From a virus (taxonomy: Duplodnaviria; Caudoviricetes): a stretch of DNA of 64,000 bases. Of the stretch, positions 1 to 64,000 are shown piece after piece. The stretch spans positions 2,635 through 66,634 of IMG/VR virus record IMGVR_UViG_3300047561_000672. One strand, written 5' to 3'. Below the pieces are notes generated by a model, which was not told the DNA's origin, made no database searches, and worked only from the letters and a program-made list of their open reading frames with translations. Within the stretch, counting starts at the first letter, position 1, and every line of letters starts with the position of its first letter. Made by a program: the position numbers and the translations under genes.

Positions 1-11
1 TGTAAGATTTT

Positions 12-266
12 TCATTTGTTTTTATTTGACCAATTCCAAGTAAAAGCAACTCGGTCTTCAATGGTTTCCTCTGTTTCAAGAAACTTTTGTGCATCGTTGA
101 GGGTATCAAAATAAATATCGTTGTGCCCTCCAGTTCTTCCGCTCAATGGAATGCGAAAGTTATGGAAAGTTGGGTTATTTTCCTCCTGATACTGAGGAAC
201 AAAATGGTTTTTTCCCTCGTTTTTGGTTATTACAACTCTATAGGCTGTGCGTATTGATGTTTTCAT
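12..266 (-). CDS. hypothetical protein (84 aa)
   Basis: ATG ORF co-oriented with and overlapping its neighbours; a further gene starts at ~15 and runs off the window edge. Confidence 0.6.
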   Translation of the reverse strand: MKTSIRTAYRVVITKNEGKNHFVPQYQEENNPTFHNFRIPLSGRTGGHNDIYFDTLNDAQKFLETEETIEDRVAFTWNWSNKNK

Positions 267-1017
267 TGCGTTTTGGATATGGTTTAATTATGTGGTTTAT
301 TGCCTTGGTATGGCGTTTTTTTACTAGCTGCCCTCCCCTGAAGGCAAAATATCGGTGCTTGGAGTGCTGTTTTACTTTCTGTACGTCTGGATAGCGGGCT
401 TTGATGGTCTCCCAGCGTGTACACCCTATCTTACTCCTGAGTGATCGTGATCCGTAGAGCTTCCCATTGATCAACCACCCATCGCGGTAGGCTACCTTCC
501 TCATTGCCCCAACGTAGTGGAACCCACACGCTTGGTAGATTGTGCCTATCTCTCCTGCGGCCCAGTCGGTGGTAGCTGTCACAACTTCGTATTTCTTGGG
601 TAAAAGGTCCATGGATCGGCGGATTAGTTTTGACCCAGCGTGGGGATGCGCCCAGTGGACACACGCACCTCTGGAGAGAAGCACCATCTTACCCTCAAAC
701 CCATAGCGCGACCAGTCGGCCCCGCCTTTGAGTTTCCCGCTTCTGACAGTAGCACCCGAGTTTTCCGAGTATTCAGGTCCATAGCAAACCACTCCCCCAC
801 AATGGCCGTCAAAGAAGATCCCATACATATGCCATACTACAGCAGGCATGCATCCCAACCACTCGTACTCCAAGATGATGGCTTCGCATGTGGCCCTGTC
901 TATTTCTCTGACTTCGGCCTTGTCGATAGACCGATCTATCGACTCCCACCACTGGCCAAAGAGATCATTGTCCTCACTAGCTTTTCTCTCCCTGATTAAC
1001 TTTTGATGGGCTTTCAT
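238..1017 (-). CDS. Mom-like (GNAT-fold) DNA adenine modification protein
   Basis: Motifs LLSRGACV...SKLIRRS...VVTATTDWAAGEIGTIYQACGFHYVG resemble the Mu Mom family signature (ELxR...S...D...G.IYQA.NF.Y.G). Confidence 0.7.
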   Translation of the reverse strand: MKAHQKLIRERKASEDNDLFGQWWESIDRSIDKAEVREIDRATCEAIILEYEWLGCMPAVVWHMYGIFFDGHCGGVVCYGPEYSENSGATVRSGKLKGGADWSRYGFEGKMVLLSRGACVHWAHPHAGSKLIRRSMDLLPKKYEVVTATTDWAAGEIGTIYQACGFHYVGAMRKVAYRDGWLINGKLYGSRSLRSKIGCTRWETIKARYPDVQKVKQHSKHRYFAFRGGQLVKKRHTKAINHIIKPYPKRNENINTHSL

Positions 1018-1291
1018 AGTGGCGGAACCAAGTATTGATATTGTCGTAGGCTTCGTTGCGCTGTTTGATTACTAGTTCAAGCCTAGCTTTCATATATCGA
1101 AGCTCTGCGAGAAGCTGTTGGTTTTCTCCTTCGACTACTGCGTTTTGGTGGGTTGCTTCCTGTAGCTTTCTACAGATTGGTTGTACACCTAGATGTTTAT
1201 TCCACTCAATCCCACACGACTTGCAAGTTGGGGCTGGAGCCACCTCTGTGGATGGCCCCAGCATGGTATTCAATTCTCCAACTTCTCCCAC
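977..1291 (-). CDS. hypothetical protein, CxxC plus coiled coil
   Basis: ORF in operon; CKSC...C motif followed by a heptad-rich helix. Confidence 0.6.
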   Translation of the reverse strand: MGEVGELNTMLGPSTEVAPAPTCKSCGIEWNKHLGVQPICRKLQEATHQNAVVEGENQQLLAELRYMKARLELVIKQRNEAYDNINTWFRHYESPSKVNQGEKS

Positions 1292-1533
1292 TAGAACGGG
1301 ATCTCTTCTCCGCGCTGCTCGTTGCGGTCAGCGGTTTCTTTCTTCTTGAACGGAGGGCCGAACTTCAAGGACAGGTAGTTCTTACCAGCCTTGCTCACCT
1401 GTTTCCAGATGGCCACTTCCAGTTCTTTTCCGTCGATGAGGACGGGTCCGCTGCACCAAGGTGCCTTGGGATTGTTGTTGTTGTCACGGGGGAAAGCCAC
1501 ACCGCTGTTATCTTTTTGCTGTTTGTTGTCCAT
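1291..1533 (-). CDS. small ssDNA-binding-like protein (DUF736-like OB fold)
   Basis: DNSGVAF...P...G...IDGKELEVAIWK..SKAGKNYLSL pattern and acidic EEIPF C-terminus typical of phage SSBs. Confidence 0.65.
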   Translation of the reverse strand: MDNKQQKDNSGVAFPRDNNNNPKAPWCSGPVLIDGKELEVAIWKQVSKAGKNYLSLKFGPPFKKKETADRNEQRGEEIPF

Positions 1534-1537
1534 TGTA

Positions 1538-2038
1538 TTATTTTATTTTTATTGTTGTGTCACTTATGGCGAGCAGATCCATTGTTGGAACTATCGTCAT
1601 AATATCTTTTCTACCATTGCGTTGGTAAAGTTGGTACGGCTTGGGCCGATCTGAAAATGGTTGCCTGTCTGTAATGCGTTCAACAAAGTGGACTAGCTTA
1701 GTCCTCTTGACCACAATCCAGTAAGCTCTCGTCTCAAATGCTATGTAGTGGGCGTCTCCGTACACCCAACCAAGGAGTCCGTGGACGTTGCGTAGCTCAA
1801 TGAAGTGGATTCTGTCGGTAGGCTCCTCGTCTTTGCGGGCCATCTTCTTCATCGCCTTCACATCGTACTTGATGCCGATGGACGCCACATCCCAATGGCC
1901 GTTGATATTCTCATCTTTAGAAGCGAACACGGGATCTTTGACCATGGCGGCAAAACGGTGCTCTGCACTGTCCCCATACTCGTAAGAATTGCTCCATTTC
2001 ATTGAAGTAGTAGACATGGTAGCAAGCAATACGTTCAA
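1538..2038 (-). CDS. PD-(D/E)XK-like nuclease-fold phage protein
   Basis: E...HWDV...YDVK core followed by ELRNVHG..GWVYGDAHYIAF. Confidence 0.5.
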   Translation of the reverse strand: MNVLLATMSTTSMKWSNSYEYGDSAEHRFAAMVKDPVFASKDENINGHWDVASIGIKYDVKAMKKMARKDEEPTDRIHFIELRNVHGLLGWVYGDAHYIAFETRAYWIVVKRTKLVHFVERITDRQPFSDRPKPYQLYQRNGRKDIMTIVPTMDLLAISDTTIKIK

Positions 2039-2108
2039 TCTTTTGGAGAAATAACATCCATGGCTATCCGAAAGATGGTGATAGCTATAGCTAAATAAAG
2101 CAACGACT

Positions 2109-2294
2109 CTAGCACTGGCTCCATTGGGTGGTTTCTAAATGGACTACAGCCATTGATGCTGTTGCGTTGTCCAAGTCGTTGGTAAATACGCAGTTGTCGG
2201 ATACTCCATAACAGGTTTCCTGTAGGAAGTTCATCACTTTCTCGGCGTCGAGGTTGTTGTCTCGGACGTACTGCGTAAGTGGATTCAACTGCAT
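2109..2294 (-). CDS. hypothetical protein (61 aa)
   Basis: Internal ATG 2294 (MQLNPL...) just after a terminator hairpin; the upstream extension in the ORF track reads through the hairpin. Confidence 0.5.
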   Translation of the reverse strand: MQLNPLTQYVRDNNLDAEKVMNFLQETCYGVSDNCVFTNDLDNATASMAVVHLETTQWSQC

Positions 2295-2346
2295 AAAAAA
2301 GGGAGGAGGTGGATGGGGAAAACCACTAACACCCACCCACCCCCTC
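2295..2346 (-). terminator. intrinsic terminator-like hairpin
   Basis: On - strand GAGGGGGTGGGTGG pairs with CCATCCACCTCCTC (14 bp incl. G-U), followed by CCTTTTTT. Confidence 0.6.
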
Positions 2347-2556
2347 AAGTTGTTTAGAGCAATGACAGTATGCGTTGCTTGGCCCAGCGGAGCAGTTGGG
2401 AACATGTCTTTGCGACATATACCAAATCATCCCGCTGTATGTGACCAGCAAAACCAACGCTACCATAAGGCCCGTAAACAATGCCCGATTGTAGTGTGTA
2501 CCACATGTGATATCACCTCCTTTAGTTGTTAAAGAACGGTGGTGATTATAACCCAT
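2326..2556 (-). CDS. hypothetical protein with one TM segment
   Basis: ATG 2556 directly after the TAG of the previous gene; hydrophobic stretch ALFTGLMVALVLLVTYSGMIW. Confidence 0.4.
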   Translation of the reverse strand: MGYNHHRSLTTKGGDITCGTHYNRALFTGLMVALVLLVTYSGMIWYMSQRHVPNCSAGPSNAYCHCSKQLEGVGGC

Positions 2557-2557
2557 A

Positions 2558-2704
2558 CTACTGGCGGGCCACAATGAGAAAACCAATGTTGGCTAAACTG
2601 TAACCTCCGAACACGATGGCCATAGGGGTATTGCCCTTACTCATAAAGTCCAGAGCGGTAACGATGTAGCACATCGTACACACCCCTATGGCCCAGAAGC
2701 TCAC
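2558..2704 (-). CDS. small two-TM membrane protein (48 aa, not in ORF track)
   Basis: Read manually: GTG overlapping upstream TGA; MSFWAIGVCTMCYIVTALDFMSKGNTPMAIVFGGYSLANIGFLIVARQ; fills the gap exactly. Confidence 0.6.
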   Translation of the reverse strand: MSFWAIGVCTMCYIVTALDFMSKGNTPMAIVFGGYSLANIGFLIVARQ

Positions 2705-2934
2705 AATTTTGTTTTCTTTGTTTTTTTATTTTTGGCCACTTGTTTCTTGTAAGCGGCCATATTTTTCTTCTTAACCGACTCGGCCCATTCTTTTGTGGCT
2801 TCGCTCAAACGTAGTGCATCGGCCTTATCGTCCCTCTCTTCGGACTTACGTTGTTCGTATCCGTAGTACGACCCAAGCATGAATAGCGTTGTACCAACAA
2901 TTATCTGAATAATCACTATTGCGATAGTTGTCAT
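2701..2934 (-). CDS. hypothetical membrane-anchored protein
   Basis: MTTIAIVIIQIIVGTTLFMLGSYYGY N-terminal TM, Lys-rich tail. Confidence 0.6.
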   Translation of the reverse strand: MTTIAIVIIQIIVGTTLFMLGSYYGYEQRKSEERDDKADALRLSEATKEWAESVKKKNMAAYKKQVAKNKKTKKTKL

Positions 2935-2938
2935 TGGT

Positions 2939-3241
2939 TTATTCTCCTTGGTTGCACTGGACGATTGGACTCCCATCGTTGGGGAGTTGCTTTCCGCATT
3001 TCGGACAGATGTATGTCGAGCCGCTATTTGAAATATCGCTAACAACAGAGTCCATAGCCTCTTTTGTCAGAACGACATCAACAAACTCCGTTGTTTTGAT
3101 TCCGTTGTTTTCGTGGTATTTCTCACCGCGAACAATAGCCAATGACTCGGTATCGGTTTCTGCGGTTGTGTATTGCGTTGCGATGTAGGCGTTGAAAAGC
3201 CTGTCGCGCAACTGTTGTTCTTTGTCTTGTGCTTCTTCCAT
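2939..3241 (-). CDS. hypothetical protein with C-terminal Zn ribbon
   Basis: CPKCG...C motif; operon context. Confidence 0.6.
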   Translation of the reverse strand: MEEAQDKEQQLRDRLFNAYIATQYTTAETDTESLAIVRGEKYHENNGIKTTEFVDVVLTKEAMDSVVSDISNSGSTYICPKCGKQLPNDGSPIVQCNQGE

Positions 3242-3244
3242 AAA

Positions 3245-3469
3245 TTAAATCCTCGTGTGGGTGTCCTCTTCGTTACTAAAGCGTACAAATGTCGATCCAG
3301 CAAGGTACATGTGGTCAAGCTTGATAGGATCTTCATCGGGCGTCCAGAAAAAATACCCTTCTCCAACATCAACAATTGACTCTTTGGTAATATACCCAAA
3401 GTGGGTTTCTTGGAAGGTGTCAACTTCCTTCCACGGGGTTACCATTTCAAATGTCGATACAAGGCTCAT
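3245..3469 (-). CDS. hypothetical protein
   Basis: ATGA overlap with the dCMP deaminase stop. Confidence 0.55.
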   Translation of the reverse strand: MSLVSTFEMVTPWKEVDTFQETHFGYITKESIVDVGEGYFFWTPDEDPIKLDHMYLAGSTFVRFSNEEDTHTRI

Positions 3470-3885
3470 AGGTATATCAGTGATACTTCTGCTTCTTTTG
3501 CCATCTCCTCACCTTTGACAAAGGATTCCATCCAGCGTTCAATCTTATTTTCTGGGCAGTAGATTTGCTTAATCCCCGATTGGATGATAGCTGCCATACA
3601 ATGGGCGCATGGTTGGCACGGATGGATGTAAATGGAATACCCCTCCAGAGGCTCTTTTGCGGCGATTATGGCGTTAAGCTCCGCATGGACAGTGAATAGC
3701 AGCTTGTACTTACGGTCATATATACGATCAACTGAGTCATCTACTCCCCGTGGGAATCCATTGAACCCTATAGAGGCTATGGTTTTGTCGGACCTGACAA
3801 TTACAGCACCAACCTGTGTTGAATTGTCCTTGCTCCACTTGGCCACATGGGAGGCCAACTCAAGGAATCTATTGTTCCACTTCAT
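3466..3885 (-). CDS. dCMP deaminase
   Basis: SKD.STQVGAVIV, GFNGFPRG, HAELNAI and PCAHC zinc-binding motifs. Confidence 0.92.
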   Translation of the reverse strand: MKWNNRFLELASHVAKWSKDNSTQVGAVIVRSDKTIASIGFNGFPRGVDDSVDRIYDRKYKLLFTVHAELNAIIAAKEPLEGYSIYIHPCQPCAHCMAAIIQSGIKQIYCPENKIERWMESFVKGEEMAKEAEVSLIYL

Positions 3886-4105
3886 CTATTTTTTTGTTGA
3901 TAGAGGCAAGAATGTGCCCTTTCATGGCCAACTCGTACTCTTCTCTAGCCCGCCTCATATTAAGCTCAAACCCCATCAATTTAACAGTTTCCTCAACTGT
4001 TGTTAAATCAGATATGGCATATTTTGCGACATACTGTGCAATTGAATTGAGTTCATTACATGATGGGCATGGAATATTCTCTTGGCCGTTCATTAGATCA
4101 ATCAT
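3869..4105 (-). CDS. hypothetical protein (CxxC)
   Basis: CPSC motif, operon overlaps at both ends. Confidence 0.55.
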   Translation of the reverse strand: MIDLMNGQENIPCPSCNELNSIAQYVAKYAISDLTTVEETVKLMGFELNMRRAREEYELAMKGHILASINKKIDEVEQ

Positions 4106-4670
4106 AGTACATGTCTGTTAATTTTATGGGTGGGTAAAGCGCGTTCTGGAGAGTCACAATCTTTTTAGGCATGGCCTTCCAGATATCAGGGCTGTTGTAG
4201 CTGGACTTACACCATTTACGGCAGTTGTAGGTCCAATTGTACCCAATGATGTAGGCATTGGCCTTCTGGCTGTACTCCTCAATGTCGATGGGCAGTTTGT
4301 TTGCGATGATTTTTCTTAGTGACCGTTTCTCGCAGTCCCACTCAAGCTCAACAACCTTTCTGATAACATCGTCAACATAATTGACTTGCTTACCATTGAG
4401 CCATTCATCCATAGCCCCAACGGCATCCTCTCTGACGGAATGCCATTTCTTGCGCTGTGTTGATTGGTCAACATGGCATGTTTCGTGGACAAAGACCCCA
4501 AGCCAGTCCTCAAGAGGCAATTTTGTGGCTATGCGTATTTCGGTATTGGTGGCCCATCCAACTGTTTCAGAACACCCACACTTGATCCTCTCCTTGGGTA
4601 CAAAGGTAATCCTTATACCCTTGTATTTCAGAATGGACTTCCCAAGAAAAGCTACGATATGTGGGTTCAT
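4098..4670 (-). CDS. putative zincin-like metallopeptidase
   Basis: HExxH motif (VFVHETCHVDQ) with downstream ELEWDCE. Confidence 0.55.
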   Translation of the reverse strand: MNPHIVAFLGKSILKYKGIRITFVPKERIKCGCSETVGWATNTEIRIATKLPLEDWLGVFVHETCHVDQSTQRKKWHSVREDAVGAMDEWLNGKQVNYVDDVIRKVVELEWDCEKRSLRKIIANKLPIDIEEYSQKANAYIIGYNWTYNCRKWCKSSYNSPDIWKAMPKKIVTLQNALYPPIKLTDMYYD

Positions 4671-4822
4671 TCTTCTTCTTGACCATCTTCTTCTTCTATT
4701 CGTTCAAACAATTGTCGTATAGGGTTGTCTTGAAACCCCTGCTCTTGTTCTGGGAACGGCATAAGGACTCCTGTATCATCAAAGTTGACAAGTAAGTCTT
4801 TATCAAAAGTAAATTGGTTCAC
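4667..4822 (-). CDS. small acidic protein (51 aa, not in ORF track)
   Basis: Read manually: GTG 4822, MNQFTFDKDLLVNFDDTGVLMPFPEQEQGFQDNPIRQLFERIEEEDGQEEE; TGA overlaps next ATG. Confidence 0.55.
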   Translation of the reverse strand: MNQFTFDKDLLVNFDDTGVLMPFPEQEQGFQDNPIRQLFERIEEEDGQEEE

Positions 4823-4834
4823 AGTGAAACAATT

Positions 4835-5731
4835 CTATAATCGTTTCTTCCTGTTCGCGAGTTTTTTCTTGGTGAGTTTCGAGGCTGATATGTTTTTCAC
4901 CCTTTTAATAGGCTCAGTTCCCCAACCATTAACAAGTCCTGATAACTTATTGGCGTTTTGGGCAAACCATTTGGAGTCAGCGAGGAACATTTTGACCGTA
5001 GGGTGATATTTCTTCATCCGCTTTAGTTTGGTAATGCTTTTCTTGTCCATCCATCCCTTGACTTCATGGTAAACAACATCTCCATTATTTTCGATTACCT
5101 TGAAGTCTGGAAGGTAGGAGCAGACCCCACGCCTTATTCCATCAAACCAAAATGTTTCAGGCTCATGCTCCCAAGACTGGATGGACCCATTGGCGCGTAG
5201 CCATTCCAAGTAGTAAGCGTAGTTAGACTCCCAGAGACTGCGAGCAAAGATCTCTTGGCCTCCTATTTGATGCCATCCGTTCTTGCATCGTGAATATCCT
5301 CCATAGTGACTGCGTCTCATTCGTATTGTCATTGTTCTTTTCTTTGTTGATCCCAAGGTTGCACACGATATGGAGCAGAACCTTCTTTTATTTGCCATGG
5401 AAGGTATCACGCCAAATTCTTTGTGGCAATATTCACAGTTAAGTTTTGTTTTTGGTATTGCAGGCTTTGGCCATTTTGCAAGTATCTTATTTCCTGTGTA
5501 TGTTCCAGAACAATTTCTAGAGCAGAAGATTCCACGTGGAGATATAGTTGTTATTGGGAAAACCTTGCCACACCACTTACACGTTCCGTTTCCGCGATCT
5601 TTTTTGTTTAACTCTTTAAGACGTTCTTTGTCGTTGTAGGCACATTTGGTACAACAATAGGTTCTGGTTTTTATGCCATTAAATTCTTTGCCGCACTGTT
5701 TACACTTATGTTCAAATGAGAAGCATTTCAT
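4835..5731 (-). CDS. Zn-finger-repeat PD-(D/E)XK (TnsA/DUF1064-like) endonuclease, homing-type architecture
   Basis: Three CxxC-x~12-CxxxC modules, then RSLWE.NYA...WEHEP...YLPDF...EVKG nuclease core; probable start MKCFSF at 5731 (ORF is open to 6016). Confidence 0.65.
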   Translation of the reverse strand: MKCFSFEHKCKQCGKEFNGIKTRTYCCTKCAYNDKERLKELNKKDRGNGTCKWCGKVFPITTISPRGIFCSRNCSGTYTGNKILAKWPKPAIPKTKLNCEYCHKEFGVIPSMANKRRFCSISCATLGSTKKRTMTIRMRRSHYGGYSRCKNGWHQIGGQEIFARSLWESNYAYYLEWLRANGSIQSWEHEPETFWFDGIRRGVCSYLPDFKVIENNGDVVYHEVKGWMDKKSITKLKRMKKYHPTVKMFLADSKWFAQNANKLSGLVNGWGTEPIKRVKNISASKLTKKKLANRKKRL

Positions 5732-6016
5732 TTTTTGTGCCTTACATTTTAAAGTATCTGAGGCAATCAAACAAGCGTTATCTTTTATGTTTCTGGGTCG
5801 AAGACGAATACGAGCTTCGGCCTTAGATTTTTGGTGTCCCATACCCGCTTGCCAGTCCAAGAATCGGTGCTGTTGCCAGCAATTCGTTTGCAGGTGTATC
5901 CCTTGGTTTGCCCAACCAACCTCCATCCATCTTTTTTTTGAATCGGGATTAAGGTCAACTCGTTCATACACTCCTCTTCTGATTTCTACGAAGCCGCTTG
6001 GTATCGTCGTGCCCAT

Positions 6017-6388
6017 CTATTTTAACCACTGGGCGTTGAATGTATTGGTGGACCCGCTCCTAAGAGAATGGGCCTGTAGTGCAACATTGGTAACATTGTT
6101 GGTGAAGGCTCTGGTCCTGTACGATCCCATGTAGTCGTAGGTGTAGAGTTGGTTCTGGCCCGATGGGTAAAGATAGGCACACATTGCATGGCCCTTAACC
6201 TTGTTGCTGCCGTCCCTGTAGTTGTATCTAAACACTTCCGACCACACTCCTTGGCGTTGTAGCCCCTGTCTGAATGCTATAGCTGTAGGTAGACAGGCAT
6301 TGGCCTCCATTTCCATCCAACGCTCTGGATTTGAAGGAGTGCATGAGGTTACTACTAAAATAGCAGTAATTAGTAGGTATTTAGTCAT
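6017..6388 (-). CDS. lipoprotein with putative papain/transglutaminase-like Cys-His-Asp triad
   Basis: MTKYLLITAILVVTS-C lipobox; ACLPTAIAF, GHAMCAY and YD motifs. Confidence 0.5.
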   Translation of the reverse strand: MTKYLLITAILVVTSCTPSNPERWMEMEANACLPTAIAFRQGLQRQGVWSEVFRYNYRDGSNKVKGHAMCAYLYPSGQNQLYTYDYMGSYRTRAFTNNVTNVALQAHSLRSGSTNTFNAQWLK

Positions 6389-6560
6389 GGAGTTTACCTT
6401 TGATAAAAGCATGGAGCGCACAGAGAAAGTCCATCTCTGGCTCCCTAATTTGAGAAGTGATGTAGTTGTCAATAGCATCCACTGTCTCCTTTAGCGAGTT
6501 TTTGTAGTGGTCTCTTTCGGCAACCATCCTGCTTTCGTAGATTTCTGGTTTGCTAGTCAT
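6381..6560 (-). CDS. hypothetical protein
   Basis: MTSKPEIYES... overlaps neighbours in operon. Confidence 0.5.
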   Translation of the reverse strand: MTSKPEIYESRMVAERDHYKNSLKETVDAIDNYITSQIREPEMDFLCALHAFIKGKLHD

Positions 6561-6963
6561 CTTGCAGCCTTTCGCGCAACACCTCTTGAGCTTGCACAAG
6601 TTGTCCTGTCGCCACCGCAAACGCCTCACGCGCCTCGTCGCGTTCGCGCAAGGCATCCGATAGCAACTTCCGTAAAACCTTAACGCAGCCACAATGCACC
6701 TCGTCAGGATGGTCTGCTTTTACGTGCTCGGCGGCATTTTCCCAATCGGCAAACGTCTCCAACGCCTTGTCGCGCTCCACGCGGATCTTCTCTGCCTCGT
6801 CGAACAGTGCGTCATACTTCGCCAACTGTTTGTGAAGCTCCTTGTTCGCCTCGTCGCGCTCGCGTTCCAGTTTGCGGGCAAAATTCACAAATGATTCTAT
6901 AGGGTTTTTTAATTCTTGGAGCCAGTTTGCCCATTGCCTATCTGTTTCTGGCGTGTTGCTCAT
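6553..6963 (-). CDS. coiled-coil hypothetical protein
   Basis: TPETD start and repeated ERERDEA heptads. Confidence 0.6.
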   Translation of the reverse strand: MSNTPETDRQWANWLQELKNPIESFVNFARKLERERDEANKELHKQLAKYDALFDEAEKIRVERDKALETFADWENAAEHVKADHPDEVHCGCVKVLRKLLSDALRERDEAREAFAVATGQLVQAQEVLRERLQDD

Positions 6964-7217
6964 TTGTCCCACCTCTTCTTAAGATGACCGTAGTCACGGG
7001 GTTCAGTAACCCCCATGTCGCCTCCGCAGACGCCGCAGGTATCAATGTGCCAAGTTGCGCCATATGGATTGCCCTCGGGGCGTTTGCCGTGCTTTCGGCC
7101 ACATTCCTTGCAAATCCACTCTGGATACTTGTTCTTTTTAAAGATGGTATCGTAGTTGTTACGATACTTGTTCCAGTTGGACTTACGGTGTCTTGATCCT
7201 TTGCCAGTAAATGTCAT
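6960..7217 (-). CDS. small protein with Zn finger
   Basis: GKGSRHR...Y..NYDTIF N-terminus plus CxxC...CxxC; ATGA overlaps. Confidence 0.6.
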   Translation of the reverse strand: MTFTGKGSRHRKSNWNKYRNNYDTIFKKNKYPEWICKECGRKHGKRPEGNPYGATWHIDTCGVCGGDMGVTEPRDYGHLKKRWDK

Positions 7218-7672
7218 TTGATGATTCCTTCTTGTCTCGCCTGTGCTGCCACTTGTCCAACAAATTCGCGGCTGCAATTGAACTCAATAGCAATACTATG
7301 GAGTGCAACTGTGGGATTGGCAATCATGTAGCCTAAAACCTTGAATGCCCTGCATCCCTCCCTCAAGCGCGACCTTGTATGGGGCTTGCGTCCAACCACC
7401 ATCCCGTGGGTTCGTAAGGCTCTAGATACGGTGTATACGCTGACATTGAGTTTTTCTGCCAGTCCTAGGAGTCCAAGCGGGCCTTCGGAAAGAGCGTTGT
7501 CAATTTGTTCTTTTGAGATACCTTTGTTTTTTGCGGTTACGGAGTTGCGTTTCAGTATCAATCTTACAGTTTGATATTTAACCCCATAGCTTGCCACCAT
7601 CTCGTTGATGGTCATTGTTGATGCGTTTGCAAGGATCTGCTCTACCACTTCTTTTGGTGTATGTTTTGCCAT
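7214..7672 (-). CDS. multi-HTH DNA-binding protein
   Basis: Three HTH-like units (TINEMVASYGVKYQTVRLIL; LLGLAEKLNVSVYTVSRAL; LHSIAIEFNCSREFVGQV); first gene of the leftward operon. Confidence 0.6.
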   Translation of the reverse strand: MAKHTPKEVVEQILANASTMTINEMVASYGVKYQTVRLILKRNSVTAKNKGISKEQIDNALSEGPLGLLGLAEKLNVSVYTVSRALRTHGMVVGRKPHTRSRLREGCRAFKVLGYMIANPTVALHSIAIEFNCSREFVGQVAAQARQEGIIK

Positions 7673-7744
7673 AGCATACTTTGACACGACAACTTGCCAT
7701 ACGTTCAAAGTTTTTCTTTGACTTTGTTTGAACGAGTTGTAGGT

Positions 7745-8160
7745 TGCCCGTGTCTTAACAGACGATACCCACCACCAGCGGGTGGGACTAACATAGCCGC
7801 TGAACCCTGAATCCGTAGGTATGCAAGGATAAAACCGCCGAACGATCAGCAATCCGACCCAAGAAGTGATCAAAACGCCGTCTTGGGAATTCCATCCGCT
7901 AGTTGGGGTGGATAAAGAGCCAGCGCAAGCTGGGAGGTGGGGAGATAATTGCTATCGGTACAAAGATTGGCATCCTCGGAGCCGAATTATCTCTATGGCA
8001 CAACATCTAAGCGACAACGTGAGGGATGGTTACTGTCAAAAATCCATACTTAGCCCCTGCGGGGGCGAGGTATGGGCAAACGATCTTTCGCTCTTCCGTA
8101 GGGATAGAATTGTCAATGTGCGAGTAGCGGCGTTTCGGGCTTTAGAGTAAATGAGCCGCA
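7745..8160 (+). ncRNA. candidate large structured non-coding RNA (unassigned)
   Basis: No credible ORF; many perfect helices, a GCAA tetraloop and two pseudoknot-type pairings (see findings); strand inferred from the GNRA loop. Confidence 0.45.
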
Positions 8161-8170
8161 GTACCAGTAC

Positions 8171-8237
8171 TAAAACAAAAAAACATTGAACCCATTACAA
8201 AACACTACAAAACATTAAAAAAAAACATTGAACGTAT
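8171..8237. repeat. phased A-tract repeats
   Basis: AAAAAAACATTGAAC at 8177-8191 and 8219-8233; TACAAAACA at 8196-8204 and 8206-8214. Confidence 0.75.
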
Positions 8238-8263
8238 TGGTAAACTATGGGTCTATTAACAGT

Positions 8264-8578
8264 ATGAACAAATTTTCTGCTGTCATTGAGGGCATGGAAC
8301 AAGAGTACCTTCCTGCACCGAGAGGTGTAGAGGCTCCCATGAGCGACCTGAATCGCAGAACTACGGTCATTGAGGGGCTGCTGGGAAATCTCGGTGGTAA
8401 CGACCTGAGCCGTAGAACTACTTTTGCACAAGGGATAACAGGCGGATACATTAAGGGATCTGGGGAGATCCTGCGCGTATCGACAGCCTGCCCTGTGCAG
8501 GGCGATTGGATAGCCGCAATCGGGGAGAAATCCGACAAGGTCCACATTATTTCCAGTCGCCCAATTTTTAACCTATGA
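8264..8578 (+). CDS. hypothetical protein or structured RNA leader
   Basis: ATG ORF ending in an ATGA overlap, but the sequence also folds into many hairpins; contains a 21-nt imperfect repeat. Confidence 0.35.
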   Translation: MNKFSAVIEGMEQEYLPAPRGVEAPMSDLNRRTTVIEGLLGNLGGNDLSRRTTFAQGITGGYIKGSGEILRVSTACPVQGDWIAAIGEKSDKVHIISSRPIFNL

Positions 8579-8826
8579 AAAAACTACTAGCACTACTATT
8601 ACTGACAACCACTTGTTTAGGACAACGATACGAGTCATGGACTCAAAACAGTGATGGGACCACAAGTTATACCACTGGAAGGATAATTGTGTACCGAGAC
8701 ATCGATGCAGAATTGAGAGCCAGTGAGCAAGCATCATGGAATATGTATTTAAGGGTGGTGGAACGGGGGCATAAACAGACGCAAGATTACATAGACAAAA
8801 TAGAGGCAGAGCTTTCGGCCAAGTGA
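8575..8826 (+). CDS. secreted hypothetical protein
   Basis: Sec signal MKKLLALLLLTTTCLG-Q. Confidence 0.6.
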   Translation: MKKLLALLLLTTTCLGQRYESWTQNSDGTTSYTTGRIIVYRDIDAELRASEQASWNMYLRVVERGHKQTQDYIDKIEAELSAK

Positions 8827-9059
8827 AGCGATTGGTACCACTTCTAGTAATTGTGGTGTGTGGCGGGTGCGGCTATACGCAACTGTATCGCAAGGAACAA
8901 CCCCAGAACTTTCCTCCAGTTGCTGAATTCAACGCTGGCTTGGAGACATCGTGGATCAACGCTGTTGACAACTACAGGAAAGTAATGGCCCCCAACGGCA
9001 AGGTTTATGACCCAGTGATGAGAAACTACCAGCCAAAGTTGCATTCAATTACTCCATGA
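8823..9059 (+). CDS. putative lipoprotein
   Basis: MKRLVPLLVIVVCGG-C lipobox-like; GTGA/ATGA overlaps. Confidence 0.55.
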   Translation: MKRLVPLLVIVVCGGCGYTQLYRKEQPQNFPPVAEFNAGLETSWINAVDNYRKVMAPNGKVYDPVMRNYQPKLHSITP

Positions 9060-9703
9060 GCAACTATGCGCTTTTAAGTGATGGAAGGCTTGGAAATCAA
9101 CTTTCTAGACTTTACGGGGTTTATGCAACCTACGACACGATAGACAAACTATATTTTCCCCACTTTTTAAAATACAGCCACCACTTTAAATGTGATAAAC
9201 TTTGTTCAGATAGTGACTTTAACAACAATCTCTGTAATTTTATTGAAATAGACTGGTCATCCCACGGTTTGATTGATCCAGACAATTTTTTAAGCGAAAG
9301 ATTTTCCGATTTGTTCTTAAACAACAGCAGCCAAAGAATGGTCAACGAAATGGTTGATGAACTTCCCAAGGGTAATCTTATTGCGGTCCACATGCGCCAT
9401 GGGGATTACAAAGATTGGTGCAACGGAGAACAATACTTTACAAAAGAACAGTACATTGACAAGTTGATCGATACCATTGCCAATGCTGGAATCAACCAGC
9501 CCAATGTTGTGATATTTTCGGACGAACAACAGGATACGGGATACAAATTTTCTTGGGATATCACCAACGGAGACCCTGTTATTGACATGTATCTGATGAG
9601 TTACTTTAATTACTTCATCAGTAGCCATTCAACATTTTCTGGCATTGCTATTCAGTTGGCAAAAAGCCGAGGCAACTTTATTTCCAACTTTCAAATGGGA
9701 TAA
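9056..9703 (+). CDS. GT11 alpha-1,2-fucosyltransferase-like glycosyltransferase
   Basis: GRLGNQL, IAVHMRHGDY, IFSD and DMYLMS...I.S.STFS motifs of GT11. Confidence 0.85.
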   Translation: MSNYALLSDGRLGNQLSRLYGVYATYDTIDKLYFPHFLKYSHHFKCDKLCSDSDFNNNLCNFIEIDWSSHGLIDPDNFLSERFSDLFLNNSSQRMVNEMVDELPKGNLIAVHMRHGDYKDWCNGEQYFTKEQYIDKLIDTIANAGINQPNVVIFSDEQQDTGYKFSWDITNGDPVIDMYLMSYFNYFISSHSTFSGIAIQLAKSRGNFISNFQMG

Positions 9704-10017
9704 TGGACATCTACAATCCAGCCCAAACGCCTAGCCTCCTTCCCGTTGCTATGAATCCAATCATGGCACTCTCTGCACAATGCGGCAAAATATTCGTATC
9801 GGCAGAGCCACTGGCCATTGCGCCCCGCCTTGTGATGGATGTCGTGGCTGTCCTTGTTTTTGCAACGCTCGCACTGTGGGTGGAGGGAAAGATACGCATT
9901 CTTTACCTTGGAGTACTCGTTGTATTGCTTTGCGCGTTTAGGGGATGCTGCCCGCAGCCTGCCGCTTCTTTTTAACGGTTTGTTTGAACGCTTCAGTGTG
10001 GAATTTGTCTGATTCAT
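9691..10017 (-). CDS. HNH endonuclease
   Basis: CERC...DIHHKAGR...ALCRECHDWIH. Confidence 0.8.
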   Translation of the reverse strand: MNQTNSTLKRSNKPLKRSGRLRAASPKRAKQYNEYSKVKNAYLSLHPQCERCKNKDSHDIHHKAGRNGQWLCRYEYFAALCRECHDWIHSNGKEARRLGWIVDVHYPI

Positions 10018-10018
10018 T

Positions 10019-10249
10019 GTGATTACAGTAGAATGGAAAAAATACGACGAGGAAAAGCCGAAGAACCAAGGACATTACCTTATCATCATTGAGGACGCAA
10101 GTTACGATGGTAAAAAAAGTGGGTTTCCAAGGTTTGGAGATGTCGCTTACTACCATCCCGCCCACGGGTGGAGTGGCTCGGCCCACACGCTTGAACAATC
10201 GATCAACTATTGGGCAAAATTCCCATGGCCAGATTTAAGACTGTTGTAA
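10019..10249 (+). CDS. DUF551-like small protein
   Basis: WKK...P...G.YLI...AYY...GW...INYWAKFP pattern. Confidence 0.5.
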   Translation: MITVEWKKYDEEKPKNQGHYLIIIEDASYDGKKSGFPRFGDVAYYHPAHGWSGSAHTLEQSINYWAKFPWPDLRLL

Positions 10250-10455
10250 CCATCGTCAGTGAGGCTTTCAAATGCCCGATAGGTCCAAGGTTAAGACGGG
10301 GAACACCGATGCCAATGGAAAAACTTTACCAAGAGCGGGGAGGCTATTACTTTGATCCAGAGACAGAACTTGAGCTTGCCAATGAATGTGCTCAACAGTT
10401 TGAAAACTATATTACCGTAGCAGAAACATTAAAAAAGAAATCCAATAAAAAATGA
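10210..10455 (+). CDS. hypothetical protein
   Basis: Operon overlaps at both ends. Confidence 0.5.
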   Translation: MGKIPMARFKTVVTIVSEAFKCPIGPRLRRGTPMPMEKLYQERGGYYFDPETELELANECAQQFENYITVAETLKKKSNKK

Positions 10456-11399
10456 ACCTAGTATTTGCATACCACAATGGAGACGCACAGCTTGCACTTA
10501 AATCCGCGCAGGCTATTACTGCGATGGGGATCAATATGCGCCACAAGGCTACTGTGTGTTGCTCTAACAATACACTGTTAATCGATGAAATAACGCTTGA
10601 ACTGCAAAAGTCATTCCCGACTGTTGAGCGTCTCATTGCACAGGATGGATACAATGGGTGGCCACTCGGCCCCAACCAGATGTTCAGCGATGCATCTTCC
10701 CATTGCTATGCCACAGAAGAACCTTGGTACTTCTGGGAGCCAGATTGCGTTCCAATGGTTGAGCGTTGGATGGATAAACTTGAAGATGACTTCAATAGCA
10801 AGCCCGCTATTGTTGGATGCATGTACGAGGGAGGTATGGCCCCCAGCGGAAAGAATGTTTACAAGGCTATCGTCGGTAGTGCCGTCTATCCTCACAACGT
10901 CTTGGATTATTGCGACTTGGCCAAAAATCTAAACAACTACAATCTAGCCTATCGAAACGCTGGTGTGATTCCAGAACCTTGGGATATCTACTGCCGATGG
11001 GAGTTTATGGCTATTGGGCGTAATACTCCGTTGATTCGGGCTTATTGGCAGAGCGTCAACTATCAGTGGCAGGGCAATGACGTACGTTTTTACGCGCAAA
11101 GCCCAGAGGCCCATGAGATTCAAGAAGTAACGTGCCCTACTAGACTTGTAGACAAAGACGCTGCCGTGATCCATGGATGTAAGGATGGCTCACTCCATCA
11201 AATGGCTATTGATCGCTTTGAAATTACTCAACCAATTTTGAAAGAAAAAGATACTACTATCTCCGTTAAAACTCCTTTAAAACAAACAGAAGGAAGAAAG
11301 AAGCGGAACCTCAGTGACGAAGAAAGAAAAAGAAGGAGTGAGGCAATGAAAGCGATGGTTGCTAAAAGAAAGCAATCTTTGATTGAACGCTCGGCCTAG
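10452..11399 (+). CDS. putative GT-A-fold glycosyltransferase-like protein
   Basis: N-terminal VFAY strand, GWPLGPN and WYFWEPDCVP (DxD-like), IHGCKD; basic tail. Confidence 0.4.
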   Translation: MNLVFAYHNGDAQLALKSAQAITAMGINMRHKATVCCSNNTLLIDEITLELQKSFPTVERLIAQDGYNGWPLGPNQMFSDASSHCYATEEPWYFWEPDCVPMVERWMDKLEDDFNSKPAIVGCMYEGGMAPSGKNVYKAIVGSAVYPHNVLDYCDLAKNLNNYNLAYRNAGVIPEPWDIYCRWEFMAIGRNTPLIRAYWQSVNYQWQGNDVRFYAQSPEAHEIQEVTCPTRLVDKDAAVIHGCKDGSLHQMAIDRFEITQPILKEKDTTISVKTPLKQTEGRKKRNLSDEERKRRSEAMKAMVAKRKQSLIERSA

Positions 11400-11420
11400 T
11401 TGTGTGTCAAACCTCGTCAT

Positions 11421-12791
11421 ATGCAAGACATTATTTTTGAACCAGCAGCAGAAATGGCCATGCTTTCATGCTTGTGCCATGGGGGAGATGATACTCAATC
11501 GGAGATGATGGAGAAGCTTCGCGAGGACCACTTCTACACCCACGAAAACAGGCTCATATTCCAAGCGGCTATGCGTATTGCTGCCAAGAAGATCCACATC
11601 AACTGGGTCAACATTGAGGATGAACTCAAGGCCAACGATCATTTTGATCTGGTTGGAGGGAAGCCAAAGATCATTGAGATCAGCACGTTCTGTCCCAATG
11701 GCAAGAAGTGGAATCGGTATTTCCCAAAGTTGGAAGAAGCCCGCTATCGCCGTTCGCTAGAGACGTTGGCCAGTGATATTGTCCACAAGGCCAGAGACCG
11801 CCAAATCCATCTTCAAGAACTGAAGGAATGGAGCGAAAACTCAGTGATGAAGGCGGATTTCGTTATGGATAACGATGAAAGGCTCTGCGTCAAAAACTCG
11901 GTCAATACTGCGGCAGAGAACATTGAGTGCATGGCTCGTGGAGAGATGAAGCGTGGGCTTCCATGCGGAATTGGTGCTATTGATGATTTCCTAAACCTTG
12001 GGCTACGAGGCGGTGACATGGTAGTGCTTGCTGCCCGCCCATCAGTAGGAAAGTCATCTGCTGCCATGCAGATTGCAGAGCATGTTGCCTTGGACCTAAA
12101 GAAGCGTGTACTCGTATTCTCGCTAGAAATGACATCCACTTCTCTGATGGAGAGGATGATTCGCTCTAGGGCTAAGGTTCCAGTGGCAACGCTTCTGGCT
12201 AGAAGGGCAACTCGCGGACAACTCAACGACTTGAGCAATGCTACTCAAGAGATCATGGAGTCCAATATCTTGTGTGATGACAACGCTGGTAAATCCATTG
12301 GCTATATTAAGTCGATATCCCGCCGCGCCCACCAGAAAGAGCCGCTTGATATGATCATTATCGACTACCTCCAGCTTGTTAAGGGAGACAGTCGCAGGAG
12401 CAAGGACAACAGGACATGCGAGATTGAAGAGGTGAGCAATGGGGTCAAGGAACTAGCAAAGAGCCTCAATGTTCCAGTGATTGCATTGGCGCAATTGAAT
12501 CGTGACCCAGAAAAGCGGGGTGCAGGAAAGCCAGCAATGAGTGACCTCAAGGGATCGGGATCACTAGAGCAGGACGCCGACATTTGTATTCTGATGAATC
12601 TGGCTGAAGAAGATATCAACGCCTACAGCCAAACCCCCACCATTGAGTTTATCATTGCGAAACAACGCGAGGGTCCGACTGGAGTTGGCAAGATGGTCTT
12701 CTGTAAGAATATTACTCGCTTTGAGACTGTGCAGGATTTTTCCAGCAAAATGACGGAAATTGAAGAGTATGAGTATCCTGAACATCATTAG
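11421..12791 (+). CDS. dnaB: replicative DNA helicase DnaB
   Basis: VVLAARPSVGKS Walker A, FSLEM, IIIDYLQL, LAQLNR, GSGSLEQDADI. Confidence 0.96.
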   Translation: MQDIIFEPAAEMAMLSCLCHGGDDTQSEMMEKLREDHFYTHENRLIFQAAMRIAAKKIHINWVNIEDELKANDHFDLVGGKPKIIEISTFCPNGKKWNRYFPKLEEARYRRSLETLASDIVHKARDRQIHLQELKEWSENSVMKADFVMDNDERLCVKNSVNTAAENIECMARGEMKRGLPCGIGAIDDFLNLGLRGGDMVVLAARPSVGKSSAAMQIAEHVALDLKKRVLVFSLEMTSTSLMERMIRSRAKVPVATLLARRATRGQLNDLSNATQEIMESNILCDDNAGKSIGYIKSISRRAHQKEPLDMIIIDYLQLVKGDSRRSKDNRTCEIEEVSNGVKELAKSLNVPVIALAQLNRDPEKRGAGKPAMSDLKGSGSLEQDADICILMNLAEEDINAYSQTPTIEFIIAKQREGPTGVGKMVFCKNITRFETVQDFSSKMTEIEEYEYPEHH

Positions 12792-13317
12792 GAATATGGA
12801 CTGATACAGCGTTGTAGCATCCGCAAATACCGCATGCCTTCAACTGTCCATCTGACTCTGTAACTCTAGCTCCAGCAATAGCTGGGATTAGTCCAGCAAT
12901 CCCGCGACATCCCCAACATCCCGATGTTTCAATCTGATGGGGGCAGGCCGCACAGATCCTAGCCCTGCGTTCAGCCTCCTCTTGAGGAACTAACTTAAAT
13001 CTGCCCTTAGTAGAAAAGTCATACATTGCTTTAACCCATTGTACGATTTCACTGAACCCTATCTTTTGAGCAACTGTTGTGCACGGTTGGCAGTTTTCAC
13101 TACCAGCCAAACGGCTACACAAAGAGTTTTCAATCTGGGCAACAACGTCAACTGGAGGAATAATTCCACGTTCCATGAGAAGTTTTTTACATTTCTCCAC
13201 CATGTCCCAGAAATCACCACCATCAACCCTTGTGTCGGTTAAGGGACATATGCACCAAAATCCACCAGCAGGAACGCTGTTCTTTGCTGTATAACAAAAT
13301 TTAGGAATATCACTCAT
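12712..13317 (-). CDS. Cys-rich hypothetical protein
   Basis: RARICAACP...CWGC...CGICGC...CW motifs; lies downstream of TerS. Confidence 0.65.
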   Translation of the reverse strand: MSDIPKFCYTAKNSVPAGGFWCICPLTDTRVDGGDFWDMVEKCKKLLMERGIIPPVDVVAQIENSLCSRLAGSENCQPCTTVAQKIGFSEIVQWVKAMYDFSTKGRFKLVPQEEAERRARICAACPHQIETSGCWGCRGIAGLIPAIAGARVTESDGQLKACGICGCYNAVSVHIPNDVQDTHTLQFPSFCWKNPAQSQSE

Positions 13318-14092
13318 TGACTACAAGCTCTGCTTCAAAAACATTGTCAGTGGGAATCTTCATTGATTCAAGTTTGGTAGCAATATTGATTTGTACTTGA
13401 TTTGGAGAGTTTTGTCCATCGTTGAAGTTGATGGATGCGGCCTCTGCAAGCTGTTTGATGTTCCTCATCATACCGAGGGCTTCCATGCCGTCTAGATCTT
13501 GGGCGGCATCGGCGGCTTTTACCAACACCTGACCAGTGAGAAACTTAATGGATTTCTTCATAGCCTCTAACGAGGCCGTTAGATCGGAAAGAAGGGTTGG
13601 GACATTCTCGTTCTCCCAAGGGGCTGGTGCATTCTCATTGGTCAACCTATCCCGACATGCTTTCCACCTCTGAATATCAACCCATGCCCTGACCGTTGAG
13701 AAACTTACGTTTAGTTCTCTTGCGATATCGGCAACGCTCTGGCCCGCACAGTACATTGAGAACCCCTTAATACATTGGATACGCTTATCCTTATCCATGG
13801 TGGCCATGTCTGGAGGTGGAGGAGTCAGACTTACAACAACCTCTTTTTCCCAAGGGTAGGCCATCTCAACATCTGGGTTGTTCTTCCAAATCTCCTTGTG
13901 TTTATCCCACTTTTCGTTTAGGATAATCCCTTGCAAGTATTGCATCTTATCGATGCCCAACTCCTTTAAAACCTCCGAAAGTGGTCTATCTGCTACATAA
14001 AGCCTGAATGCACACTGTTTTTTGTAGCGTCCTTCTGGTGAATCCCAATCAGTTCTTTTCTTGACTTTTTTTTTAACTTCCATTGGGACCAT
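13310..14092 (-). CDS. terminase small subunit-like protein (two HTH domains)
   Basis: YCAGQSVADIARELNVSFSTVRAW...RW HTH typical of TerS N-termini; coiled C-terminus ending VQINIAT; abuts TerL. Confidence 0.55.
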   Translation of the reverse strand: MVPMEVKKKVKKRTDWDSPEGRYKKQCAFRLYVADRPLSEVLKELGIDKMQYLQGIILNEKWDKHKEIWKNNPDVEMAYPWEKEVVVSLTPPPPDMATMDKDKRIQCIKGFSMYCAGQSVADIARELNVSFSTVRAWVDIQRWKACRDRLTNENAPAPWENENVPTLLSDLTASLEAMKKSIKFLTGQVLVKAADAAQDLDGMEALGMMRNIKQLAEAASINFNDGQNSPNQVQINIATKLESMKIPTDNVFEAELVVNE

Positions 14093-14111
14093 TGTATTAT
14101 AAGTTTATTTT

Positions 14112-15962
14112 ATGGCAAACGAAATCCCAGATCAGGGGGCTGTAGAGAAATACGGGAGATTGTGGTATCCGCGCCAAGGTTCCAAGGTTACAGAACTCCG
14201 CATTGAATTGGATGCCTTTATGGCCAGCCTAACCCCAGAAGAAGGAGGTCTTGGTAAATCCCGCCACTACAAAAATATTGTTTCAGCCATATGGCCAACA
14301 TTTGCATGGCATAAATGGGCAGAACTCCGCGCACAGGCATTTTGTAAGAACAATGTGGACGAAGACCCAACCACAGGACAAAAGTACATCAGGGGGGTTG
14401 TGGGGCTTGCTGGCGGTACTGATTCTGGCAAGTCATGGGATATGGCAGCGTTTGCACTGGTCAACTGGTTTTCGGACCCGCTCAACACAATGTGTATTGT
14501 TGTTTCTACAAGTAAAATTGACGCAAAACAGCGCATTTGGTCGGCCCTAGTTAAAATGTACAGAGAGGCACAAGGACTTGGAATAGCTCCGGGTAGGCTC
14601 ATTGAGTCTATGGACATCATCAAGTTGTCCGATGAAGAGGGTAAGGTTATTGACCCAACGGTAGGGGTGTCCGATGCATCATCAATAATGTTGCTGGCTG
14701 CTGGTGACGAGTACAAGGATGACGCCCAAAAACGGTTGCAGGGTAAAAAGAACAGAAGGATCGTATTGATTATCGATGAATTGCAGGACTGTTCTGCATC
14801 CGTAATCAACGAGGCAATCTGGGGATTCAAAGGAGCACAGGAACTCTATATCGTCGGAGCAGGCAACCCATCGTCTATCTTTGACCCCCATGGGAAGTTT
14901 TGCGAACCAATCAAGGGTTGGATGAGTGTTGATGAGGATATGCCCAACTGGAAGATCAAGGTTGCTGGCATTGAGGGTATCTGTGTCAGATTTGACTCTG
15001 AAAGAGACAATCCAAACCAAGACTCATTCGGAAAAGGAAAGGGGCTTCGTTACCCCTTCCTTCCAAAACCCAACGATGTTGCTGTTGCAAAAAAGGAGTT
15101 GGGTGAGCTAAACCCTCAATATTGGAGGAAGTTCAGGGGATTTTGGCCTCCCGCCGATGCCGATGATTGCACCATTGTTTCAGACATCCTTCTCGCCCGC
15201 CATGGGGCTTTGGATAAACCAATATGGGATGGAGATCCTAAAGATATAGCTGGAATTGACCCAAGCTACACTGAAGGTGGAGATAGATTTGTGTTTACCC
15301 ACATGAAGTATGGAAGGTTGATAAGCGGGAAATGGGCAATAGCTGTTGAGAAACAGTATGTGCTAAATCGTCGGGCTGGAAGCCAAGAAGACTTTCAATA
15401 TGAAATGATTCAACAGATATCCGACCTATCCAAAAAACTCAACATTCCCAACCAATGGATGGGGGTTGATGCCTCTGCTGGTGGCATATTCTGGTCCATA
15501 GGTGAGAGAGAGTTGCTCAAGGGATGGCATGCTGTAAGTTTTGCTGGTGCGGCATCGGATTTAGCTGTTAGCGCACAGTACGCAATGAGGGATCAGACCA
15601 CAGGAAAACCTCAAGTCGGTAAGGACTTGTTCCACAACATGGCAAGCGAACTATGTTTTGTTGCACGATATTTCCTTGAGTGTGAACAACTTAAAGGAAT
15701 AACATCCGATCTGGCTTGGGAGATGACTCAACGTAAATATGCCCGCCGTGTCAGAAAGATCATCATTGAGTCAAAGACAGACATGAAAAAGCGCATAGGC
15801 AAGTCGCCCGATCTTTTTGATTCATTTGCAGTTGGATTGTTTGTGGCCCGCAAAGTATTTGGAGCAATGGCTGGTTCAGAAGCAATAGAAGAGAAGAAAC
15901 AAAAAAACATAAAGCTCTTCAAGGAAGTCAGACAAAACTTGACTTTAAAAACCAAATGGTAA
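14112..15962 (+). CDS. terL: terminase large subunit
   Basis: GGTDSGKS Walker A, VLIIDELQD Walker B, GNP, nuclease GIDPS..GGD and KSPDLFDS. Confidence 0.92.
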   Translation: MANEIPDQGAVEKYGRLWYPRQGSKVTELRIELDAFMASLTPEEGGLGKSRHYKNIVSAIWPTFAWHKWAELRAQAFCKNNVDEDPTTGQKYIRGVVGLAGGTDSGKSWDMAAFALVNWFSDPLNTMCIVVSTSKIDAKQRIWSALVKMYREAQGLGIAPGRLIESMDIIKLSDEEGKVIDPTVGVSDASSIMLLAAGDEYKDDAQKRLQGKKNRRIVLIIDELQDCSASVINEAIWGFKGAQELYIVGAGNPSSIFDPHGKFCEPIKGWMSVDEDMPNWKIKVAGIEGICVRFDSERDNPNQDSFGKGKGLRYPFLPKPNDVAVAKKELGELNPQYWRKFRGFWPPADADDCTIVSDILLARHGALDKPIWDGDPKDIAGIDPSYTEGGDRFVFTHMKYGRLISGKWAIAVEKQYVLNRRAGSQEDFQYEMIQQISDLSKKLNIPNQWMGVDASAGGIFWSIGERELLKGWHAVSFAGAASDLAVSAQYAMRDQTTGKPQVGKDLFHNMASELCFVARYFLECEQLKGITSDLAWEMTQRKYARRVRKIIIESKTDMKKRIGKSPDLFDSFAVGLFVARKVFGAMAGSEAIEEKKQKNIKLFKEVRQNLTLKTKW

Positions 15963-15978
15963 ATTATAGCTGCCATTT

Positions 15979-16335
15979 ATGCAGTTACCCATTGCCGAGG
16001 CAGACATAGCCATATTTCAAGGAGCGACATTCAACCAGACTCTGTACTACGAGACTGGTGATCCATCGGCTCCTGTGAATCTGACTGGTTATAGTGCAAA
16101 GATGCAGATTCGGTCAACCCCGCAATCCAAAGCCCTGATCCTTGAACTCAGTTCGCCTAGTTCTGGAATTACTCTTGGCGGGTCCACGGGATCGATCACT
16201 CTGACAATATCAGCAACCACTACAGCAACACTGAGCGCACAAGAGGCCGTCTACGATCTTGAATTGACTACTGGATCAACTGTCACTAGGATACTTCAAG
16301 GTAACGTAATCATTTCCCCAGAGGTAACACGATGA
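15979..16335 (+). CDS. LtfC/BppU-N-like beta-sandwich tail-associated protein (copy 1)
   Basis: IFQGATF...PVNLTGYSAKMQIR...GSITLTISAT.T...YDLEL...LQG. Confidence 0.65.
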   Translation: MQLPIAEADIAIFQGATFNQTLYYETGDPSAPVNLTGYSAKMQIRSTPQSKALILELSSPSSGITLGGSTGSITLTISATTTATLSAQEAVYDLELTTGSTVTRILQGNVIISPEVTR

Positions 16336-16655
16336 GCAGAATTTGTATCCCTATTCCTAGTTCCACTGTTATTGGTGTTTCTTCGACTCCAATCACAACT
16401 CCGAGTAACAACATTTTTCGTGTTGAGCCAACAATCACTGGACTCACTGGTGGTACTGCAACCGATCTTAACTCAATTGCAACTGCAAGCGGATCTACCT
16501 ATCCAACAAATATTTGTGTATTTCTACCAGCAATCAACCCGCCAGCAATCTATCAGTTGGTAGCTGGAACCAATGCCGCCAATTCTCCGTTTGTAATCCG
16601 TCCGCAAGACTATGCAACAACCACCAATGAAAAAGTGTGGATTCAAAGGGGTTAA
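16332..16655 (+). CDS. hypothetical structural-region protein
   Basis: ATGA overlap; Thr-rich. Confidence 0.6.
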   Translation: MSRICIPIPSSTVIGVSSTPITTPSNNIFRVEPTITGLTGGTATDLNSIATASGSTYPTNICVFLPAINPPAIYQLVAGTNAANSPFVIRPQDYATTTNEKVWIQRG

Positions 16656-16659
16656 TACA

Positions 16660-18207
16660 ATGAAATATATCTACGCATTTATTTTTAGTTTATTTATCTG
16701 TGCAACGGCATTTGCACAAAGTCAGAATGTTACTGCCAATACCAATGGAGTGGTTGTTCGCCCGACCAATTTCTGGAGTGTTGATGCATCCAACGCAAGA
16801 ACTGGACTTGGTTTGAGTTGGTCCGCGCTCACAAATACCAATGCCTCTAATTTTAGGACAGCAATTGAGCTTGCTAGTTACGTCACTAATCCAGTAATTC
16901 CAACAACCAATGGTGGCTTGGGATCTGGAACGATGAGCGTGGCAAGAACCAATCTTGGACTCGGATGGCCCGCACTAACCAATACCGATGCCACCAATTT
17001 CCGTATTGCAATAGGAGTTGCTGGATACATTTCAAATAGCGGAACTGTGGTATTTACCAATACAAATACCATAACATTCACAAATGAAGTGTCGTTCACA
17101 AACAATGTTTTAATCGGCCCGATCAGTGGAAATACAATTTCATTAAGATCCACTGGTGGTAATTTGCAATTTTGGGACCCAATTGATAGCGAGAGTGTTC
17201 TAACCATTGCATCGGACACCAATCCAGTTGTACTTGGTAATCAGTGGAACGATAGTTCTGTCAGAACGGCATTGGGACTTGGGTGGACGGTGTTAACTAA
17301 TACCAATTCAACTAATTTTCTTGCAGCAATATTTGGCTCCAATACAAATCCAGTTCTTGTTTCAACCAATGGATCAGTGGTAAGTCCAACAAATTTCTGG
17401 CAGGCTGCACCAATATCAACAAGTGTTCAATATTTTACAAATGTTACTGTTAACTCAACTAACAGCGCAACAAATAGCCGCAATTTATTTGTACATAGCA
17501 TGGCAGTAAGCGTGTCTGGAGTTACCAACACAATTAATCTTCCGACCAATAGCTCCACATTCAACGGAGATACTGCAACAATTATCCACAAGGGAACAAC
17601 CACAACTGCAACTATCATCAAAAACACTGGATCTACCAACACACTGATCGCACTTAGTAATTACAACGAAACAGTCAACTTCATGTTTGAACAAGGAGCT
17701 TGGTCATTTGCCGAAAACCCATCGTTTGTTGAGCCTATTTTTTTCTCTGGAACTAATGGATTGGACAATGCTGGACAATCTAGAACAAACCTTGGTTTAG
17801 GTGGAAGCAATGATGTTCAGTTTAAATCTGTAAAAACTGCTGGCGTTGGTTCTGCTACAAATCTAGATATTCAATTTGACGGCAATGGAAGCGGGATATT
17901 CGCTAATACAAATACTAACACTATTGGAATAACTATTCTTTCTAACAACGTAGCTTTTTTTACAGCTACCAATGTTACATTTTATCAGGCTATGGCGTTC
18001 AATGGAACTGCTGGTGCAAGCCGCACAAATTTAGGAATCCCATATACTGCGTTAACCAACACCAACAGCACAAATTTCCAATCTGCTATTTTTCAGACAA
18101 ACACAACGCCATCAGGTACTAGTTATGCTAGTCTTGTTGCTTGGATGGAAGTTAATGTCATTACAAACGGAGTAACTACAAGTTTCAGAATTCCCCTATT
18201 CAAATGA
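16660..18207 (+). CDS. signal-peptide-bearing Asn/Thr-rich fibre-like repeat protein
   Basis: MKYIYAFIFSLFICATAFA-Q signal; five RT(N/G/A)LG[LI] repeats, four followed by LTNTxxxNF. Confidence 0.7.
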   Translation: MKYIYAFIFSLFICATAFAQSQNVTANTNGVVVRPTNFWSVDASNARTGLGLSWSALTNTNASNFRTAIELASYVTNPVIPTTNGGLGSGTMSVARTNLGLGWPALTNTDATNFRIAIGVAGYISNSGTVVFTNTNTITFTNEVSFTNNVLIGPISGNTISLRSTGGNLQFWDPIDSESVLTIASDTNPVVLGNQWNDSSVRTALGLGWTVLTNTNSTNFLAAIFGSNTNPVLVSTNGSVVSPTNFWQAAPISTSVQYFTNVTVNSTNSATNSRNLFVHSMAVSVSGVTNTINLPTNSSTFNGDTATIIHKGTTTTATIIKNTGSTNTLIALSNYNETVNFMFEQGAWSFAENPSFVEPIFFSGTNGLDNAGQSRTNLGLGGSNDVQFKSVKTAGVGSATNLDIQFDGNGSGIFANTNTNTIGITILSNNVAFFTATNVTFYQAMAFNGTAGASRTNLGIPYTALTNTNSTNFQSAIFQTNTTPSGTSYASLVAWMEVNVITNGVTTSFRIPLFK

Positions 18208-18575
18208 CCAACTACTGGAGACTTGTACGGGATATTGAGATTGTCCAAGGAAAGACTTGGCAAGCGAAATTCCGTTATCTGAGCAAGTGCTCGTCAGGCC
18301 GAAAGCCCGCCCCAATGAATCTTACAGGATACACAGCAAAGATGGTCATCAGGGAGAAGGCTACAGACTCAGCCTCCATGCTTGAATTGACCACTGGGAG
18401 TGGAATCACTCTTGGAGGCACCGCTGGAACAATCCAAGTAGATATCACTGCAACTCAAGCAGGGTCAAGCCTCACTGCTGGAACTGGGGTGTACGAGATT
18501 GAATTGTACAACGGAGCTGCCACCATTGGATTTGCCACAGGCAACGCAACCATCTATCAGGAGATTGTACGGTAA
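18204..18575 (+). CDS. LtfC/BppU-N-like beta-sandwich tail-associated protein (copy 2)
   Basis: IVQGKTW...PMNLTGYTAKMVIR...GITLGGTAGTIQVDITAT...YEIEL; paralog of 15979..16335. Confidence 0.65.
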   Translation: MTNYWRLVRDIEIVQGKTWQAKFRYLSKCSSGRKPAPMNLTGYTAKMVIREKATDSASMLELTTGSGITLGGTAGTIQVDITATQAGSSLTAGTGVYEIELYNGAATIGFATGNATIYQEIVR

Positions 18576-21313
18576 TGGCCACAGAAGTCATTGAGGTAAT
18601 TGAGACGGCTGTAGAGGTGGTTGAGGTGTTGACTCAAGGCCCACAGGGTCCACAAGGTTCTGCTGCAAGTGTAGTCTACGGCACAACCGCAGGCACGGCC
18701 ACTGAGGGCAACGATTCACGCATACCAACCCAAGCTCTAAATCCTGCAAATGCTCCTACATTTACTGGATTAACTATTAACGGAGCAAACGATGGCACTA
18801 GATCAGTAAATGCTAGCGGTAAAATGTTTTTTGGTTCGGTCAGTGGAAATACGGGGATGCTTTCGGAGGCACAAAATTCTTTTGTCTACAATGCATATGT
18901 TTTGACTGGATTAAACACATCAGTCACTTTCTATCGTCCACTGGTAATTTGTTCTAGTAACACCCCGCAACTCAGTATCCACCCAAATAACAGGGTTGGT
19001 ATTGGCGTAGCTATTCCACAATCACAATTAGACGTAAGTGGAGACATAACTGCTACATCAACAATAAGTATAAAAAATGGCACAGGAAATGGCGCAAGTG
19101 CTAGTATATTTTGGTACTATAACGCAGAAGATCAAGAAGATATATATGTTGATTTATACGCAACCCGTGCTGGAACAGTAGGAAACGCTATAGTACTAAC
19201 ACTAGATGGCACGACATTCATTCAAACAATTGTTGATACATGGAATACAAATAATCCGAATAACACAATTGCGCCAATTCAGATCTATGGAACAGCGGTG
19301 CTTTCTGCCCAAACCGTCACATTCTCTGGAGGCACAGACCCACTAAAATCAACTATTGATGTAGTAAATTTATCAGCTAATAGGACGCATAGTTTACCAG
19401 ATGCAAATGGAACATTAGCACTCGCTTCACAGGCCACCGATTACGAAGTCACAGATGCCACAAAAGGAGTAATTATGAAAAGCCCCAATGGAAACCGCTG
19501 GCGTCTCACTATTGATAATAGTGGAAGCCTGATACGCACCATAATTACCCTAATGTTCTTGCTGTCTTTCATGTGCGGCTCGCAGGCACAGGTGCGCGAT
19601 CTGGTATACACCACCAACAACATAGTTGTCGGGCCGACGAACACCAATGCACTGAGTTTCACCAATAGTATTGCGTTTAGCAATGTCCTAAGTTTTGGGA
19701 CAAACGCGCCGACAGTTCGCACGAATTTGGGACTGGGAGCAAGCTGGCTCACAAATAGTGCGTCACCCGCCACCACCAATGCCACAAATCTTGTCGCAGG
19801 CACATTACCCGATGCGCGACTTTCGACTAATGTTCTTACTATAGATACAAATAACAATATTGTTAGTGGTAGGACGAATGTTCTTAGATTTACTAATGAA
19901 ATACGCTCGTCAGCATTTGCAATACCAGTGTATTCTAGTTCATTGTTGGTAGGAAATCTTTCAATAAATCAAGGAACTGGTGCTAATTTAAATAATTTTG
20001 AATTTAAGAACTATGGCGTTACTAGCCTAGTACTAGGATCAAATACCGCCTCATTTACTGGAAGTATTAGCGTTGGAGATAGTTCCACAACACGCACCAA
20101 CCTCGGAGTGACCGTAGCCTCTAACCTGCCCGCGCCTTACTCGGGTGTTTCCTCAAGTAACAGCTTGCTCGTTGCCGATGGTTCTGGAAGCAGCGCGTTT
20201 GTTTCGACGTTGCCGAGTCTGACAGTAGGCGTTGGCACAAACACTGACGTAACGTTGCAGCGCGAGACGAATAATAGCCTCGCTCAAAGAAACGGCACGA
20301 ATCCGCAGACGCTGTTTCTGTTTAACACCTACTCCAACTCCACGAATTATGAACGCGGGAAGATCGCGTGGACGAACAATGTGCTGACGATTGGCACTGA
20401 GAAGGGAAGCGGCGGCGGGACGGCTAGGGCTTTGGAGTTGCAGACCGATGGAGCCGCAAGGATGTCAATAACTGCTGGAGGTAGCATTCTACACGCAATT
20501 TCTACTGGCGTGTTAGGGTGGAACACTTCGACACTTCTGCGCCCTTTAAGCGGTGACGGAACTCTCGGCTTGTATAACAATGCACAAAACGATTTTGGTC
20601 GCCTGCAATTTGGCGGAACAAACAGCAACTTCCCAGCCCTCAAGCGCACCAACACCGCCCTGCAAGTTCGCCTCGCGGATGATTCGTCCTACACAACCAT
20701 AGACGCACAACTTCGCGCCCAAGGCACCGCGCCGACCAATTCAACCGACACAGGCACGGCTGGCGATATTCGTTACGATGCTACTAACTTTTATGTCTGC
20801 ACCGCAAGTAATACATGGAATACGTTTGCGACAAACCGCATTACGACCATTGTTAAATCCGCAGACCAGTCAAAAACAAATACATCCGATATGACTATAG
20901 TTGGAAATAACGATCCTGAACTAACTGCATCAGTCGTTGCAGGAACAATCTACAGCATTCAAGCTAGATTACAGTATACGGCACCAGCAACTGGTGGGTT
21001 AAATGCTGCCATTGTAACTGGAACAAATAACGTATTTGTCAACACTGGTGGACCTATTGGATTTGCTTCAAGAGAAGATTTAAATGCAAGAGTATTTTAT
21101 ATTTCAAGTGCTAGCGGAGGAGCGGTCGCTGGAATAAGTTGGGGAGGGTCGGGAAGCTCTACTGGGGGCACAAATTTAATATGGGCTGCTACAGGAGTAT
21201 TCCGTGCTGAAAACTCTGGAACTCTCACGCTTCGTTGGGCGCAAAATACAACTAACGCTACGCCGACCACACTGAAAGCTGGGTCTTCTTTTACGCTAAC
21301 AAAACTGAACTAA
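18575..21313 (+). CDS. mosaic tail-fibre-like protein with internal signal-peptide-like segment (912 aa)
   Basis: GPQGPQG collagen start, SANRTHSLPDANGTLAL, RTNLG repeats, GTAGDIRYD..NFYVC...NTW fibre motif; hydrophobic helix IRTIITLMFLLSFMCGSQAQ at ~aa 320-339. Confidence 0.7.
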   Translation: MATEVIEVIETAVEVVEVLTQGPQGPQGSAASVVYGTTAGTATEGNDSRIPTQALNPANAPTFTGLTINGANDGTRSVNASGKMFFGSVSGNTGMLSEAQNSFVYNAYVLTGLNTSVTFYRPLVICSSNTPQLSIHPNNRVGIGVAIPQSQLDVSGDITATSTISIKNGTGNGASASIFWYYNAEDQEDIYVDLYATRAGTVGNAIVLTLDGTTFIQTIVDTWNTNNPNNTIAPIQIYGTAVLSAQTVTFSGGTDPLKSTIDVVNLSANRTHSLPDANGTLALASQATDYEVTDATKGVIMKSPNGNRWRLTIDNSGSLIRTIITLMFLLSFMCGSQAQVRDLVYTTNNIVVGPTNTNALSFTNSIAFSNVLSFGTNAPTVRTNLGLGASWLTNSASPATTNATNLVAGTLPDARLSTNVLTIDTNNNIVSGRTNVLRFTNEIRSSAFAIPVYSSSLLVGNLSINQGTGANLNNFEFKNYGVTSLVLGSNTASFTGSISVGDSSTTRTNLGVTVASNLPAPYSGVSSSNSLLVADGSGSSAFVSTLPSLTVGVGTNTDVTLQRETNNSLAQRNGTNPQTLFLFNTYSNSTNYERGKIAWTNNVLTIGTEKGSGGGTARALELQTDGAARMSITAGGSILHAISTGVLGWNTSTLLRPLSGDGTLGLYNNAQNDFGRLQFGGTNSNFPALKRTNTALQVRLADDSSYTTIDAQLRAQGTAPTNSTDTGTAGDIRYDATNFYVCTASNTWNTFATNRITTIVKSADQSKTNTSDMTIVGNNDPELTASVVAGTIYSIQARLQYTAPATGGLNAAIVTGTNNVFVNTGGPIGFASREDLNARVFYISSASGGAVAGISWGGSGSSTGGTNLIWAATGVFRAENSGTLTLRWAQNTTNATPTTLKAGSSFTLTKLN

Positions 21314-21315
21314 TT

Positions 21316-21774
21316 ATGAAAAAACTAATCCTCCTCGCAATCGTGGCCCTCGCACCAACAGTCTACGGCCAACTCGTCCCACAGACGCAGCTTGAGTCTG
21401 ACCTGTCAGCCATTGCCCGTGCGGCAAGTGGAACAACGTGGTACGGCCAACTCCTTGTCCAATCCCTGAATTCCGCCCACGCCGCTGTATGGAACCTGCC
21501 AGACGATAGGTTAAGTGCCGTTTTGACCCACCTCGGACCCCAAACGGTTGGCGGTCTAGTCCAACTCCAATCGGCAACGGCTATGGCCCTCAATCAATCG
21601 CTCGACGCTGCACAGGACAATGGCCCCCGCGCTATCGTCAGCCCCTCCCGTGAATTCACATGGGACGGGACTAATGCGGTTGTGGTTCCGTTGCCGACAC
21701 CAACCCCAAGCCCGACACCTGAAGAGGTGACACCTACGCCTACGCCTGAAGAATCCACCAATGTGGTTGACTAA
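21316..21774 (+). CDS. secreted protein with Pro/Thr linker tail
   Basis: MKKLILLAIVALAPTVYG-Q signal; C-terminal PLPTPTPSPTPEEVTPTPTPEEST. Confidence 0.7.
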   Translation: MKKLILLAIVALAPTVYGQLVPQTQLESDLSAIARAASGTTWYGQLLVQSLNSAHAAVWNLPDDRLSAVLTHLGPQTVGGLVQLQSATAMALNQSLDAAQDNGPRAIVSPSREFTWDGTNAVVVPLPTPTPSPTPEEVTPTPTPEESTNVVD

Positions 21775-21796
21775 CAGTAACAACTGCTGATATTAT
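21767..21796 (+). promoter_or_regulatory. sigma70-like promoter for portal operon
   Basis: TTGACT-N18-TATTAT with TG extended -10. Confidence 0.55.
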
Positions 21797-21805
21797 CACC
21801 GATCA

Positions 21806-24094
21806 ATGGCTTCCAATCCTAGCGTAGAACTAGAGAATATTTCAGAGAAGGGCGGCGTTCCTAAGAAACGTATTTCCTCTCCTGAGAATCTTATTTCCAT
21901 TTCAGACAAGTACATGGCTCAAGATGAGCAGTCGGCTTATCTCCGTTCACGGGCGCAAGCATTGGTCAATGGCGAAGCTCCCTATGACTCGGAAGAGCTT
22001 AAAAACAAGGGACTTACACATGTTGTAAACTCCAACTTTGGCGAAGCATCGGCCATCATGGAGGCGGCTCTAGCACCGTATATTGAACTTCAGAACGGTG
22101 TTCCTCGTATTGCCAATGTCATCATGGAGTCCTACGATGGTGACTCAAATGAAGACTCGGAAATCATCTCTGAAGAGTTTGACTGGATGCTCAAGGAGTG
22201 GAGTGACTTCCCTTACAACATGCAGTTGCTATCTCGTGAGTTTGTTGGAGATGGTGTTGGTATTGCCATGTGGCCCGATGAGAGATCGGTATTTTGGGAA
22301 CCATGCGGACTGAAAGATTTCAAGGTGGCTCGTGATACAAAAGTATCCGACACTGCTATTGAGGTGGCTATTGTTCAACGCACGATGTCCGTTAGCCAAC
22401 TTTACGACTACATCAAGAATCCAAAGATTGCTAAAACAATGGGATGGAATATTGATGCGGTCAAAAAGGCTATTTGGAAATCATCCACCAAGACCGATCA
22501 GTGGAAGAACTGGAACTCCCATTGGGAAGACTTCCAACGTGAAGTTAAGGAGAATGATCTGTACGCTGGTGAGGCCGCATACCACAGGGCTAAACTAATC
22601 TACGGGTACAATCGCGAGTTTGATGGCAAATTCTCACAACTTATTGCCTCTCGTGATTGTGATGACTTCCTCTACGAACGAAATGCAAAATACTCCAACG
22701 TAAACAACTGTTTCGTCATCTTTACCTATGGAGTTGGTCAAGGAACATTCCACACGATCAGGGGTCTTAAACAGAAGATTTACAACCCGATCCAAGTATC
22801 CAACCGTATTTTGTGTCAGGCCGCACAAGCAGCCATTACATCTGGATTGATTCAACTTCAAGGTGACGCCGAAGCCATTCAAGACTTCCAATACATCGAA
22901 GTCGGCCCGTATAGCTTTATTCCTACAGGACTTACTCCTATCCAGCTTCAGCCTCCATCTATTGCTACACAGGGTCTTCCAGTGTATAGCCTGATGACTC
23001 AGACGCTTCAAAACAACACTGGAAGCTATCGTTCTCGCGGTCAGGGTACCGATGGACAAGCCCGCTCTGCCACTGAAGTGGTACAACAGGCCCGCCAAGA
23101 ATCGACACTCAATGCCGCTGCGCTAGAGTTGTTCTACACCCCGTACAACAAACTCCTCACAGAGCAGTATCGTCGAGCAGTCTCCCCCGATCTTTCACAG
23201 TTAGATAAAGGTGGCAAACTTGCCATGGAATTCCGCGCCCGTTGCAAACGCCGTGGAGTATCCATTGAGCGTATGCGCCAGTTCCTGAAGGTTACGGCAA
23301 TGAGAGCCATGGGTGATGGAAGCCCCGTAATGACCGAAATGGCCTCCAAGCAACTAATGGAACTTTACTCTTTAATGGACGAAAAAGGTAAGGAGAACAC
23401 CCTGCGAGCGGTGGTAGCTGGAATACCGGGTGTAGGATACCAGAAGGTGGACCTCTTTGTCGCTAAAGGCCCGCCCCGTAAGGTTATTGACTTTGACATT
23501 GCCAACCTTGAAAACGGTAATCTACGTCAGGGCATTCAACAACTTGTCCACGATAGCCAAAACCATCCTGTGCATATTGAGGTCCATATCCCTCTCATGG
23601 CAGAAATTATCGATGCTCACAAGCAGCAGCAGATTCCCGACGAGCAGGCCATGCAGATCCTTCGCCCGCTTTCAGACCATACCACTGAGCACTTGGTGAT
23701 GTTCTCCACCAATAGCTTCCGCAAACAAGAGGTCAACGAACTCAAGCGTCAGCTTCAAAACGTCACTGCTTATGTGGATGAATTGGAGCAACAGGTCATC
23801 AACAGAATGATGGCAGAGCAGAGCAAGATGCAGGAGCAAGCGGCGTCTGGACCAGAACAGGGCGGCCAGCCCGATCCTAAACAAATGTTTGAAATCCAGA
23901 AGGGACAACTTAGGCTTGCAGAGATGCAAGAAAAGCGTAGCATGGCACAAGAGTCCCACGCACAGAAAATGGAAACTATCCGCCAGCAAATGGCACTCAA
24001 CGATCTGAAAACCCGAAGCTCTATTCTTGATAAGGTTGCACGACCATCTGGTGGTCGCCCTCCAATGATTGAGCAAGCACCACCTACGGCATAA
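21806..24094 (+). CDS. portal protein
   Basis: 762 aa, helical, Q-rich coiled C-terminal barrel; sits between TerL and scaffold/MCP. Confidence 0.8.
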   Translation: MASNPSVELENISEKGGVPKKRISSPENLISISDKYMAQDEQSAYLRSRAQALVNGEAPYDSEELKNKGLTHVVNSNFGEASAIMEAALAPYIELQNGVPRIANVIMESYDGDSNEDSEIISEEFDWMLKEWSDFPYNMQLLSREFVGDGVGIAMWPDERSVFWEPCGLKDFKVARDTKVSDTAIEVAIVQRTMSVSQLYDYIKNPKIAKTMGWNIDAVKKAIWKSSTKTDQWKNWNSHWEDFQREVKENDLYAGEAAYHRAKLIYGYNREFDGKFSQLIASRDCDDFLYERNAKYSNVNNCFVIFTYGVGQGTFHTIRGLKQKIYNPIQVSNRILCQAAQAAITSGLIQLQGDAEAIQDFQYIEVGPYSFIPTGLTPIQLQPPSIATQGLPVYSLMTQTLQNNTGSYRSRGQGTDGQARSATEVVQQARQESTLNAAALELFYTPYNKLLTEQYRRAVSPDLSQLDKGGKLAMEFRARCKRRGVSIERMRQFLKVTAMRAMGDGSPVMTEMASKQLMELYSLMDEKGKENTLRAVVAGIPGVGYQKVDLFVAKGPPRKVIDFDIANLENGNLRQGIQQLVHDSQNHPVHIEVHIPLMAEIIDAHKQQQIPDEQAMQILRPLSDHTTEHLVMFSTNSFRKQEVNELKRQLQNVTAYVDELEQQVINRMMAEQSKMQEQAASGPEQGGQPDPKQMFEIQKGQLRLAEMQEKRSMAQESHAQKMETIRQQMALNDLKTRSSILDKVARPSGGRPPMIEQAPPTA

Positions 24095-24097
24095 CCA

Positions 24098-24379
24098 ATG
24101 GATTGGAATAATTCTGACGCCCGCGAATGGGCTAAAACGTGGGAAACACCCCACATGGTAAGGGGATTGAAGTTCTTGGCAAAACGTGTGAGGCCGCGCC
24201 GAACAGTGGGACCAGTTGCCCAAGGGTTTGATCTATCTCCAGTATTTATCAAGAGTGCTGGGTTTTACGAAGGAAGCCAAGAAGTGCTTGACCTGATTGA
24301 AACTATGGCTAAGGGTGAGTACACAACAAAACCCAAGGTTGATTTCCCAGAGTCTTTTTCTCATATTAAACCCGAATAA
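24098..24379 (+). CDS. hypothetical head-module protein
   Basis: Between portal and scaffold, 3-nt gaps on each side. Confidence 0.65.
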   Translation: MDWNNSDAREWAKTWETPHMVRGLKFLAKRVRPRRTVGPVAQGFDLSPVFIKSAGFYEGSQEVLDLIETMAKGEYTTKPKVDFPESFSHIKPE

Positions 24380-24382
24380 TTT

Positions 24383-25717
24383 ATGGCAAACGCAATCCTA
24401 AACTCGTCTCTCACGGGAGATGCAGACTTCGCTGGGGCCGTTTTTGGCACCTCCGAACAACAAGAACCCACACCAGTTGAGACCACTCAGCAGGACAATC
24501 AAGACAATGTTCCCCGTGGAACAAACGACGATGAGAAGACCACTACGCAAGAAGCTCCCGAAGAAGAGAAAAAGGTCACTAAAGTTAGGGAGCCAGACAA
24601 GAAGTCGAAAACCACGAAAGATCAAGTAGAGGCTACGCTAAAGAAAGCCACGACCAAGTCTTCCGATTCTTCTGAACAGGCTACATCAGATACCACTGAT
24701 AATGATCTTCCAAAGAATCCCCATTTTGACGATAAACAAGTTTCTGATAAGCCAGAGGGTGATGATTCCGAAAAAGGTATCTCCTCGTGGAAAGAGATTA
24801 AATCAGAGATGAAAAAAGCCCGCGAAGAGCGGGACCGTCTCAAGGCAGAACTTGAGGCCACTAAAGAAAAAGTGGGTAAAGTTGAGGGTGGTGAAGTTGA
24901 TTACCTACGTCAAGAGGTGGATAGTTACAAAACCCGCCTTGCCGAACTCTCCCGTGAACTTAAGGCCGCAAACTTTGAGCGCAGCCCAGAATACGTTGAG
25001 AGTGTGAAAAAACCACTGGCTGGTATTCAATGTGATCTAAAGGCTATTGCCGATGCCAATGATGCTGACTTTTCCAAACTTTGGCAGGCTATCACGGAAC
25101 CTGACATGCGGAAACGTACTGACAGTCTTGAAGACCTTATCGGTGATTTCAAGCGTATGGAACAGCTTGAGGTTGTTAAACTTACTGAAAAGTTCCACAA
25201 CTTGCGTGACTACCATGAGCGTTTCTCCAATGAGTCGGAGTCCATGGCAGAACAGCTTCGCGCCCGCAAGGCCCAAGAAGAGCAGGAGTTCATTGAGAAT
25301 GACCAGCGTCTACAGAAGGCTTTTACGGCCAACGCTTGGACCCGCATGGAAGACCGTTACGATTTCTTGAAGGAGATCGATGGACAGAGCGACTGGAACT
25401 CAAGCATCCGTTCCGCCCGCCAAGCAGCATCTGAAACCAATCTAGACAGGCTTCCTGTTGAGGACAGGTCTACGATCTTGGCTAGAGCAGCAGTTGTCCC
25501 ATTCCTTGAATCGGCTATCAACCACTATAGCAACAAACTCCAAAGCGTAACCTCCGAGAAGGATGCAAAGATTGCCGAACTCCAGCATCAACTGAAGTCA
25601 GCAATCGGTGCCACACCTAGCCTTGGATCTTCATCTAGCGACTCTAACGACGATGACGATGACACAGAAGATATGGGTTCAGTTAATTTCGGCGCAGCAA
25701 TTATGGGCAGGCGATAA
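24383..25717 (+). CDS. capsid scaffolding protein
   Basis: Disordered acidic N-terminus, long coiled coil, immediately upstream of MCP. Confidence 0.7.
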   Translation: MANAILNSSLTGDADFAGAVFGTSEQQEPTPVETTQQDNQDNVPRGTNDDEKTTTQEAPEEEKKVTKVREPDKKSKTTKDQVEATLKKATTKSSDSSEQATSDTTDNDLPKNPHFDDKQVSDKPEGDDSEKGISSWKEIKSEMKKAREERDRLKAELEATKEKVGKVEGGEVDYLRQEVDSYKTRLAELSRELKAANFERSPEYVESVKKPLAGIQCDLKAIADANDADFSKLWQAITEPDMRKRTDSLEDLIGDFKRMEQLEVVKLTEKFHNLRDYHERFSNESESMAEQLRARKAQEEQEFIENDQRLQKAFTANAWTRMEDRYDFLKEIDGQSDWNSSIRSARQAASETNLDRLPVEDRSTILARAAVVPFLESAINHYSNKLQSVTSEKDAKIAELQHQLKSAIGATPSLGSSSSDSNDDDDDTEDMGSVNFGAAIMGRR

Positions 25718-25726
25718 AAATATCGC
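25711..25726 (+). terminator. hairpin at scaffold stop codon
   Basis: GCGATA-AAAA-TATCGC perfect stem. Confidence 0.4.
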
Positions 25727-25755
25727 TTGACATATTTACGCACTTAGATTAAATG
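25727..25755 (+). promoter_or_regulatory. sigma70-like promoter for major capsid gene
   Basis: TTGACA-N17-TAAATG (weak -10). Confidence 0.45.
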
Positions 25756-25759
25756 TATT

Positions 25760-25949
25760 CTCAATGATCTAGTCTGGTTTGATCTCAGACGCCTGTTGGT
25801 GAGCGTTATCTCCTCCTAAGTTAGTTTGCCGTCTACCACCTACAGCGGCGTGGGTAACAGATTTCTTGTAATGGCGTCCCGCCCAATGGCGAAGGCGATA
25901 AACATTACAAAAAAACGCAAAATTAAAATTAGGAGAAAATAACAATACT
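25760..25949 (+). promoter_or_regulatory. structured 5' leader of major capsid gene
   Basis: TTGTAATG 25866-73 / CATTACAA 25903-10; CGCC-CAAT-GGCG; GTCTG/CAGAC; A-rich tract before start. Confidence 0.45.
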
Positions 25950-27185
25950 ATGGCTAATCTGCCTACACCTCTATCGTGTGATACGATTAATGACAATTTC
26001 CAAAGGGAGTCTGGACGTATCGCAATGGGTACCTATCGTCTGGGTCTTTATAAAGATCCGTATCTTCGCTTCGTGTCTCAGTCGGCATTCCCCGACAACA
26101 TGGGCGTAACTATCACAAACACTATTGCCCAGCGCACCAAAGCTGTTGGTAGTGGATGGGAAAACGTGAGCGTCAGCAACGGAGCCAATGACTCCTGCTT
26201 GCCGCCCGTCAAAACTGTTGGCTATGCCTTCGACCAAAAGACCTTCACCCTTCGCCATCAAGCGATTGAGTCCAACTGGATCTGTTTGGAAGATGTCCGT
26301 ACCAGTGCGTTCCCTGTTGATGATGTCAACAACTACATCAAGATCCTCTCTGACAACGTAAACGTCGAGTGGATTGAGCGTTACGATACCGATTACTTCA
26401 ATCTCTCGCAGTCGAAGTTGGTTGCTGCTGCTGGCCTTCCTTCCAGCACTGGCACGGCGTTTGCCACCACTGCTCCCACGAGCGTGATGACCCCCGGTAT
26501 CCTGCGTCAGATCTACGACAACCTCTATCAGGACAACGCTGGTGATGACGGCGATGCGGTGACGGACGATGGTTCGCCCGTGTTCAACGTCTTTGCTGAA
26601 CGTGCGACGATTGAGAACCTTGTTAAACTGCAACAGGACGTTCGTCAGGACGTTCGCTGGAGTGATCGTGTGAACGACCTTCTGGGAGCCAATGGCGCGA
26701 CTATGCTTCCCGGTAAGTCCTATGGCGGGTTCACCTTCCATAGCCGTCCGTTCCCAAAACGTTTCAACGATGGGCCTGCTGGCACGTTTGTTGAGGTTAC
26801 CCCGTATGTTGCCGCTGCCTCGACTGGTCCCGGTACTAGCGGTGGAACGAAGTATGTCATCAACCCCGCCTACAAGACGGCGAAATACTCCACCACGGTT
26901 GTGTTTCACCCGAAGGCGTTTGAGTGGCTGGTTCCCAACCCCAATGTCAAGGTCGGCAAACTGACTTATGATGCTCAGAACTATCGCGGCGACTTCCGCT
27001 GGGTCAACGAGTACCATCGTCAGTGTAACCCTGACAAGAACAGTGGTTACTTCCGCGCCAAGATGGCTTGTGCGGTCAAGAGCGTATTCCCCCAGTGGGC
27101 ATACTACATCTTGCACTTGCGCTGCAACTTGGCCAACGATCTGGTTGCTTGCCCAAGTGGTAGCGGCTACGGGTACTTGGCGTAA
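25950..27185 (+). CDS. major capsid protein
   Basis: 411 aa after scaffold, strongly biased codons, own promoter/leader and downstream hairpin. Confidence 0.85.
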   Translation: MANLPTPLSCDTINDNFQRESGRIAMGTYRLGLYKDPYLRFVSQSAFPDNMGVTITNTIAQRTKAVGSGWENVSVSNGANDSCLPPVKTVGYAFDQKTFTLRHQAIESNWICLEDVRTSAFPVDDVNNYIKILSDNVNVEWIERYDTDYFNLSQSKLVAAAGLPSSTGTAFATTAPTSVMTPGILRQIYDNLYQDNAGDDGDAVTDDGSPVFNVFAERATIENLVKLQQDVRQDVRWSDRVNDLLGANGATMLPGKSYGGFTFHSRPFPKRFNDGPAGTFVEVTPYVAAASTGPGTSGGTKYVINPAYKTAKYSTTVVFHPKAFEWLVPNPNVKVGKLTYDAQNYRGDFRWVNEYHRQCNPDKNSGYFRAKMACAVKSVFPQWAYYILHLRCNLANDLVACPSGSGYGYLA

Positions 27186-27194
27186 TAGCTGATA

Positions 27195-27251
27195 CTCCCT
27201 TCATCAAGGCTTGCCTCGGAATCAAATCTGAGGCAAGCTCTATGAGGAGAG
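27195..27251 (+). promoter_or_regulatory. long hairpin after MCP
   Basis: GCTTGCCTC 27209-17 / GAGGCAAGC 27230-38 plus outer CTCCCTTCAT/ATGAGGAGAG; no U-tract. Confidence 0.6.
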
Positions 27252-27261
27252 ATTAAATATT

Positions 27262-27558
27262 ATGAACATCAAAATACCCGAAGGTTATACCCTGCCCGAA
27301 GACGTTAAAGACGGAGGCACGTTTGAAGAACTTGTCACGTTCAAAGTTGAAGGCAATGAACTGTACCCCACCAAAATCGCAGGAGTAGAAATTCCCTCCG
27401 ATGATTCTGAGTCGGAAGCTGGCAACGAGGCCGAAACTGACATGACTAAAGAGGAGCCGATGATGGCCGTCAGCGTTGGTGTTGGAAAAGGCAAGCCCCG
27501 CAAGCAGGCTTCCAACCCGATGAAGGGCATGGGCGAGCGCATCATGGGCATGGCTTGA
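27262..27558 (+). CDS. hypothetical protein
   Basis: ORF after MCP; acidic then basic. Confidence 0.6.
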   Translation: MNIKIPEGYTLPEDVKDGGTFEELVTFKVEGNELYPTKIAGVEIPSDDSESEAGNEAETDMTKEEPMMAVSVGVGKGKPRKQASNPMKGMGERIMGMA

Positions 27559-27581
27559 TCGTGGGTCACTAGGGTAAGTCT

Positions 27582-28247
27582 ATGGCCCTTCCTACGCTCA
27601 CAGCTAAGTTCGCAGAGGTAGCCAGTCTTCCTAAGAAGGAAGCTCTGGCCAGATGGCTGGTTGCTAAAACTGGTACAGGATCGATATCTGAGTATTGGTC
27701 CCTGCCAGAGAAGTATATCTTAGCCAATATTGCTGTTGCCTACGATCCATCGAACACGCTATCCGATTACATCTCTCTGAAGAACCAGTGGCTGTGGAGT
27801 AGTATTTACAATCAAATCAGCACAAATGCTGGATATGTAGCTTCTGGCACTGGATTATCTCCAAACATCAATGGTAGTAGATTTACAATAACACAAGAAT
27901 CACTGGGGGGATATCCTGTATTTTTTGATTCATCTAGTGGTATGTATTTATGGTACTCATCTACAGTTAATAGATGGGTTATAAATACAAATAAAATATA
28001 TGGCACTCCTATTTGGAGGATGTCGGTTGGAACAAATGCTGTTGGAAATTACACTGGAGTTGGTTACACTGGAGTTGTAATAATATCAAAACAGACAGAC
28101 ATTCAAATTGATTGGGATGAAACGCTTGGTCTTGGATATATTGCAGCAGCACTTCGTAACGACGATACTGCTGCGAATGTTTTACCGTATATACAATGGC
28201 CTACAAGGTATCAATTGGCATCAATCATAACATCTATTGAGCCATGA
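27582..28247 (+). CDS. hypothetical virion protein with inserted domain
   Basis: Three short helical repeats interrupted by an AT-rich beta-type insert. Confidence 0.6.
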   Translation: MALPTLTAKFAEVASLPKKEALARWLVAKTGTGSISEYWSLPEKYILANIAVAYDPSNTLSDYISLKNQWLWSSIYNQISTNAGYVASGTGLSPNINGSRFTITQESLGGYPVFFDSSSGMYLWYSSTVNRWVINTNKIYGTPIWRMSVGTNAVGNYTGVGYTGVVIISKQTDIQIDWDETLGLGYIAAALRNDDTAANVLPYIQWPTRYQLASIITSIEP

Positions 28248-28528
28248 GTATTGAGGATGTTCCAAGACGCAGAGGGATTGAGCGAGGAGTGAAGCTAACA
28301 ATAAGTGAGTTTATAGCTGGGTTTGCATTGGTTATTACAATGTTTTCGGCTCTCAACGGTTGGATCGTTCTTCCAGAGCAGATGCGCCATATCAACTCCA
28401 ACGATGCAAAGCAGGACGCAAAGATTGAAATGATGGAACGCACATCTGCTGAAAGGTCGGAGCTTCTTGCCCGCATCGATGAGCGTACCCGCAGGATAGA
28501 AGAATACTTGCAAAGCAAGGGGCTTTGA
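28244..28528 (+). CDS. holin-like membrane protein
   Basis: TM IAGFALVITMFSALNGWIV plus coiled C-terminus LARIDERTRRIEE; start of lysis cassette. Confidence 0.5.
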   Translation: MSIEDVPRRRGIERGVKLTISEFIAGFALVITMFSALNGWIVLPEQMRHINSNDAKQDAKIEMMERTSAERSELLARIDERTRRIEEYLQSKGL

Positions 28529-28544
28529 TCTACGATTGAATCCA

Positions 28545-28835
28545 ATGAAAGCTCTATTGGCAAAACTGGCTGGAATATCCTCGGCAATCTTTAATTTCTA
28601 TGCCCCGATCTTGAAGCAGGCATTGGCAACTGGAGTTGCAGCATTACTTCCAATTGCTATTGATATTGTTAAGTCGTTGGCAGAAACCAACAAGACAGGT
28701 TCACAAAAGCGCGAGGCCGCTGTTAAAGAGCTTAAAGGCGAAGCTACTGACCTTGGGTTGAAAGTTTCGGAATCCATCATTCGCTTCACCATTGAGTCGG
28801 CTGTGCAGAAGCTAAAACTGGAGGACGAGATTTGA
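28545..28835 (+). CDS. putative holin
   Basis: Amphipathic/TM helices, TGSQKREAAVKEL...IESAV pattern resembling LL-H-type holins. Confidence 0.5.
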   Translation: MKALLAKLAGISSAIFNFYAPILKQALATGVAALLPIAIDIVKSLAETNKTGSQKREAAVKELKGEATDLGLKVSESIIRFTIESAVQKLKLEDEI

Positions 28836-29143
28836 AAAACTCCATCCTAAAATTCTTGGTTTCAAAACTTGGCGGTATTCTTACCCCCATCATTGCTGGA
28901 CTTATCGGTGCTGGAATAGGAAAACTTGCTACATTCGATTCCAATCTTGCTAGTAACATTGATCAAGTAGCTGTGACGGGATTTGTGGTTTCATTTATTA
29001 TTGCCGCCGTTAACTATGGAACTAACAAGATCCAGAGTGACGGAATCAAAAGCATACAAGCACTAGTTAATACAGATCAAGACGGGGTTCTTGGGCCGAT
29101 CACTTACACCGAAGTGCGAAAGGCCATCCCTGTCCAGCAGTGA
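28832..29143 (+). CDS. membrane protein with peptidoglycan-binding-like motif
   Basis: Two TM segments plus DQDGVLGPITY motif. Confidence 0.5.
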   Translation: MKNSILKFLVSKLGGILTPIIAGLIGAGIGKLATFDSNLASNIDQVAVTGFVVSFIIAAVNYGTNKIQSDGIKSIQALVNTDQDGVLGPITYTEVRKAIPVQQ

Positions 29144-29322
29144 TAAACCAACCATTAAACGAGGAACAATTAAATGCCATCTTCCAAAGACTTCATCCAG
29201 AGCCTTCCAGACAACGGTTCATCGTGCGGCTGCTACGTTCCCTTCGGTTCACCGTCAAACTATCCAGAAAAGGCGGTAAAATTGCCAGCTACCTCGGAAT
29301 CAGAGGTGGCGCGGATTTCTAG
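29140..29322 (+). CDS. hypothetical protein (60 aa)
   Basis: GTGA overlap within lysis cassette. Confidence 0.45.
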   Translation: MINQPLNEEQLNAIFQRLHPEPSRQRFIVRLLRSLRFTVKLSRKGGKIASYLGIRGGADF

Positions 29323-29333
29323 GGCATGGGACA

Positions 29334-29876
29334 TTGGCAAAAAGTGCAGCCAAAGCGATGATTGAGAAACTCGCCGACATTGCTTTGTCGCAAGTCGGAG
29401 TAAAAGAAATTGGTGGCAACAATCGCGGGGCTAAGATCCGCGAGTATCAATCGGCCACAAATCTGCCTCCCGCTGCTTGGCCATGGTGTGCGGCATATGT
29501 TGATTGGTGTGTATCACAATGGTTGACCGATAAAAGGAATGTGAAGTGGTTGTCCTTGAAAGTATCCTCACCATCCACTTGGCGTCCCAAGACCGCATCA
29601 GCATTTGGGCTTCTAGAGTGGGCTAGGAAACACCCCAACACCACTACGATCCTGCCTGAAACAGCTACGGTGCAGAGAGGGGATATTGTTGTGTTTGACT
29701 TCTCCCATACAGGTATTGTAATTGGTGGTGGAAAATTATTTATTCAATGCGTGGAGGGCAATACCAACGGCAGGGGAGAGCGCGATAGCGAGTCGGGAGA
29801 CGGCGTATGGTTGAAGCGTAGAAACATATCACTCGTAAGGAATTACATCAGAATCCATCCATCGAAAGTTCAATGA
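29334..29876 (+). CDS. CHAP-domain endolysin
   Basis: WPWCAAYVDWC catalytic Cys, GDIVVF.FSHTGIV His, VEGNT. Confidence 0.85.
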   Translation: MAKSAAKAMIEKLADIALSQVGVKEIGGNNRGAKIREYQSATNLPPAAWPWCAAYVDWCVSQWLTDKRNVKWLSLKVSSPSTWRPKTASAFGLLEWARKHPNTTTILPETATVQRGDIVVFDFSHTGIVIGGGKLFIQCVEGNTNGRGERDSESGDGVWLKRRNISLVRNYIRIHPSKVQ

Positions 29877-30025
29877 AAGATAAGCCAAAACAGCGTCCTA
29901 AACAGAAAAACAACAAGCCCGTTCAGAATGATTGTCCATATTGTGGGTCAGAAAAGATTGAACATGTTTACATCAAACATGTCGGATCAATGAGAGTATG
30001 CAAACAATGCCGAGAAGAATTTTAA
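29873..30025 (+). CDS. small Zn-ribbon protein (50 aa, not in ORF track)
   Basis: Read manually: MKDKPK...CPYCGS...CKQCREEF; ATGA overlap. Confidence 0.6.
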   Translation: MKDKPKQRPKQKNNKPVQNDCPYCGSEKIEHVYIKHVGSMRVCKQCREEF

Positions 30026-30026
30026 A

Positions 30027-30389
30027 ATGGTTGCTAAAATACAGTCCATCCTTTCTTCGTTTGGAGTGGAAAACCAAGACGCCGCCCATGCCATTGCAGA
30101 TTGGGTAGCGGCAAAAGATAGCGTAGCCAACAAGCCTAAAAGCCTGATAGGGTCTTCAACCGATGAAACGCTACGCATGGTGGGTCAAGCCCTCGCAGAG
30201 ATGTTTGAAGCGGGATTTGCTGTTGTTACATACAAAGAGGGGGACGAGACCAAAAACGCATTTAGCAAGTTTGGCAATGATTACGCTATTGAAGGCATCA
30301 TTGGCAATATCCACGACATTTTTTACTCTGGGGACGATGATGAGGACATGGACGATGGAGACCTCAAAAAGGCTATAAAAGATTTATGA
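30027..30389 (+). CDS. hypothetical protein
   Basis: Operon context. Confidence 0.6.
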   Translation: MVAKIQSILSSFGVENQDAAHAIADWVAAKDSVANKPKSLIGSSTDETLRMVGQALAEMFEAGFAVVTYKEGDETKNAFSKFGNDYAIEGIIGNIHDIFYSGDDDEDMDDGDLKKAIKDL

Positions 30390-30655
30390 CATATGATGAA
30401 GACGTACTATCCATTGCAACAAGACTCACTTCCAACGACAGGCAGGACCACTACGGCCCGCCCCATGAAGACTTTGCTAGGTCAGCTAAAATGTGGTCGG
30501 CCATCCTTGGGGTTGATGTTACTCCCCAGCAATTTGCCTTGTGCATGATTGCGGTGAAGATATCCCGACTTGTAGAAACTCCCACCCATAGAGACTCAGT
30601 AGTAGACATAGCTGGATACGCCCGCTGCTACGATCTCTGCAACCAATCCCAATGA
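30386..30655 (+). CDS. DUF6378-like protein
   Basis: DRQDHYG.P.EDF...A.MWS..LG...ALCMIAVKISR...DSVVDIAGYA. Confidence 0.75.
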   Translation: MTYDEDVLSIATRLTSNDRQDHYGPPHEDFARSAKMWSAILGVDVTPQQFALCMIAVKISRLVETPTHRDSVVDIAGYARCYDLCNQSQ

Positions 30656-31437
30656 AAAAAATAGCCATCCTCTCCGACTTCCATTGTGGTCATAAAGCAG
30701 GGCTAACCCCCAGCGGGTATTTGCCCGATGAACCCGCAGAACGGCGAGCAGGATGGATCAAAGCAAATAAATCCCACTACAATTGGTTTAAACGCCATAT
30801 CAATGCCCACGGCCCATATGATATAGTATTCATCAATGGAGATCTTGTAGACGGCAAGGGAAGCAAATCAGGGGGAACAGAGCTTATCACCACTGACATG
30901 GAAGAGCAGTGCGACATGGCAGTTAAGATTATCCGAGAGATCCCCAAGTCAAAGGACTGCAAAATAATTGTTACTAGAGGAACGCCCTACCATACTGGAA
31001 ATGACGAGGATTGGGAAAACACCATTGCTCACAGAGTAGATGCTAAGATCGGAGAGCATGAGTGGGTGGATGTTGAGGGAGTGGTATTTGATCTTAAGCA
31101 CCACCCCGCAGGATCAAGCTCTATTCCCCACGGACGCCATGGGGGGATAGCTAGAGACCGCCTGTGGAATATCATGTGGAACGAGCGTAATATGCAGCCC
31201 AAGGCAGATATCTTCATTCGGTCTCATGTCCACTACCACAACTTCTCAGGCGGGCCAGACTGGTTGGCCATGACCACTCCCGCCCTTCAGGGCATGGGGT
31301 CACGCTATGGTGCAAGACGCTGTAGCGGGATTGTGGATTTTGGATTTGTAATGTTTGAAGTGAACAAAGGAAAATACTCATGGCAACCCATCGTAGCTCA
31401 ACTAGAAGAACAAAAGGCAAGTCCAATCAAATTGTAG
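30652..31437 (+). CDS. calcineurin-like metallophosphoesterase
   Basis: SDFHCG, NGDLVDG, GTPYH, KHH and RSHVH motifs. Confidence 0.8.
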   Translation: MKKIAILSDFHCGHKAGLTPSGYLPDEPAERRAGWIKANKSHYNWFKRHINAHGPYDIVFINGDLVDGKGSKSGGTELITTDMEEQCDMAVKIIREIPKSKDCKIIVTRGTPYHTGNDEDWENTIAHRVDAKIGEHEWVDVEGVVFDLKHHPAGSSSIPHGRHGGIARDRLWNIMWNERNMQPKADIFIRSHVHYHNFSGGPDWLAMTTPALQGMGSRYGARRCSGIVDFGFVMFEVNKGKYSWQPIVAQLEEQKASPIKL

Positions 31438-31685
31438 TCGGAAGCTGGGACGATGCTTGGTCCAGAGAGAGCAGCAAGGCCACTACAATTGAATCCATGA
31501 ACGCCGATGGGTGGAAGACCATCCGTCAGGCTTCAGAGGCTATGGGGATCAATGCCAGCACAATAGGGTCAAGGGTTCGCAATGGATACTTTGAAACAGT
31601 ACAGAAACGAGCTTTATCTGGTGGGTGCCACAGGATTGTGAATTTTATCAGACCGAAAGGCCCGCTAAAGAGAGATCTTGTTTAG
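31380..31685 (+). CDS. small HTH-like protein
   Basis: WKTIRQASEAMGINASTIGSRV excisionase/MerR-like HTH; start uncertain. Confidence 0.45.
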   Translation: MATHRSSTRRTKGKSNQIVVGSWDDAWSRESSKATTIESMNADGWKTIRQASEAMGINASTIGSRVRNGYFETVQKRALSGGCHRIVNFIRPKGPLKRDLV

Positions 31686-31938
31686 AAGGTTGCGGCGTTT
31701 GGCGCAAGGTGACTCTGGACGTAGTTTTTTTTGTTCGTCAAGACAAGGTAGCTTGAGTGCTTTGGCTATTGGTTTTGCCAGAGCTTCAACAATATCACCA
31801 AGCCCCCTAATCCCGTGGGGGCACTCATCGGGAGCACCTACAGAGGATCTCCATGCTGGATCGGATCGACAGGCGCGGCAATGGGCGCGGCTGTGGCAGT
31901 GGGCGGAATCAGAGAAATTTGCTACCATGAAACTGTAG
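31678..31938 (-). CDS. Cys-rich hypothetical protein
   Basis: HCRAC...CPHG..GLGDIVEALAKPIA...C...C.KRR..LN. Confidence 0.6.
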
Positions 31939-32317
31939 CTGTTCCATCAAATGCAGATGGTTCTCCAAATTCTGTTCCGCAAACAGTTGTATTTAGCAGA
32001 TTTGTTCCATTGGTTAAATCAAGTGATGTCCCAGCAAATTGAACCAACTCATCACCAACTGTTGTAAAAATAAACAACTCCAACGAATCACCAACACAAT
32101 CCAATGCAATATCATGGGTGGATGTTACAAGATGCCATTGTCTAAATTCTGCTGTTCCAACATAATCAAGTTCATACGAGCCGTTGGGAAGTGATGTCAA
32201 TGGAAATGCAGGGCATGCAGTAACACCAGATATAACCACAGAAATTGATGTGGTCGGCAAAGATAGACACCCACCACAGCATTCTGGACAATACACACTT
32301 GATGTGTGGGTAATCAT
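31922..32317 (-). CDS. hypothetical protein (N-terminal CPECCGGC)
   Basis: Co-oriented in inverted module. Confidence 0.55.
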   Translation of the reverse strand: MITHTSSVYCPECCGGCLSLPTTSISVVISGVTACPAFPLTSLPNGSYELDYVGTAEFRQWHLVTSTHDIALDCVGDSLELFIFTTVGDELVQFAGTSLDLTNGTNLLNTTVCGTEFGEPSAFDGTATVSW

Positions 32318-32321
32318 TGAA

Positions 32322-32576
32322 TCAAAGATTGAGCGTCACTGTAACTATACCATCCTGACATAGTGCCTCAATTGAGGCCGCATCCAACCGAGATTCAATA
32401 GCTTTTATTCTTTGCTCAATTGTATTTAGCGACTTTGATAACTGCTGATTGGAATCATCTCCCCATATATTGGTGTTCCTGTTATCCCAAGGGGTGGGAA
32501 TAAATGAAGTTTCAGCAAAGTTGCTACCCAGCGGCTGGGCTGGCATCGATACACCCTCGTAGTATGATTTGTCCAT
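32322..32576 (-). CDS. hypothetical protein
   Basis: Co-oriented in inverted module. Confidence 0.55.
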   Translation of the reverse strand: MDKSYYEGVSMPAQPLGSNFAETSFIPTPWDNRNTNIWGDDSNQQLSKSLNTIEQRIKAIESRLDAASIEALCQDGIVTVTLNL

Positions 32577-32577
32577 A

Positions 32578-34857
32578 TTAGGTAACGGTCACCGCCAATT
32601 TTGCTGATGTAATACCAGTAACAGCGGATACAGCTATTGTGAATTCAAAATATCCAGCAGATGTAAATGTTCCGTAAATAATATTTTGCAATTCATTGAA
32701 TTGCAGCATCGGCTCGACATAAGCACTAATGCTGTAGTCTCTAACTCCACCAATTGTTCCTCCAGAAACTCTAATTTGATAAGAGAACGGTTGCCCAACA
32801 GTTGCTGTTACTGGTATTTTTCCAATAGAATTTGCTCCAACTATTGTGGGAGGAATTATTCTATCCATAATACGATAGTAACTATTTAAATCTGCTACTG
32901 CTGGCGGGATCACGCGGCTTTTAGCTGTATAAATATTCTGAATATCAACAACCGTAACCTCCACCCGTGTGTATCCAAATCGATACGGAGACGCAGACAC
33001 ATTGGTGATATATCTTCCAAGAACAAATTCTGGAGGATCTGTTGCTGGAATAGAAGGTGCCGCACCTCTTTTGCTATCCCAAACAACTGACCCAGTACTG
33101 GATGATATTGACATTCCAAACAATGGCACAGTTGCGGACTTCGCTTCAGGCTGTCCAATAGTTGTTATCCCTATTGGAACTGCGTAATGGAGCGTTGGTG
33201 GTATTTTGGATACTCCAGTGGATATTGAGTATCCTCCACCTCCCGCGCTTGACATAGAGGTATCATCACCAAGAGAAAGTGATTGCGATTGTTCTACAGA
33301 TCTTGTTCCTCCAGTTAGCGTGATTGTATAGGCAACTTGTTTTGCGTATGGCCAAATCTGTGTACGGAGCCTAGAGCGGGCAGCATCCTGTGCTTGAAGT
33401 TTGGGAAGTATGTGTTGAGTTACCGAACTTTGATTTTTAGGAAGGAACATCACCGCTTTAATTGATTCTACTATCCCGCTATATCCCTGCTGTATGTCGT
33501 AAGCTATGTCACCGCCAACGGATGACTGTGAGCTTGATCTCCAAGAGTAGGCATTTCCACTTCCAGTTCCAGATGATTTACTTCCACCTTGAGATATCAA
33601 CAGATTGACACTTCTAAGCATGTCTGGAAGCTCTACCGAAGATAAATCGGGCACCTCGTAGTAATAAGAGTCAAGACTACTTGCAATCTCTGTGAATTTG
33701 TATTCTTTCTTTAGGCTACTTGCAGTGTCTTGAGGGTTTATCTGTTTTCTATTTCCAGTGACATTGCTAGTTGGATCTGTGGAAACAATTGTTTCAGAAT
33801 ACGGAATAACAATATCAAGCGACTCGTCGTACTCCTGACCATTTAATATTGGACCGCTTAAAACTTGGCGTTCTGCAATACTATCAACAACCAAATTATT
33901 GATTGGATTGTATATTACCTTTAACGACAGGTTGGAAAACCCAGAAAGATAAGCCCGCACAGAATCTGACCGATAAATTATCTGACTGGTGCGACTAATG
34001 GCACCGCGAACTGGGTCGTAAATGTCCTCGTATCTAACTGGACCCGGTAATTTGTAGCTTTCCACAACACGATCAACAACGAGAGTATTGATTGGTTGAT
34101 AAATAGTTTGAGTTACTCCCGTCTCATTTCCAGTGATGGACCCCACAAGCCCGCCATTGTCGTAGGTCGTCTGGCTCAATCTCTGCACTGCCCCACGGAC
34201 CTCATCGTAAATATCCTCCCTGCGTACTGGTCCGTCTAAATCATAGGTTCTTACAACCCTGTAAACCAAGTATTGGCTATACGGAATGTACGATGTTTCC
34301 GTGATTGTCGGAGCATTGTAAACAATCGATCCAACTTCATTTCCAGTGATGGGAAAGAGTTGTTTGGTTTCTTTAATCGGGCCAAGCCTCTCATCGTATG
34401 TATTCTGGGTCTTTACAGGGAATACAGAGTTGTCCTCGTCATCAATCGATGAGTTCCAAGTCTCTTCAATCTCAGATGAAACGATTGCCGAACCTTCGCG
34501 GGCTTCGTAGCTGATTTTTGTTGAAGAGCTTAAACTGGCTTCCTGTCCTGTATTTTTTACAAACCTGCGTCTGCCTTGGATGGGGCCGAGATCGTCATCA
34601 TATCTTGTGAATGGAACCCAAGGGGCTGGAAGAATCTCGTAGGTCCAAACAACACGTTCATCACTATTTCCATTTTGGGCACCAGTGAACACATGGTTGG
34701 GATACCTAGTGGAATCGGGGTGGGGGGATAGATCCTCTGGGATCTTATAGTTTTCAACACGGGGATCTTTCCTAATTGAAATAATTGGGAAATCTCTATC
34801 ACTATTGGAGTAGCCCGATACAAAAGATTTGCCTAGAGGGGGATATTCAGTAGCCAT
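32578..34857 (-). CDS. tail-associated repeat protein with C-terminal Ig-like (He_PIG-like) domain
   Basis: Five ~62-aa repeats centred on YDxxxG; C-terminal ATVGQPFSYQI...GT...AG.F.FTI.V; start MATEYP at 34857. Confidence 0.55.
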   Translation of the reverse strand: MATEYPPLGKSFVSGYSNSDRDFPIISIRKDPRVENYKIPEDLSPHPDSTRYPNHVFTGAQNGNSDERVVWTYEILPAPWVPFTRYDDDLGPIQGRRRFVKNTGQEASLSSSTKISYEAREGSAIVSSEIEETWNSSIDDEDNSVFPVKTQNTYDERLGPIKETKQLFPITGNEVGSIVYNAPTITETSYIPYSQYLVYRVVRTYDLDGPVRREDIYDEVRGAVQRLSQTTYDNGGLVGSITGNETGVTQTIYQPINTLVVDRVVESYKLPGPVRYEDIYDPVRGAISRTSQIIYRSDSVRAYLSGFSNLSLKVIYNPINNLVVDSIAERQVLSGPILNGQEYDESLDIVIPYSETIVSTDPTSNVTGNRKQINPQDTASSLKKEYKFTEIASSLDSYYYEVPDLSSVELPDMLRSVNLLISQGGSKSSGTGSGNAYSWRSSSQSSVGGDIAYDIQQGYSGIVESIKAVMFLPKNQSSVTQHILPKLQAQDAARSRLRTQIWPYAKQVAYTITLTGGTRSVEQSQSLSLGDDTSMSSAGGGGYSISTGVSKIPPTLHYAVPIGITTIGQPEAKSATVPLFGMSISSSTGSVVWDSKRGAAPSIPATDPPEFVLGRYITNVSASPYRFGYTRVEVTVVDIQNIYTAKSRVIPPAVADLNSYYRIMDRIIPPTIVGANSIGKIPVTATVGQPFSYQIRVSGGTIGGVRDYSISAYVEPMLQFNELQNIIYGTFTSAGYFEFTIAVSAVTGITSAKLAVTVT

Positions 34858-34965
34858 TGGTTGGATAAGGTAGTTTAAAAAAAGTTGGATATCAAGCGTA
34901 TTTTGGGCTTGCAAAGCCGTTGGGTTGAGCTAGATTACCACCTTCATATGTGTGTGTGTTTGAAG

Positions 34966-35002
34966 TGTGGCCCTGTCTTTTCGATGGGGCCACATTTTTT
35001 TT
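34966..35002 (+). terminator. intrinsic terminator
   Basis: TGTGGCCC/GGGCCACA stem followed by T8. Confidence 0.7.
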
Positions 35003-35051
35003 GAACATCTGGTTCAAGATGCTGTCAAAACCAACTCACATATAAATCACA

Positions 35052-35708
35052 ATGGCATTCAACAATCCCAACAATAGCGAAAAAAGCCCGATCATCTCCC
35101 ACCTGTCACTGGCAAAGAACGGCCCCAAAATGGTCAAGGTCATCAGTGGACCGAAGATGGTTAAGAACAACACCCTATGCGTAGTCGATCTATTGATCGA
35201 TGGAGTAAAACATGGGTATTTCATTGACAATGAGGAGATTAAAGCTGGTTTTTCAAAACATATCGGCCAGCAAGTTGTGCTAATTGCCTCTGGCAATAGT
35301 CGCAATGGAACGGCCCAGATGGATTTCCAGTCGGCCTCTTCACCAACCCCACAGGTTCAGACCAGCGGTCCAGTTAAGTTGTCCGCTCAACCCCGACCAC
35401 CATCAACCAACGGAGTCACGGCACCAGTGGCGGATGATCTGGGCGCAAAGAAGTACCTTTGCCAAGCATCCAACCTCATGCGGTTGTGCGTGAAGAAGGC
35501 CAATGACATTGCGGTGGAACTTGGGCTTCCTAAAGAGCATCGTCAAGGAATAGCTACAACCCTATTCATCCAATCGGATCGCAGGGGATTCATTGATGTC
35601 ATGCCGCTCAGTGCCTACACCCCAGAGGAGTTGGGGTTTGGTGCCAGCAAGGCCGAAAGCCTAGCAGATCCTCAACCACAGGAAGACATTGACGATCAAA
35701 CATTCTAG
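35052..35708 (+). CDS. putative ssDNA-binding/annealing protein
   Basis: Beta-rich N-domain, Pro-rich linker, helical domain, acidic tail ending DDQTF; next to exonuclease. Confidence 0.4.
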   Translation: MAFNNPNNSEKSPIISHLSLAKNGPKMVKVISGPKMVKNNTLCVVDLLIDGVKHGYFIDNEEIKAGFSKHIGQQVVLIASGNSRNGTAQMDFQSASSPTPQVQTSGPVKLSAQPRPPSTNGVTAPVADDLGAKKYLCQASNLMRLCVKKANDIAVELGLPKEHRQGIATTLFIQSDRRGFIDVMPLSAYTPEELGFGASKAESLADPQPQEDIDDQTF

Positions 35709-35940
35709 TTTCAAGGTTGTTCCTTGGGACTTTGGAAGCTATTATGTGCCTAGCAGACGCAACCCCCATGAAGGATACATTGTTGATACCGATGAAAATC
35801 CTTGGACTTGCTGCTGCGATAGCTACATGTTCCGCCATGGGAAAGACCCGTCACACAAGTGTTGGCACATTCGCTATGTCGCAAAACTTTTGGGTGTAAA
35901 GTTGCACTCAAATACAACAACAACCAAAGAAAAAGTATGA
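35689..35940 (+). CDS. SWIM zinc-finger protein
   Basis: WTCCCDSY...CWHI (CxC-xn-CxH). Confidence 0.65.
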   Translation: MTIKHSSFKVVPWDFGSYYVPSRRNPHEGYIVDTDENPWTCCCDSYMFRHGKDPSHKCWHIRYVAKLLGVKLHSNTTTTKEKV

Positions 35941-36116
35941 AAAAATCAGCACAACAAAAAAAGATCGGTAAAGTAATGAAGGAATACGTGGCTGGAAAGC
36001 TCCATGGTGGGATCAATCCCAAGGGACCAAAGAAGGCTCCCATCGTCAAGAATCGCAAGCAAGCAGTAGCTATTGCAATGTCTATGGCGGGGATGAAGAA
36101 AAAGAAGAGCAAGTAA
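35937..36116 (+). CDS. small basic protein (DUF6496-like)
   Basis: KIGKVMKEY..GKLH.G...G...VKNRKQAVAIAMS. Confidence 0.7.
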   Translation: MKKSAQQKKIGKVMKEYVAGKLHGGINPKGPKKAPIVKNRKQAVAIAMSMAGMKKKKSK

Positions 36117-36167
36117 CACTTGGAGCGGGGTCCATCTGCCAGTGGTGGCCCCGCTCTCTTCTACGCA

Positions 36168-37043
36168 GTGAAAATCACCAACATATATCGTCTCCCGCAG
36201 CCTTTTGTGGATCTGGTTAGCGAAGACTCGTACAACAAGGGAGAGGCTCAATACTCCACAACTCAGCTTATCGGTCCGCCAAAAGTGAGCGAGTTGCTTC
36301 GCCGCCATGGGGATAAACTCTCAATCGACGCCTCGGAGAAAGTGTGGACAATGAGCGGTACCGCTAAACATTGGATCTTGGAGCAGATCGCAAAACGCAA
36401 CCCCGCCCGATATATTGCCGAACAGAGGTTCTACATGGACGTAGACGGCATCAAGGTTGGAGGACAGATCGACCTTTTTGACAAACAGACAGAGTGCCTC
36501 CATGACTTTAAAGAAACCAGCGTCTGGAAGGCCATGAGTGATGATAGATTTGAATGGATAGCTCAAGGGTCGATTAACAAACTTCTCTGTGAGATGAATG
36601 GAATCAATCCAAAGAAAGTCTCCAACATCCTCATTATGAAGGACTGGAAGATGAGGGAATCCAAGTATAAACAGGATTACCCACCTTGTGCTGTAAAAGA
36701 GGTGGAGCTTGACTTTTGGGGGCCAGAGGAGACATTGGCCTACATCAAATCAAGGATTGCAGCCCACGAGGGCGCAAAGAACACAACCAACGACGATGAG
36801 ATCCAGCACTGCACAGAGAAAGAACGATGGAGAAAGGACGACAGCTATGCCGTCCTCAAAGACAAAAAAGCAAAACGAGCGGTACCAAATGGGATTCACG
36901 AAGACAGACGTTCTGCTGAAACACACGCCCAGAAAATCGGAGGTGTTGTTGAGGAGCGGCTTGGGGAAGATATTCGTTGCCAAAACTACTGCAAGTGTAG
37001 AAGCTATTGCAACTACGGGAGAACACTAAAAACGGAGGAATAA
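36168..37043 (+). CDS. Cas4-like PD-(D/E)XK exonuclease
   Basis: YSTTQL, GTAKH, AEQRF, GQIDL, DFKET, plus Cys cluster (C...C..YC.C..YC); GTG start after hairpin 36123-36155. Confidence 0.75.
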   Translation: MKITNIYRLPQPFVDLVSEDSYNKGEAQYSTTQLIGPPKVSELLRRHGDKLSIDASEKVWTMSGTAKHWILEQIAKRNPARYIAEQRFYMDVDGIKVGGQIDLFDKQTECLHDFKETSVWKAMSDDRFEWIAQGSINKLLCEMNGINPKKVSNILIMKDWKMRESKYKQDYPPCAVKEVELDFWGPEETLAYIKSRIAAHEGAKNTTNDDEIQHCTEKERWRKDDSYAVLKDKKAKRAVPNGIHEDRRSAETHAQKIGGVVEERLGEDIRCQNYCKCRSYCNYGRTLKTEE

Positions 37044-37044
37044 T

Positions 37045-37302
37045 ATGAGCATTGAATACAGAGGTGAAAAGTTTGCTGGGTATAACAAACCAAAAAGAAC
37101 AAGTGGCGGTAATAAGAAGTTTGCCGTCCTTGCTAAACAAGGTGATCAGGTGAAGCTGGTGCGTTTCGGTGACCCAACGATGCCTATCAAAAAGAACCAA
37201 CCAGCTAATAAGAAGAGTTATTGCGCTAGGTCTGGCGGAATCAAGGGAACCAATAATAAACTGTCGGCCAATTGGTGGAGCCGAAAAAAATGGGAATGCT
37301 GA
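37045..37302 (+). CDS. small basic phage protein
   Basis: GYNKPKRT...KKFAVLAK.G..VKLVRFGD..M...K.KSYCAR...SANWWS..KW, a family I recognise from aquatic phages. Confidence 0.7.
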   Translation: MSIEYRGEKFAGYNKPKRTSGGNKKFAVLAKQGDQVKLVRFGDPTMPIKKNQPANKKSYCARSGGIKGTNNKLSANWWSRKKWEC

Positions 37303-37305
37303 TAT

Positions 37306-37446
37306 ATGAAAAAGGGACTCTACGACAACATTAATAAACGCAAGAAAGCTGGCACAAGCCGCCCGAAATCAAAGTCCACCATTGACTCCAAAGTCTATAA
37401 ACAAATGAAGTCAAAAAAGGGTGGGTTCTCTGATAAGAAGAAGTAG
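37306..37446 (+). CDS. small Lys-rich protein (46 aa, not in ORF track)
   Basis: Read manually: MKKGLYDNINKRKKAGTSRPKSKSTIDSKVYKQMKSKKGGFSDKKK. Confidence 0.65.
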   Translation: MKKGLYDNINKRKKAGTSRPKSKSTIDSKVYKQMKSKKGGFSDKKK

Positions 37447-37455
37447 AGCTATTAA

Positions 37456-38241
37456 GTGACGCTTAATATCTTCACGATAGTGCTGGATGGTGCGCCTTGG
37501 TTGGGGGCACAGTTTGCCGAACTGACTCGGCTTAGAGACATCAAGTGGCATTGGTCCATTGTTGAGGGTGCCTCCATGGCGCAGAAGGATACCTCATGGA
37601 TGGCCAATCAGGGTAACAAGATCTCCCACGATGGCACCCACCAGTTGCTCCAGTCGTTTGCCAACCACCCAAGGATCACCGTTAAAAGCAAACCCACTTG
37701 GGACGGGAAGACAGAAATGATCAACGCCGCCCTAACATCCTTCAAGAACGATGGGGTGCTACTTCAAATGGATTGTGATGAGTTGTGGACATCAAAACAG
37801 ATGGCAACCCTAGTGGGTATGTTTGAAGGAAACATCCAACTCTCCACCCTTCAGGTATCGATGGACTACATGGTCGGTCCCAACGTAATAGCAACCTCAA
37901 CCAACGGTTATGGAAATAGAGATTCAGAGTGGGTGCGGGCTTGGAGGTATGGCACTGGAATGTGGATGGAGTGCCATGAACCACCAGTATTCAACGGTAA
38001 TGGAGGGAGAGTTTATAGCCGAGACGATGCATACCGATGGCTTGGAAAGATCCTCCATATGTCATGGGTTACCCCACAACAAGTCGCACAGAAACAACGA
38101 ATTTATGGAAAGCCATACGCTAAAGCTATAGATAACTGGCTATCGTTGCAGAACAATACCAATTGGCCCGTTAATGACCTTCAGCAATTTCTTCCTTGGG
38201 TTGGGTCTGGAGGATCTGCCGATTTGTTATTCAAGGACTAA
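37456..38241 (+). CDS. GT-A (GT2-like) glycosyltransferase
   Basis: N-terminal IFTIVLDG, IVEG, LLQMDCDELW DxD motif, ILHMSW. Confidence 0.65.
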   Translation: MTLNIFTIVLDGAPWLGAQFAELTRLRDIKWHWSIVEGASMAQKDTSWMANQGNKISHDGTHQLLQSFANHPRITVKSKPTWDGKTEMINAALTSFKNDGVLLQMDCDELWTSKQMATLVGMFEGNIQLSTLQVSMDYMVGPNVIATSTNGYGNRDSEWVRAWRYGTGMWMECHEPPVFNGNGGRVYSRDDAYRWLGKILHMSWVTPQQVAQKQRIYGKPYAKAIDNWLSLQNNTNWPVNDLQQFLPWVGSGGSADLLFKD

Positions 38242-38248
38242 TACAATC

Positions 38249-38277
38249 TTGACCGATAGTGGGTTAAATGGTATTAA
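38249..38277 (+). promoter_or_regulatory. sigma70-like promoter
   Basis: TTGACC-N17-TATTAA with TG extension. Confidence 0.55.
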
Positions 38278-38286
38278 TTGACCCAA

Positions 38287-39261
38287 ATGTCCAATCTGAC
38301 CCTTGGTTTATGCGTTGAGAGGCTTCCCGCCTCTGTTGTACCCCAGCCCGATCCGCCCGATCTGGCAGGATTTGACGCACAGACTGAACTCCGCAACAAC
38401 ATTAATCGACTCCTTGAGAGATTCGTCAACGAGGGGAAGTGGGTTGGAACGGTGGTGCAGGCATCAATCACAGCATACGAGGACACCAATTTAAATAAGT
38501 TCATCACCCTTCCTCGCCACCTTGAGACATGTATTCGGGCTGGCAAGGCTGGGTATCAAACCCGTTCCGTACAGAGTGAGTGGTACCAGTACCTCCCACA
38601 AGGACGGGGAATTAGAAAATCAGATCAAGCGTACAATGGACCTGTACAGGATATGGGTACTGGATTCACAACATTTCGGGATCTAACCACCGCTTCAACG
38701 CTAACATTGAGCAGCAGCCAAACAGAGTGCACTGGAAGTTATATCTGGATTCGTGGCAAGGATGCCAATGGAGACAAGATCTTCTCTACGGTTGATGGAA
38801 ATGTTGTGGAAGGGATTCGCCTCGACCTTGGAAGTGGAACCCAAACCACCTCTCAGACGTTTGGCGAGATTTACTCTGTAGAAAAAACGGTCACCACAGG
38901 AATCATTACTCTTGCGGCAGGAGTCACTACACTCGCTAAGTACGAAGCTGGAGAGAGGGTAATTAACTATCGTCGTTACATGGTAGATAAAAATTGGGAC
39001 GCCGCACAGGGAATGTTTAAACGTGTCCATTGCTGGGCTACATCAGACAACGACCCGCTTTATCCCGACTGTCTTGAGGCCATTAAACTCGGACTCATTG
39101 CCATCAACGCAGAGGAAAAGGGGGATGTTGAGCGGGGTCAGTATTTCATGGACCGAGCGATTCTACTTCTAAACGCAGAACTTAAAGAATACAACTCTGG
39201 TCAGGAGGGCACCATGCAGCCCGCCCCTTGGTTAACCAGAACAATGATCAATATGAGGTAA
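38287..39261 (+). CDS. putative head-tail adaptor / tail tubular protein
   Basis: Helical N- and C-termini around a beta core; first gene before ejection-type proteins. Confidence 0.5.
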   Translation: MSNLTLGLCVERLPASVVPQPDPPDLAGFDAQTELRNNINRLLERFVNEGKWVGTVVQASITAYEDTNLNKFITLPRHLETCIRAGKAGYQTRSVQSEWYQYLPQGRGIRKSDQAYNGPVQDMGTGFTTFRDLTTASTLTLSSSQTECTGSYIWIRGKDANGDKIFSTVDGNVVEGIRLDLGSGTQTTSQTFGEIYSVEKTVTTGIITLAAGVTTLAKYEAGERVINYRRYMVDKNWDAAQGMFKRVHCWATSDNDPLYPDCLEAIKLGLIAINAEEKGDVERGQYFMDRAILLLNAELKEYNSGQEGTMQPAPWLTRTMINMR

Positions 39262-39265
39262 TACT

Positions 39266-39961
39266 ATGGCAATGTCTCTTCCACCCGGAGCTTACTTTCA
39301 GCCCAATCCCAACTACAGGCCGTCCCCACAGGCTCAGGCTCCTCAACCAACGGCCCAACAAACCTTTGAGCAAACGCAAGCCGAGCGTCTTCGGCAGCAG
39401 AGGGAGAAACAGCTTGCAGATATGGAATTCCAGTCTCAACAAACTGGATTGGCATCGGCACAAACTGGACTGACATCAAATCAATTGTCGTTGAGTGAGC
39501 AACAGGCACTTTCCAAGCCTATGCTATCGGCAAAGACTGCTGGTTATGGGCTTGATGAACTCAAGGCAACCTATGGAAAGTCCCAGCTTCAAGAGGAGAT
39601 GGATAGATGGAACGCCAACGCTGGGTTCAGGCGTCAGCAACAATCATTTGAAGATCAATATGCCAAAGAGAATTGGCCGCAACAGCAACAGATGTACAAA
39701 CAGAAAATGGCTATGGAGCAACAAAAATTGTCCCTCCAGCAAGGTATGATGAATCAGATGTCTGGAATGCTTGGCGGTAATACCAACAGCTTTGGATCGG
39801 GTAATTTTGGAGCTGGCGGGTTTGGTTCAAGCAACTACGGATCAATGAATCGCAATGCCAATCCAGCGTCCAATTGGATGAAAACTGGTTATGCGGGAAG
39901 CCCGCTTGCAACCAGCCCGCTTGCCACCTCATCTTGGTCAACACCCAAACTCCCAGTTTAA
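39266..39961 (+). CDS. internal virion (ejection/pilot-like) protein
   Basis: Q/G/S-rich low-complexity helical protein. Confidence 0.5.
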   Translation: MAMSLPPGAYFQPNPNYRPSPQAQAPQPTAQQTFEQTQAERLRQQREKQLADMEFQSQQTGLASAQTGLTSNQLSLSEQQALSKPMLSAKTAGYGLDELKATYGKSQLQEEMDRWNANAGFRRQQQSFEDQYAKENWPQQQQMYKQKMAMEQQKLSLQQGMMNQMSGMLGGNTNSFGSGNFGAGGFGSSNYGSMNRNANPASNWMKTGYAGSPLATSPLATSSWSTPKLPV

Positions 39962-39967
39962 TATTCT

Positions 39968-40603
39968 ATGGCATCCCCTGATTATAGACAGACTCCATAC
40001 TCTCCAGATTGGATCGAAGGCGCATCTCAAGTTGATACTATGTATAAACGTGGCATAGGAGATCTTGGAGACATGTGGACATTTGATGAGTCTGGAAGCC
40101 CAAAACTAAGGGCTGGCACCGTAGATGGTAAAAAAGTGGTACCAGTTCCTGCTGGATCGTTTTCACGACAAGAATACAGGAAGGAGCTTGATAGAATCAG
40201 GTCCGAGGGAGGTATTCCAGTGGAGGCTCCAGAGAAATTCACACGAGGCAAGGGAACATCTGAAATGGATCGTGTTGAAGGCCTTTACAATGAAAAGGGT
40301 CAATCGATGGGAACCATGGTTGGGCGTGGATCTCATTCCGCAATAGGCCGAGGACAAAAGGGGACTGGCATTAGAACCGCACAAGATGATGCTCAATATG
40401 CCTATCGGCCCCCAAGCAATACAGTGTATCCACAACAACAATATTCGGGTCCGACTTGGCAGAACTCTGTTCCAATGTACCAAGGTCAAATGTCAGTTGG
40501 CCCGCAGCAAAAGGCTCCAGAATCATCATTTTGGAATCTTGCTCAAAACCAATCAGCAGCATTTCCAAGTTCACAGCCCAACTATTGGTCCAACTACTAT
40601 TGA
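39968..40603 (+). CDS. putative internal virion protein
   Basis: G/Q/P-rich disordered protein in ejection block. Confidence 0.45.
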   Translation: MASPDYRQTPYSPDWIEGASQVDTMYKRGIGDLGDMWTFDESGSPKLRAGTVDGKKVVPVPAGSFSRQEYRKELDRIRSEGGIPVEAPEKFTRGKGTSEMDRVEGLYNEKGQSMGTMVGRGSHSAIGRGQKGTGIRTAQDDAQYAYRPPSNTVYPQQQYSGPTWQNSVPMYQGQMSVGPQQKAPESSFWNLAQNQSAAFPSSQPNYWSNYY

Positions 40604-40606
40604 TTT

Positions 40607-42295
40607 ATGGCAAAGCCTCTAACATCTGAAGACATGTTCAGACTCAAGTCTGGATGGGGATCGTCGAGTGATCCAGCGCAACGTCAAAGGCTGGCCTCCG
40701 CTGGCTATTCTCCATTGACATCTGAAGAGAAGATGAGGGTTGAGCGGGGATGGGGTGCTTCTCCTCTAGCAAGCGTGGAAGATCAGAATGCCATGGTTGC
40801 GGCTGAAGTAAATGCTGGCAACAGAACATCGGCAGATCTCCCAGAAGCCTATGGAGGAATGCCCACGGGATCGACTCGCCGTGATATTCGCATGCGTGAT
40901 GAGTGGGTGAAGCGACAGGCGATTATTGACAGAGATGAGCAGGCAAAGCGTGAGGCAATTCAAGCGCAAGCTGAAAGACAACGCCAAGACGAGGCGGATA
41001 AACGCGCAGAAGAATCCCACTTTTACTCCACAGAAAGATCCAAAATTGAATTGGCCAATGCTCAAAAGGCTCAAGTTCTTTCGGAAAAAACAGCAGCACA
41101 AGAACAACTTGAAGTTGCCAATATTCTCAATGTGTTGGGCACATTGGATTTTAAAGGCAACCCACAGGAAGCACAAGCCGCCATGGATAAGGTGTTGGGA
41201 GACAACTCAACTGGAGCCAACAGTAATCAGATCAAGGGTGCTGTTGAAAACTACAGAAAAATAGCACAAGGCTATGCAGTGCCAATTCAGCAACAGGAGT
41301 ACATAACAGCAATGGAAGTATCCAAGCGCAGTGGTAGGCCATTCTCTGACTTTGTCACATTCAATGATGTTGGTGAAAAGACGGTCAATCGTGAGGCAAT
41401 TGCACTTGCTCAAACTGATATTAACATGGCAGCAGAACGCGAGGCCAAGAAAGCCCCTCAAATTGATAGACTCAATCGTGAGATTGGCGATCTTTCAGCA
41501 GAACTCACAGGTGCAACAAGTGCGGTGGCTGGAGAAAATCAAAATTATGAGGAAGCCGCAAAAGCACGTGTTAGGATTCCAGAACTACAATCAAAACTAG
41601 ATAATAGACGCAGGGAGTTTGATCTACTTACCCTGCCTCGTATCAACTCTCCAGAAGAATTGAAGAAACTTGTTGACGAAAAACAAATAAGATCTGGAGA
41701 TAGATTCATTGGAAGCGATGGAGAAGCGGTAACTTATACCGAGCGGTCAACTCCATCAACTGCTCCGACTTCTGCTGGCACACTTGCGGAGCCTACTGTA
41801 ACGCCATCACAGGCCGCTCCTCCGACAACCAACCCCGCTACACAAGCCGCGCCATCACCAACTCCACAGCAGTCAAGGGATCAAAAAATAAAACAATATG
41901 AAGCTGTTGTTAATGATCCCAATGCCGATTTTTTAACTAAAGCGGAAGCCAAAACTCAAATTGCAAACATTCAGCAACAAATTGAAAGTGAAAATGCATC
42001 AGCACCAAAGCTGAAAGAGGCCGCTGCTAGGTCTACAATGCAAACATCTAGTGCGGCATCAGTGGCAAGTCTTCAGGGTGAATTGAATAAATATTATGAT
42101 GTTCTGTTTGACAAGGGTTCATTCAATCCCTCAACAGGAACACCAATGGCAGCAAAAGCTGGAATTGATAAAGACACATTGAAACAGGGGCTGCAAAAGA
42201 TAGCATCAATTCGCACCGAGCTTGGCGAAGATCCAAAAACAATTCAATTGGAACTTGAGCAAATTTACTCGCAAGCACTTCGTTCTATGCGATAA
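40607..42295 (+). CDS. internal virion protein (coiled coil)
   Basis: 562 aa, A/Q/E-rich helical, precedes the giant protein. Confidence 0.55.
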   Translation: MAKPLTSEDMFRLKSGWGSSSDPAQRQRLASAGYSPLTSEEKMRVERGWGASPLASVEDQNAMVAAEVNAGNRTSADLPEAYGGMPTGSTRRDIRMRDEWVKRQAIIDRDEQAKREAIQAQAERQRQDEADKRAEESHFYSTERSKIELANAQKAQVLSEKTAAQEQLEVANILNVLGTLDFKGNPQEAQAAMDKVLGDNSTGANSNQIKGAVENYRKIAQGYAVPIQQQEYITAMEVSKRSGRPFSDFVTFNDVGEKTVNREAIALAQTDINMAAEREAKKAPQIDRLNREIGDLSAELTGATSAVAGENQNYEEAAKARVRIPELQSKLDNRRREFDLLTLPRINSPEELKKLVDEKQIRSGDRFIGSDGEAVTYTERSTPSTAPTSAGTLAEPTVTPSQAAPPTTNPATQAAPSPTPQQSRDQKIKQYEAVVNDPNADFLTKAEAKTQIANIQQQIESENASAPKLKEAAARSTMQTSSAASVASLQGELNKYYDVLFDKGSFNPSTGTPMAAKAGIDKDTLKQGLQKIASIRTELGEDPKTIQLELEQIYSQALRSMR

Positions 42296-42328
42296 TCTTT
42301 GGAGTCCCCAAAACAACAATCAAAATCA

Positions 42329-45300
42329 ATGGCAAATGAATGGTGGAGACCAGATTGGTTGGAGAAGGTGGCACCCTCATCGGATGCCAAGAAATATGTA
42401 TTGCTAGAACAGCAGCAGGCGAAACAACCAACTATTGATGGAGAAGATTGGTTGGCACCATACAGAGAAGAAGAGAGGCGAAGGAAGGCCGAGTCTACTA
42501 TTGATCAACCGTCTACACAAGCAATCTCAAGTGATACACCATCGGATCAATGGTTGGCACCATACAAAGAGGAAGAAAAACGTAGAAGGACTGAAGAAGC
42601 CAAGCGTTTTGAAATCCCGACCCAACAACCAGTTGAACAACCACCAGAAAGCAGTGGGTTTTTAAGACAGGCAGCAGATATCCCGACCAACATCGGGCTT
42701 GGAATTACATCTGGGTTAAAGAACCTCACCGATCTTCTTGGTGCTGAAAATCCACTATCCCAATCTCTTGCTGGCAATGAGAAGTTCTACAGCGCATTGC
42801 TTTCTGCTGAAGCGAAACAAGACCAGCAAACTATAGCAGAAATAATGAAGGAAGCGGAGGGAAAGGGAATCCTTCCTCAGATTGCTGCTGGTGTTCAGGC
42901 CGCTGCTGTTGCTCCCGTGGATCTTCTCTCCAATGCCCTTGGATCGATGGCACCGATCATTGTAGGCGGGCTTGCTGGCAGGTTTGCTGGTGTGGCTAGG
43001 GCAGCACAACTCGGTCTTAAAGCGGAGCAGGCGGCAAGCGTGGTTGCTGGCGGGATCAAGACTGGGCAGCTTGTTACTGGCATGGGGATGGGTGCTGGAA
43101 ACATCAAGAGTCAGATCTACGACTCGGTGAAGACCGCCATGGTTGATTCTGGCAAGACCGAGGAAGAAGCACAGAAGATCGCCACTGACGCACAGGCATA
43201 CAATGGGAAGAATCTCCCCCAGATCTTACTGGGTGCTGGACTTGGGGCACTTGATGCTTGGACTGGATCGGAACGAATTATTGGCAAGGTCATGGCCAAG
43301 AGCGGGCTTGCACCAGAGGCAAGTCGTATTGCATCGGTCATCAAGAGTGGGTTTACAGAAGCTGTTCCAGAGGCAGCACAGGCGGCACAAGAAAGAATTG
43401 CAGCCAATACAGCCCTCCAGAACGAGGGTGTAAATGTTGATCTTACCAAGGGAGTATTCAGTCAGGCGGCAATGGAGGGTCTTATCGGTATGGGCATGGG
43501 TGGTGTTACCGCCGCTATTGAGCCAAGGGTGGAGCCTACAGAAGATCAAAAGAAAGCCGCAGCTTCCGACACCAAGGACATCGCCCGCGAATCACAGTCG
43601 GTCACCCCTGCTACTTCATCATTGGTAGAGGCTCAGGCCAACACAATCCTTTCTACACCAAGAGAGCAGCCCAATGCTGATTTACAAACTCAGCTTGACC
43701 AACTTCTAAAACAAGAAAAAGCAATCAAGGATCTGGCTGCTGGGGTTATTCCAACTGAGAAAACGCCAACCACTACACCAGCACAAGATCCATTGGCCCG
43801 CATTGAAGAGCGTCAGGGAAAGCCAGTGGAGCCAGCCCCAGTTGCCCAAGGAACGCGCATTGAGGCCGCTGCCTTCATGGCTCCAGACAATACCGTGTAC
43901 TACGGGAAAGACCACCTTGAGGCCATGGGGAAAGCCCTCGAAGCTGGTAAGATCACTCAGGAGGAGATTGATGCCAAACAAGAGCCAGCCTCCCGCGAAA
44001 CAAAAGAGTTTGGATTTTCCACCGAGGCCGATCCATTTATTGGTCGTAGCCAAGCGGAAGTAGTTGCCACAGGGTCGGGGCAGATGCTGGTTGAGAAGCC
44101 CGCATCAGGACTCCTCCACAGTAATGAGGTGGCACAGGATGCTTTTCCGCAACAGAAGGTTGAGGCCGAGCAACCTCCAGTTGCTGAGCCAGTAAATGGC
44201 ATTCAGCCAACAACGGCTACTGTTCCAACTACAGAGCAGCAAGTACCAGCGCAACCTGCTGTTGCTCCAGAAGCCCGCCCTGTAGTCGCTACAGAAACAC
44301 TCAATCAGCGCGGAAAACAAGCAAACAAGATTCTTATTAATGCTGGTGTCGATCCAGAAACGGCAGCATATGTGGCCCAACAATATCAAGACGAAGCTGG
44401 AGAGATGGGGGCCGAAGAGTGGCGCAGTTTTGTTTTTGCAAAATTTGAGGAAAATGGGGGAGTCATTCCTGCTCAAATGCGCTACTCAGAAGATCCAGAG
44501 TACTATCAATTGGCTTTCAATAGTAGCCCACAAGAGACGGCAACAATGCTTGAAAATGCCAAGGCAGAAAATGCAAGAATGGCACAATCTGAATTGGAAC
44601 AAAATAAACAATGGAGGAGAAAAGATGGAAAACAAACTACCAAAGCCGAGCAAGGAATTGCTCCAGTTAAACCAGAAGCCCAAGGAGCAGTTGTCGCCAC
44701 AGGAGAAAAACCGCCTAGTCCAGCTATTACAGCAGGAGGGATTCCTGTCGCCGCCGCCGTCAAAGCCGCAGTAACACCACCTGTAGCAACTACTGTCGCG
44801 CCATCTCCCACCACTGCGGAGGTTAATGCGATAGTGGCTAAAGCTCAAAAGGAACGAGCGGCCAATACACTTCAAACAGGAATATTGTCACTTAAGCCAA
44901 AGTTCACAATTGGAAAAACAGTCAGGGCCGCTCTTAAATTTGCATCACGATTAAACTTTTCTCGCACAACAGAGAAGCAATCAAAGATGCAGGATATTGC
45001 TGCTATTCTGGCTAAGAGCGGATTTCCAGCATTGGACAATGAAGACATAGTAAGTCTTGCTTCACGTAACAGGCGCGGAAGGGCGATAAGATTTTTTGAA
45101 GGTGACATTGGAGTTCCATCAACAAAGTCAATAACCCTTAATACATTGGTACATGAATCTGCACATTCAATTACTGCTGACCAAATTAGAAAGTATGCAC
45201 CAAGAGGTATTGGTGATGGCAAGGCATACATTGACAGTATAAGGGGTGCAATAGCAGATAAGGCTACTCCAGAACCTGTTGCCCGTTTGTTCTCATTGTA

Positions 45301-48300
45301 CGTTTCGACTCTAGAACAACTTGGAGTGATGGAGCAATATGGTGGTGTTGGGGGTATTGCTGGAACAACTAAAGCTGATACATCGAGAAATAAAGCTCGT
45401 GAATTGCAGCGCAATGGAAAACTTAGAACTGATTTAGATTCTGACGCTCTTTATGCACTAGCCAATGTTCAAGAATTTGTATCACAAACATTTTCAGCTA
45501 CCACTTTCAGGGATCTGCTCAAGACACTCAAGGCTCCCGATGGCAAGCGTAGCATGTGGAGCGCGTTTGTTGATGCTATCAAGCAAATACTCGGTCTGCC
45601 TGATGGCACAATGGCCGCTGCTGTCATTGAGGCTTCGTATGATATTGGAATGGAGGTTGCTGGCAATCGCCAGAACAGAGTCGCGAGGCAAAGTGGTGAC
45701 CAAGCACAACAAGCTCAAGCTGCTATTAAGCTAGATGCTGACTACCTAGCAGCAGTCGAACGTGGAGACATGGAGACGGCGCAGAAGATGGTGGATGCCG
45801 AACAACTCGGGGTTGATCTTCCTATTCCTCTCAACCTCCCTAAATACTCAAGCGAGGCATATAAAGCGCATTGGGCTAAATACACGGGAAGCGAAACATC
45901 CAAGGCATCTCCAGAACAAGTTTCGGCCATGAATAGCGTTCCGTTTGCACTTGGGGAAGACTACGGCCTTCCTATTTTTCTTAATAGCGGACCAAGGGAC
46001 AAGCCTAACAATACAATTTACGAAGACGGCGGAAGCCTGCACAGGCGTTTTACTATCGGAGATTCTGTTGTGTCGGTTATGATTGGGAAAGACAACTCAA
46101 TCCATTTTTCGGTTGATGGAAGTCTTGGGGCATCTACAGGAATCGGGGCGTTTCGCACTATGAACGCGCTGATCCCTCACTTAAAACAGATTCTCCGAAT
46201 CCACGCCAGAAAGAATCCCAGCGTCGAGTATTCTTTTTACGGAAATAACCCGCGCAAACTCGCCTTATTTGATAGATATGTGAAACGCGCTGGTCTCGAA
46301 AAGGTTGGTCAAAATGGATTTAGAGTATCTAACGAAGAAGCAAAATCCGCCGATCCCGTCACCTACGACGAGCAAGGCAACATCATCCCGCTGAGTGAGC
46401 GATTCAATCCAGAAGAGACGAATATCGATTACGCTCCGATGCCAGAGGTTGATTTAGAAGCGTATCAACCAAAAACACCAGAAGAGCAAAAAGCATTTGA
46501 TAAGGCGTCATCCAATAAAGTGATGGCCCGCAATCCTGAACTGGCTGTAGCGGCAGTCAGAATGAAGAACGGAGAGATTACTGCTGGTGAGTACGCCGAC
46601 TTGGTGGATGCACTTGATCCATTTGTTGTTAAGGGAGTGGATGCAATTCCAGAAATTAGTAAAATCAAACAATATATCGATAAGGCCAAGGTTACTTTAG
46701 TTGGAAACCTAATAAAAGCTGGAAAACTTGTTGAGTTTCGGATTGATATACCAACCTACAATAGATCTACGGCTAGTGGAGATACTGTATATGCGGTAAC
46801 CGCCCATGAGCCAGTGGGAGAAAATGCAAGACAAGTTGGAAAAGCTATTTCTTATGTCGGTGTAGCTAAAGTTACGAATCCAACATTTATGACCAGAGCA
46901 ATCTCTGGCAAGGGATCGGCTGCTGAAATTGCCATGGGTAGCGGTAAGTTCCCACTTGCAACTGTCAAGGGAAACTACGAGCCAATTACCCAACTCCCCC
47001 CCGATATCAACGATCCCAATGTGTGGACTGAGGTTGGATACAATCCAGTGCGTTCCAGTGCTTTTGTGGACACACGCAGCAAACAAGCTGTAGTTGGCGG
47101 GAGTGAGGCAATCATGGTGGGATCTCGCGTCTTTGTTAAGGATGCTGTTATGCAGTCAAGGCCAAGAGGTGTGACGTATGGTGCTGACTACGCTCCGCAA
47201 CCTGACATCGTAAGGCAAGAGACGGAAGCCGAGCGCAATACCATCGATGCCATGGGGGAAGTACTACAGAACGCCGACTCCTATTCCTATAGCATTAAGG
47301 GCAAGAAAGACATAATGCCCATGGAGGACATTATCGGGGATTGGTTTGAAACCACTGGAGGCGTCAATGATTTGCGCGATTCTATTGTCCTCAATACTCA
47401 TCTAGACTTTACTGCCGCATCCACATTTGCCGATGCCATCTTCAACCAGTACAACATTCAGAAGGCATTGATCGACCTTCGCCAAGAAGTGGAGGCTAGG
47501 AAGGTTTCCCAACCTAGCGGAGAAACCCGCCCGTACAGCTTTGTTGAGACAGCAGCAGCGGAAATCCCCAAGGGGGACAAGAGCAAGATTCAGAAGGTGT
47601 ACGATGTGTTGAGCAACAATGTAAGCTCATCGGAGGCTACTGAAGCTCTCAATGCCCTAACGCTTGATGAGGCTATTAGTGCCGTCAAGGACATGGCCAA
47701 TGGTATCAAGTCGGGCGTCCGCACCATGATGGCTCAGATAACCTACAAGAGGTTGATGGAGGAGCGTCAGAAGATATCCCAAGAACAAGGCAATCGATCA
47801 CAGGACTACGTAGACATCAGAGAAAAACATATCGATCTGTTTGATTGGATCAGTGACTACGCCAAGGACTTGGGTCAAGGTGTTCAGGCATTTGCTAGGT
47901 TTGCTGACCTCGGACCCGATGGCATCCTTCGCCACTACGAGAAGACGCTGAAGAAGATCGTCAAGACCGCAACACAGAAGTATACCAAAACAATTAATAA
48001 ACTGCAAAAGGCTATATCCGATGGAGATATGGCTTCGTTCAACGAGGCTTTGACTCGGAACAAACAGGGGATTTCCAACATGGCCGAGAAGATGGGCAAG
48101 GTAGAAGCCAAGGCAATGACCATCGAAGAGGAGGGGCAGAAGATTGCACAACGTGTAGCAAGAACCATCATGCGGGATAAACCCGTAAAACAAACCTCTC
48201 CTCTTTCAGACCTAGTCAACTCCCACATCCGCAACTACGATCCCGACTTTGCCACTAAAGCCCAAGCAATGGGGGTTAAGCAGGAGAATATAGCCACCAT

Positions 48301-51256
48301 CGAAGCTGCTGCCGTGAAGGTTAGGGATCAACGTGCAGCGGCAAAGAGCGAGCGCGAAAGGTTTACGGCCAACCAACAGGCATTCAGGAGTGCGTCCATC
48401 GCCTTAGCCCGTGAGAACAAGTATCTCTACGGAGAGCGTCCGACAATCTGGGAGAATTACCAGACCATGTTCTCGGAGAGGTTTGCTAAAGCCCTGATGC
48501 GGGATTCAAGCAAGAAGCCTCCAGCCTCGCTAATGGTATTCACCAACAGGCTTACACAGAATCTGATTGGATTTATCCCAGAGACAGAGCGGGCTACATC
48601 CACACCCCAGTCCATTCAGTCATTTATTGAGGATGCTCTCAACAACAAGGAGAAGTATCAACAGGCGTTTGCCCAAGCAAAGCGTGATATCTCAATGAAG
48701 GTTGCTGACCTTGAGGAGAAGGCTAGTACCACTGAGGCTGCTACCGATGCATACTTGGAGGCAGTTGCTGCCAAAGAATTCATGGACGAACTTGCTCCAC
48801 AGATCAAAGACTTCCCAGTAAGCCCGAAGACCATTGATAGGTTTGTCAACCAACGGGCGAAGCAGTTGGAGATATCCCTAACCGAAGAATTCAATAGTTG
48901 GTACAAAGCATCCAAGCAGGGAAGGGTTGATATCGAACAGTCGATCAAAAACAGATTGTTGCAAGGAAGGACAGGGGTAACCAATGAAATGGACGTAATG
49001 CCTCTTAATATTCCAGAGGCCGATGTTGCAAAACTTGCCCGATATATTGTATCTGACTTTAAACAAAAGGCTGAAGAACGCCGCAAGAAAGCACTCCAAC
49101 GCTTTAAGACACCCAAGAAAACAGTGGAGGGAGAAGTAGAAGCGCAAACCAAACTTGAGAAGTTGCTTGAGTTGATCAATATGGGCGTCATCACCGATGA
49201 GGAAGCCTATGGTATTATAGCGGATAAGTACAAACTTCCGCAGTACAGCAAGAGGTTTGCCGATGAGTTGTATAGGGCAGCAGAAGAGTTGCAAGGCATG
49301 CCCGATCAGTTGAGGAAGAAACTCAAGACCCGCGACCTCATGGCAATGATTACCAAGGAGAAGGGGTTCTCGGCATCTGAACTTGGCACTGGATTCATCT
49401 ACGCAAATATGCTCTCCAGCCCCGACACGCATATCGTCAACATCATCGATACTCTGATCAACAACTTCGCCAATGGCATTGTAGATGTCATCGCTACGGG
49501 AGATACCGCTCGCCTGCAAGGTATCCTCAAAGGATATAAGAAGGGATGGGTTCAGGCCATCGATACATTCAAGACTGGTTTGCGTATTGGTATGCCCGGT
49601 TTTGAAGCTCAAGACCTTCAGGTGCTGGAGACCAATCAGTTTGGTGTTAAGGGTGGGGTCCATATGTCGGAGTTTGGAGTGGCCAACCAAATCACCAAAG
49701 CCATCCTTGAGTCCAAGCCAGCGGGTATACTCAACTACGCGAAGTATGTTGGACGTTTACTTGAGGCGCAGGATGCCGCCAACTTTGCCGCCTCACAGGA
49801 AGGACAGCGTTATGCCGAAGCCGCATTCAGGGTTGATCAAGCGGCAAAAATTGCTGGCACATCTCTTACTAAGAAGGAACGCAAAATCAATATTTCTGTA
49901 ATGCTCAACTCAAGTGATGATGCTCTCATCAAAGCCCGCCAACAAGCCATAGTCGAAGGATACACTGGTACTGATGCTGAGTATCGCGCCATTGAGATTA
50001 CGGAAGAAAATATATCACCAGAGATTAAAGACAAGGGTTTTGAACGTGCATTGAAAGATGTGTACAGGCAGAAACCCATGGGTACCGCTGGAGCCTTGGC
50101 CGACACTTTCTTCAACTTCATCAACCAGAGGGTGGAAAGCCCGCTTGCCCGTTCAGCAATCAAGCTCATTGTTTCTCCGTTCGTTGTAACCCCAGTCAAT
50201 ATCTTCAACAAGTGGCTGGACTGGTCGCCCTATGGATTCAAACGTGCATTCTATGGAAGTGGCAACTGGATGAGCGAGAAGTACAAGGTGGAAGCCTATG
50301 AGAAGGGAAGCATTGAGCGCAGGGTTCAGATGCTCAAGGCAAGTTCATCTGTTCTCGTCATGGGTGTTGTTGCGGCCTTGGTTCAGGCTGGTGCAATTGC
50401 TCTCACTGGCCGTGGACCCAACGATGAAGAGGAACGCAAGGACTGGTTGGCACGAGGAAACAAACCATACAGGGTCAATGTTGGTGGTGTGGACTTCAAC
50501 TTCACACTCACCCCTTGGGCTATTCCGCTTTCCCTTATGGCCAATTACATGAATTGGAAGAAGTACAACATGGGTAGTGATGCTGGTGCTATGGAGCGTT
50601 TGGTTGTAGCTACAATGATGGTGCCATCCATTACGATGGAACTCCCATTCATGTCTGGAGTTGCAGATCTGTTTGACTTATTGAACCCTCGCTCCTCTGC
50701 CTCTGCTGAGAAGAGGTTTGAAAAGTTTGTTGGTGGCAAGGTTGGAATGTTCTATCCCAATGCTTTCCGATACATTGATCGGCTATTTGATCCCGCTGTT
50801 TATAAGAGCAATGGGATCAGGGCCATGTTCATTGACCAGACTCCGTTTGTCCGCAGGTCTGGAGGTAAACTGCTCAATCTGTTTGGAGATCAGATCGGTG
50901 AAGGAAAGTCTATGATTGAACGATTCTCTGGGCGGGTTGTTTCATTCCCGAAGCCATCAAAAGAGAGTTTGCTGCTTGAGAAGTTTGACGCCTACCCCTA
51001 CATCGAATCCCCAAACAAAGAGTCGGTGGTTACCCGTGATAAGGATGGTGCGCCCGTCAAGATTCAGATGACTCAGGAGCAGTATGAGAAGTTTGCCGTA
51101 GGAGTTGGCCAACAATTCAAACAGTATATCTTATCCAACTACGACATGAACAAGGAGTACTCGGAGAAAGAAAAAGAATACATCAAGAAGAACATCTTGA
51201 AGACCTATGGTGATCTTCGGAAGACTTGGCGCAGGAAGATCGGATCGCAGGAGTAG
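42329..51256 (+). CDS. giant polyvalent / DNA-ejection protein (~2975 aa)
   Basis: N-terminal WLAPY repeats, G-rich hydrophobic helices, HESAH zincin domain, DADYLAAVERGDMETAQKMVD and SADPVTYDEQGNIIPLSERFN motifs, long helical C-terminus; ORF track starts at TTG 42299. Confidence 0.75.
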   Translation: MANEWWRPDWLEKVAPSSDAKKYVLLEQQQAKQPTIDGEDWLAPYREEERRRKAESTIDQPSTQAISSDTPSDQWLAPYKEEEKRRRTEEAKRFEIPTQQPVEQPPESSGFLRQAADIPTNIGLGITSGLKNLTDLLGAENPLSQSLAGNEKFYSALLSAEAKQDQQTIAEIMKEAEGKGILPQIAAGVQAAAVAPVDLLSNALGSMAPIIVGGLAGRFAGVARAAQLGLKAEQAASVVAGGIKTGQLVTGMGMGAGNIKSQIYDSVKTAMVDSGKTEEEAQKIATDAQAYNGKNLPQILLGAGLGALDAWTGSERIIGKVMAKSGLAPEASRIASVIKSGFTEAVPEAAQAAQERIAANTALQNEGVNVDLTKGVFSQAAMEGLIGMGMGGVTAAIEPRVEPTEDQKKAAASDTKDIARESQSVTPATSSLVEAQANTILSTPREQPNADLQTQLDQLLKQEKAIKDLAAGVIPTEKTPTTTPAQDPLARIEERQGKPVEPAPVAQGTRIEAAAFMAPDNTVYYGKDHLEAMGKALEAGKITQEEIDAKQEPASRETKEFGFSTEADPFIGRSQAEVVATGSGQMLVEKPASGLLHSNEVAQDAFPQQKVEAEQPPVAEPVNGIQPTTATVPTTEQQVPAQPAVAPEARPVVATETLNQRGKQANKILINAGVDPETAAYVAQQYQDEAGEMGAEEWRSFVFAKFEENGGVIPAQMRYSEDPEYYQLAFNSSPQETATMLENAKAENARMAQSELEQNKQWRRKDGKQTTKAEQGIAPVKPEAQGAVVATGEKPPSPAITAGGIPVAAAVKAAVTPPVATTVAPSPTTAEVNAIVAKAQKERAANTLQTGILSLKPKFTIGKTVRAALKFASRLNFSRTTEKQSKMQDIAAILAKSGFPALDNEDIVSLASRNRRGRAIRFFEGDIGVPSTKSITLNTLVHESAHSITADQIRKYAPRGIGDGKAYIDSIRGAIADKATPEPVARLFSLYVSTLEQLGVMEQYGGVGGIAGTTKADTSRNKARELQRNGKLRTDLDSDALYALANVQEFVSQTFSATTFRDLLKTLKAPDGKRSMWSAFVDAIKQILGLPDGTMAAAVIEASYDIGMEVAGNRQNRVARQSGDQAQQAQAAIKLDADYLAAVERGDMETAQKMVDAEQLGVDLPIPLNLPKYSSEAYKAHWAKYTGSETSKASPEQVSAMNSVPFALGEDYGLPIFLNSGPRDKPNNTIYEDGGSLHRRFTIGDSVVSVMIGKDNSIHFSVDGSLGASTGIGAFRTMNALIPHLKQILRIHARKNPSVEYSFYGNNPRKLALFDRYVKRAGLEKVGQNGFRVSNEEAKSADPVTYDEQGNIIPLSERFNPEETNIDYAPMPEVDLEAYQPKTPEEQKAFDKASSNKVMARNPELAVAAVRMKNGEITAGEYADLVDALDPFVVKGVDAIPEISKIKQYIDKAKVTLVGNLIKAGKLVEFRIDIPTYNRSTASGDTVYAVTAHEPVGENARQVGKAISYVGVAKVTNPTFMTRAISGKGSAAEIAMGSGKFPLATVKGNYEPITQLPPDINDPNVWTEVGYNPVRSSAFVDTRSKQAVVGGSEAIMVGSRVFVKDAVMQSRPRGVTYGADYAPQPDIVRQETEAERNTIDAMGEVLQNADSYSYSIKGKKDIMPMEDIIGDWFETTGGVNDLRDSIVLNTHLDFTAASTFADAIFNQYNIQKALIDLRQEVEARKVSQPSGETRPYSFVETAAAEIPKGDKSKIQKVYDVLSNNVSSSEATEALNALTLDEAISAVKDMANGIKSGVRTMMAQITYKRLMEERQKISQEQGNRSQDYVDIREKHIDLFDWISDYAKDLGQGVQAFARFADLGPDGILRHYEKTLKKIVKTATQKYTKTINKLQKAISDGDMASFNEALTRNKQGISNMAEKMGKVEAKAMTIEEEGQKIAQRVARTIMRDKPVKQTSPLSDLVNSHIRNYDPDFATKAQAMGVKQENIATIEAAAVKVRDQRAAAKSERERFTANQQAFRSASIALARENKYLYGERPTIWENYQTMFSERFAKALMRDSSKKPPASLMVFTNRLTQNLIGFIPETERATSTPQSIQSFIEDALNNKEKYQQAFAQAKRDISMKVADLEEKASTTEAATDAYLEAVAAKEFMDELAPQIKDFPVSPKTIDRFVNQRAKQLEISLTEEFNSWYKASKQGRVDIEQSIKNRLLQGRTGVTNEMDVMPLNIPEADVAKLARYIVSDFKQKAEERRKKALQRFKTPKKTVEGEVEAQTKLEKLLELINMGVITDEEAYGIIADKYKLPQYSKRFADELYRAAEELQGMPDQLRKKLKTRDLMAMITKEKGFSASELGTGFIYANMLSSPDTHIVNIIDTLINNFANGIVDVIATGDTARLQGILKGYKKGWVQAIDTFKTGLRIGMPGFEAQDLQVLETNQFGVKGGVHMSEFGVANQITKAILESKPAGILNYAKYVGRLLEAQDAANFAASQEGQRYAEAAFRVDQAAKIAGTSLTKKERKINISVMLNSSDDALIKARQQAIVEGYTGTDAEYRAIEITEENISPEIKDKGFERALKDVYRQKPMGTAGALADTFFNFINQRVESPLARSAIKLIVSPFVVTPVNIFNKWLDWSPYGFKRAFYGSGNWMSEKYKVEAYEKGSIERRVQMLKASSSVLVMGVVAALVQAGAIALTGRGPNDEEERKDWLARGNKPYRVNVGGVDFNFTLTPWAIPLSLMANYMNWKKYNMGSDAGAMERLVVATMMVPSITMELPFMSGVADLFDLLNPRSSASAEKRFEKFVGGKVGMFYPNAFRYIDRLFDPAVYKSNGIRAMFIDQTPFVRRSGGKLLNLFGDQIGEGKSMIERFSGRVVSFPKPSKESLLLEKFDAYPYIESPNKESVVTRDKDGAPVKIQMTQEQYEKFAVGVGQQFKQYILSNYDMNKEYSEKEKEYIKKNILKTYGDLRKTWRRKIGSQE

Positions 51257-51257
51257 G

Positions 51258-51920
51258 CTAGTCGTAGTAGGTGCCGCCATTGACGGCCAACCACTGGTCA
51301 GCTAAAGCCCTGTTGTGGAGATTGGCTGGGCGGGATTCACGGTCTTGCTCCCAAGGGCTTGAGTGCCACTCGTGGTAGAAGCAGTTGTGGATCTCCAACC
51401 CGCCCGATGACTTTATGATCCTTCTCATAACCATGTCCCAAGCCTCGCGACCAAGTACCATATCAGGAAACTTATCTCCATTGGTAGCCCACCAATCCTT
51501 GGTAAAAGCAAAGAAGTCAGTGCCTATGTGCTTTCGGCCCGATGCAATGGATTCACATGAGGCATTGGGGTGGTCCACCCTCACAACAAAATCCATTCTA
51601 TTGGAGTAGACAGCTTTGAAATTGGAGCACCCATAGACAATCCTTTTAGTGGAGTTCTTTGCTACGCAGATATCCGAGTTGATAAGGGCAACGTAATCAC
51701 CGTCAGAACATAGCTCCAATCCCGTCTCAACCATATCCCTGACATAGGGTAGATCTCCGTCCCCAATGTCGTATGCTGTTCTGGGTGGGATGAAGTCGCA
51801 CTTAACCCACATTCCCCCACTCTCTTTGTTCTCAAGCTCAATGCTCCTTTGTGCTAGAGCTACCCTGCGGGCGGTCTCCTCATCCAGATCAGACCCACAG
51901 GATGTGACGTAAACAATCAT
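51258..51920 (-). CDS. GT-A-like glycosyltransferase
   Basis: LPYVRDM, ALINSDI, GTDFFAF...W, PDMVLGREAWD. Confidence 0.55.
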   Translation of the reverse strand: MIVYVTSCGSDLDEETARRVALAQRSIELENKESGGMWVKCDFIPPRTAYDIGDGDLPYVRDMVETGLELCSDGDYVALINSDICVAKNSTKRIVYGCSNFKAVYSNRMDFVVRVDHPNASCESIASGRKHIGTDFFAFTKDWWATNGDKFPDMVLGREAWDMVMRRIIKSSGGLEIHNCFYHEWHSSPWEQDRESRPANLHNRALADQWLAVNGGTYYD

Positions 51921-52498
51921 TTCCTTTTAAAGATCCAACATCCCTCGCTTACTTCAAAATTGCCCCCACCGAAATAATCGTTGATGGCTTTGACAAGATC
52001 GGGCCAGCCCGTCTCATTGTAATCATGGCCAGCCAGATGGCACCCAACACCCACCTTTGGCAACCATGCGTTGATGTCTTTAACAACACTGTCGTAGTCA
52101 TGGGCTGCATCCAAGAACACAAAGTCTAGAGAGTTGTCATCGTAAAGTTGCGCGGCATCCCAAGATATCGCTTTGATTGGATTGATTACACTGGCTACAG
52201 GCTGAGTATTTCTTACAAACTCATTGTATAGCCATTGTGGATCGTCAACCAACCGCTTGTTGAAGAATGGATGGGACGGATCAAGATGTTCCGAAGATCC
52301 AGCAAACGTATCAACACAATCCAGTGTAATATTCTTCCCAGAGTTGATAATCTCAACCCCCATAAAGGCAACACTGCGCCCCTTCCAAACCCCCACCTCA
52401 ACAAAACGGGCCGTCATCGGGGCATTGTCAACCATCCGTTTGTACAAGAACGGGTAGCTAAACCAGTCCTCACCAATTGATTGATAGAAGTGGTCCAT
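51917..52498 (-). CDS. class I SAM methyltransferase (Methyltransf_24-like)
   Basis: FVEVGVWKGRS, CVDTF, DFVFLDAAHDY, LAGHDY. Confidence 0.85.
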   Translation of the reverse strand: MDHFYQSIGEDWFSYPFLYKRMVDNAPMTARFVEVGVWKGRSVAFMGVEIINSGKNITLDCVDTFAGSSEHLDPSHPFFNKRLVDDPQWLYNEFVRNTQPVASVINPIKAISWDAAQLYDDNSLDFVFLDAAHDYDSVVKDINAWLPKVGVGCHLAGHDYNETGWPDLVKAINDYFGGGNFEVSEGCWIFKRK

Positions 52499-52502
52499 AG
52501 CG

Positions 52503-53147
52503 TTAAATCAAACCAAGTCTTTTTGCTTCGTCAAGCTCTTCTCTCTTCCATTGCTGTACATAAAAGCAATCACTGCCCCAAGGGATGGGCCTCATCCTAT
52601 CCACACCAAATGAGAATCTACCACATTTATCTGGATACATCTGTTCAAGTTTCACAAACTTGTCTTCTGTCAAAAAGTCCTTGTCGTTGGGCATGTTTAA
52701 ATAATTAATAAGGAAATCAATTATAAAGTCATTGCGTAAAAGGAACGTAGACTGAGCGCATGACATCGATGGCTCGCTTTGCATTTGTGCTCCAAACAAA
52801 AGAGATTTGTTTTCTCCTTCCTTGTAGAGTTGTTCTGGGACATTGCCAAACCATAGGCAGTCCGACTCTTTGTAGATCAAGTCCTTGCCGCAATTGTAAG
52901 CCACCATGGCCAGAGCGCAAACAGAGGCAGACCACCCACCAAGCCCGCCCCTATTGGCGTTCATCAAGTCACCAACGTGACCAAGGTTGTGGTCGCAATA
53001 GATTTGATTTTTAACTGGAAGCCTGCGATTGGTTGAAACGATGTAGTAGTCCTCTGTGTATTTCTCTGTATTGGCCTTCCAAATATCAAAGAATTCTCGG
53101 TACCAACTATTCTTTTCGTGGTATCCAGATCCAACTATATAGTTCAC
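52503..53147 (-). CDS. GT-A-like glycosyltransferase
   Basis: LIYKESDCLWFG DxD-like motif, CAQSTFLL. Confidence 0.5.
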   Translation of the reverse strand: MNYIVGSGYHEKNSWYREFFDIWKANTEKYTEDYYIVSTNRRLPVKNQIYCDHNLGHVGDLMNANRGGLGGWSASVCALAMVAYNCGKDLIYKESDCLWFGNVPEQLYKEGENKSLLFGAQMQSEPSMSCAQSTFLLRNDFIIDFLINYLNMPNDKDFLTEDKFVKLEQMYPDKCGRFSFGVDRMRPIPWGSDCFYVQQWKREELDEAKRLGLI

Positions 53148-53671
53148 TTGGTTGCTTCCATCACGATTGTCTCAAGGGCATTAACGTAATGACCGATGAC
53201 ATTGCCGTGGCCCTCCACTCCTTGCAAATCTGGATGGGCTGAAGATCCAACCTCCATTGACTCCATAGATTTAAACCCCGCAGCAAACAACATAGCTTTT
53301 AGAATCTCTTTGTTCCAGCAACTCAAATGTTCGTGGTTTAACACAATGGTCCTAACCGCACTGATAAGGGTTGGCTCACCGAATCCAGATCCCCCAAGCC
53401 AATCAAGGTACTGTTGGTCGGCCTTTGCGTATATCTCGGTGATCGACGGGACGGCAATCCTAACCACCCCGCCAGTTTTAAGGATGCGATAGCACTCATC
53501 AAAGAAGCGCAATGCTGTCGGGCTATCAGTATGCTCAACAACGTGTTCAGCAAATATAAAATCAATCGAGTCGTTGTCGTATGGAAGTGGTTGGGTAATA
53601 TCCACATCAATGTCATGGTTCTCCCATCCATTGATAATGTTACCACCACATCCAAGGTTTAATTTTCTCAT
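53144..53671 (-). CDS. class I SAM methyltransferase (Methyltransf_11-like)
   Basis: KLNLGCG, LPY...SIDFIFAEHVVEH, ECYRILKTGGVVRIAVP. Confidence 0.85.
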   Translation of the reverse strand: MRKLNLGCGGNIINGWENHDIDVDITQPLPYDNDSIDFIFAEHVVEHTDSPTALRFFDECYRILKTGGVVRIAVPSITEIYAKADQQYLDWLGGSGFGEPTLISAVRTIVLNHEHLSCWNKEILKAMLFAAGFKSMESMEVGSSAHPDLQGVEGHGNVIGHYVNALETIVMEATK

Positions 53672-54225
53672 TGTAACCCTCTAGAATATACTCGGATATA
53701 CCCCTCGTACTCAGCTTTGAATCCATTGTCCAGAAGGAATGGAATAACAAGCCCAGTCTTCCCTCCATCGGTATCGTTCCAATCATCCATAGCAACCACA
53801 CACTTTTCTGAAAGTCCGCCCCAAGCAGCACCTAATTCACCCATGGCATGGCGTTGGCACTGGAGAGGATTCTCTGGGTTGTAGTCAAATGAGTCGAGGT
53901 AAAGAACGCCAATACCATAGAATTGGCGAAGCACCGCAAGCGAGTCGGAAGTAACAACATCTCCCTTGAACCCTATCTCTTCCAATGCCTGCTTGGCCCT
54001 AGCCACATGGGCTTCTGTGATATCAACACTGGTAAAGTCTTTTGAAGTCTCATTTGCCAGCGAGGCGAGGATCACAGTAGATGCTCCATCGGGCGAGTCT
54101 GGCCAAGTGCGGATACACCCAGTCTCAACGATATGCAACCCATTGGTAAGAGGTGCAAGTTCAGCTATCTTTAGGAAGCCAGCCTCCCTCATCTCCCCTG
54201 CGTATTTTTTAATTGTCTCACTCAT
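53668..54225 (-). CDS. class I SAM methyltransferase (Methyltransf_24-like)
   Basis: IVETGCIR, TSVDI, DSL, LYLDSFD, VAMDD. Confidence 0.75.
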   Translation of the reverse strand: MSETIKKYAGEMREAGFLKIAELAPLTNGLHIVETGCIRTWPDSPDGASTVILASLANETSKDFTSVDITEAHVARAKQALEEIGFKGDVVTSDSLAVLRQFYGIGVLYLDSFDYNPENPLQCQRHAMGELGAAWGGLSEKCVVAMDDWNDTDGGKTGLVIPFLLDNGFKAEYEGYIRVYSRGLQ

Positions 54226-55556
54226 TTGATAAATGTCCCGTAGATATGGTGGTTCCAAACTGCTGCTTGAAATCCCATCTTGTTTGCCCAGCCCGATGTA
54301 TGGTCCTCATGGAAAATCAAACCATCGGAATATATTTCAGCAGGGTAGTAGTCGTGCATCAGGTTGTCAATGGTGCAGACAATCCCCATCTCCTGACGTA
54401 TCCAAGCAGCAACAGCGGCGTCGAACCAAGGTGCAGCGATAGCCACATCAGGGAAATCGTGGATTCTATCGGCCAGCCAATCCCACCTGAAGGCAAACAA
54501 CTCCCGTCCGTAGTGGCCGTGGTGACGCCTAATTCCTACAGCACCAAACTTTCCACAATGGATTTTGATAGGCTCAATATCAAGCACTTGCACATCATCG
54601 TTGGTCCAGTATATAACATCCCTGCCCTTGGAGAACTTGAGTGCATGGGCCAGCATCTCCTTGAGCATCGGTAGAGGTCTGGAATCACCCAACGCATGGG
54701 CATTGCGAGGAATCTGATCACAGGTTAAAACTAGATCAAATATCTTCCAAGTCTTCTGAGCTTTCTTGTGTCGTGGGGTGGAGTTGTACACACTAGCTAC
54801 TAGGATATCATCGCCCGTTGGAAGGATGGCCGACTCAACAGCATCTCCAACTTGATCTATCTGAAAGTCATTGTATCTGAATGAAGCAACAGATGTCACT
54901 GGAGGTGTGCTTCCCCACCACGTTTGGTTGATGAGTGTAACTACAGGGCACTTGGCCGCATTGGCAAGCCATAGGGTAGCGGTGTCAATCGTGACAAGGC
55001 AAGCCGCCCGATCCATCAATCCCAACAAATCGTAGAGTCGCTCACCTTGGACGTTGGCTAGGTCTAGTATCTGGTAGTCGGGAAATCTGGATTGCAACCC
55101 ATGGATGAGTTGTTCGCCATTGGCAAACGGCGAAGATATTCCCTTGGTTGAAACCAGTATGGCATGTTTTGTAAGTCGTTGATTATCAACAAGAGTTTGC
55201 TCACGTTGGTTATCCCGCCGATCAAACACCAATGGGTACTTCCTCCATAGGTTGGAGAACCCTCCGAGTCGATAGCTCTCCCTACAGTAGTTGGACTCCA
55301 TCCTATTACTATCTGGATTACCACACACTTGCGCCACCCGAACATCTTCCATCCCATTGCACAAGTTGATAGCATCCATCAGGTAGTCCCTGTTCTGTGA
55401 ATACTTCTTGATATCACAATATGTGATACCGTCAAACAACCCTGCGTGTTCGTGGCTAACGATGAAGGTGGGACGCCGCCCCGCAACGTATTCTGAATAC
55501 GCCACTGGCAATAGGTTGATAATATCCCCAGCCTGACCTAGTGTTATAACTACCAT
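54222..55556 (-). CDS. two-domain glycosyltransferase (GT9-like plus GT-A-like)
   Basis: LGQAGDIINLLP and LMDRAACLVTIDTATLWLANA (GT9); C-terminal YWTNDD, GRELFAF, PWFD. Confidence 0.7.
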   Translation of the reverse strand: MVVITLGQAGDIINLLPVAYSEYVAGRRPTFIVSHEHAGLFDGITYCDIKKYSQNRDYLMDAINLCNGMEDVRVAQVCGNPDSNRMESNYCRESYRLGGFSNLWRKYPLVFDRRDNQREQTLVDNQRLTKHAILVSTKGISSPFANGEQLIHGLQSRFPDYQILDLANVQGERLYDLLGLMDRAACLVTIDTATLWLANAAKCPVVTLINQTWWGSTPPVTSVASFRYNDFQIDQVGDAVESAILPTGDDILVASVYNSTPRHKKAQKTWKIFDLVLTCDQIPRNAHALGDSRPLPMLKEMLAHALKFSKGRDVIYWTNDDVQVLDIEPIKIHCGKFGAVGIRRHHGHYGRELFAFRWDWLADRIHDFPDVAIAAPWFDAAVAAWIRQEMGIVCTIDNLMHDYYPAEIYSDGLIFHEDHTSGWANKMGFQAAVWNHHIYGTFIK

Positions 55557-57145
55557 CGGGCCTCCATCAATGGAAGGATCTCGTCGGGATCGGCAATACC
55601 CTGTGATATCTCGTCTGATTTTCTTTTAATTGCTGACTGAAGCATTAGTTGATAACTGTCTCCAATAGATAATTCTCTGGCGTCCTCCAAGTCAACACTC
55701 AATACAGCGGCTTCGATATCACTATCCATAGTAGATAGAACCCCCATGATGGAAGCCTCGTCGCCCGCCTCGTACTCCGATCCCATAACCCAGTCAATAG
55801 AAGGTTCGTTGATCAGTTGCCAGTTGTACTTACTGGCCCCATCCTTTCCAAAGTACAACAGTCGAGCAAGTAACAAACTCAACGACTCGCTAATCTGGCG
55901 GCACCCAGCTTTAATTGCTACCAACTTCTTGCAAGCAGCAACCTCACGCCGCAACTCAGCGGGACCGACACCAAGCACTACTGACAACTTGTTGACCATG
56001 GAGGTTCTGACCACTCCCTCATCCAGTTTTGATAATCCCCACCCAATGGTCTTCACCGCTTCCAACTGATCGGTCACAAATTCATAGCTGTTTTTGTGAC
56101 AGGTTGCCAACGCCTCCAAGTAGTGGGGGGAGCCAGCAATAAGCTCAGATAAGTTGCCTCCATCCAGAATAAACTGGTCTGGATCTTTCCCATCGGGCAA
56201 TACCACAGACCGCACATCAATACCCAGCGGAGCTAATATCGCAAACGCTTTCTTTGCCGCCTCTTGCCCCGCTTTATCCCCATCGTATATCAGAACGGCC
56301 CGCTTGCACAATCTCCTCACCATGGCCCCGTGGGCGTCAGTAAAAGCTGTTCCAAGTGGAGCCACCGCATTGGTAATTCCTGCCAGATGGCATCTGATGG
56401 CGTCGATCTGTCCCTCCACAACCACCATCTCCTCACTATCAATCACCTTGCGCTTCGCCCGATCCAGTCCGTAGAGCAACTTCCCCTTGGTAAACACCAG
56501 TGAGTCGGGAGAGTTCATATACTTGGCAGGATGGTTGGTCGTGGTCCTTCCTGAGAATCCCACCAGTTGCCCCTGCTCATCTCGTATTCCAAACATAATC
56601 CTGTCCCGAAATCTGGGGTACCCAGCTTCATATGCTAGTCCTGATTCTATGGCGTGGGGGGTGCGCGACAAATTGTAATTTGAAGGCGCGAGTCCGATAT
56701 CCCATTGGCCACATACAATTGAATTGAATTTTCTTTGGCGCAAATGATCCCGCGCAATCGACCTACCATCGCCAATCAACTGCTTAAAGAAATATTGGTT
56801 TGCTTTGTTTAGCGTAGAGAGAATTGCGCCTCGGAGTTTTCCTTCCTCCGATTGCTCTTCCTCCACCTGTATGCCAGCCCGATCCGCTAACTTCCTCACT
56901 GCATCAGGGAAGGATAGATGATCCATCTCCATGACAAAGCGGATGATCGACCCGCCCGCCCCGCATCCAAAGCATTTGTAATTATTCTTGGTGTCGTTGA
57001 TGAAGAAGGAAGGTGACTTCTCTTTATGGAATGGGCACAGCGCAACGCAGCGTCCGCCCCTCCGTTTCACGGGGAAGTAATCACCCGCTATTTCGGAGAG
57101 ACGGAGCTTGCCTGTTACCGAAGCAATGGTAGCCGAAGAGATCAA
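55550..57145 (-). CDS. dnaG: DNA primase DnaG
   Basis: CHC2 Zn finger CPFHKEKSPSF...CFGC, FRDRIMF, KYMNSP, TOPRIM VVEGQIDAI, YDGD.AG, KDPD. Confidence 0.95.
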   Translation of the reverse strand: MISSATIASVTGKLRLSEIAGDYFPVKRRGGRCVALCPFHKEKSPSFFINDTKNNYKCFGCGAGGSIIRFVMEMDHLSFPDAVRKLADRAGIQVEEEQSEEGKLRGAILSTLNKANQYFFKQLIGDGRSIARDHLRQRKFNSIVCGQWDIGLAPSNYNLSRTPHAIESGLAYEAGYPRFRDRIMFGIRDEQGQLVGFSGRTTTNHPAKYMNSPDSLVFTKGKLLYGLDRAKRKVIDSEEMVVVEGQIDAIRCHLAGITNAVAPLGTAFTDAHGAMVRRLCKRAVLIYDGDKAGQEAAKKAFAILAPLGIDVRSVVLPDGKDPDQFILDGGNLSELIAGSPHYLEALATCHKNSYEFVTDQLEAVKTIGWGLSKLDEGVVRTSMVNKLSVVLGVGPAELRREVAACKKLVAIKAGCRQISESLSLLLARLLYFGKDGASKYNWQLINEPSIDWVMGSEYEAGDEASIMGVLSTMDSDIEAAVLSVDLEDARELSIGDSYQLMLQSAIKRKSDEISQGIADPDEILPLMEARW

Positions 57146-57303
57146 AAACTAAATCGGTTGGATTTAATAGTTGGCATCTCATCAACTCGCGGGAGTACAT
57201 AAACAGTCTCTCGCTTTGGTTTGCGTGGTGCTTCGATGGCGACAATAGTCATCAGGAATGTGACTGCCATAAGTACTAGTGCTAATGTGGCGTTCTTTTT
57301 CAT
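57142..57303 (-). CDS. small membrane protein
   Basis: MKKNATLALVLMAVTFLMTIVAIE single TM/signal. Confidence 0.55.
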   Translation of the reverse strand: MKKNATLALVLMAVTFLMTIVAIEAPRKPKRETVYVLPRVDEMPTIKSNRFSF

Positions 57304-57304
57304 A

Positions 57305-57547
57305 TTAATTGGAGGAACATAGTTCCCATTGGAGTTGGTTGGATTCATGGAAGTGGCGAAGGATCTTTCGCATCGCCCCGTCTTCAATAATCGGTGTGAC
57401 TGGCATGAAGAATCGTTGAGCCAACTCTTCTGCTTCCTCAAGTGTCATTGTGACCTTCATGGTAGCAGAGTCGTTGACGATGGCAATGCGGTCAAAGGAC
57501 TCAGCCTCATCGGCCCGCTTCGTAGTATGGCAGTAGGTTCTGCTCAT
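57305..57547 (-). CDS. hypothetical protein
   Basis: ATGA overlap with upstream gene. Confidence 0.5.
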   Translation of the reverse strand: MSRTYCHTTKRADEAESFDRIAIVNDSATMKVTMTLEEAEELAQRFFMPVTPIIEDGAMRKILRHFHESNQLQWELCSSN

Positions 57548-57717
57548 GGCCTGAGCCTCCTTACGAGCTTGATCCACCCGCCACTACCTAAGCATTGGTT
57601 GCTCCCATCGTTGGTGCGGACTGTGATTGAGCGTAGGAGGTGTTCCCTCTCGCGCCGTCTAACGTTGATCGTATCTTTCAGTTCTTTTATTCGTTGCATT
57701 ATGTCTACTTTTTTCAT
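57544..57717 (-). CDS. hypothetical protein (57 aa, not in ORF track)
   Basis: Read manually: MKKVDIMQRIKELKDTINVRRRERE...; ATGA overlaps both sides. Confidence 0.5.
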   Translation of the reverse strand: MKKVDIMQRIKELKDTINVRRREREHLLRSITVRTNDGSNQCLGSGGWIKLVRRLRP

Positions 57718-58034
57718 GGTTGTTTATAGTTGTCCACCTCTTGCAGGGCGGGATGGTTTTGGTCAACTACATAGATATGAAATACCTTGTCAGTCCTCGG
57801 CGGAATGTAGTTTTTAATGGTAACAATCTCGATTCGCTTCATTTCTTTTCTTGTCTTGAGCCAATCAAATGTCTTGCTGGCATCGGAGTAAGTGGCGCAG
57901 GCCCACCCGCATCGGGCGACACCTCCCTTGGCCTTGCCCCAACGACTCATGGCATCGTCTCGGCACACCACTCCAAACAGAAACTTCTCGCGTTGTTCTG
58001 GAGTGCGATCATCGGTAATGATTGGAGGTTTCAT
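57714..58034 (-). CDS. hypothetical early protein
   Basis: ATGA overlaps; DDRT.EQ...VV.RD..MS.WG.A.GG.....WAC. Confidence 0.6.
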   Translation of the reverse strand: MKPPIITDDRTPEQREKFLFGVVCRDDAMSRWGKAKGGVARCGWACATYSDASKTFDWLKTRKEMKRIEIVTIKNYIPPRTDKVFHIYVVDQNHPALQEVDNYKQP

Positions 58035-58270
58035 TGTTCCACCTTTTCAATAGTTGCTTTGAGGTCGCTACGCTTGATTGCCCGATAGGCATTGACAGCA
58101 TCGCGCAGATCCATCCTTGCCAGAACCTTACTGCCAAGGTAGGGAGTTTTGTTTCTGGCCCGAAAGCCCCTGATAACTGAGCGCATTAAAACCATCTCAA
58201 TTGTTGTTAGTTCATGGAGTTGGAGCTTGACCCCGACATTCCATTTATATGTTTGTGTTTTGGTTTTCAT
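58031..58270 (-). CDS. hypothetical early protein
   Basis: A-rich leader, ATGA overlap. Confidence 0.55.
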   Translation of the reverse strand: MKTKTQTYKWNVGVKLQLHELTTIEMVLMRSVIRGFRARNKTPYLGSKVLARMDLRDAVNAYRAIKRSDLKATIEKVEQ

Positions 58271-58498
58271 TGTGGTTTATGTATTAGACAAAGCAAAGTG
58301 CAATGCGTTCAAGTTGGTCTATAAATGATTTTCCAGAGGATGGGGACAAGCCGTCCACTCCTTTGCCTGCCCCCGTCCCGACGAGGAAACTGAGCGAGGC
58401 AGAGAGGTTTGCCCTCATACGCAACCGCAAAGACCGCAAAGGAAGGGGATCTCGTCGGCGCAATGGCGAAAAACGCTGGGCGACTAAGGGTAAGTGAA

Positions 58499-58783
58499 TC
58501 ATTGGTTGAGATCCCCCAGATCAGGTCCGTCCTCGCTGCTGACGTACTCAGTCACTCCCGCCTCGTAGCCCTCCTTATATAATTGAGATGATTTTAACTG
58601 GTCATCGCCTTCGTAATCTTGATAGGGGTCAATAGCTACCCCCACTTCGTACCCGTGGACAAATCCCAAGCAATAGGCAATTGATCTTGTTTTATTATTT
58701 ATATCCATATGTTTTATTTTGTTTGTTTTGTTTTCCGCGAGCATATCTCGCAAAGCATTTGTTGAGTAATTTTCATCCCGCAT
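58499..58783 (-). CDS. hypothetical early protein
   Basis: Acidic ORF; start uncertain. Confidence 0.45.
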   Translation of the reverse strand: MRDENYSTNALRDMLAENKTNKIKHMDINNKTRSIAYCLGFVHGYEVGVAIDPYQDYEGDDQLKSSQLYKEGYEAGVTEYVSSEDGPDLGDLNQ

Positions 58784-58905
58784 TGTGCGGTGAATTCCAT
58801 CTCTATGTCAGGGAAGAATGGGCTTGTTACCCGTTGCCCATCGTACAGAACCGCAATAGGCTCGCCCGCAATGTTCAGAAATAGTATTGTTTGATTAAAT
58901 TTCAT
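58714..58905 (-). CDS. hypothetical early protein
   Basis: ATGA overlap. Confidence 0.45.
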   Translation of the reverse strand: MKFNQTILFLNIAGEPIAVLYDGQRVTSPFFPDIEMEFTAQCGMKITQQMLCEICSRKTKQTK

Positions 58906-59477
58906 TTCTTTTTAGTTGTGCTCATCATTTTCCAGATCTCCAGATCGGCATCGGCCATCGTCCGATCAGGATAAGACTTCGCCATGAGTTGCTGACATAC
59001 CTCGGCCAATTCATGGTAGCGTTTACCAGAGGGAGTGGTTTTCGGCGTTGCCACCCCGTGGGTTTCGCGCATCCATCGGAGGATATGCGTATCCAGCACC
59101 GCGCAACTATAGCCCTCCCGTGAATGGAGCAGGAAAAAGTTGGCAGTCTTCGGCCCGATACCAAAGACCCCTACCAGATCATCAAAAGTAATCCGTCTGA
59201 GCTTTCCCTTGAACTTGACTACCTCTCGGAATGCTCGGACAATTCGCTTGTACTGACCTAGCCTGACCCTTTCTGCAATTGAGAGAAGAGTGGCGTCCCA
59301 TGCTTGGAGGTACTCAAATGGGGTCAACTCCCCATGGCCCGCTAAGAATTGATCCAGCTTACTGCTGGTCATTGCAGCCCGCTTGCCCGCTACGCTAATA
59401 GCAAACAGTAGGAACTGTTCCAGTTGTGCGTCTGACCGCTGAGTGTCTGTTATGTTTTGAGGATCGATAGGTTTCAT
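58902..59477 (-). CDS. HhH DNA glycosylase/AP lyase (OGG2/endonuclease III-like)
   Basis: LVGVFGIGPKTANFFL helix-hairpin-helix with Lys, AVLDTHILR catalytic Asp, DLEIW. Confidence 0.75.
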   Translation of the reverse strand: MKPIDPQNITDTQRSDAQLEQFLLFAISVAGKRAAMTSSKLDQFLAGHGELTPFEYLQAWDATLLSIAERVRLGQYKRIVRAFREVVKFKGKLRRITFDDLVGVFGIGPKTANFFLLHSREGYSCAVLDTHILRWMRETHGVATPKTTPSGKRYHELAEVCQQLMAKSYPDRTMADADLEIWKMMSTTKKK

Positions 59478-59632
59478 TTATTTATGAGTTTCTGCAACCA
59501 CTTTGCTGGCAGCTTATATGTTGTTTCAGTTAGAATAGATTTTCCGACTAGCTTGGTCGCAAACTCGCCCGAGAACCAATAGGTTCCCGCTGGTATGCCT
59601 TTCACCTGACCGACCTTGAGGGTAGCAATCAC
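59474..59632 (-). CDS. hypothetical protein (52 aa, not in ORF track)
   Basis: Read manually: GTG overlaps upstream TGA; MIATLKVGQVKGIPAGTYWFSGEFATKL...; ends in ATGA overlap. Confidence 0.5.
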   Translation of the reverse strand: MIATLKVGQVKGIPAGTYWFSGEFATKLVGKSILTETTYKLPAKWLQKLINK

Positions 59633-59976
59633 AGGTCACCCCCATCTGCAATATCATTGTCGATGTTTTCTTTAATTGTTTCCCAGTTGTTTTCGGTAAA
59701 CGCCATGGCTTCCTGCCAAAGCAGGGAGTTGACGGCATCGGCCACAGCTTGATTGTCTGCAACAGAGACTGTATCCCCGCTAAAACTAACCCAGATCAAT
59801 TCGCTTTCATCGGTCTGGTTCCAGAGGCTAAGTTGCTGCACATCTAGAGAGTTCTCTATCATGTCGCCTTCCTTGTCGTAGCCTACCTCAATTTCGGCTT
59901 CGATGTAGTATACTATCTGACCAACGAGGAATTCTTTATCGATTGAGAATTCCTCTGCATGTATGTATTTACTCAT
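59629..59976 (-). CDS. acidic hypothetical early protein
   Basis: A-rich leader AAAATAAACTACC-ATG. Confidence 0.6.
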   Translation of the reverse strand: MSKYIHAEEFSIDKEFLVGQIVYYIEAEIEVGYDKEGDMIENSLDVQQLSLWNQTDESELIWVSFSGDTVSVADNQAVADAVNSLLWQEAMAFTENNWETIKENIDNDIADGGDL

Positions 59977-60051
59977 GGTAGTTTATTTTGTTTGGAGTTG
60001 ACTCCATGCTGGCCGCGAACCCCCATTGGCCCGCGACCAGATAGGAACCAA

Positions 60052-61101
60052 CTAGTTCCCCGATCCCGCTAGGAGAGCTGTTGCTCCCCGTTCCTCTGTC
60101 CTCTCACGGGAGTCTGCATCCCTGAGCATCCCCATGAATCGCTCTTTATGTTCTGCCGCCGATCCGAACTCGGCCCTGAATGCCTTGTCGCCTTGGTTTG
60201 CGGCTTTGCCAGTGCCTTGTCCAGAGGTGTAGTACTCTGTCACCCCGTTGAGCAGATCGTACATCGTCTCACCTCTGTTGCCTTTGCCCGCTTTAAACAG
60301 GCTAAGGATCTCATCGGTGGAATTGCTGGTTCTGGTGGACACTTTCTTATCGTCGCGCAGCCCCTGAAAGCCCGCAAAATACCCTGCCACTAAACGCCTA
60401 GCCTTAGTGAAATCGCATTTGATTCCCGCGAGATAGGTCAGAGCTTCGACCATATCAGCCTTTTGATTACGAAACGCCATAATGATCTCAGGCATAGAAT
60501 CCAATTGAAGATTCGCGTTTTTCGTATGGTATATTTTAGCCCGAGCATCAGCGGCATCCAGAGAAGCCCGCAAAGTATTCCAACATACTGTACGGAATCC
60601 GCTGGTATAGAAGTTCCAACTGTCTGTACCATCGTGGGATGTTGCCAGACTGAGATGAAAATCCCAAGTGTCTCCAGCTTGAATCTCTGTGCTGCTGTCA
60701 TCCTGAACTAGCGACAGGAAGAACGACTTACCAGACCGAACACTTCCAGCGGTCACGATCTTGGCATCGAGTCCGTAGTCTCGTATTGCAGTCTCAACAA
60801 CCTCCAGAGATTTGCTGTTATCAATGACATGGTAATCCTTACCCATTACTGACAATGGTTGGATGCGTTGACCCTCTGGGATATCATCGCGGAAACGATA
60901 ATCCGCGACCAGAGCTTTTTGATTGTCCAGAGTTACCTTCTCGCCGTCGAGTGAGATAGTGATCTCACCCTCGACAATGGGGAACAGGATAGGTTTGATG
61001 ACTTCCCGAGTGATAACGGGAACCAGATTGGCGAGCTTATGCCACTCGCGTGAGACTGTTGAGAACACCATATCGTATGGTGCGTTGATTTTATGTGCCA
61101 T
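60052..61101 (-). CDS. DUF932-family protein
   Basis: TSHDGT, RTVCWNTL, H(T)KNA, GETMYDLLNGVTEY. Confidence 0.8.
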   Translation of the reverse strand: MAHKINAPYDMVFSTVSREWHKLANLVPVITREVIKPILFPIVEGEITISLDGEKVTLDNQKALVADYRFRDDIPEGQRIQPLSVMGKDYHVIDNSKSLEVVETAIRDYGLDAKIVTAGSVRSGKSFFLSLVQDDSSTEIQAGDTWDFHLSLATSHDGTDSWNFYTSGFRTVCWNTLRASLDAADARAKIYHTKNANLQLDSMPEIIMAFRNQKADMVEALTYLAGIKCDFTKARRLVAGYFAGFQGLRDDKKVSTRTSNSTDEILSLFKAGKGNRGETMYDLLNGVTEYYTSGQGTGKAANQGDKAFRAEFGSAAEHKERFMGMLRDADSRERTEERGATALLAGSGN

Positions 61102-61191
61102 AGTAGTAGTAGTATTTTGGTTTTTATTGTTGTTGGTTTGCCTTAGTGGCAATCCCCTCCGCTCTCCCCGTAGAGAGAGCAGACGGGATGG

Positions 61192-61404
61192 TCATTGGCT
61201 TTGCTCGTCTTCAAGTATACATTCAGCCCATTGCTTACAATCTCTGAGCGATTCTTCGTGGTAATCTGTTGCCAGCTTGCCATTGTCCAGCATTCGCCAT
61301 GATGTAGCATAGCATCCATTTTTTGAAGTAAGAGCACTCCCCCTAATGAATCTAAATCTTCCATCGCGAGATGCGTATCCTTCCTCGGTGCGTTTCAATT
61401 TCAT
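61192..61404 (-). CDS. hypothetical early protein
   Basis: ORF in early operon. Confidence 0.55.
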   Translation of the reverse strand: MKLKRTEEGYASRDGRFRFIRGSALTSKNGCYATSWRMLDNGKLATDYHEESLRDCKQWAECILEDEQSQ

Positions 61405-61748
61405 TAGAGTCTTTCCTCGATTGCAAGTAGCTTGTTGCTTGCATCGCGAATAATGTCCCGCACCCTAGCTGCTTCGCGTTCGGCCCGCATCATAATCTAT
61501 CCCGCTTCAATTTGAGCAGTCCGCAGAATCTGATTCTCATTCGATGCTGCCCGCTTGACAATCTCATCAGCTTGTTTCGCCGCATCGTCCAAGCTAATGG
61601 TAGGAAGAATGTCAGAACGTAAATCCCGAATTAGCTCAGAACGGATTTGAGTTAGCCAAGGCCCGAGATAGCTATCGGTTCCCAGTTTGATGATAGCAAC
61701 GTCGATGACTTGCAACTCGTCGCCTTTAGTTAGTGGTTTCTTTTTCAT
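61404..61748 (-). pseudogene. coiled-coil gene interrupted by a single in-frame TAG (61497-61499)
   Basis: Frame continues 30 more codons in the same helical style and ends in a TAATG overlap with the next gene. Confidence 0.5.
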
Positions 61749-61758
61749 TGGTAGTTTA

Positions 61759-61962
61759 TTAGTTCAAAGAATTGACGATCTGCGACATATGGTCGTGCGC
61801 CCGCGACCAATCCATTTCGGCTTCGATGGTATCTGATACTCCTGCCCAGTTGGCGTCATCGTCCAGACCGAACATATCCGCTTCCCAGTAAGCTAAAACG
61901 ATGTTTCCAACGCCCCTAGCCTTGCATTGCTTCAGTTGTTGTATTGCTTCTTCTATGCTCAT
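61759..61962 (-). CDS. hypothetical early protein
   Basis: ORF with own promoter. Confidence 0.55.
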   Translation of the reverse strand: MSIEEAIQQLKQCKARGVGNIVLAYWEADMFGLDDDANWAGVSDTIEAEMDWSRAHDHMSQIVNSLN

Positions 61963-61979
61963 ATTGGTTTATATTGGTG

Positions 61980-62007
61980 AATGTATAGGTTATTTGATTG
62001 GCGTCAA
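61980..62007 (-). promoter_or_regulatory. sigma70-like early promoter
   Basis: TTGACG-N16-TACATT with two upstream A8 tracts (UP-like). Confidence 0.5.
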
Positions 62008-62028
62008 TAGTTTTTTTTGAGTTTTTTT

Positions 62029-62238
62029 TCAATAGCTTTTAAGGTATCTTAGAGCCTGATCAAATCCTGAAAAAAGCATTGTCTTGTTTTCCAGTTGGAT
62101 GATAAAGAACCCATCCTCGTCCCTTGTAATACTTTGCGGGCGTGGCAAGGTATCTTTGGACGCTTGGAAAAGTCTTTCCAGTTGATCGATGGGGTTCATG
62201 TTTACTGTATTGTGTTTTTTGTGGTGCATAAATTTCAA
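62029..62238 (-). CDS. hypothetical early protein
   Basis: ATGA overlap; start uncertain. Confidence 0.45.
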   Translation of the reverse strand: MKFMHHKKHNTVNMNPIDQLERLFQASKDTLPRPQSITRDEDGFFIIQLENKTMLFSGFDQALRYLKSY

Positions 62239-63146
62239 TGGATGCCGATAGCAATATCAACCCCACGAAACTTTTCAGATCCACAGGCGTGGCCTGAAGG
62301 AGTGCAATCTCCGCATTTACCAGAGCAAACGAAGACTCTGCGTCCCGCCGATTCTTTAACGTCACGCGCATAGTCGGAGAATCCCGCATTCCTGCGCGAC
62401 TGATAGGCTTTCCCGTGATCCTTTTGAGTCTGGATTGCAATGAATTCACCCCGTGCAATAGGTAAACGTGAGACCGCTTCCCTTTCTTCACTTGTCCCGC
62501 TGCCACCGCTTGAAAGATTGAGAAGGTAGTTGGCAGGAAACCTGCCGCCCGCTGCCGCATAATCTAAGAGAATGCGCCATGATTTTGAGTACCCGTACAC
62601 TTGCAAGTCTGGTCTTGCAAAGCATAGGCGGAACCAGAACCCCAGAATGTCCAAGGAAGCAAAGTCGCCATCGACATAAAGCCTGACAATTGCGCCTTTT
62701 GGTAATTCCATCCAAGCTTGAAGGATGGCGTCCCGTCCCGCTTTGGAACGTAGGCGAAGGCTGTTTACCAATTGGCGAGCAAAGGCAGGGGGATATCGCC
62801 ATGCGCGAAAGCTATAGCAGAATCCACCCATCAGGTCGCCGTTGGCACCATAAAGGCAGGATCCAGCTTGTGGGCAATCGACGCCCGCCAAACTGGAAAA
62901 TGCAAAAAACGGGAGCTTGCCATTGCCTTTTGCGAATATGGCAGGAAGCTTTCCATTTTCAAGCCGTGCGGCGGTAGCTGACCAGCCTTTCCCTCCGCCC
63001 GTAGTAGACCGCAAATAATTGGCACGATCACGGAAAAGATCAATGGCGGGTGATAGTGAATCCTTGGCAAGGCAATCTTGTCCTATGGCGTATAGGCCAC
63101 GTGTAAACAAAGGGGAATCGGGTTTCTTGGGTTGCTTGGTTTTCAT
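62235..63146 (-). CDS. Gp88-like protein
   Basis: FSSLAGVDCPQAGSC...CYS..A, VRLYVDGDF, VYGYSK, NLSS, C-terminal CSGKCGDC...C. Confidence 0.7.
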   Translation of the reverse strand: MKTKQPKKPDSPLFTRGLYAIGQDCLAKDSLSPAIDLFRDRANYLRSTTGGGKGWSATAARLENGKLPAIFAKGNGKLPFFAFSSLAGVDCPQAGSCLYGANGDLMGGFCYSFRAWRYPPAFARQLVNSLRLRSKAGRDAILQAWMELPKGAIVRLYVDGDFASLDILGFWFRLCFARPDLQVYGYSKSWRILLDYAAAGGRFPANYLLNLSSGGSGTSEEREAVSRLPIARGEFIAIQTQKDHGKAYQSRRNAGFSDYARDVKESAGRRVFVCSGKCGDCTPSGHACGSEKFRGVDIAIGIH

Positions 63147-63153
63147 GGTGTTG

Positions 63154-63246
63154 TTATTTTTTGAGGATAAGGAAAGTTAAAAGTGTAGGCAATGCGATAA
63201 AGCAGGCAATCTCTAGCATTGTTTGCGTAAATTCAATCGATGTCAT
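63154..63246 (-). CDS. 30-aa single-TM peptide (not in ORF track)
   Basis: Read manually: MTSIEFTQTMLEIACFIALPTLLTFLILKK. Confidence 0.45.
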   Translation of the reverse strand: MTSIEFTQTMLEIACFIALPTLLTFLILKK

Positions 63247-63266
63247 GGCGTGATTTTGTGCGGGAG

Positions 63267-63545
63267 TTATGCGCGAAGTCTGCAAAGACCATTGATATTT
63301 TTACGGGCATTATAGACTGCGTCCCGCACCATTGAAGGAATATTGAAGCGGAATTGCGCTGGTGATCTGTAGTTGCAATCTCCGAGGAAAGATTCACCTA
63401 GGATTATTGGCCCAGATTCACCATGGAATGTTATGGAGCATTCAGCCTCAAAAGACATTGAAGGAAAGTCGCATTGATCGTGAACACGCGCGTCAATTTT
63501 GACTGTGAATCGGCGTGTGTTGAAGGTATATAAATTTATTTTCAT
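63267..63545 (-). CDS. hypothetical early protein
   Basis: ORF in early operon. Confidence 0.5.
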   Translation of the reverse strand: MKINLYTFNTRRFTVKIDARVHDQCDFPSMSFEAECSITFHGESGPIILGESFLGDCNYRSPAQFRFNIPSMVRDAVYNARKNINGLCRLRA

Positions 63546-63591
63546 AACTTAAAAAGGATTGCGCTAGGGGTGGAACCTTTGCGCATTTTAC

Positions 63592-63840
63592 TTAGTCAAT
63601 TTGCGTTCCATTCAAAAGGAATGCAGTAATATCTTTCTCTGTGGCATTTGGGGCGTCTTCGACGATGATTGCATCATATAATTCGTTATACTTAACGAGA
63701 TTCATGATGTCTTCGTAGAGGCACTGCTTGGCCTGCTCTTGCATGGATTGGTCGTCATCGCGGACCACGTAATAAAGATCCAGCGTCACTTTTTGGTATT
63801 TTGTTGTCTTTTGTGTTTTCATTGTTGTTTGTGTTGTCAT
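63592..63840 (-). CDS. hypothetical early protein
   Basis: First ORF after the right-end promoter. Confidence 0.6.
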   Translation of the reverse strand: MTTQTTMKTQKTTKYQKVTLDLYYVVRDDDQSMQEQAKQCLYEDIMNLVKYNELYDAIIVEDAPNATEKDITAFLLNGTQID

Positions 63841-63849
63841 TACTCATGG

Positions 63850-63878
63850 AGAATAGAACCAAACGAAACAACGCACAA
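63850..63878 (-). promoter_or_regulatory. sigma70-like early promoter
   Basis: TTGTGC-N17-TATTCT on - strand, AT-rich upstream. Confidence 0.6.
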
Positions 63879-64000
63879 GTAAAATATTGCATGAAATAGA
63901 AAGTATTTATGTTGATGGGTATATGTAATTGGAAGCACTACAAAGAAGGGGAGGCGGGGTTGGCGGGACGCTACCAAGGACAGGGACAAGGGGAGGGGCG

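Follow-up and report, generated by a model that had tools for sequence, protein, structure and literature searches.

The window analysed here is a stretch of 64,000 nucleotides (nt) from an IMG/VR virus record that is 66,634 nt long and 91% complete, and the element under study is present in this record once. It sits in a 591-nt gap between two divergently oriented genes, P0002 on the left and P0003 (8264-8578, +) on the right. The RNA that we describe below forms the head of a rightward operon upstream of DnaB, which lies ~3.2-3.5 kb rightward of it, with primase much further on. The order of features is conserved among relatives and comprises an HTH gene, often an HNH gene, the RNA, two rightward genes, further small genes, an unknown 330-aa gene and DnaB. 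P0002 has 15 homologs, is syntenic with this slot in nearly all loci, and is predicted by its AF2 model to form three tandem 3-helix HTH bundles; a fold search with the model against PDB gave no significant match. We found no recognisable initiator or DNA polymerase in the window. In many relatives the slot is bordered by small HNH endonuclease genes, as at 9691-10017 (-) in the window and at L072:4338-4622 and 6897-7298, and a 393-aa protein encoded at 4835-6016 (-) combines zinc-finger/HNH-like and Holliday-junction-resolvase-like (DUF1064) parts.

Homologs of the element were reached through its neighbour. A profile of the 15 P0002 homologs led to 50 loci from viral and metagenome contigs, and nhmmer revealed an intergenic element beside most of them, with 60-70% nucleotide identity over ~500 nt. 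Altogether, nhmmer detected RNA homology at 72 loci, 43 of them distinct. The homologs occur in at least 44 IMG/VR contigs of uncultured, mostly freshwater phages, and a scan with an invariant 20-base motif yielded 44 viral contigs. After duplicates were removed, 39 distinct sequences in eight clades (defined at 85% identity) were retained, and the clade of the window is only 53-58% identical to the remaining clades. Cultured-phage records held no relative of P0002 or of the RNA, for which two clades were tried. Two matches to the 20-base motif among 185,000 prokaryote genomes were rejected as chance, given that they cover only ~30-37 nt of the model and that the flanking helices are missing, and therefore they offer no clue to the host.

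An initial annotation of this DNA had reported no credible ORF at the locus. This is correct in that no frame or strand is conserved, and the longest open frame differs in both respects among homologs. However, a 94-aa ORF does exist at 7866-8150. It is frameshifted in the nearest relative, where a 1-nt insertion breaks the sole sizeable ORF, and in other samples, with frameshifting indels at 8013-8034 in contigs that stem from four independent runs on freshwater or river samples. The element is not protein-coding, and its homologs conserve covarying pairs rather than a reading frame.

The nearest relative, which was found via the flanking proteins, is ~99% identical over 7700-8175, and the P0002 and P0003 proteins are 91% and 53% identical, respectively. 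Because P0003 has only 53% identity directly beside an RNA with 99% identity, either recombination or very fast evolution begins at the 3' border of the RNA. Among four independent metagenome runs, 18 variable sites fall within the 73 nt at 7637-7709 and none within 7744-7896; these same runs carry ~10 variable sites across 7744-8187 and ~9 in 8188-8315. The RNA is under purifying selection and is far more conserved than the flanking genes.

The case for structure rests on covariation, not on single-sequence folding, which is only modestly better than shuffles on the + strand (z -2.9) and does not exceed them on the - strand (z -1.4). We took 70 pairs, grouped in 11 helices, from the main clade and counted them on alignment A4, which was produced by MAFFT from sequence only and was not fitted to structure. 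Canonical pairs fill 89.9% of the cells of these 70 pairs, compared with 39-43% when the partners are slid by 1-3 columns. Similarly, 43 pairs have changes on both sides, and thus are compensatory, compared with 12-17 when slid, and the covariation score is 0.288 compared with 0.06-0.09. In 500 column shuffles, values as high as those observed never arose. For the pseudoknot region these A4 figures are underestimates, because several clades are 1-5 nt out of register around it (MAFFT sub-alignment A5). RNAalifold, when applied to the MAFFT alignment, returned 35 pairs, 15 of them with compensatory changes. The + strand is fixed by positions that are G-U in most sequences. RNAduplex scores for arms swapped across clades favoured self pairs over cross pairs, in a noisy comparison where arms are common to several clades.

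As read from these alignments, the RNA folds into an H-type pseudoknot and no fewer than eight other conserved helices, and it has three single-stranded motifs that are invariant (Table 1). These motifs are the 24-nt loop enclosed by P3, which is invariant in alignments A3-A5, the UCGGAGCC segment within the P7 domain, and the GCCCC/GGGGCG of P10.

Table 1. Features of the RNA locus. Coordinates are window positions unless a locus is named.
Feature	Position	Strand	Remarks
P0002	7214-7672	-	Divergent neighbour; triple helix-turn-helix protein; conserved left flank of the slot
Predicted RNA promoter region	7718-7754	+	Two overlapping readings
Sigma70-like reading	TTGACT 7718-23 / TAGGTT 7740-45	+	N16 spacing; putative start at 7752
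Copy of recurrent phage motif TTGAACG-N16-18-GTC	7728-54	+	Putative start near 7764 by analogy
Structured RNA	7752-8164	+	~400-413 nt; nhmmer homology, covariation, G-U pairs
H1, GUCU / AGAC	7752-7763	+	RNA 5' hairpin or inverted repeat inside promoter
Pseudoknot PKa	CCCAC 7768-72 / GUGGG 7782-86	+	H-type; interleaved with PKb
Pseudoknot PKb	CAGCGG 7776-81 / CCGCUG 7797-7802	+	Whole pseudoknot 7768-7802; conserved ACAUA-type loop
P3 (7807-7849)	CUGA-UC 7807-13 / GAUCAG 7844-49	+	Encloses invariant 24-nt loop AGGUAUGCAAGGAUAAAACCGCCG, 7817-7840
P4 hairpin	CCCAAGA 7858-64 / UCUUGGG 7881-87	+	15 distinct arm pairs
P5 hairpin	AUCCGC 7894-99 / GUGGAU 7908-13	+	16 arm variants; expansion-segment site in relatives
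P6 hairpin, CCAGC-GCAA-GCUGG	7920-24 / 7929-33	+	12 arm variants; 4/6 pairs compensatory
P7	GAGAUAAUU 7942-50 / AAUUAUCUC 7985-93	+	9-10 bp; closes domain with invariant UCGGAGCC, 7976-83
P8/P9, variable (tentative)	8004-8042	+	CAUCU 8004-08 / GGAUG 8024-28, or GACA 8013-16 / UGUC 8034-37; conserved AGGRAUG motif
P10 long hairpin	8044-8075	+	Around invariant GCCCC-loop-GGGGCG
Terminal hairpin	GCGGC 8127-31 / GCCGC 8155-59	+	86.5% paired
A-rich spacer	8172-8253	+	Duplicated AAAAAAACAUUGAAC block (direct repeats) and promoter-like motif of next gene
Initiator-like winged-helix gene in slot of relatives	L012:1811-2314, L025:1723-2268, L017:1498-2025		Locus coordinates

All the complementarities listed in the initial annotation are present in the window at the coordinates given there. 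The H-type pseudoknot among them covaries: a constrained finder, judged against shuffles, recovered this topology in 37 of 39 sequences with 20 distinct arm sets, for which the shuffle p value is at most 0.023 in 19 and 0.063 in the remaining one. The window's own pseudoknot has a loop 1 nt beyond the limit of the finder and was checked by eye, and it fits. On A4, where the pseudoknot makes up helices 1-2, all nine of its pairs have compensatory changes. An alternative pairing of CCCACC 7768-73 with a long-range GGUGGG appears in the nested fold of the window and is not conserved. The H1 hairpin has matching NGAC sequences within nt 8-24 in 19 of 27 distinct 5' heads, and its fourth base covaries, although it is missing from some clades.

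The P3 stem is represented by 19 distinct arm pairs, and five of its six pairs are compensatory. Four stems that had been noticed in the single sequence (P4, P5, P7 and P10) all covary among the homologs. P4 is paired in 94.7% of cells and includes switches from CG to AU. P7 forms ~10 bp in each of 17 distinct arm pairs (p <= 0.05 against shuffles for every one), with 97.9% of cells paired. P10 has 15 arm variants with a median z of -4.5, and its 16 pairs are 93% paired, six of them compensatory. The helix of P6 likewise covaries, but the GNRA loop for which this hairpin had been singled out is not conserved in sequence. Another suggestion, that AAACGCCG at 7873-80 pairs with CGGCGUUU at 8128-35 some 250 nt away, did not survive: the complementarity is present in the window, but in no clade does it score above shuffles (p >= 0.15), and it competes with the terminal hairpin, which covaries through three compensatory pairs (for example, GCGAC / GUCGU in L011/L088).

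Two regions of the element are more plastic. The loop of P5 (equivalent to window positions 7900-7907) carries inserts of ~100 nt in L007/L057 and of ~60 nt in L060/L071/L079/L089, and the closing stem is kept, which looks like the behaviour of expansion segments in structured RNAs. These two expansion segments differ, each having its own hairpins. The sole natural variant in a stem, C7897U, also lies in P5, where the pair is kept as G-U. Natural indels cluster in the P8/P9 region, for which the equivalent in the main clade (CUCAU / AUGAG) is 79% paired with three compensatory pairs, and the assignment of helices there in the window is tentative.

We are close to certain that 7752-8164 (+) is a real structured non-coding RNA. 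Searches with Rfam 15 (cmscan) produced nothing at the gathering score in the window or in the loci of ten relatives, a set that covers the clade of the window and the seven other clades. At E <= 10, the element from the window and from the main clade gave chance-level matches to unrelated small families only, and no Rfam model for RNase P RNA, group I/II introns, self-cleaving ribozymes or riboswitches was matched. ARAGORN identified neither tRNA nor tmRNA over the 64-kb window, and a tag-like reading (ANDLSL...) from 8078 onward is superficial and not conserved. For tRNA, tmRNA, RNase P, group I/II introns and small ribozymes, this absence had been anticipated correctly from the single sequence. 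The full-text literature, searched also by motif, held no description of this RNA. A catalogue of candidate structured RNAs from IMG/VR (Fremin, Bhatt and Kyrpides 2023; PMC10690425) lists 8,495 DNA-virus candidates with a mean length of 67 nt; it shares its data source and discovery logic with our study, and pieces of this RNA could be among its candidates. Its text mentions neither a 400-nt pseudoknotted RNA nor a link to replication (PMC10690425). By these searches, the element represents a previously undescribed family of large (~400 nt) pseudoknotted phage-encoded RNAs. The suggestion that it is an undescribed large phage RNA is thus supported by strong covariation and by the lack of an Rfam 15 match, and its resemblance to ROOL and GOLLD is one of kind only, as it is a member of neither.

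Two overlapping promoter readings can be made immediately upstream of the RNA (Table 1). Alignments of the region upstream of the RNA keep TTGAC, and TTTGAAC and GTC are invariant, as nearly is the TA of TAGG. The second reading belongs to a recurrent pattern, TTGAAC-N16-19-GTC, that is present in 12 copies in the window compared with 2.6 expected, is oriented with the genes and is clustered in the early region. Copies of the form TTGAACG-N16-(T/G)GTC occur at 2013-2038, 3517-3542, 4681-4707, 7683-7708, 8228-8253, 9984-10009, 11383-11408 and 58287-58312, among others, with A/T tracts upstream. Since a start codon follows the GTC by 9-16 nt in eight copies (9-12 nt in six), we infer that the motif is a class of phage promoter with ECF-sigma-like geometry that generates leaderless or nearly leaderless early mRNAs. 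The RNA would then be transcribed independently from its own promoter. A search of sequencing runs located the sequence in no RNA run. Because there are two readings of the start, its 5' end should lie within 7752-7765, and the start at 7752 is favoured by the frequent occurrence of the H1 hairpin in the distinct heads. The 3' end probably lies near 8160-8165 or further downstream, and no canonical terminator or processing site was found after the RNA. Within the A-rich spacer that follows, a promoter block, AAAAAAACATTGAAC, is duplicated 42 nt apart (8172-8245), its first copy being without the GTC element. This spacer may serve as a DNA-unwinding region.

What sets this locus apart is its alternative content in sister phages. 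Six P0002-bearing relatives with enough upstream DNA are without the RNA, and in them the slot holds a leftward gene for a protein of 167-181 aa. The first ~100 residues of this protein match PHROG replication-initiator and DnaD-like loader families (E 1e-12 to 1e-16). In two relatives, the 3' part of the gene contains 16-nt-period repeats (L012 2178-2263 and L025 2114-2180), which probably constitute an origin inside the initiator-like gene; the RNA cassette of the window has no iterons that we could find. By pairwise BLAST, the flanks are 75-97% identical across the swap, and the exchanged cassettes measure ~620 nt with the RNA and ~1.44 kb with an HNH gene plus the initiator-like gene.

The RNA and the initiator-like gene are mutually exclusive occupants of one slot. 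The initiator-like gene accompanies none of the 72 RNA loci (43 distinct), and at least 10 contigs (12 contig names) carry that gene, always in the same slot and never with the RNA. A search of whole records located the initiator-like gene in four, including one that is 100% complete, and the RNA is missing from all four. Conversely, the gene is missing from six of six RNA-bearing records, three of which are 100%, 96% and 91% complete. Because the swap can be observed inside at least three sub-lineages of P0002, it happened more than once. HNH endonuclease genes beside the slot might drive this exchange of cassettes. P0002 is the constant left neighbour of both cassettes. In most relatives a GC-rich hairpin comes after the RNA; it is part of the flank common to both cassettes, and RNA-less phages have it as well. 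When the gene contents of complete RNA-bearing and RNA-less genomes were compared, no protein tracked the RNA. A GP88-like protein (62235-63146) that appeared to be RNA-specific in a comparison of two genomes was discarded as a partner, as it is missing from the RNA-bearing genome that is 96% complete.

Replication initiation is the only hypothesis for function that has specific support. We propose that the RNA is a replication-initiation module, because it occupies the slot of an initiator-like gene that has iteron-like repeats in sister phages, and we place the probability of this reading at roughly 40%. The proposal is supported by the fact that the slot heads the replication region and that RNA-bearing genomes are without that initiator. 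It is perhaps a little more doubtful that a tailed-phage lineage has replaced an initiator protein and its iteron origin with a 400-nt pseudoknotted RNA gene that itself both specifies and initiates the origin. Mechanistically, the promoter-driven transcript would fold precisely, and the folded transcript would open or prime an origin beside the A-rich region. The RNA module would in this way take the place of the initiator protein, following the logic of ColE1 RNA II or of the T4 R-loop origins.

Both precedents are informative in their similarities and in their differences. RNA II of ColE1-type plasmids is a promoter-driven, structured pre-primer of several hundred nt that lies at the origin of a replicon without its own initiator, and it must fold correctly. 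The phage RNA is structured and several hundred nt long as well. The initiator-like gene of sister phages is missing from the RNA-bearing genomes that are 100%, 96% and 91% complete, but most proteins of these phages are without a family, and another initiator may be among them. The two RNAs have no sequence or structural homology, no counterpart of the antisense RNA I was seen, and the phage RNA comes from a tailed phage of 66 kb that encodes a DnaB and a primase of its own; R-loop formation, processing by RNase H and priming are hypothetical for it. The T4 origins oriF and oriG consist of a promoter followed by an easily unwound A/T-rich stretch, and their transcript has been proposed to initiate the leading strand with no need for an initiator protein. 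A predicted phage promoter and an A/T-rich stretch are found at our locus also. No requirement for a conserved tertiary fold is known for T4 origin transcripts, whereas the fold is the most conserved feature here.

Several considerations argue against a role in replication. The initiator-like protein matches known families only in its N-terminal winged-helix DNA-binding part (~100 aa), and it could instead be a regulator. The slot lies at a divergent promoter region beside HNH genes, and it may be a hotspot for unrelated cargo. The downstream A-rich tract can also be explained as promoter-upstream DNA, and rA:dT hybrids are weak, which matters for R-loop priming. RNA-bearing genomes may also encode an unrecognised initiator, because most of their proteins are without a family. 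The lack of a canonical terminator or processing site after the RNA also speaks against this role. Finally, a pre-primer has no obvious need for invariant loops and a pseudoknot.

We regard the chief rival to the replication reading as somewhat unlikely. The element might be a trans-acting 'ornate' RNA like ROOL or GOLLD that self-assembles, or that scaffolds or sequesters a host or phage factor via its invariant loops, in which case the slot would simply accept varying cargo, and its alternation with the initiator-like gene would be a coincidence. Like those RNAs, the element is large, elaborately folded, pseudoknotted and phage-encoded, was found by covariation, and is without a known function or partner. 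Its many helices, the expansion segments at a hairpin tip and its own predicted promoter agree with such a role, as do invariant single-stranded motifs that would suit ligand or tertiary contacts. The gene-content comparison, which linked no protein partner to the RNA, and the nearby HNH genes, which suggest a mobile hotspot, point in the same direction. Both ROOL and GOLLD are carried by phages, have no known function and often reside near the tRNA islands of phages or prophages (PMC12286853). In contrast, this RNA has no tRNA neighbours, as judged by ARAGORN, and it occupies a fixed syntenic slot upstream of replication genes. It is also shorter, at ~400 nt versus roughly 580 to over 800, and the ROOL and GOLLD family models are unmatched even at E <= 10 on the element itself. 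Inspection by eye revealed no palindromic loop with covariation, of the kind that would point to contacts within a homo-oligomer. This explanation also does not account for the strict either/or relationship with an iteron-bearing initiator-like gene in at least three sub-lineages.

It is improbable, in our view, that the RNA acts in cis as the leader of the early rightward operon and controls read-through into the downstream genes, whether by processive antitermination like that of HK022 put or by a riboswitch-like decision. Its placement directly after an early promoter and before rightward genes is what such a leader would exhibit, no terminator is present in the window between the RNA and the gene at 8264, and the GC-rich hairpin follows the RNA in most relatives. 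However, that hairpin lies in the shared flank noted above and also occurs in RNA-less phages, and the next gene comes with a conserved promoter-like motif of its own (8228-53), 10 nt before its ATG. In addition, RNA-less sister phages presumably express the same downstream genes without the RNA, and 400 nt with 10 helices far exceeds the known put-type elements.

Less probable still is an RNA immunity or regulatory element resembling P4 CI RNA or P1 c4 RNA, for which the winged-helix protein of sister phages would be the repressor counterpart. Phage repressors are usually found at the divergent early-promoter region, and the gene in the alternate cassette encodes a winged-helix domain that binds DNA. 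However, no known immunity RNA reaches 100 nt, that gene has iteron-like repeats and matches initiator families, and no target complementarity was identified. We give a similarly low chance to a ribozyme that processes itself or acts on a different substrate. A conserved pseudoknotted architecture with unpaired nucleotides that never vary would be expected of a catalytic RNA, yet no ribozyme, intron or RNase P model was matched even at the permissive threshold used above, and the element interrupts no gene. An element that acts only as DNA (a structured single-strand initiation signal or a protein-binding origin region) is very improbable. Although the element occupies the origin slot and G-T pairs are tolerated in hairpins of single-stranded DNA, the cassette is devoid of iterons, the element is directly preceded by a conserved promoter, and both its H-type pseudoknot and its multi-domain fold of 400 nt, which carries expansion segments, are characteristic of RNA.

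Large multi-helix pseudoknotted RNAs are rare, and most of those from phages, such as ROOL and GOLLD, are without a known function. It is unusual that natural swaps against an initiator-like gene at identical flanks provide a concrete functional lead. If the replication reading is true, an initiator protein can be substituted by a folded RNA in a phage with double-stranded DNA. Such a large structured 'initiator RNA' would be the first known from phages, and it would be interchangeable with a protein module by recombination. The two cassettes would then constitute a natural pair of interchangeable modules for experiments. Should the replication lead fail, the new family would remain a well-defined target for Rfam and for structural work. 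One minor observation concerns the invariant loop of P3, in which GTATGCAAGGAT at 7819-7830 resembles GTTTGCAAGGAT at 7625-7636 inside the P0002 gene at 11 of 12 bases, a resemblance that is possibly due to chance.

Follow-up and report, generated by a model that had tools for sequence, protein, structure and literature searches.

We observed that the fibre-type proteins of an uncultured tailed phage carry Sec/signal peptidase I (SPase I) signals that look genuine and are conserved family-wide, as far as sequence can show. The source is a 66.6-kb genome, and the window analysed here covers 64,000 nt of it (IMGVR_UViG_3300047561_000672:2635-66634). The signals lie in a 5.8-kb cassette that follows terL on the + strand and contains two LtfC-like adaptors, a conserved 107-aa protein, fibre proteins of 515 and 912 aa, and a 152-aa protein (Table 1). 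Six open reading frames (ORFs) were found at 15979-21774, in agreement with an earlier note on this DNA. That note had placed the cassette between TerL and portal; the terminase is identified by its profile match, whereas the portal is a putative assignment from position and size, as the 762-aa protein has no HMM or PDB match. From terL to the putative portal the genes are joined by overlaps, and no + strand terminator was found inside the cassette. Conserved adaptor and joint islands lie on either side of variable distal parts, a pattern of receptor-binding protein (RBP)-style mosaicism.

Table 1 Features of the cassette and its borders in the window.
Feature	Position	Strand	Details
Terminase large subunit, upstream border	14112..15962	+	phrog_2 E 5.8e-16; 85% identical in related contigs
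Adaptor 1, 118 aa, LtfC-like beta-sandwich, no signal peptide	15979..16335	+	phrog_1084 5e-28, phrog_3304 7e-12
Conserved 107-aa protein	16332..16655	+	ATGA overlap with adaptor 1; between adaptor 1 and signal-bearing fibre in every case
515-aa protein ORF	16660-18207	+	longer frame opens at 16612
Signal peptide of 515-aa protein, residues 1-19	16660..16716	+	MKYIYAFIFSLFICATAFA, then Gln; hydrophobic segment residues 3-19; −3/−1 = A-F-A
Mature 515-aa fibre protein	16717..18207	+	conserved N-terminal strand motif, five R-T-x-L-G repeats, conserved C-terminal hairpin
Beta-sandwich of 515-aa protein, residues 250-351	17407-17712	+	pLDDT about 95
Adaptor 2, 123 aa, paralogue of adaptor 1	18204..18575	+	phrog_1084 5e-16; ATGA overlap with 515-aa gene
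912-aa protein ORF	18575-21313	+	internal signal-like segment
Proximal half of 912-aa protein, residues 1-318	18575..19528	+	strand-rich N-terminus, GPQGPQG motif, conserved C-terminal 'knob' motif (..SPNGNRWRLTIDNSGS)
In-frame ATG (Met301), possible internal start	19475..19477	+	within 912-aa gene; AGGAG ahead
Internal signal-peptide-like segment, residues 319-338	19529..19588	+	LIRTIITLMFLLSFMCGSQA, then Gln339; hydrophobic segment residues 318-336; −3/−1 = S-Q-A
Distal half of 912-aa protein, residues 339-912	19589..21313	+	begins QVRDLVY
152-aa protein	21316..21774	+	three helices plus beta-hairpin, Pro/Thr tail; model pLDDT 78
Signal peptide of 152-aa protein, residues 1-18	21316-21369	+	hydrophobic segment residues 2-18; −3/−1 = V-Y-G; Gln19
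Putative portal, 762 aa, downstream border	21806..24094	+	position and size only; 81-83% identical in relatives

Exactly three hydrophobic segments occur in the cassette proteins, in the 515-, 912- and 152-aa proteins, and each has Lys or Arg ahead, small residues at −3/−1 and Gln at +1. Type-I-like starts were found in 4 of the 97 ORFs of the genome, three of them inside the cassette, and Gln comes next in all four. A small and unrelated 83-aa protein bears the same kind of segment as the 152-aa protein. Conservation in homologues had been named beforehand as a check, and it held: the signal is kept in 117/120 homologues of the 515-aa protein, in 28 fused proteins related to the 912-aa protein and in 120/120 homologues of the 152-aa protein. 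Given this retention and the low frequency of such starts elsewhere in the genome, the concentration of signals in the cassette is more than chance. Further cluster representatives of the 515-aa family have the signal in 81 of 118 cases, the remainder being mostly fragments or miscalled starts, and the MK start is retained in 96-99% of homologues.

The hydrophobic cores are 12-14 residues long with a mean hydropathy of 1.8-2.0, and across families −3 is G/A/S and −1 is A/G/S. Column entropy is 1.71 bits in the core vs 0.63 bits in the first 30 mature residues (1.26 vs 0.41 bits in a second family); the core is 2.7-3 times more variable than the mature N-terminus, with hydrophobicity retained throughout. 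Since the core varies while its hydrophobicity is kept, the segments behave as signal peptides and not as packed structural helices. The Gln at +1 is invariant (85/85 and 60/60 aligned homologues and 28/28 fused proteins), which points to cleavage, as Gln there matters only if the site is cut. Bacteroidota Sec/SPase I substrates likewise have a type-I signal followed by Gln, the Q-rule, with a mean Q-value of 71% in Bacteroidetes (PMC5837995), and all four type-I-like signals of the phage genome follow it.

The same segments could instead be assembly elements that are never exported, serving as a plug into the proximal knob or adaptor, as a tether that holds the protein briefly to the cytoplasmic face of the membrane or, when fused, as a linker. 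A segment that occurs both N-terminally and internally is most simply a joint rather than a targeting signal, the sequences on its two sides show strong conservation together, as an interface would, and tailed-phage assembly is, to our knowledge, cytoplasmic in every studied case. Arg is also common at mature +3: most family members have it (QTRN, QVRD), the window's 515-aa protein being without such a charge, and Arg at this position slows Sec export in E. coli. We nevertheless consider an assembly element distinctly improbable. The core is the least conserved part between nearly invariant flanks, its length fits a signal rather than an anchor, and no structural reason accounts for the retention of the small −3/−1 residues, helix breaker and Gln +1. 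Moreover, the unrelated 152-aa and 83-aa proteins have the same kind of segment, whereas homologous adaptor-fibre modules of Proteobacteria phages do without one.

The host is probably a member of the Bacteroidota, the clues being the Q-rule Gln and Shine-Dalgarno-like motifs ahead of 17/97 ORFs; the −7 promoter motif occurs at chance level. No host link was found, and the single match in cellular genomes was a weak one to a Verrucomicrobia MAG. The fibre family is almost restricted to viral contigs, with 174 relatives there vs one weak match in genomes of 185,579 species.

The 515-aa protein opens, as the earlier note had proposed, with a canonical type-I Sec signal, and residues 2-17 are helical in its AlphaFold model. 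Gene-calling error might produce such a picture, through misplaced starts or through a frameshift that connects the 107-aa frame with that of the 515-aa protein: the 515-aa frame is open for 48 nt further upstream, where it runs over the 3' end of the 107-aa gene in the +1 frame, and start choice varies among database entries. However, the N-terminal signal persists with every alternative start, there is no slippery site, the 107-aa stop is conserved beside the MK start in relatives, and hundreds of independent contigs agree, which leaves an artefact scarcely credible. In the model, residues 250-351 of the 515-aa protein form a tailspike/fibre-type beta-sandwich. Its matches include CBA120 TSP4 (Z 9.7 over 89 aligned residues, rmsd 2.4), Mu fibre 6O38 (Z 9.6) and further spike or baseplate components of phages; Foldseek gave an E of 1.5e-4. 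The fibre-type RTNLG-like repeats reported earlier were confirmed in the form R[TS]xLG, five in the 515-aa and two in the 912-aa protein. Neither fibre protein of the window has a Pfam or PHROG match; among 27 homologues, PTR (PF12789) matches two and gp37_C one.

The two small proteins are paralogues, as had been claimed (42% identity, E 2e-24). Both match phrog_1084 and phrog_3304 ('L-shaped tail fiber protein assembly'), the latter with E 7e-12 and 1.8e-4, and adaptor 1 scored 19.7 bits against Pfam LtfC (PF23926), under the cut-off of 27. Homologues of adaptor 1 stand ahead of fibre genes in cultured Limnohabitans and Acidovorax phages. An adaptor was said to lie upstream of each large protein; this is so for adaptor 2 and the 912-aa gene, but adaptor 1 is separated from the 515-aa gene by the 107-aa gene, which is syntenic in relatives at 58-66% identity and had no family match in profile searches (Pfam, PHROG, NCBIfam). 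The arrangement resembles the L-shaped fibre system of T5/DT57C (LtfC with LtfA/LtfB), in which LtfC of phage DT57C is a collar holding fibre N-terminal strands (PMC10713586). In both, a small beta-sandwich LtfC-like protein adjoins the fibre genes, the fibre is made of proximal and distal proteins, and strand-rich N-termini suit beta-augmentation of a collar. The two differ in that T5-type fibres have no signal peptides and occupy another genome position; in addition, the window's Pfam LtfC match is sub-threshold and no S74 chaperone domain was found by Pfam in either fibre protein.

The internal signal that had been noticed in the 912-aa protein was confirmed at about residues 318-338, with Arg321 ahead, and it aligns to the signal at the start of the 515-aa protein. 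It is found again in 28 database proteins whose N-terminal parts are unrelated and 60-490 residues long, with at least 14 different core sequences. In all 28, an Arg stands ahead of 12-14 hydrophobic residues and a helix breaker, −3 is A or S, −1 is Ala and +1 is Gln. Relatives as well as cultured Proteobacteria phages have an N-terminus of the 912-aa type after the adaptor. The window and the relatives L083, L084 and L048 have fused forms. Other close relatives are split exactly at the signal (L086, 512+268 aa; L088, 322+568 aa; L092, 518+341 aa): a stop plus a start replaces the joint, and the signal is then N-terminal. Judged by these alignments, the internal signal reflects a two-gene unit that is widely found in fused form, and it is not peculiar to the window's genome. 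Met301 could be an optional start at most, because Leu replaces it in 8 of the 28 fused homologues (Met in about 20). The type I signal is thus N-terminal in the 515-aa and 152-aa proteins but not in the 912-aa protein, and a literature search found no phage example of an internal signal peptide in a structural protein. In the structural polyproteins of flaviviruses, alphaviruses and bunyaviruses, internal signal peptides are cut by host signal peptidase. There, as in the window, two structural modules are separated by a hydrophobic signal that has a small-x-small site, and the fused and separate forms of the phage unit appear equivalent, as in those polyproteins; the eukaryotic viruses belong to another domain of life, and cleavage of the window's protein is predicted.

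The last gene was described earlier as encoding a secreted protein with a Pro/Thr tail; tail and signal were both found, and export is predicted. Gln19 is invariant in the family, and the protein is 65-97% identical to its aligned homologues. In every relative the gene follows a joint-type fibre, whatever C-terminus that fibre has. The protein had no Pfam, PHROG or NCBIfam match and no PDB fold match, and its matches in BFVD are uncharacterised phage proteins only. A position directly after the fibre gene fits a tail fibre assembly chaperone (Tfa, gp38-like), and export of a partner encoded downstream of the fibre fits folding of both in one compartment.

Alternatively, the exported proteins may not be virion parts but act on the infected cell from the periplasm by masking or destroying newly made receptors, or serve as decoys or adhesins once lysis sets them free; in an exclusion version they would prevent superinfection and protect progeny from debris. 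The signals speak for this as much as for virion fibres, and the conservation of the 152-aa protein irrespective of the preceding fibre C-terminus fits a host target as well as a chaperone. In known phages, signal-bearing exclusion genes (T5 llp, T1/phi80 cor, lambda lom) adjoin receptor-binding genes, which also speaks for a non-virion role. So do P. gingivalis prophages, whose Q-rule signal genes are thought to alter the host envelope; that phage genes are fitted to the host secretion pathway was noted before, although those genes are small and the window's substrates are fibre-type structural-module proteins (PMC10367356). We regard non-virion export as rather unlikely, since fold and adaptors are of virion type, the fibre genes are translationally coupled to signal-free adaptors, in fused forms the exported part is continuous with a proximal fibre of virion type, and analogues in phage phi18:3 were detected in particles. 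It would also leave the virion without a recognisable receptor-binding protein, as no other fibre or receptor-binding gene was recognised among the window proteins scanned.

Exported fibres might also decorate the infected cell by way of the type IX secretion system (T9SS) or a lipoprotein anchor; a cell-surface location, one option of the earlier note, was not supported by our searches. For T9SS cargo, a Sec signal makes up the first half of the targeting information, and the 515-aa family has a conserved C-terminus ending in a beta-hairpin. But this C-terminus is modelled as two strands, not a seven-strand sandwich, and no T9SS C-terminal domain of the PF18962, TIGR04183 or TIGR04131 type was found at E up to 0.1-1 in Pfam and up to 10 in NCBIfam. 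With Gln and not Cys at +1 in all three families there is no lipobox either, and we hold surface decoration to be very improbable.

The analogues in Cellulophaga podophages phi18:3 (gp085-087, KC821620) and phi46:3 (gp079-083, KC821622) are, as in the window, large tail-type proteins of a ~70 kb Bacteroidota phage whose N-termini run from MK through a hydrophobic core to a small-x-small site followed by Gln. The GenBank record describes phi18:3 gp085-087 as 'structural protein, annotation based on experimental MS/MS proteomics analysis', the MS/MS having been done on purified particles, in which co-purifying material could also appear. These signal-bearing Cellulophaga proteins have matches among the PHROG families of virion structural and tail proteins. 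In contrast to the window, their genes lie upstream of terL and not between terL and the putative portal, neither LtfC-like adaptors nor a fused internal signal were seen, and the phi18:3 proteins have no sequence similarity to the window's and are not homologous. A literature search found no paper on leaders of Cellulophaga phage structural proteins. Sec-dependent phage proteins include signal or SAR endolysins, Llp/Cor/Lom and Inovirus g3p/g8p, the adsorption protein g3p being a cleaved preprotein. The window's proteins would share with these the use of host Sec and signal peptidase. However, the Sec-dependent proteins of tailed phages serve lysis or exclusion whereas the window's are fibre-type proteins, and Inovirus particles assemble at the membrane, which tailed-phage particles do not.

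The explanation we favour, and to which we give about an even chance, is that the distal fibre parts and their small partner are exported and then joined to virions at lysis. The cassette would then encode the side (receptor-binding) fibres of a tailed phage with a Bacteroidota-type host and be transcribed along with the late structural genes. The LtfC-like proteins, as collar or adaptor subunits, and the proximal fibre parts (the 107-aa protein and residues 1-318 of the 912-aa protein) would be made in the cytoplasm. The distal parts (the 515-aa protein and residues 339-912) and the 152-aa partner would be synthesised as Sec preproteins, cleaved by host signal peptidase I after the small-x-small site so that Gln is exposed, and folded in the periplasm. 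In the fused 912-aa form, the internal signal would work as in a viral polyprotein and divide the chain into a proximal half that stays in the cytoplasm and a distal half that is exported. Exported parts would meet the cytoplasmic particles only once holin lesions and lysis open the inner membrane.

Between virion fibres that pass through the secretion pathway and non-virion exported filaments, the pair of options first put forward, the choice leans to virion fibres without being settled, because of the tailspike/fibre fold, the coupled LtfC-like adaptors, the RBP-style mosaicism and the phi18:3 virion MS/MS. Against it, bacterial Sec targeting does not usually rely on a signal that lies ~320 residues from the N-terminus, and the proximal half would retain a hydrophobic tail after cleavage. 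Because the adaptors and proximal parts have no signals, assembly would have to cross compartments, for which we know of no described precedent among tailed phages. Nor does the periplasm seem to offer an obvious benefit, as Cys is nearly absent and the Bacteroidota O-glycosylation motif is not enriched. If export and joining at lysis are true, fibre parts of this phage probably mature outside the cytoplasm, the compartment where tailed-phage particles are built.

In a hydropathy scan, three proteins of the cassette between terL and the putative portal gene each showed a single strongly hydrophobic segment. All three segments are preceded by Lys or Arg and contain 12–14 hydrophobic residues; positions −3 and −1 hold small residues, and Gln stands at +1. 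Such a type-I-like start occurs in only 4 of the genome's 97 ORFs, three of them in the cassette, and Gln follows in all four; two further ORFs have lipoprotein-like starts. The earlier note had taken the cassette segments for export signals, and the homologues support this reading. The 515-aa protein has more than 450 relatives in a 90%-clustered database and matches 323 clusters at 50% identity (E up to 1e-3). Its N-terminal segment was present in 117 of the 120 best relatives, the others being one fragment, one miscalled start and one protein slightly below threshold. Among 118 further cluster representatives, 81 carry the signal, with Gln after it every time; 22 are contig-edge fragments and several of the other 15 are sub-threshold or start inside the segment. 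For the 152-aa protein the signal was found in 120 of 120 homologues.

The pattern of conservation was examined within each family. Gln20 is invariant in an 85-sequence alignment of the 515-aa family, as is Gln19 in the 152-aa family. Mean column entropy in the 515-aa family is 1.71 bits in the hydrophobic core, which stays hydrophobic, versus 0.63 bits in the next 30 residues; the values for the 152-aa family are 1.26 (core) and 0.41 bits. Judged from these alignments, a variable yet hydrophobic core with fixed −3/−1 positions and a conserved mature start is the mark of signal-peptide evolution, not of a packed structural helix. An Arg at +3 of the mature protein, common to most family members, counts against export. 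Taken as sequence predictions, the cassette signals are likely to be genuine.

Genes of the cassette and its surroundings, with positions in the window
Feature	Position	Strand	Remarks
Terminase large subunit	14112-15962	+	phrog_2, E 5.8e-16; directly upstream of cassette
Adaptor 1, 118 aa	15979-16335	+	
Conserved protein, 107 aa	16332-16655	+	
Fibre, 515 aa	16660-18207	+	hydrophobic segment, residues 3-19
Adaptor 2, 123 aa	18204-18575	+	
Fused fibre, 912 aa	18575-21313	+	hydrophobic segment, residues 318-336
Small partner, 152 aa	21316-21774	+	hydrophobic segment, residues 2-18
Holin	28536-28835		phrog_6918, 2.8e-9
Endolysin	29334-29876		phrog_9589, 3.8e-12

The window is almost the whole of one 66,634-bp contig, and we found no tRNA genes in the window. 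The cassette genes are tightly packed, neighbours overlapping by 1–4 nt or standing 2–31 nt apart, and no terminator-like site was found on the + strand within the cassette. A promoter and terminator of its own were rejected, with sigma-70-type and terminator-like sites at or below shuffle counts, as was a frameshift joining the 107-aa and 515-aa frames, for which the slippery site is absent.

The gene after the cassette had been called the portal gene. The position and size of its 762-aa product fit, but HMM and PDB matches are absent, so the name rests on position and size only. It opens a head region (21806-27185) that also encodes an acidic scaffold-like protein of 444 aa and a capsid-like protein of 411 aa. 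None of the three has a Pfam, PHROG or PDB-sequence match or a relative among 50,697 phage records, and all are 70–83% identical in many IMG/VR contigs. TerL and the 515-aa protein likewise had no match in these records; of the proteins tried, only the adaptor did. The phage represents a deep, uncultured yet common lineage. A lysis cassette of holin, second small membrane protein and endolysin (28536-29876) immediately follows the head genes. In a second phage lineage (contigs L083, L088 and L092), a signal-bearing fibre and a homologue of the 152-aa protein adjoin these holin genes. Homologues of a 778-aa gene on the opposite strand (32578-34914) adjoin signal-bearing fibres in that lineage too (L071, L083), and, downstream of the tail-region genes, 42299-51256 is occupied by a 2985-aa ORF.

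Other candidate envelope proteins are encoded outside the cassette. Of two overlapping small genes at 8575-9059, one has an 83-aa product with Gln after a type-I-like signal (MKKLLALLLLTTTCLG-Q), and the other a lipoprotein-like product of 78 aa (MKRLVPLLVIVVCGGC). The two have no PHROG match and may form a spanin-like pair, although the holin and endolysin are 20 kb away. At 6017-6478 on the − strand, an internal start would yield a lipoprotein-type leader (MTKYLLITAILVVTSC), making this product a third candidate.

The fibre-like character of the cassette is supported by its adaptors. These are paralogues (42% identity, E 2e-24), and both match phrog_1084 (5e-28 for adaptor 1, 5e-16 for adaptor 2) and phrog_3304, 'L-shaped tail fiber protein assembly' (7e-12 and 1.8e-4, respectively); Pfam LtfC gave 19.7 bits against adaptor 1, below its cut-off of 27. 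The LtfC of DT57C, a T5-like phage, forms a dodecameric collar in which beta-sheet augmentation holds the side-fibre N-terminal strands in place (PMC10713586). Homologues of the 118-aa adaptor occur in cultured Limnohabitans and Acidovorax phages, followed by a short, strand-rich collagen-motif protein (annotated as 'structural protein' in phage AP1) and then fibre genes. All proteins of these modules lack a hydrophobic N-terminus.

We built an AlphaFold model of the 515-aa protein from the 85-sequence alignment. The model is partial (mean pLDDT 64), with a helix at residues 2–17, a beta-sandwich at 250–351 (pLDDT about 95) and a C-terminal hairpin. The sandwich resembles the N-terminal domains of CBA120 TSP4 (Z 9.7, rmsd 2.4 over 89 residues) and the Mu tail fibre in 6O38 (Z 9.6), with further matches to an Acinetobacter phage tailspike, a Klebsiella phage baseplate protein and a Pseudomonas phage capsid spike. 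The nearest Atlas clusters, some of which have T4 gp9/10-type domains, are without exception viral. A PDB sequence search with the 912-aa protein gave no match, and no similarity was found between the 107-aa protein and the proximal half of the 912-aa protein. The 152-aa protein was modelled as three helices and a hairpin (pLDDT 78), with no family match, PDB fold or Atlas neighbour found. Its gene always follows a joint-type fibre, that is, one carrying the conserved junction described below, regardless of that fibre's C-terminus; the product may be exported to assist assembly, or it may block a receptor.

The 515-aa family has 174 relatives in IMG/VR contigs and a single weak match in one genome each of 185,579 species. 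Gene contexts taken from the IMG/VR loci show an order kept in many contigs of about 66–72 kb: terL, adaptor, 107-aa gene, signal-bearing fibre, adaptor 2, second fibre, variable genes and putative portal. At the DNA level, the adaptors, signal and N-terminus, sandwich, joint and 152-aa gene form shared islands, and the distal fibre parts vary. This mosaic is the usual pattern of receptor-binding modules, and we consider the cassette fibre proteins to be probable members of the virion.

We next turned to the internal signal of the 912-aa protein. When the two fibre proteins are aligned, the N-terminus of the 515-aa one falls on residues 320–472 of the 912-aa one, signal over signal. A search with residues 300–912 returned 28 proteins that carry the junction, 60–490 residues from their start, always in the order of a conserved 'knob' motif, Arg, hydrophobic core, Cys-Gly-like breaker, A/S-x-Ala and Gln-Val-Arg-Asp-Leu-Val-Tyr. 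Their N-terminal parts are unrelated and there are at least 14 distinct core sequences. In other relatives the unit is encoded by two genes whose boundary coincides exactly with the signal, stop and start overlapping as ATGA: 322+568 aa in contig L088, 518+341 aa in L092 and 512+268 aa in L086. Fused forms are found in the window and in L083, L084, L087, L090, L091 and L048. Both arrangements occur within the window's own phage family, in which the putative portal is 81–83% identical. From these comparisons of gene sequences, the internal signal is the fused form of a two-gene unit.

One contig, L048, encodes a 912-aa fibre (10924-13662) whose internal signal-like segment lies far deeper, at residue 662 (..VALAIMTLLAFAASGMA-QVRDMV), with a core variant additional to those counted. 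From this position, the fused arrangement arose, or moved, more than once. As had been claimed, an in-frame Met301 with AGGAG exists in the 912-aa gene. We rejected it as a general internal start: the position is Met in about 20 of the 28 fused proteins and Leu in the other 8, so it is not the general route to the distal part.

The residue after the signals also bears on the host. In Bacteroidetes, where this preference is called the Q-rule, a mean of 71% of signal peptidase I substrates expose Gln, which glutaminyl cyclase turns into pyroglutamate; this preference is not seen in neighbouring phyla (PMC5837995). Because Gln follows every type-I signal and no more than 17 of 97 ORFs have a Shine-Dalgarno-like motif in front of them, we infer with good confidence that the host belongs to the Bacteroidota. 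The Bacteroidota −7 promoter motif stands at chance level. The lone weak genome match of the 515-aa family came from a Verrucomicrobia MAG (L082, JAJPHR010000091, 8809-12385), where a prophage-like tail module (BR0599, Gp84_N hub) precedes two spike-like proteins, an SGNH esterase and a DUF1565 beta-helix. Both of these begin with a segment resembling a signal, after which Ala takes the place of Gln, so signal-bearing spikes may extend beyond Bacteroidota phages.

As to the destination, a T9SS sorting domain was rejected: the C-terminus is slightly similar by eye, with no HMM match and only a hairpin in the model. A lipobox is absent from the signal-bearing cassette proteins, which leaves the periplasm as the default location. 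We found no clear benefit of the periplasm in Cys content or the O-glycosylation motif. Disulfide formation was rejected since the mature parts are almost Cys-free, and periplasmic O-glycosylation since the Bacteroidota motif D[ST][AILVMT] occurs 1, 0 and 0 times in the three proteins. Across the family, the ratio of this motif to shuffles is 0.61 and that of the reversed motif 0.54, with no specific signal either way.

In the literature searched, we found nothing describing phage fibre or receptor-binding proteins with signal peptides, or internal signal peptides in phages. What comes closest is a paper on P. gingivalis prophages, which carry genes of unknown function with signals that follow the Q-rule (PMC10367356). 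Cellulophaga phage phi18:3 (KC821620) encodes gp085, gp086 and gp087 (547, 785 and 559 aa), each of which starts with MK and continues through a hydrophobic core and a small-x-small site to Gln. Their PHROG matches are to families of virion-structural and tail proteins, and their GenBank notes read 'structural protein, annotation based on experimental MS/MS proteomics analysis'; a later paper states that structural proteomes were determined (PMC11946311). Phage phi46:3 gp079-083 are of the same kind. Although gp085-087 share no homology with the proteins of the window, this annotation is, by analogy, the sole experimental hint of such proteins in particles and adds weight to a place in the virion.

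We propose that the adaptors and proximal parts would be mounted on the particle while it is still in the cytoplasm. Sec would export the small partner and the distal fibre parts, which would be cleaved before Gln, fold in the periplasm and dock via the joint after holin and endolysin breach the envelope; where the genes are fused, a polyprotein would be split at the internal signal. The case for this whole chain, from export and cleavage through periplasmic folding to joining at lysis, is about evenly balanced. A weak point is that the proximal half would retain a hydrophobic tail after cleavage. Another is that, to our knowledge, every studied tailed phage builds its particles, fibres included, in the cytoplasm, and we know of no described precedent for assembly across compartments. 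More speculative, and on present evidence rather unlikely, is that the fused fibre genes are bacterial-virus polyproteins cut by host signal peptidase, the halves rejoining via the joint only once the holin has opened the membrane. The internal signal would then move the receptor-binding distal half across the inner membrane, the proximal half would stay cytoplasmic on the particle, and in a large group of Bacteroidota phages the virions would become 'armed' with fibres at lysis.

In conclusion, several hundred clusters of phage-borne fibres, nearly all with a cleavable-type signal, suggest a second assembly route, with periplasmic maturation and late addition of the parts that recognise the host. 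Gln after each signal may offer a cheap marker of host phylum for uncultured phages. If the route is real, animal-virus polyproteins processed by signal peptidase would have their first phage counterpart in the internal signal of the fused genes. Annotation, expression and engineering of Bacteroidota phage receptor-binding proteins would also change, since a recombinant fibre would need its mature form, as would host-range prediction and the view of how lysis timing is coupled to particle completion.
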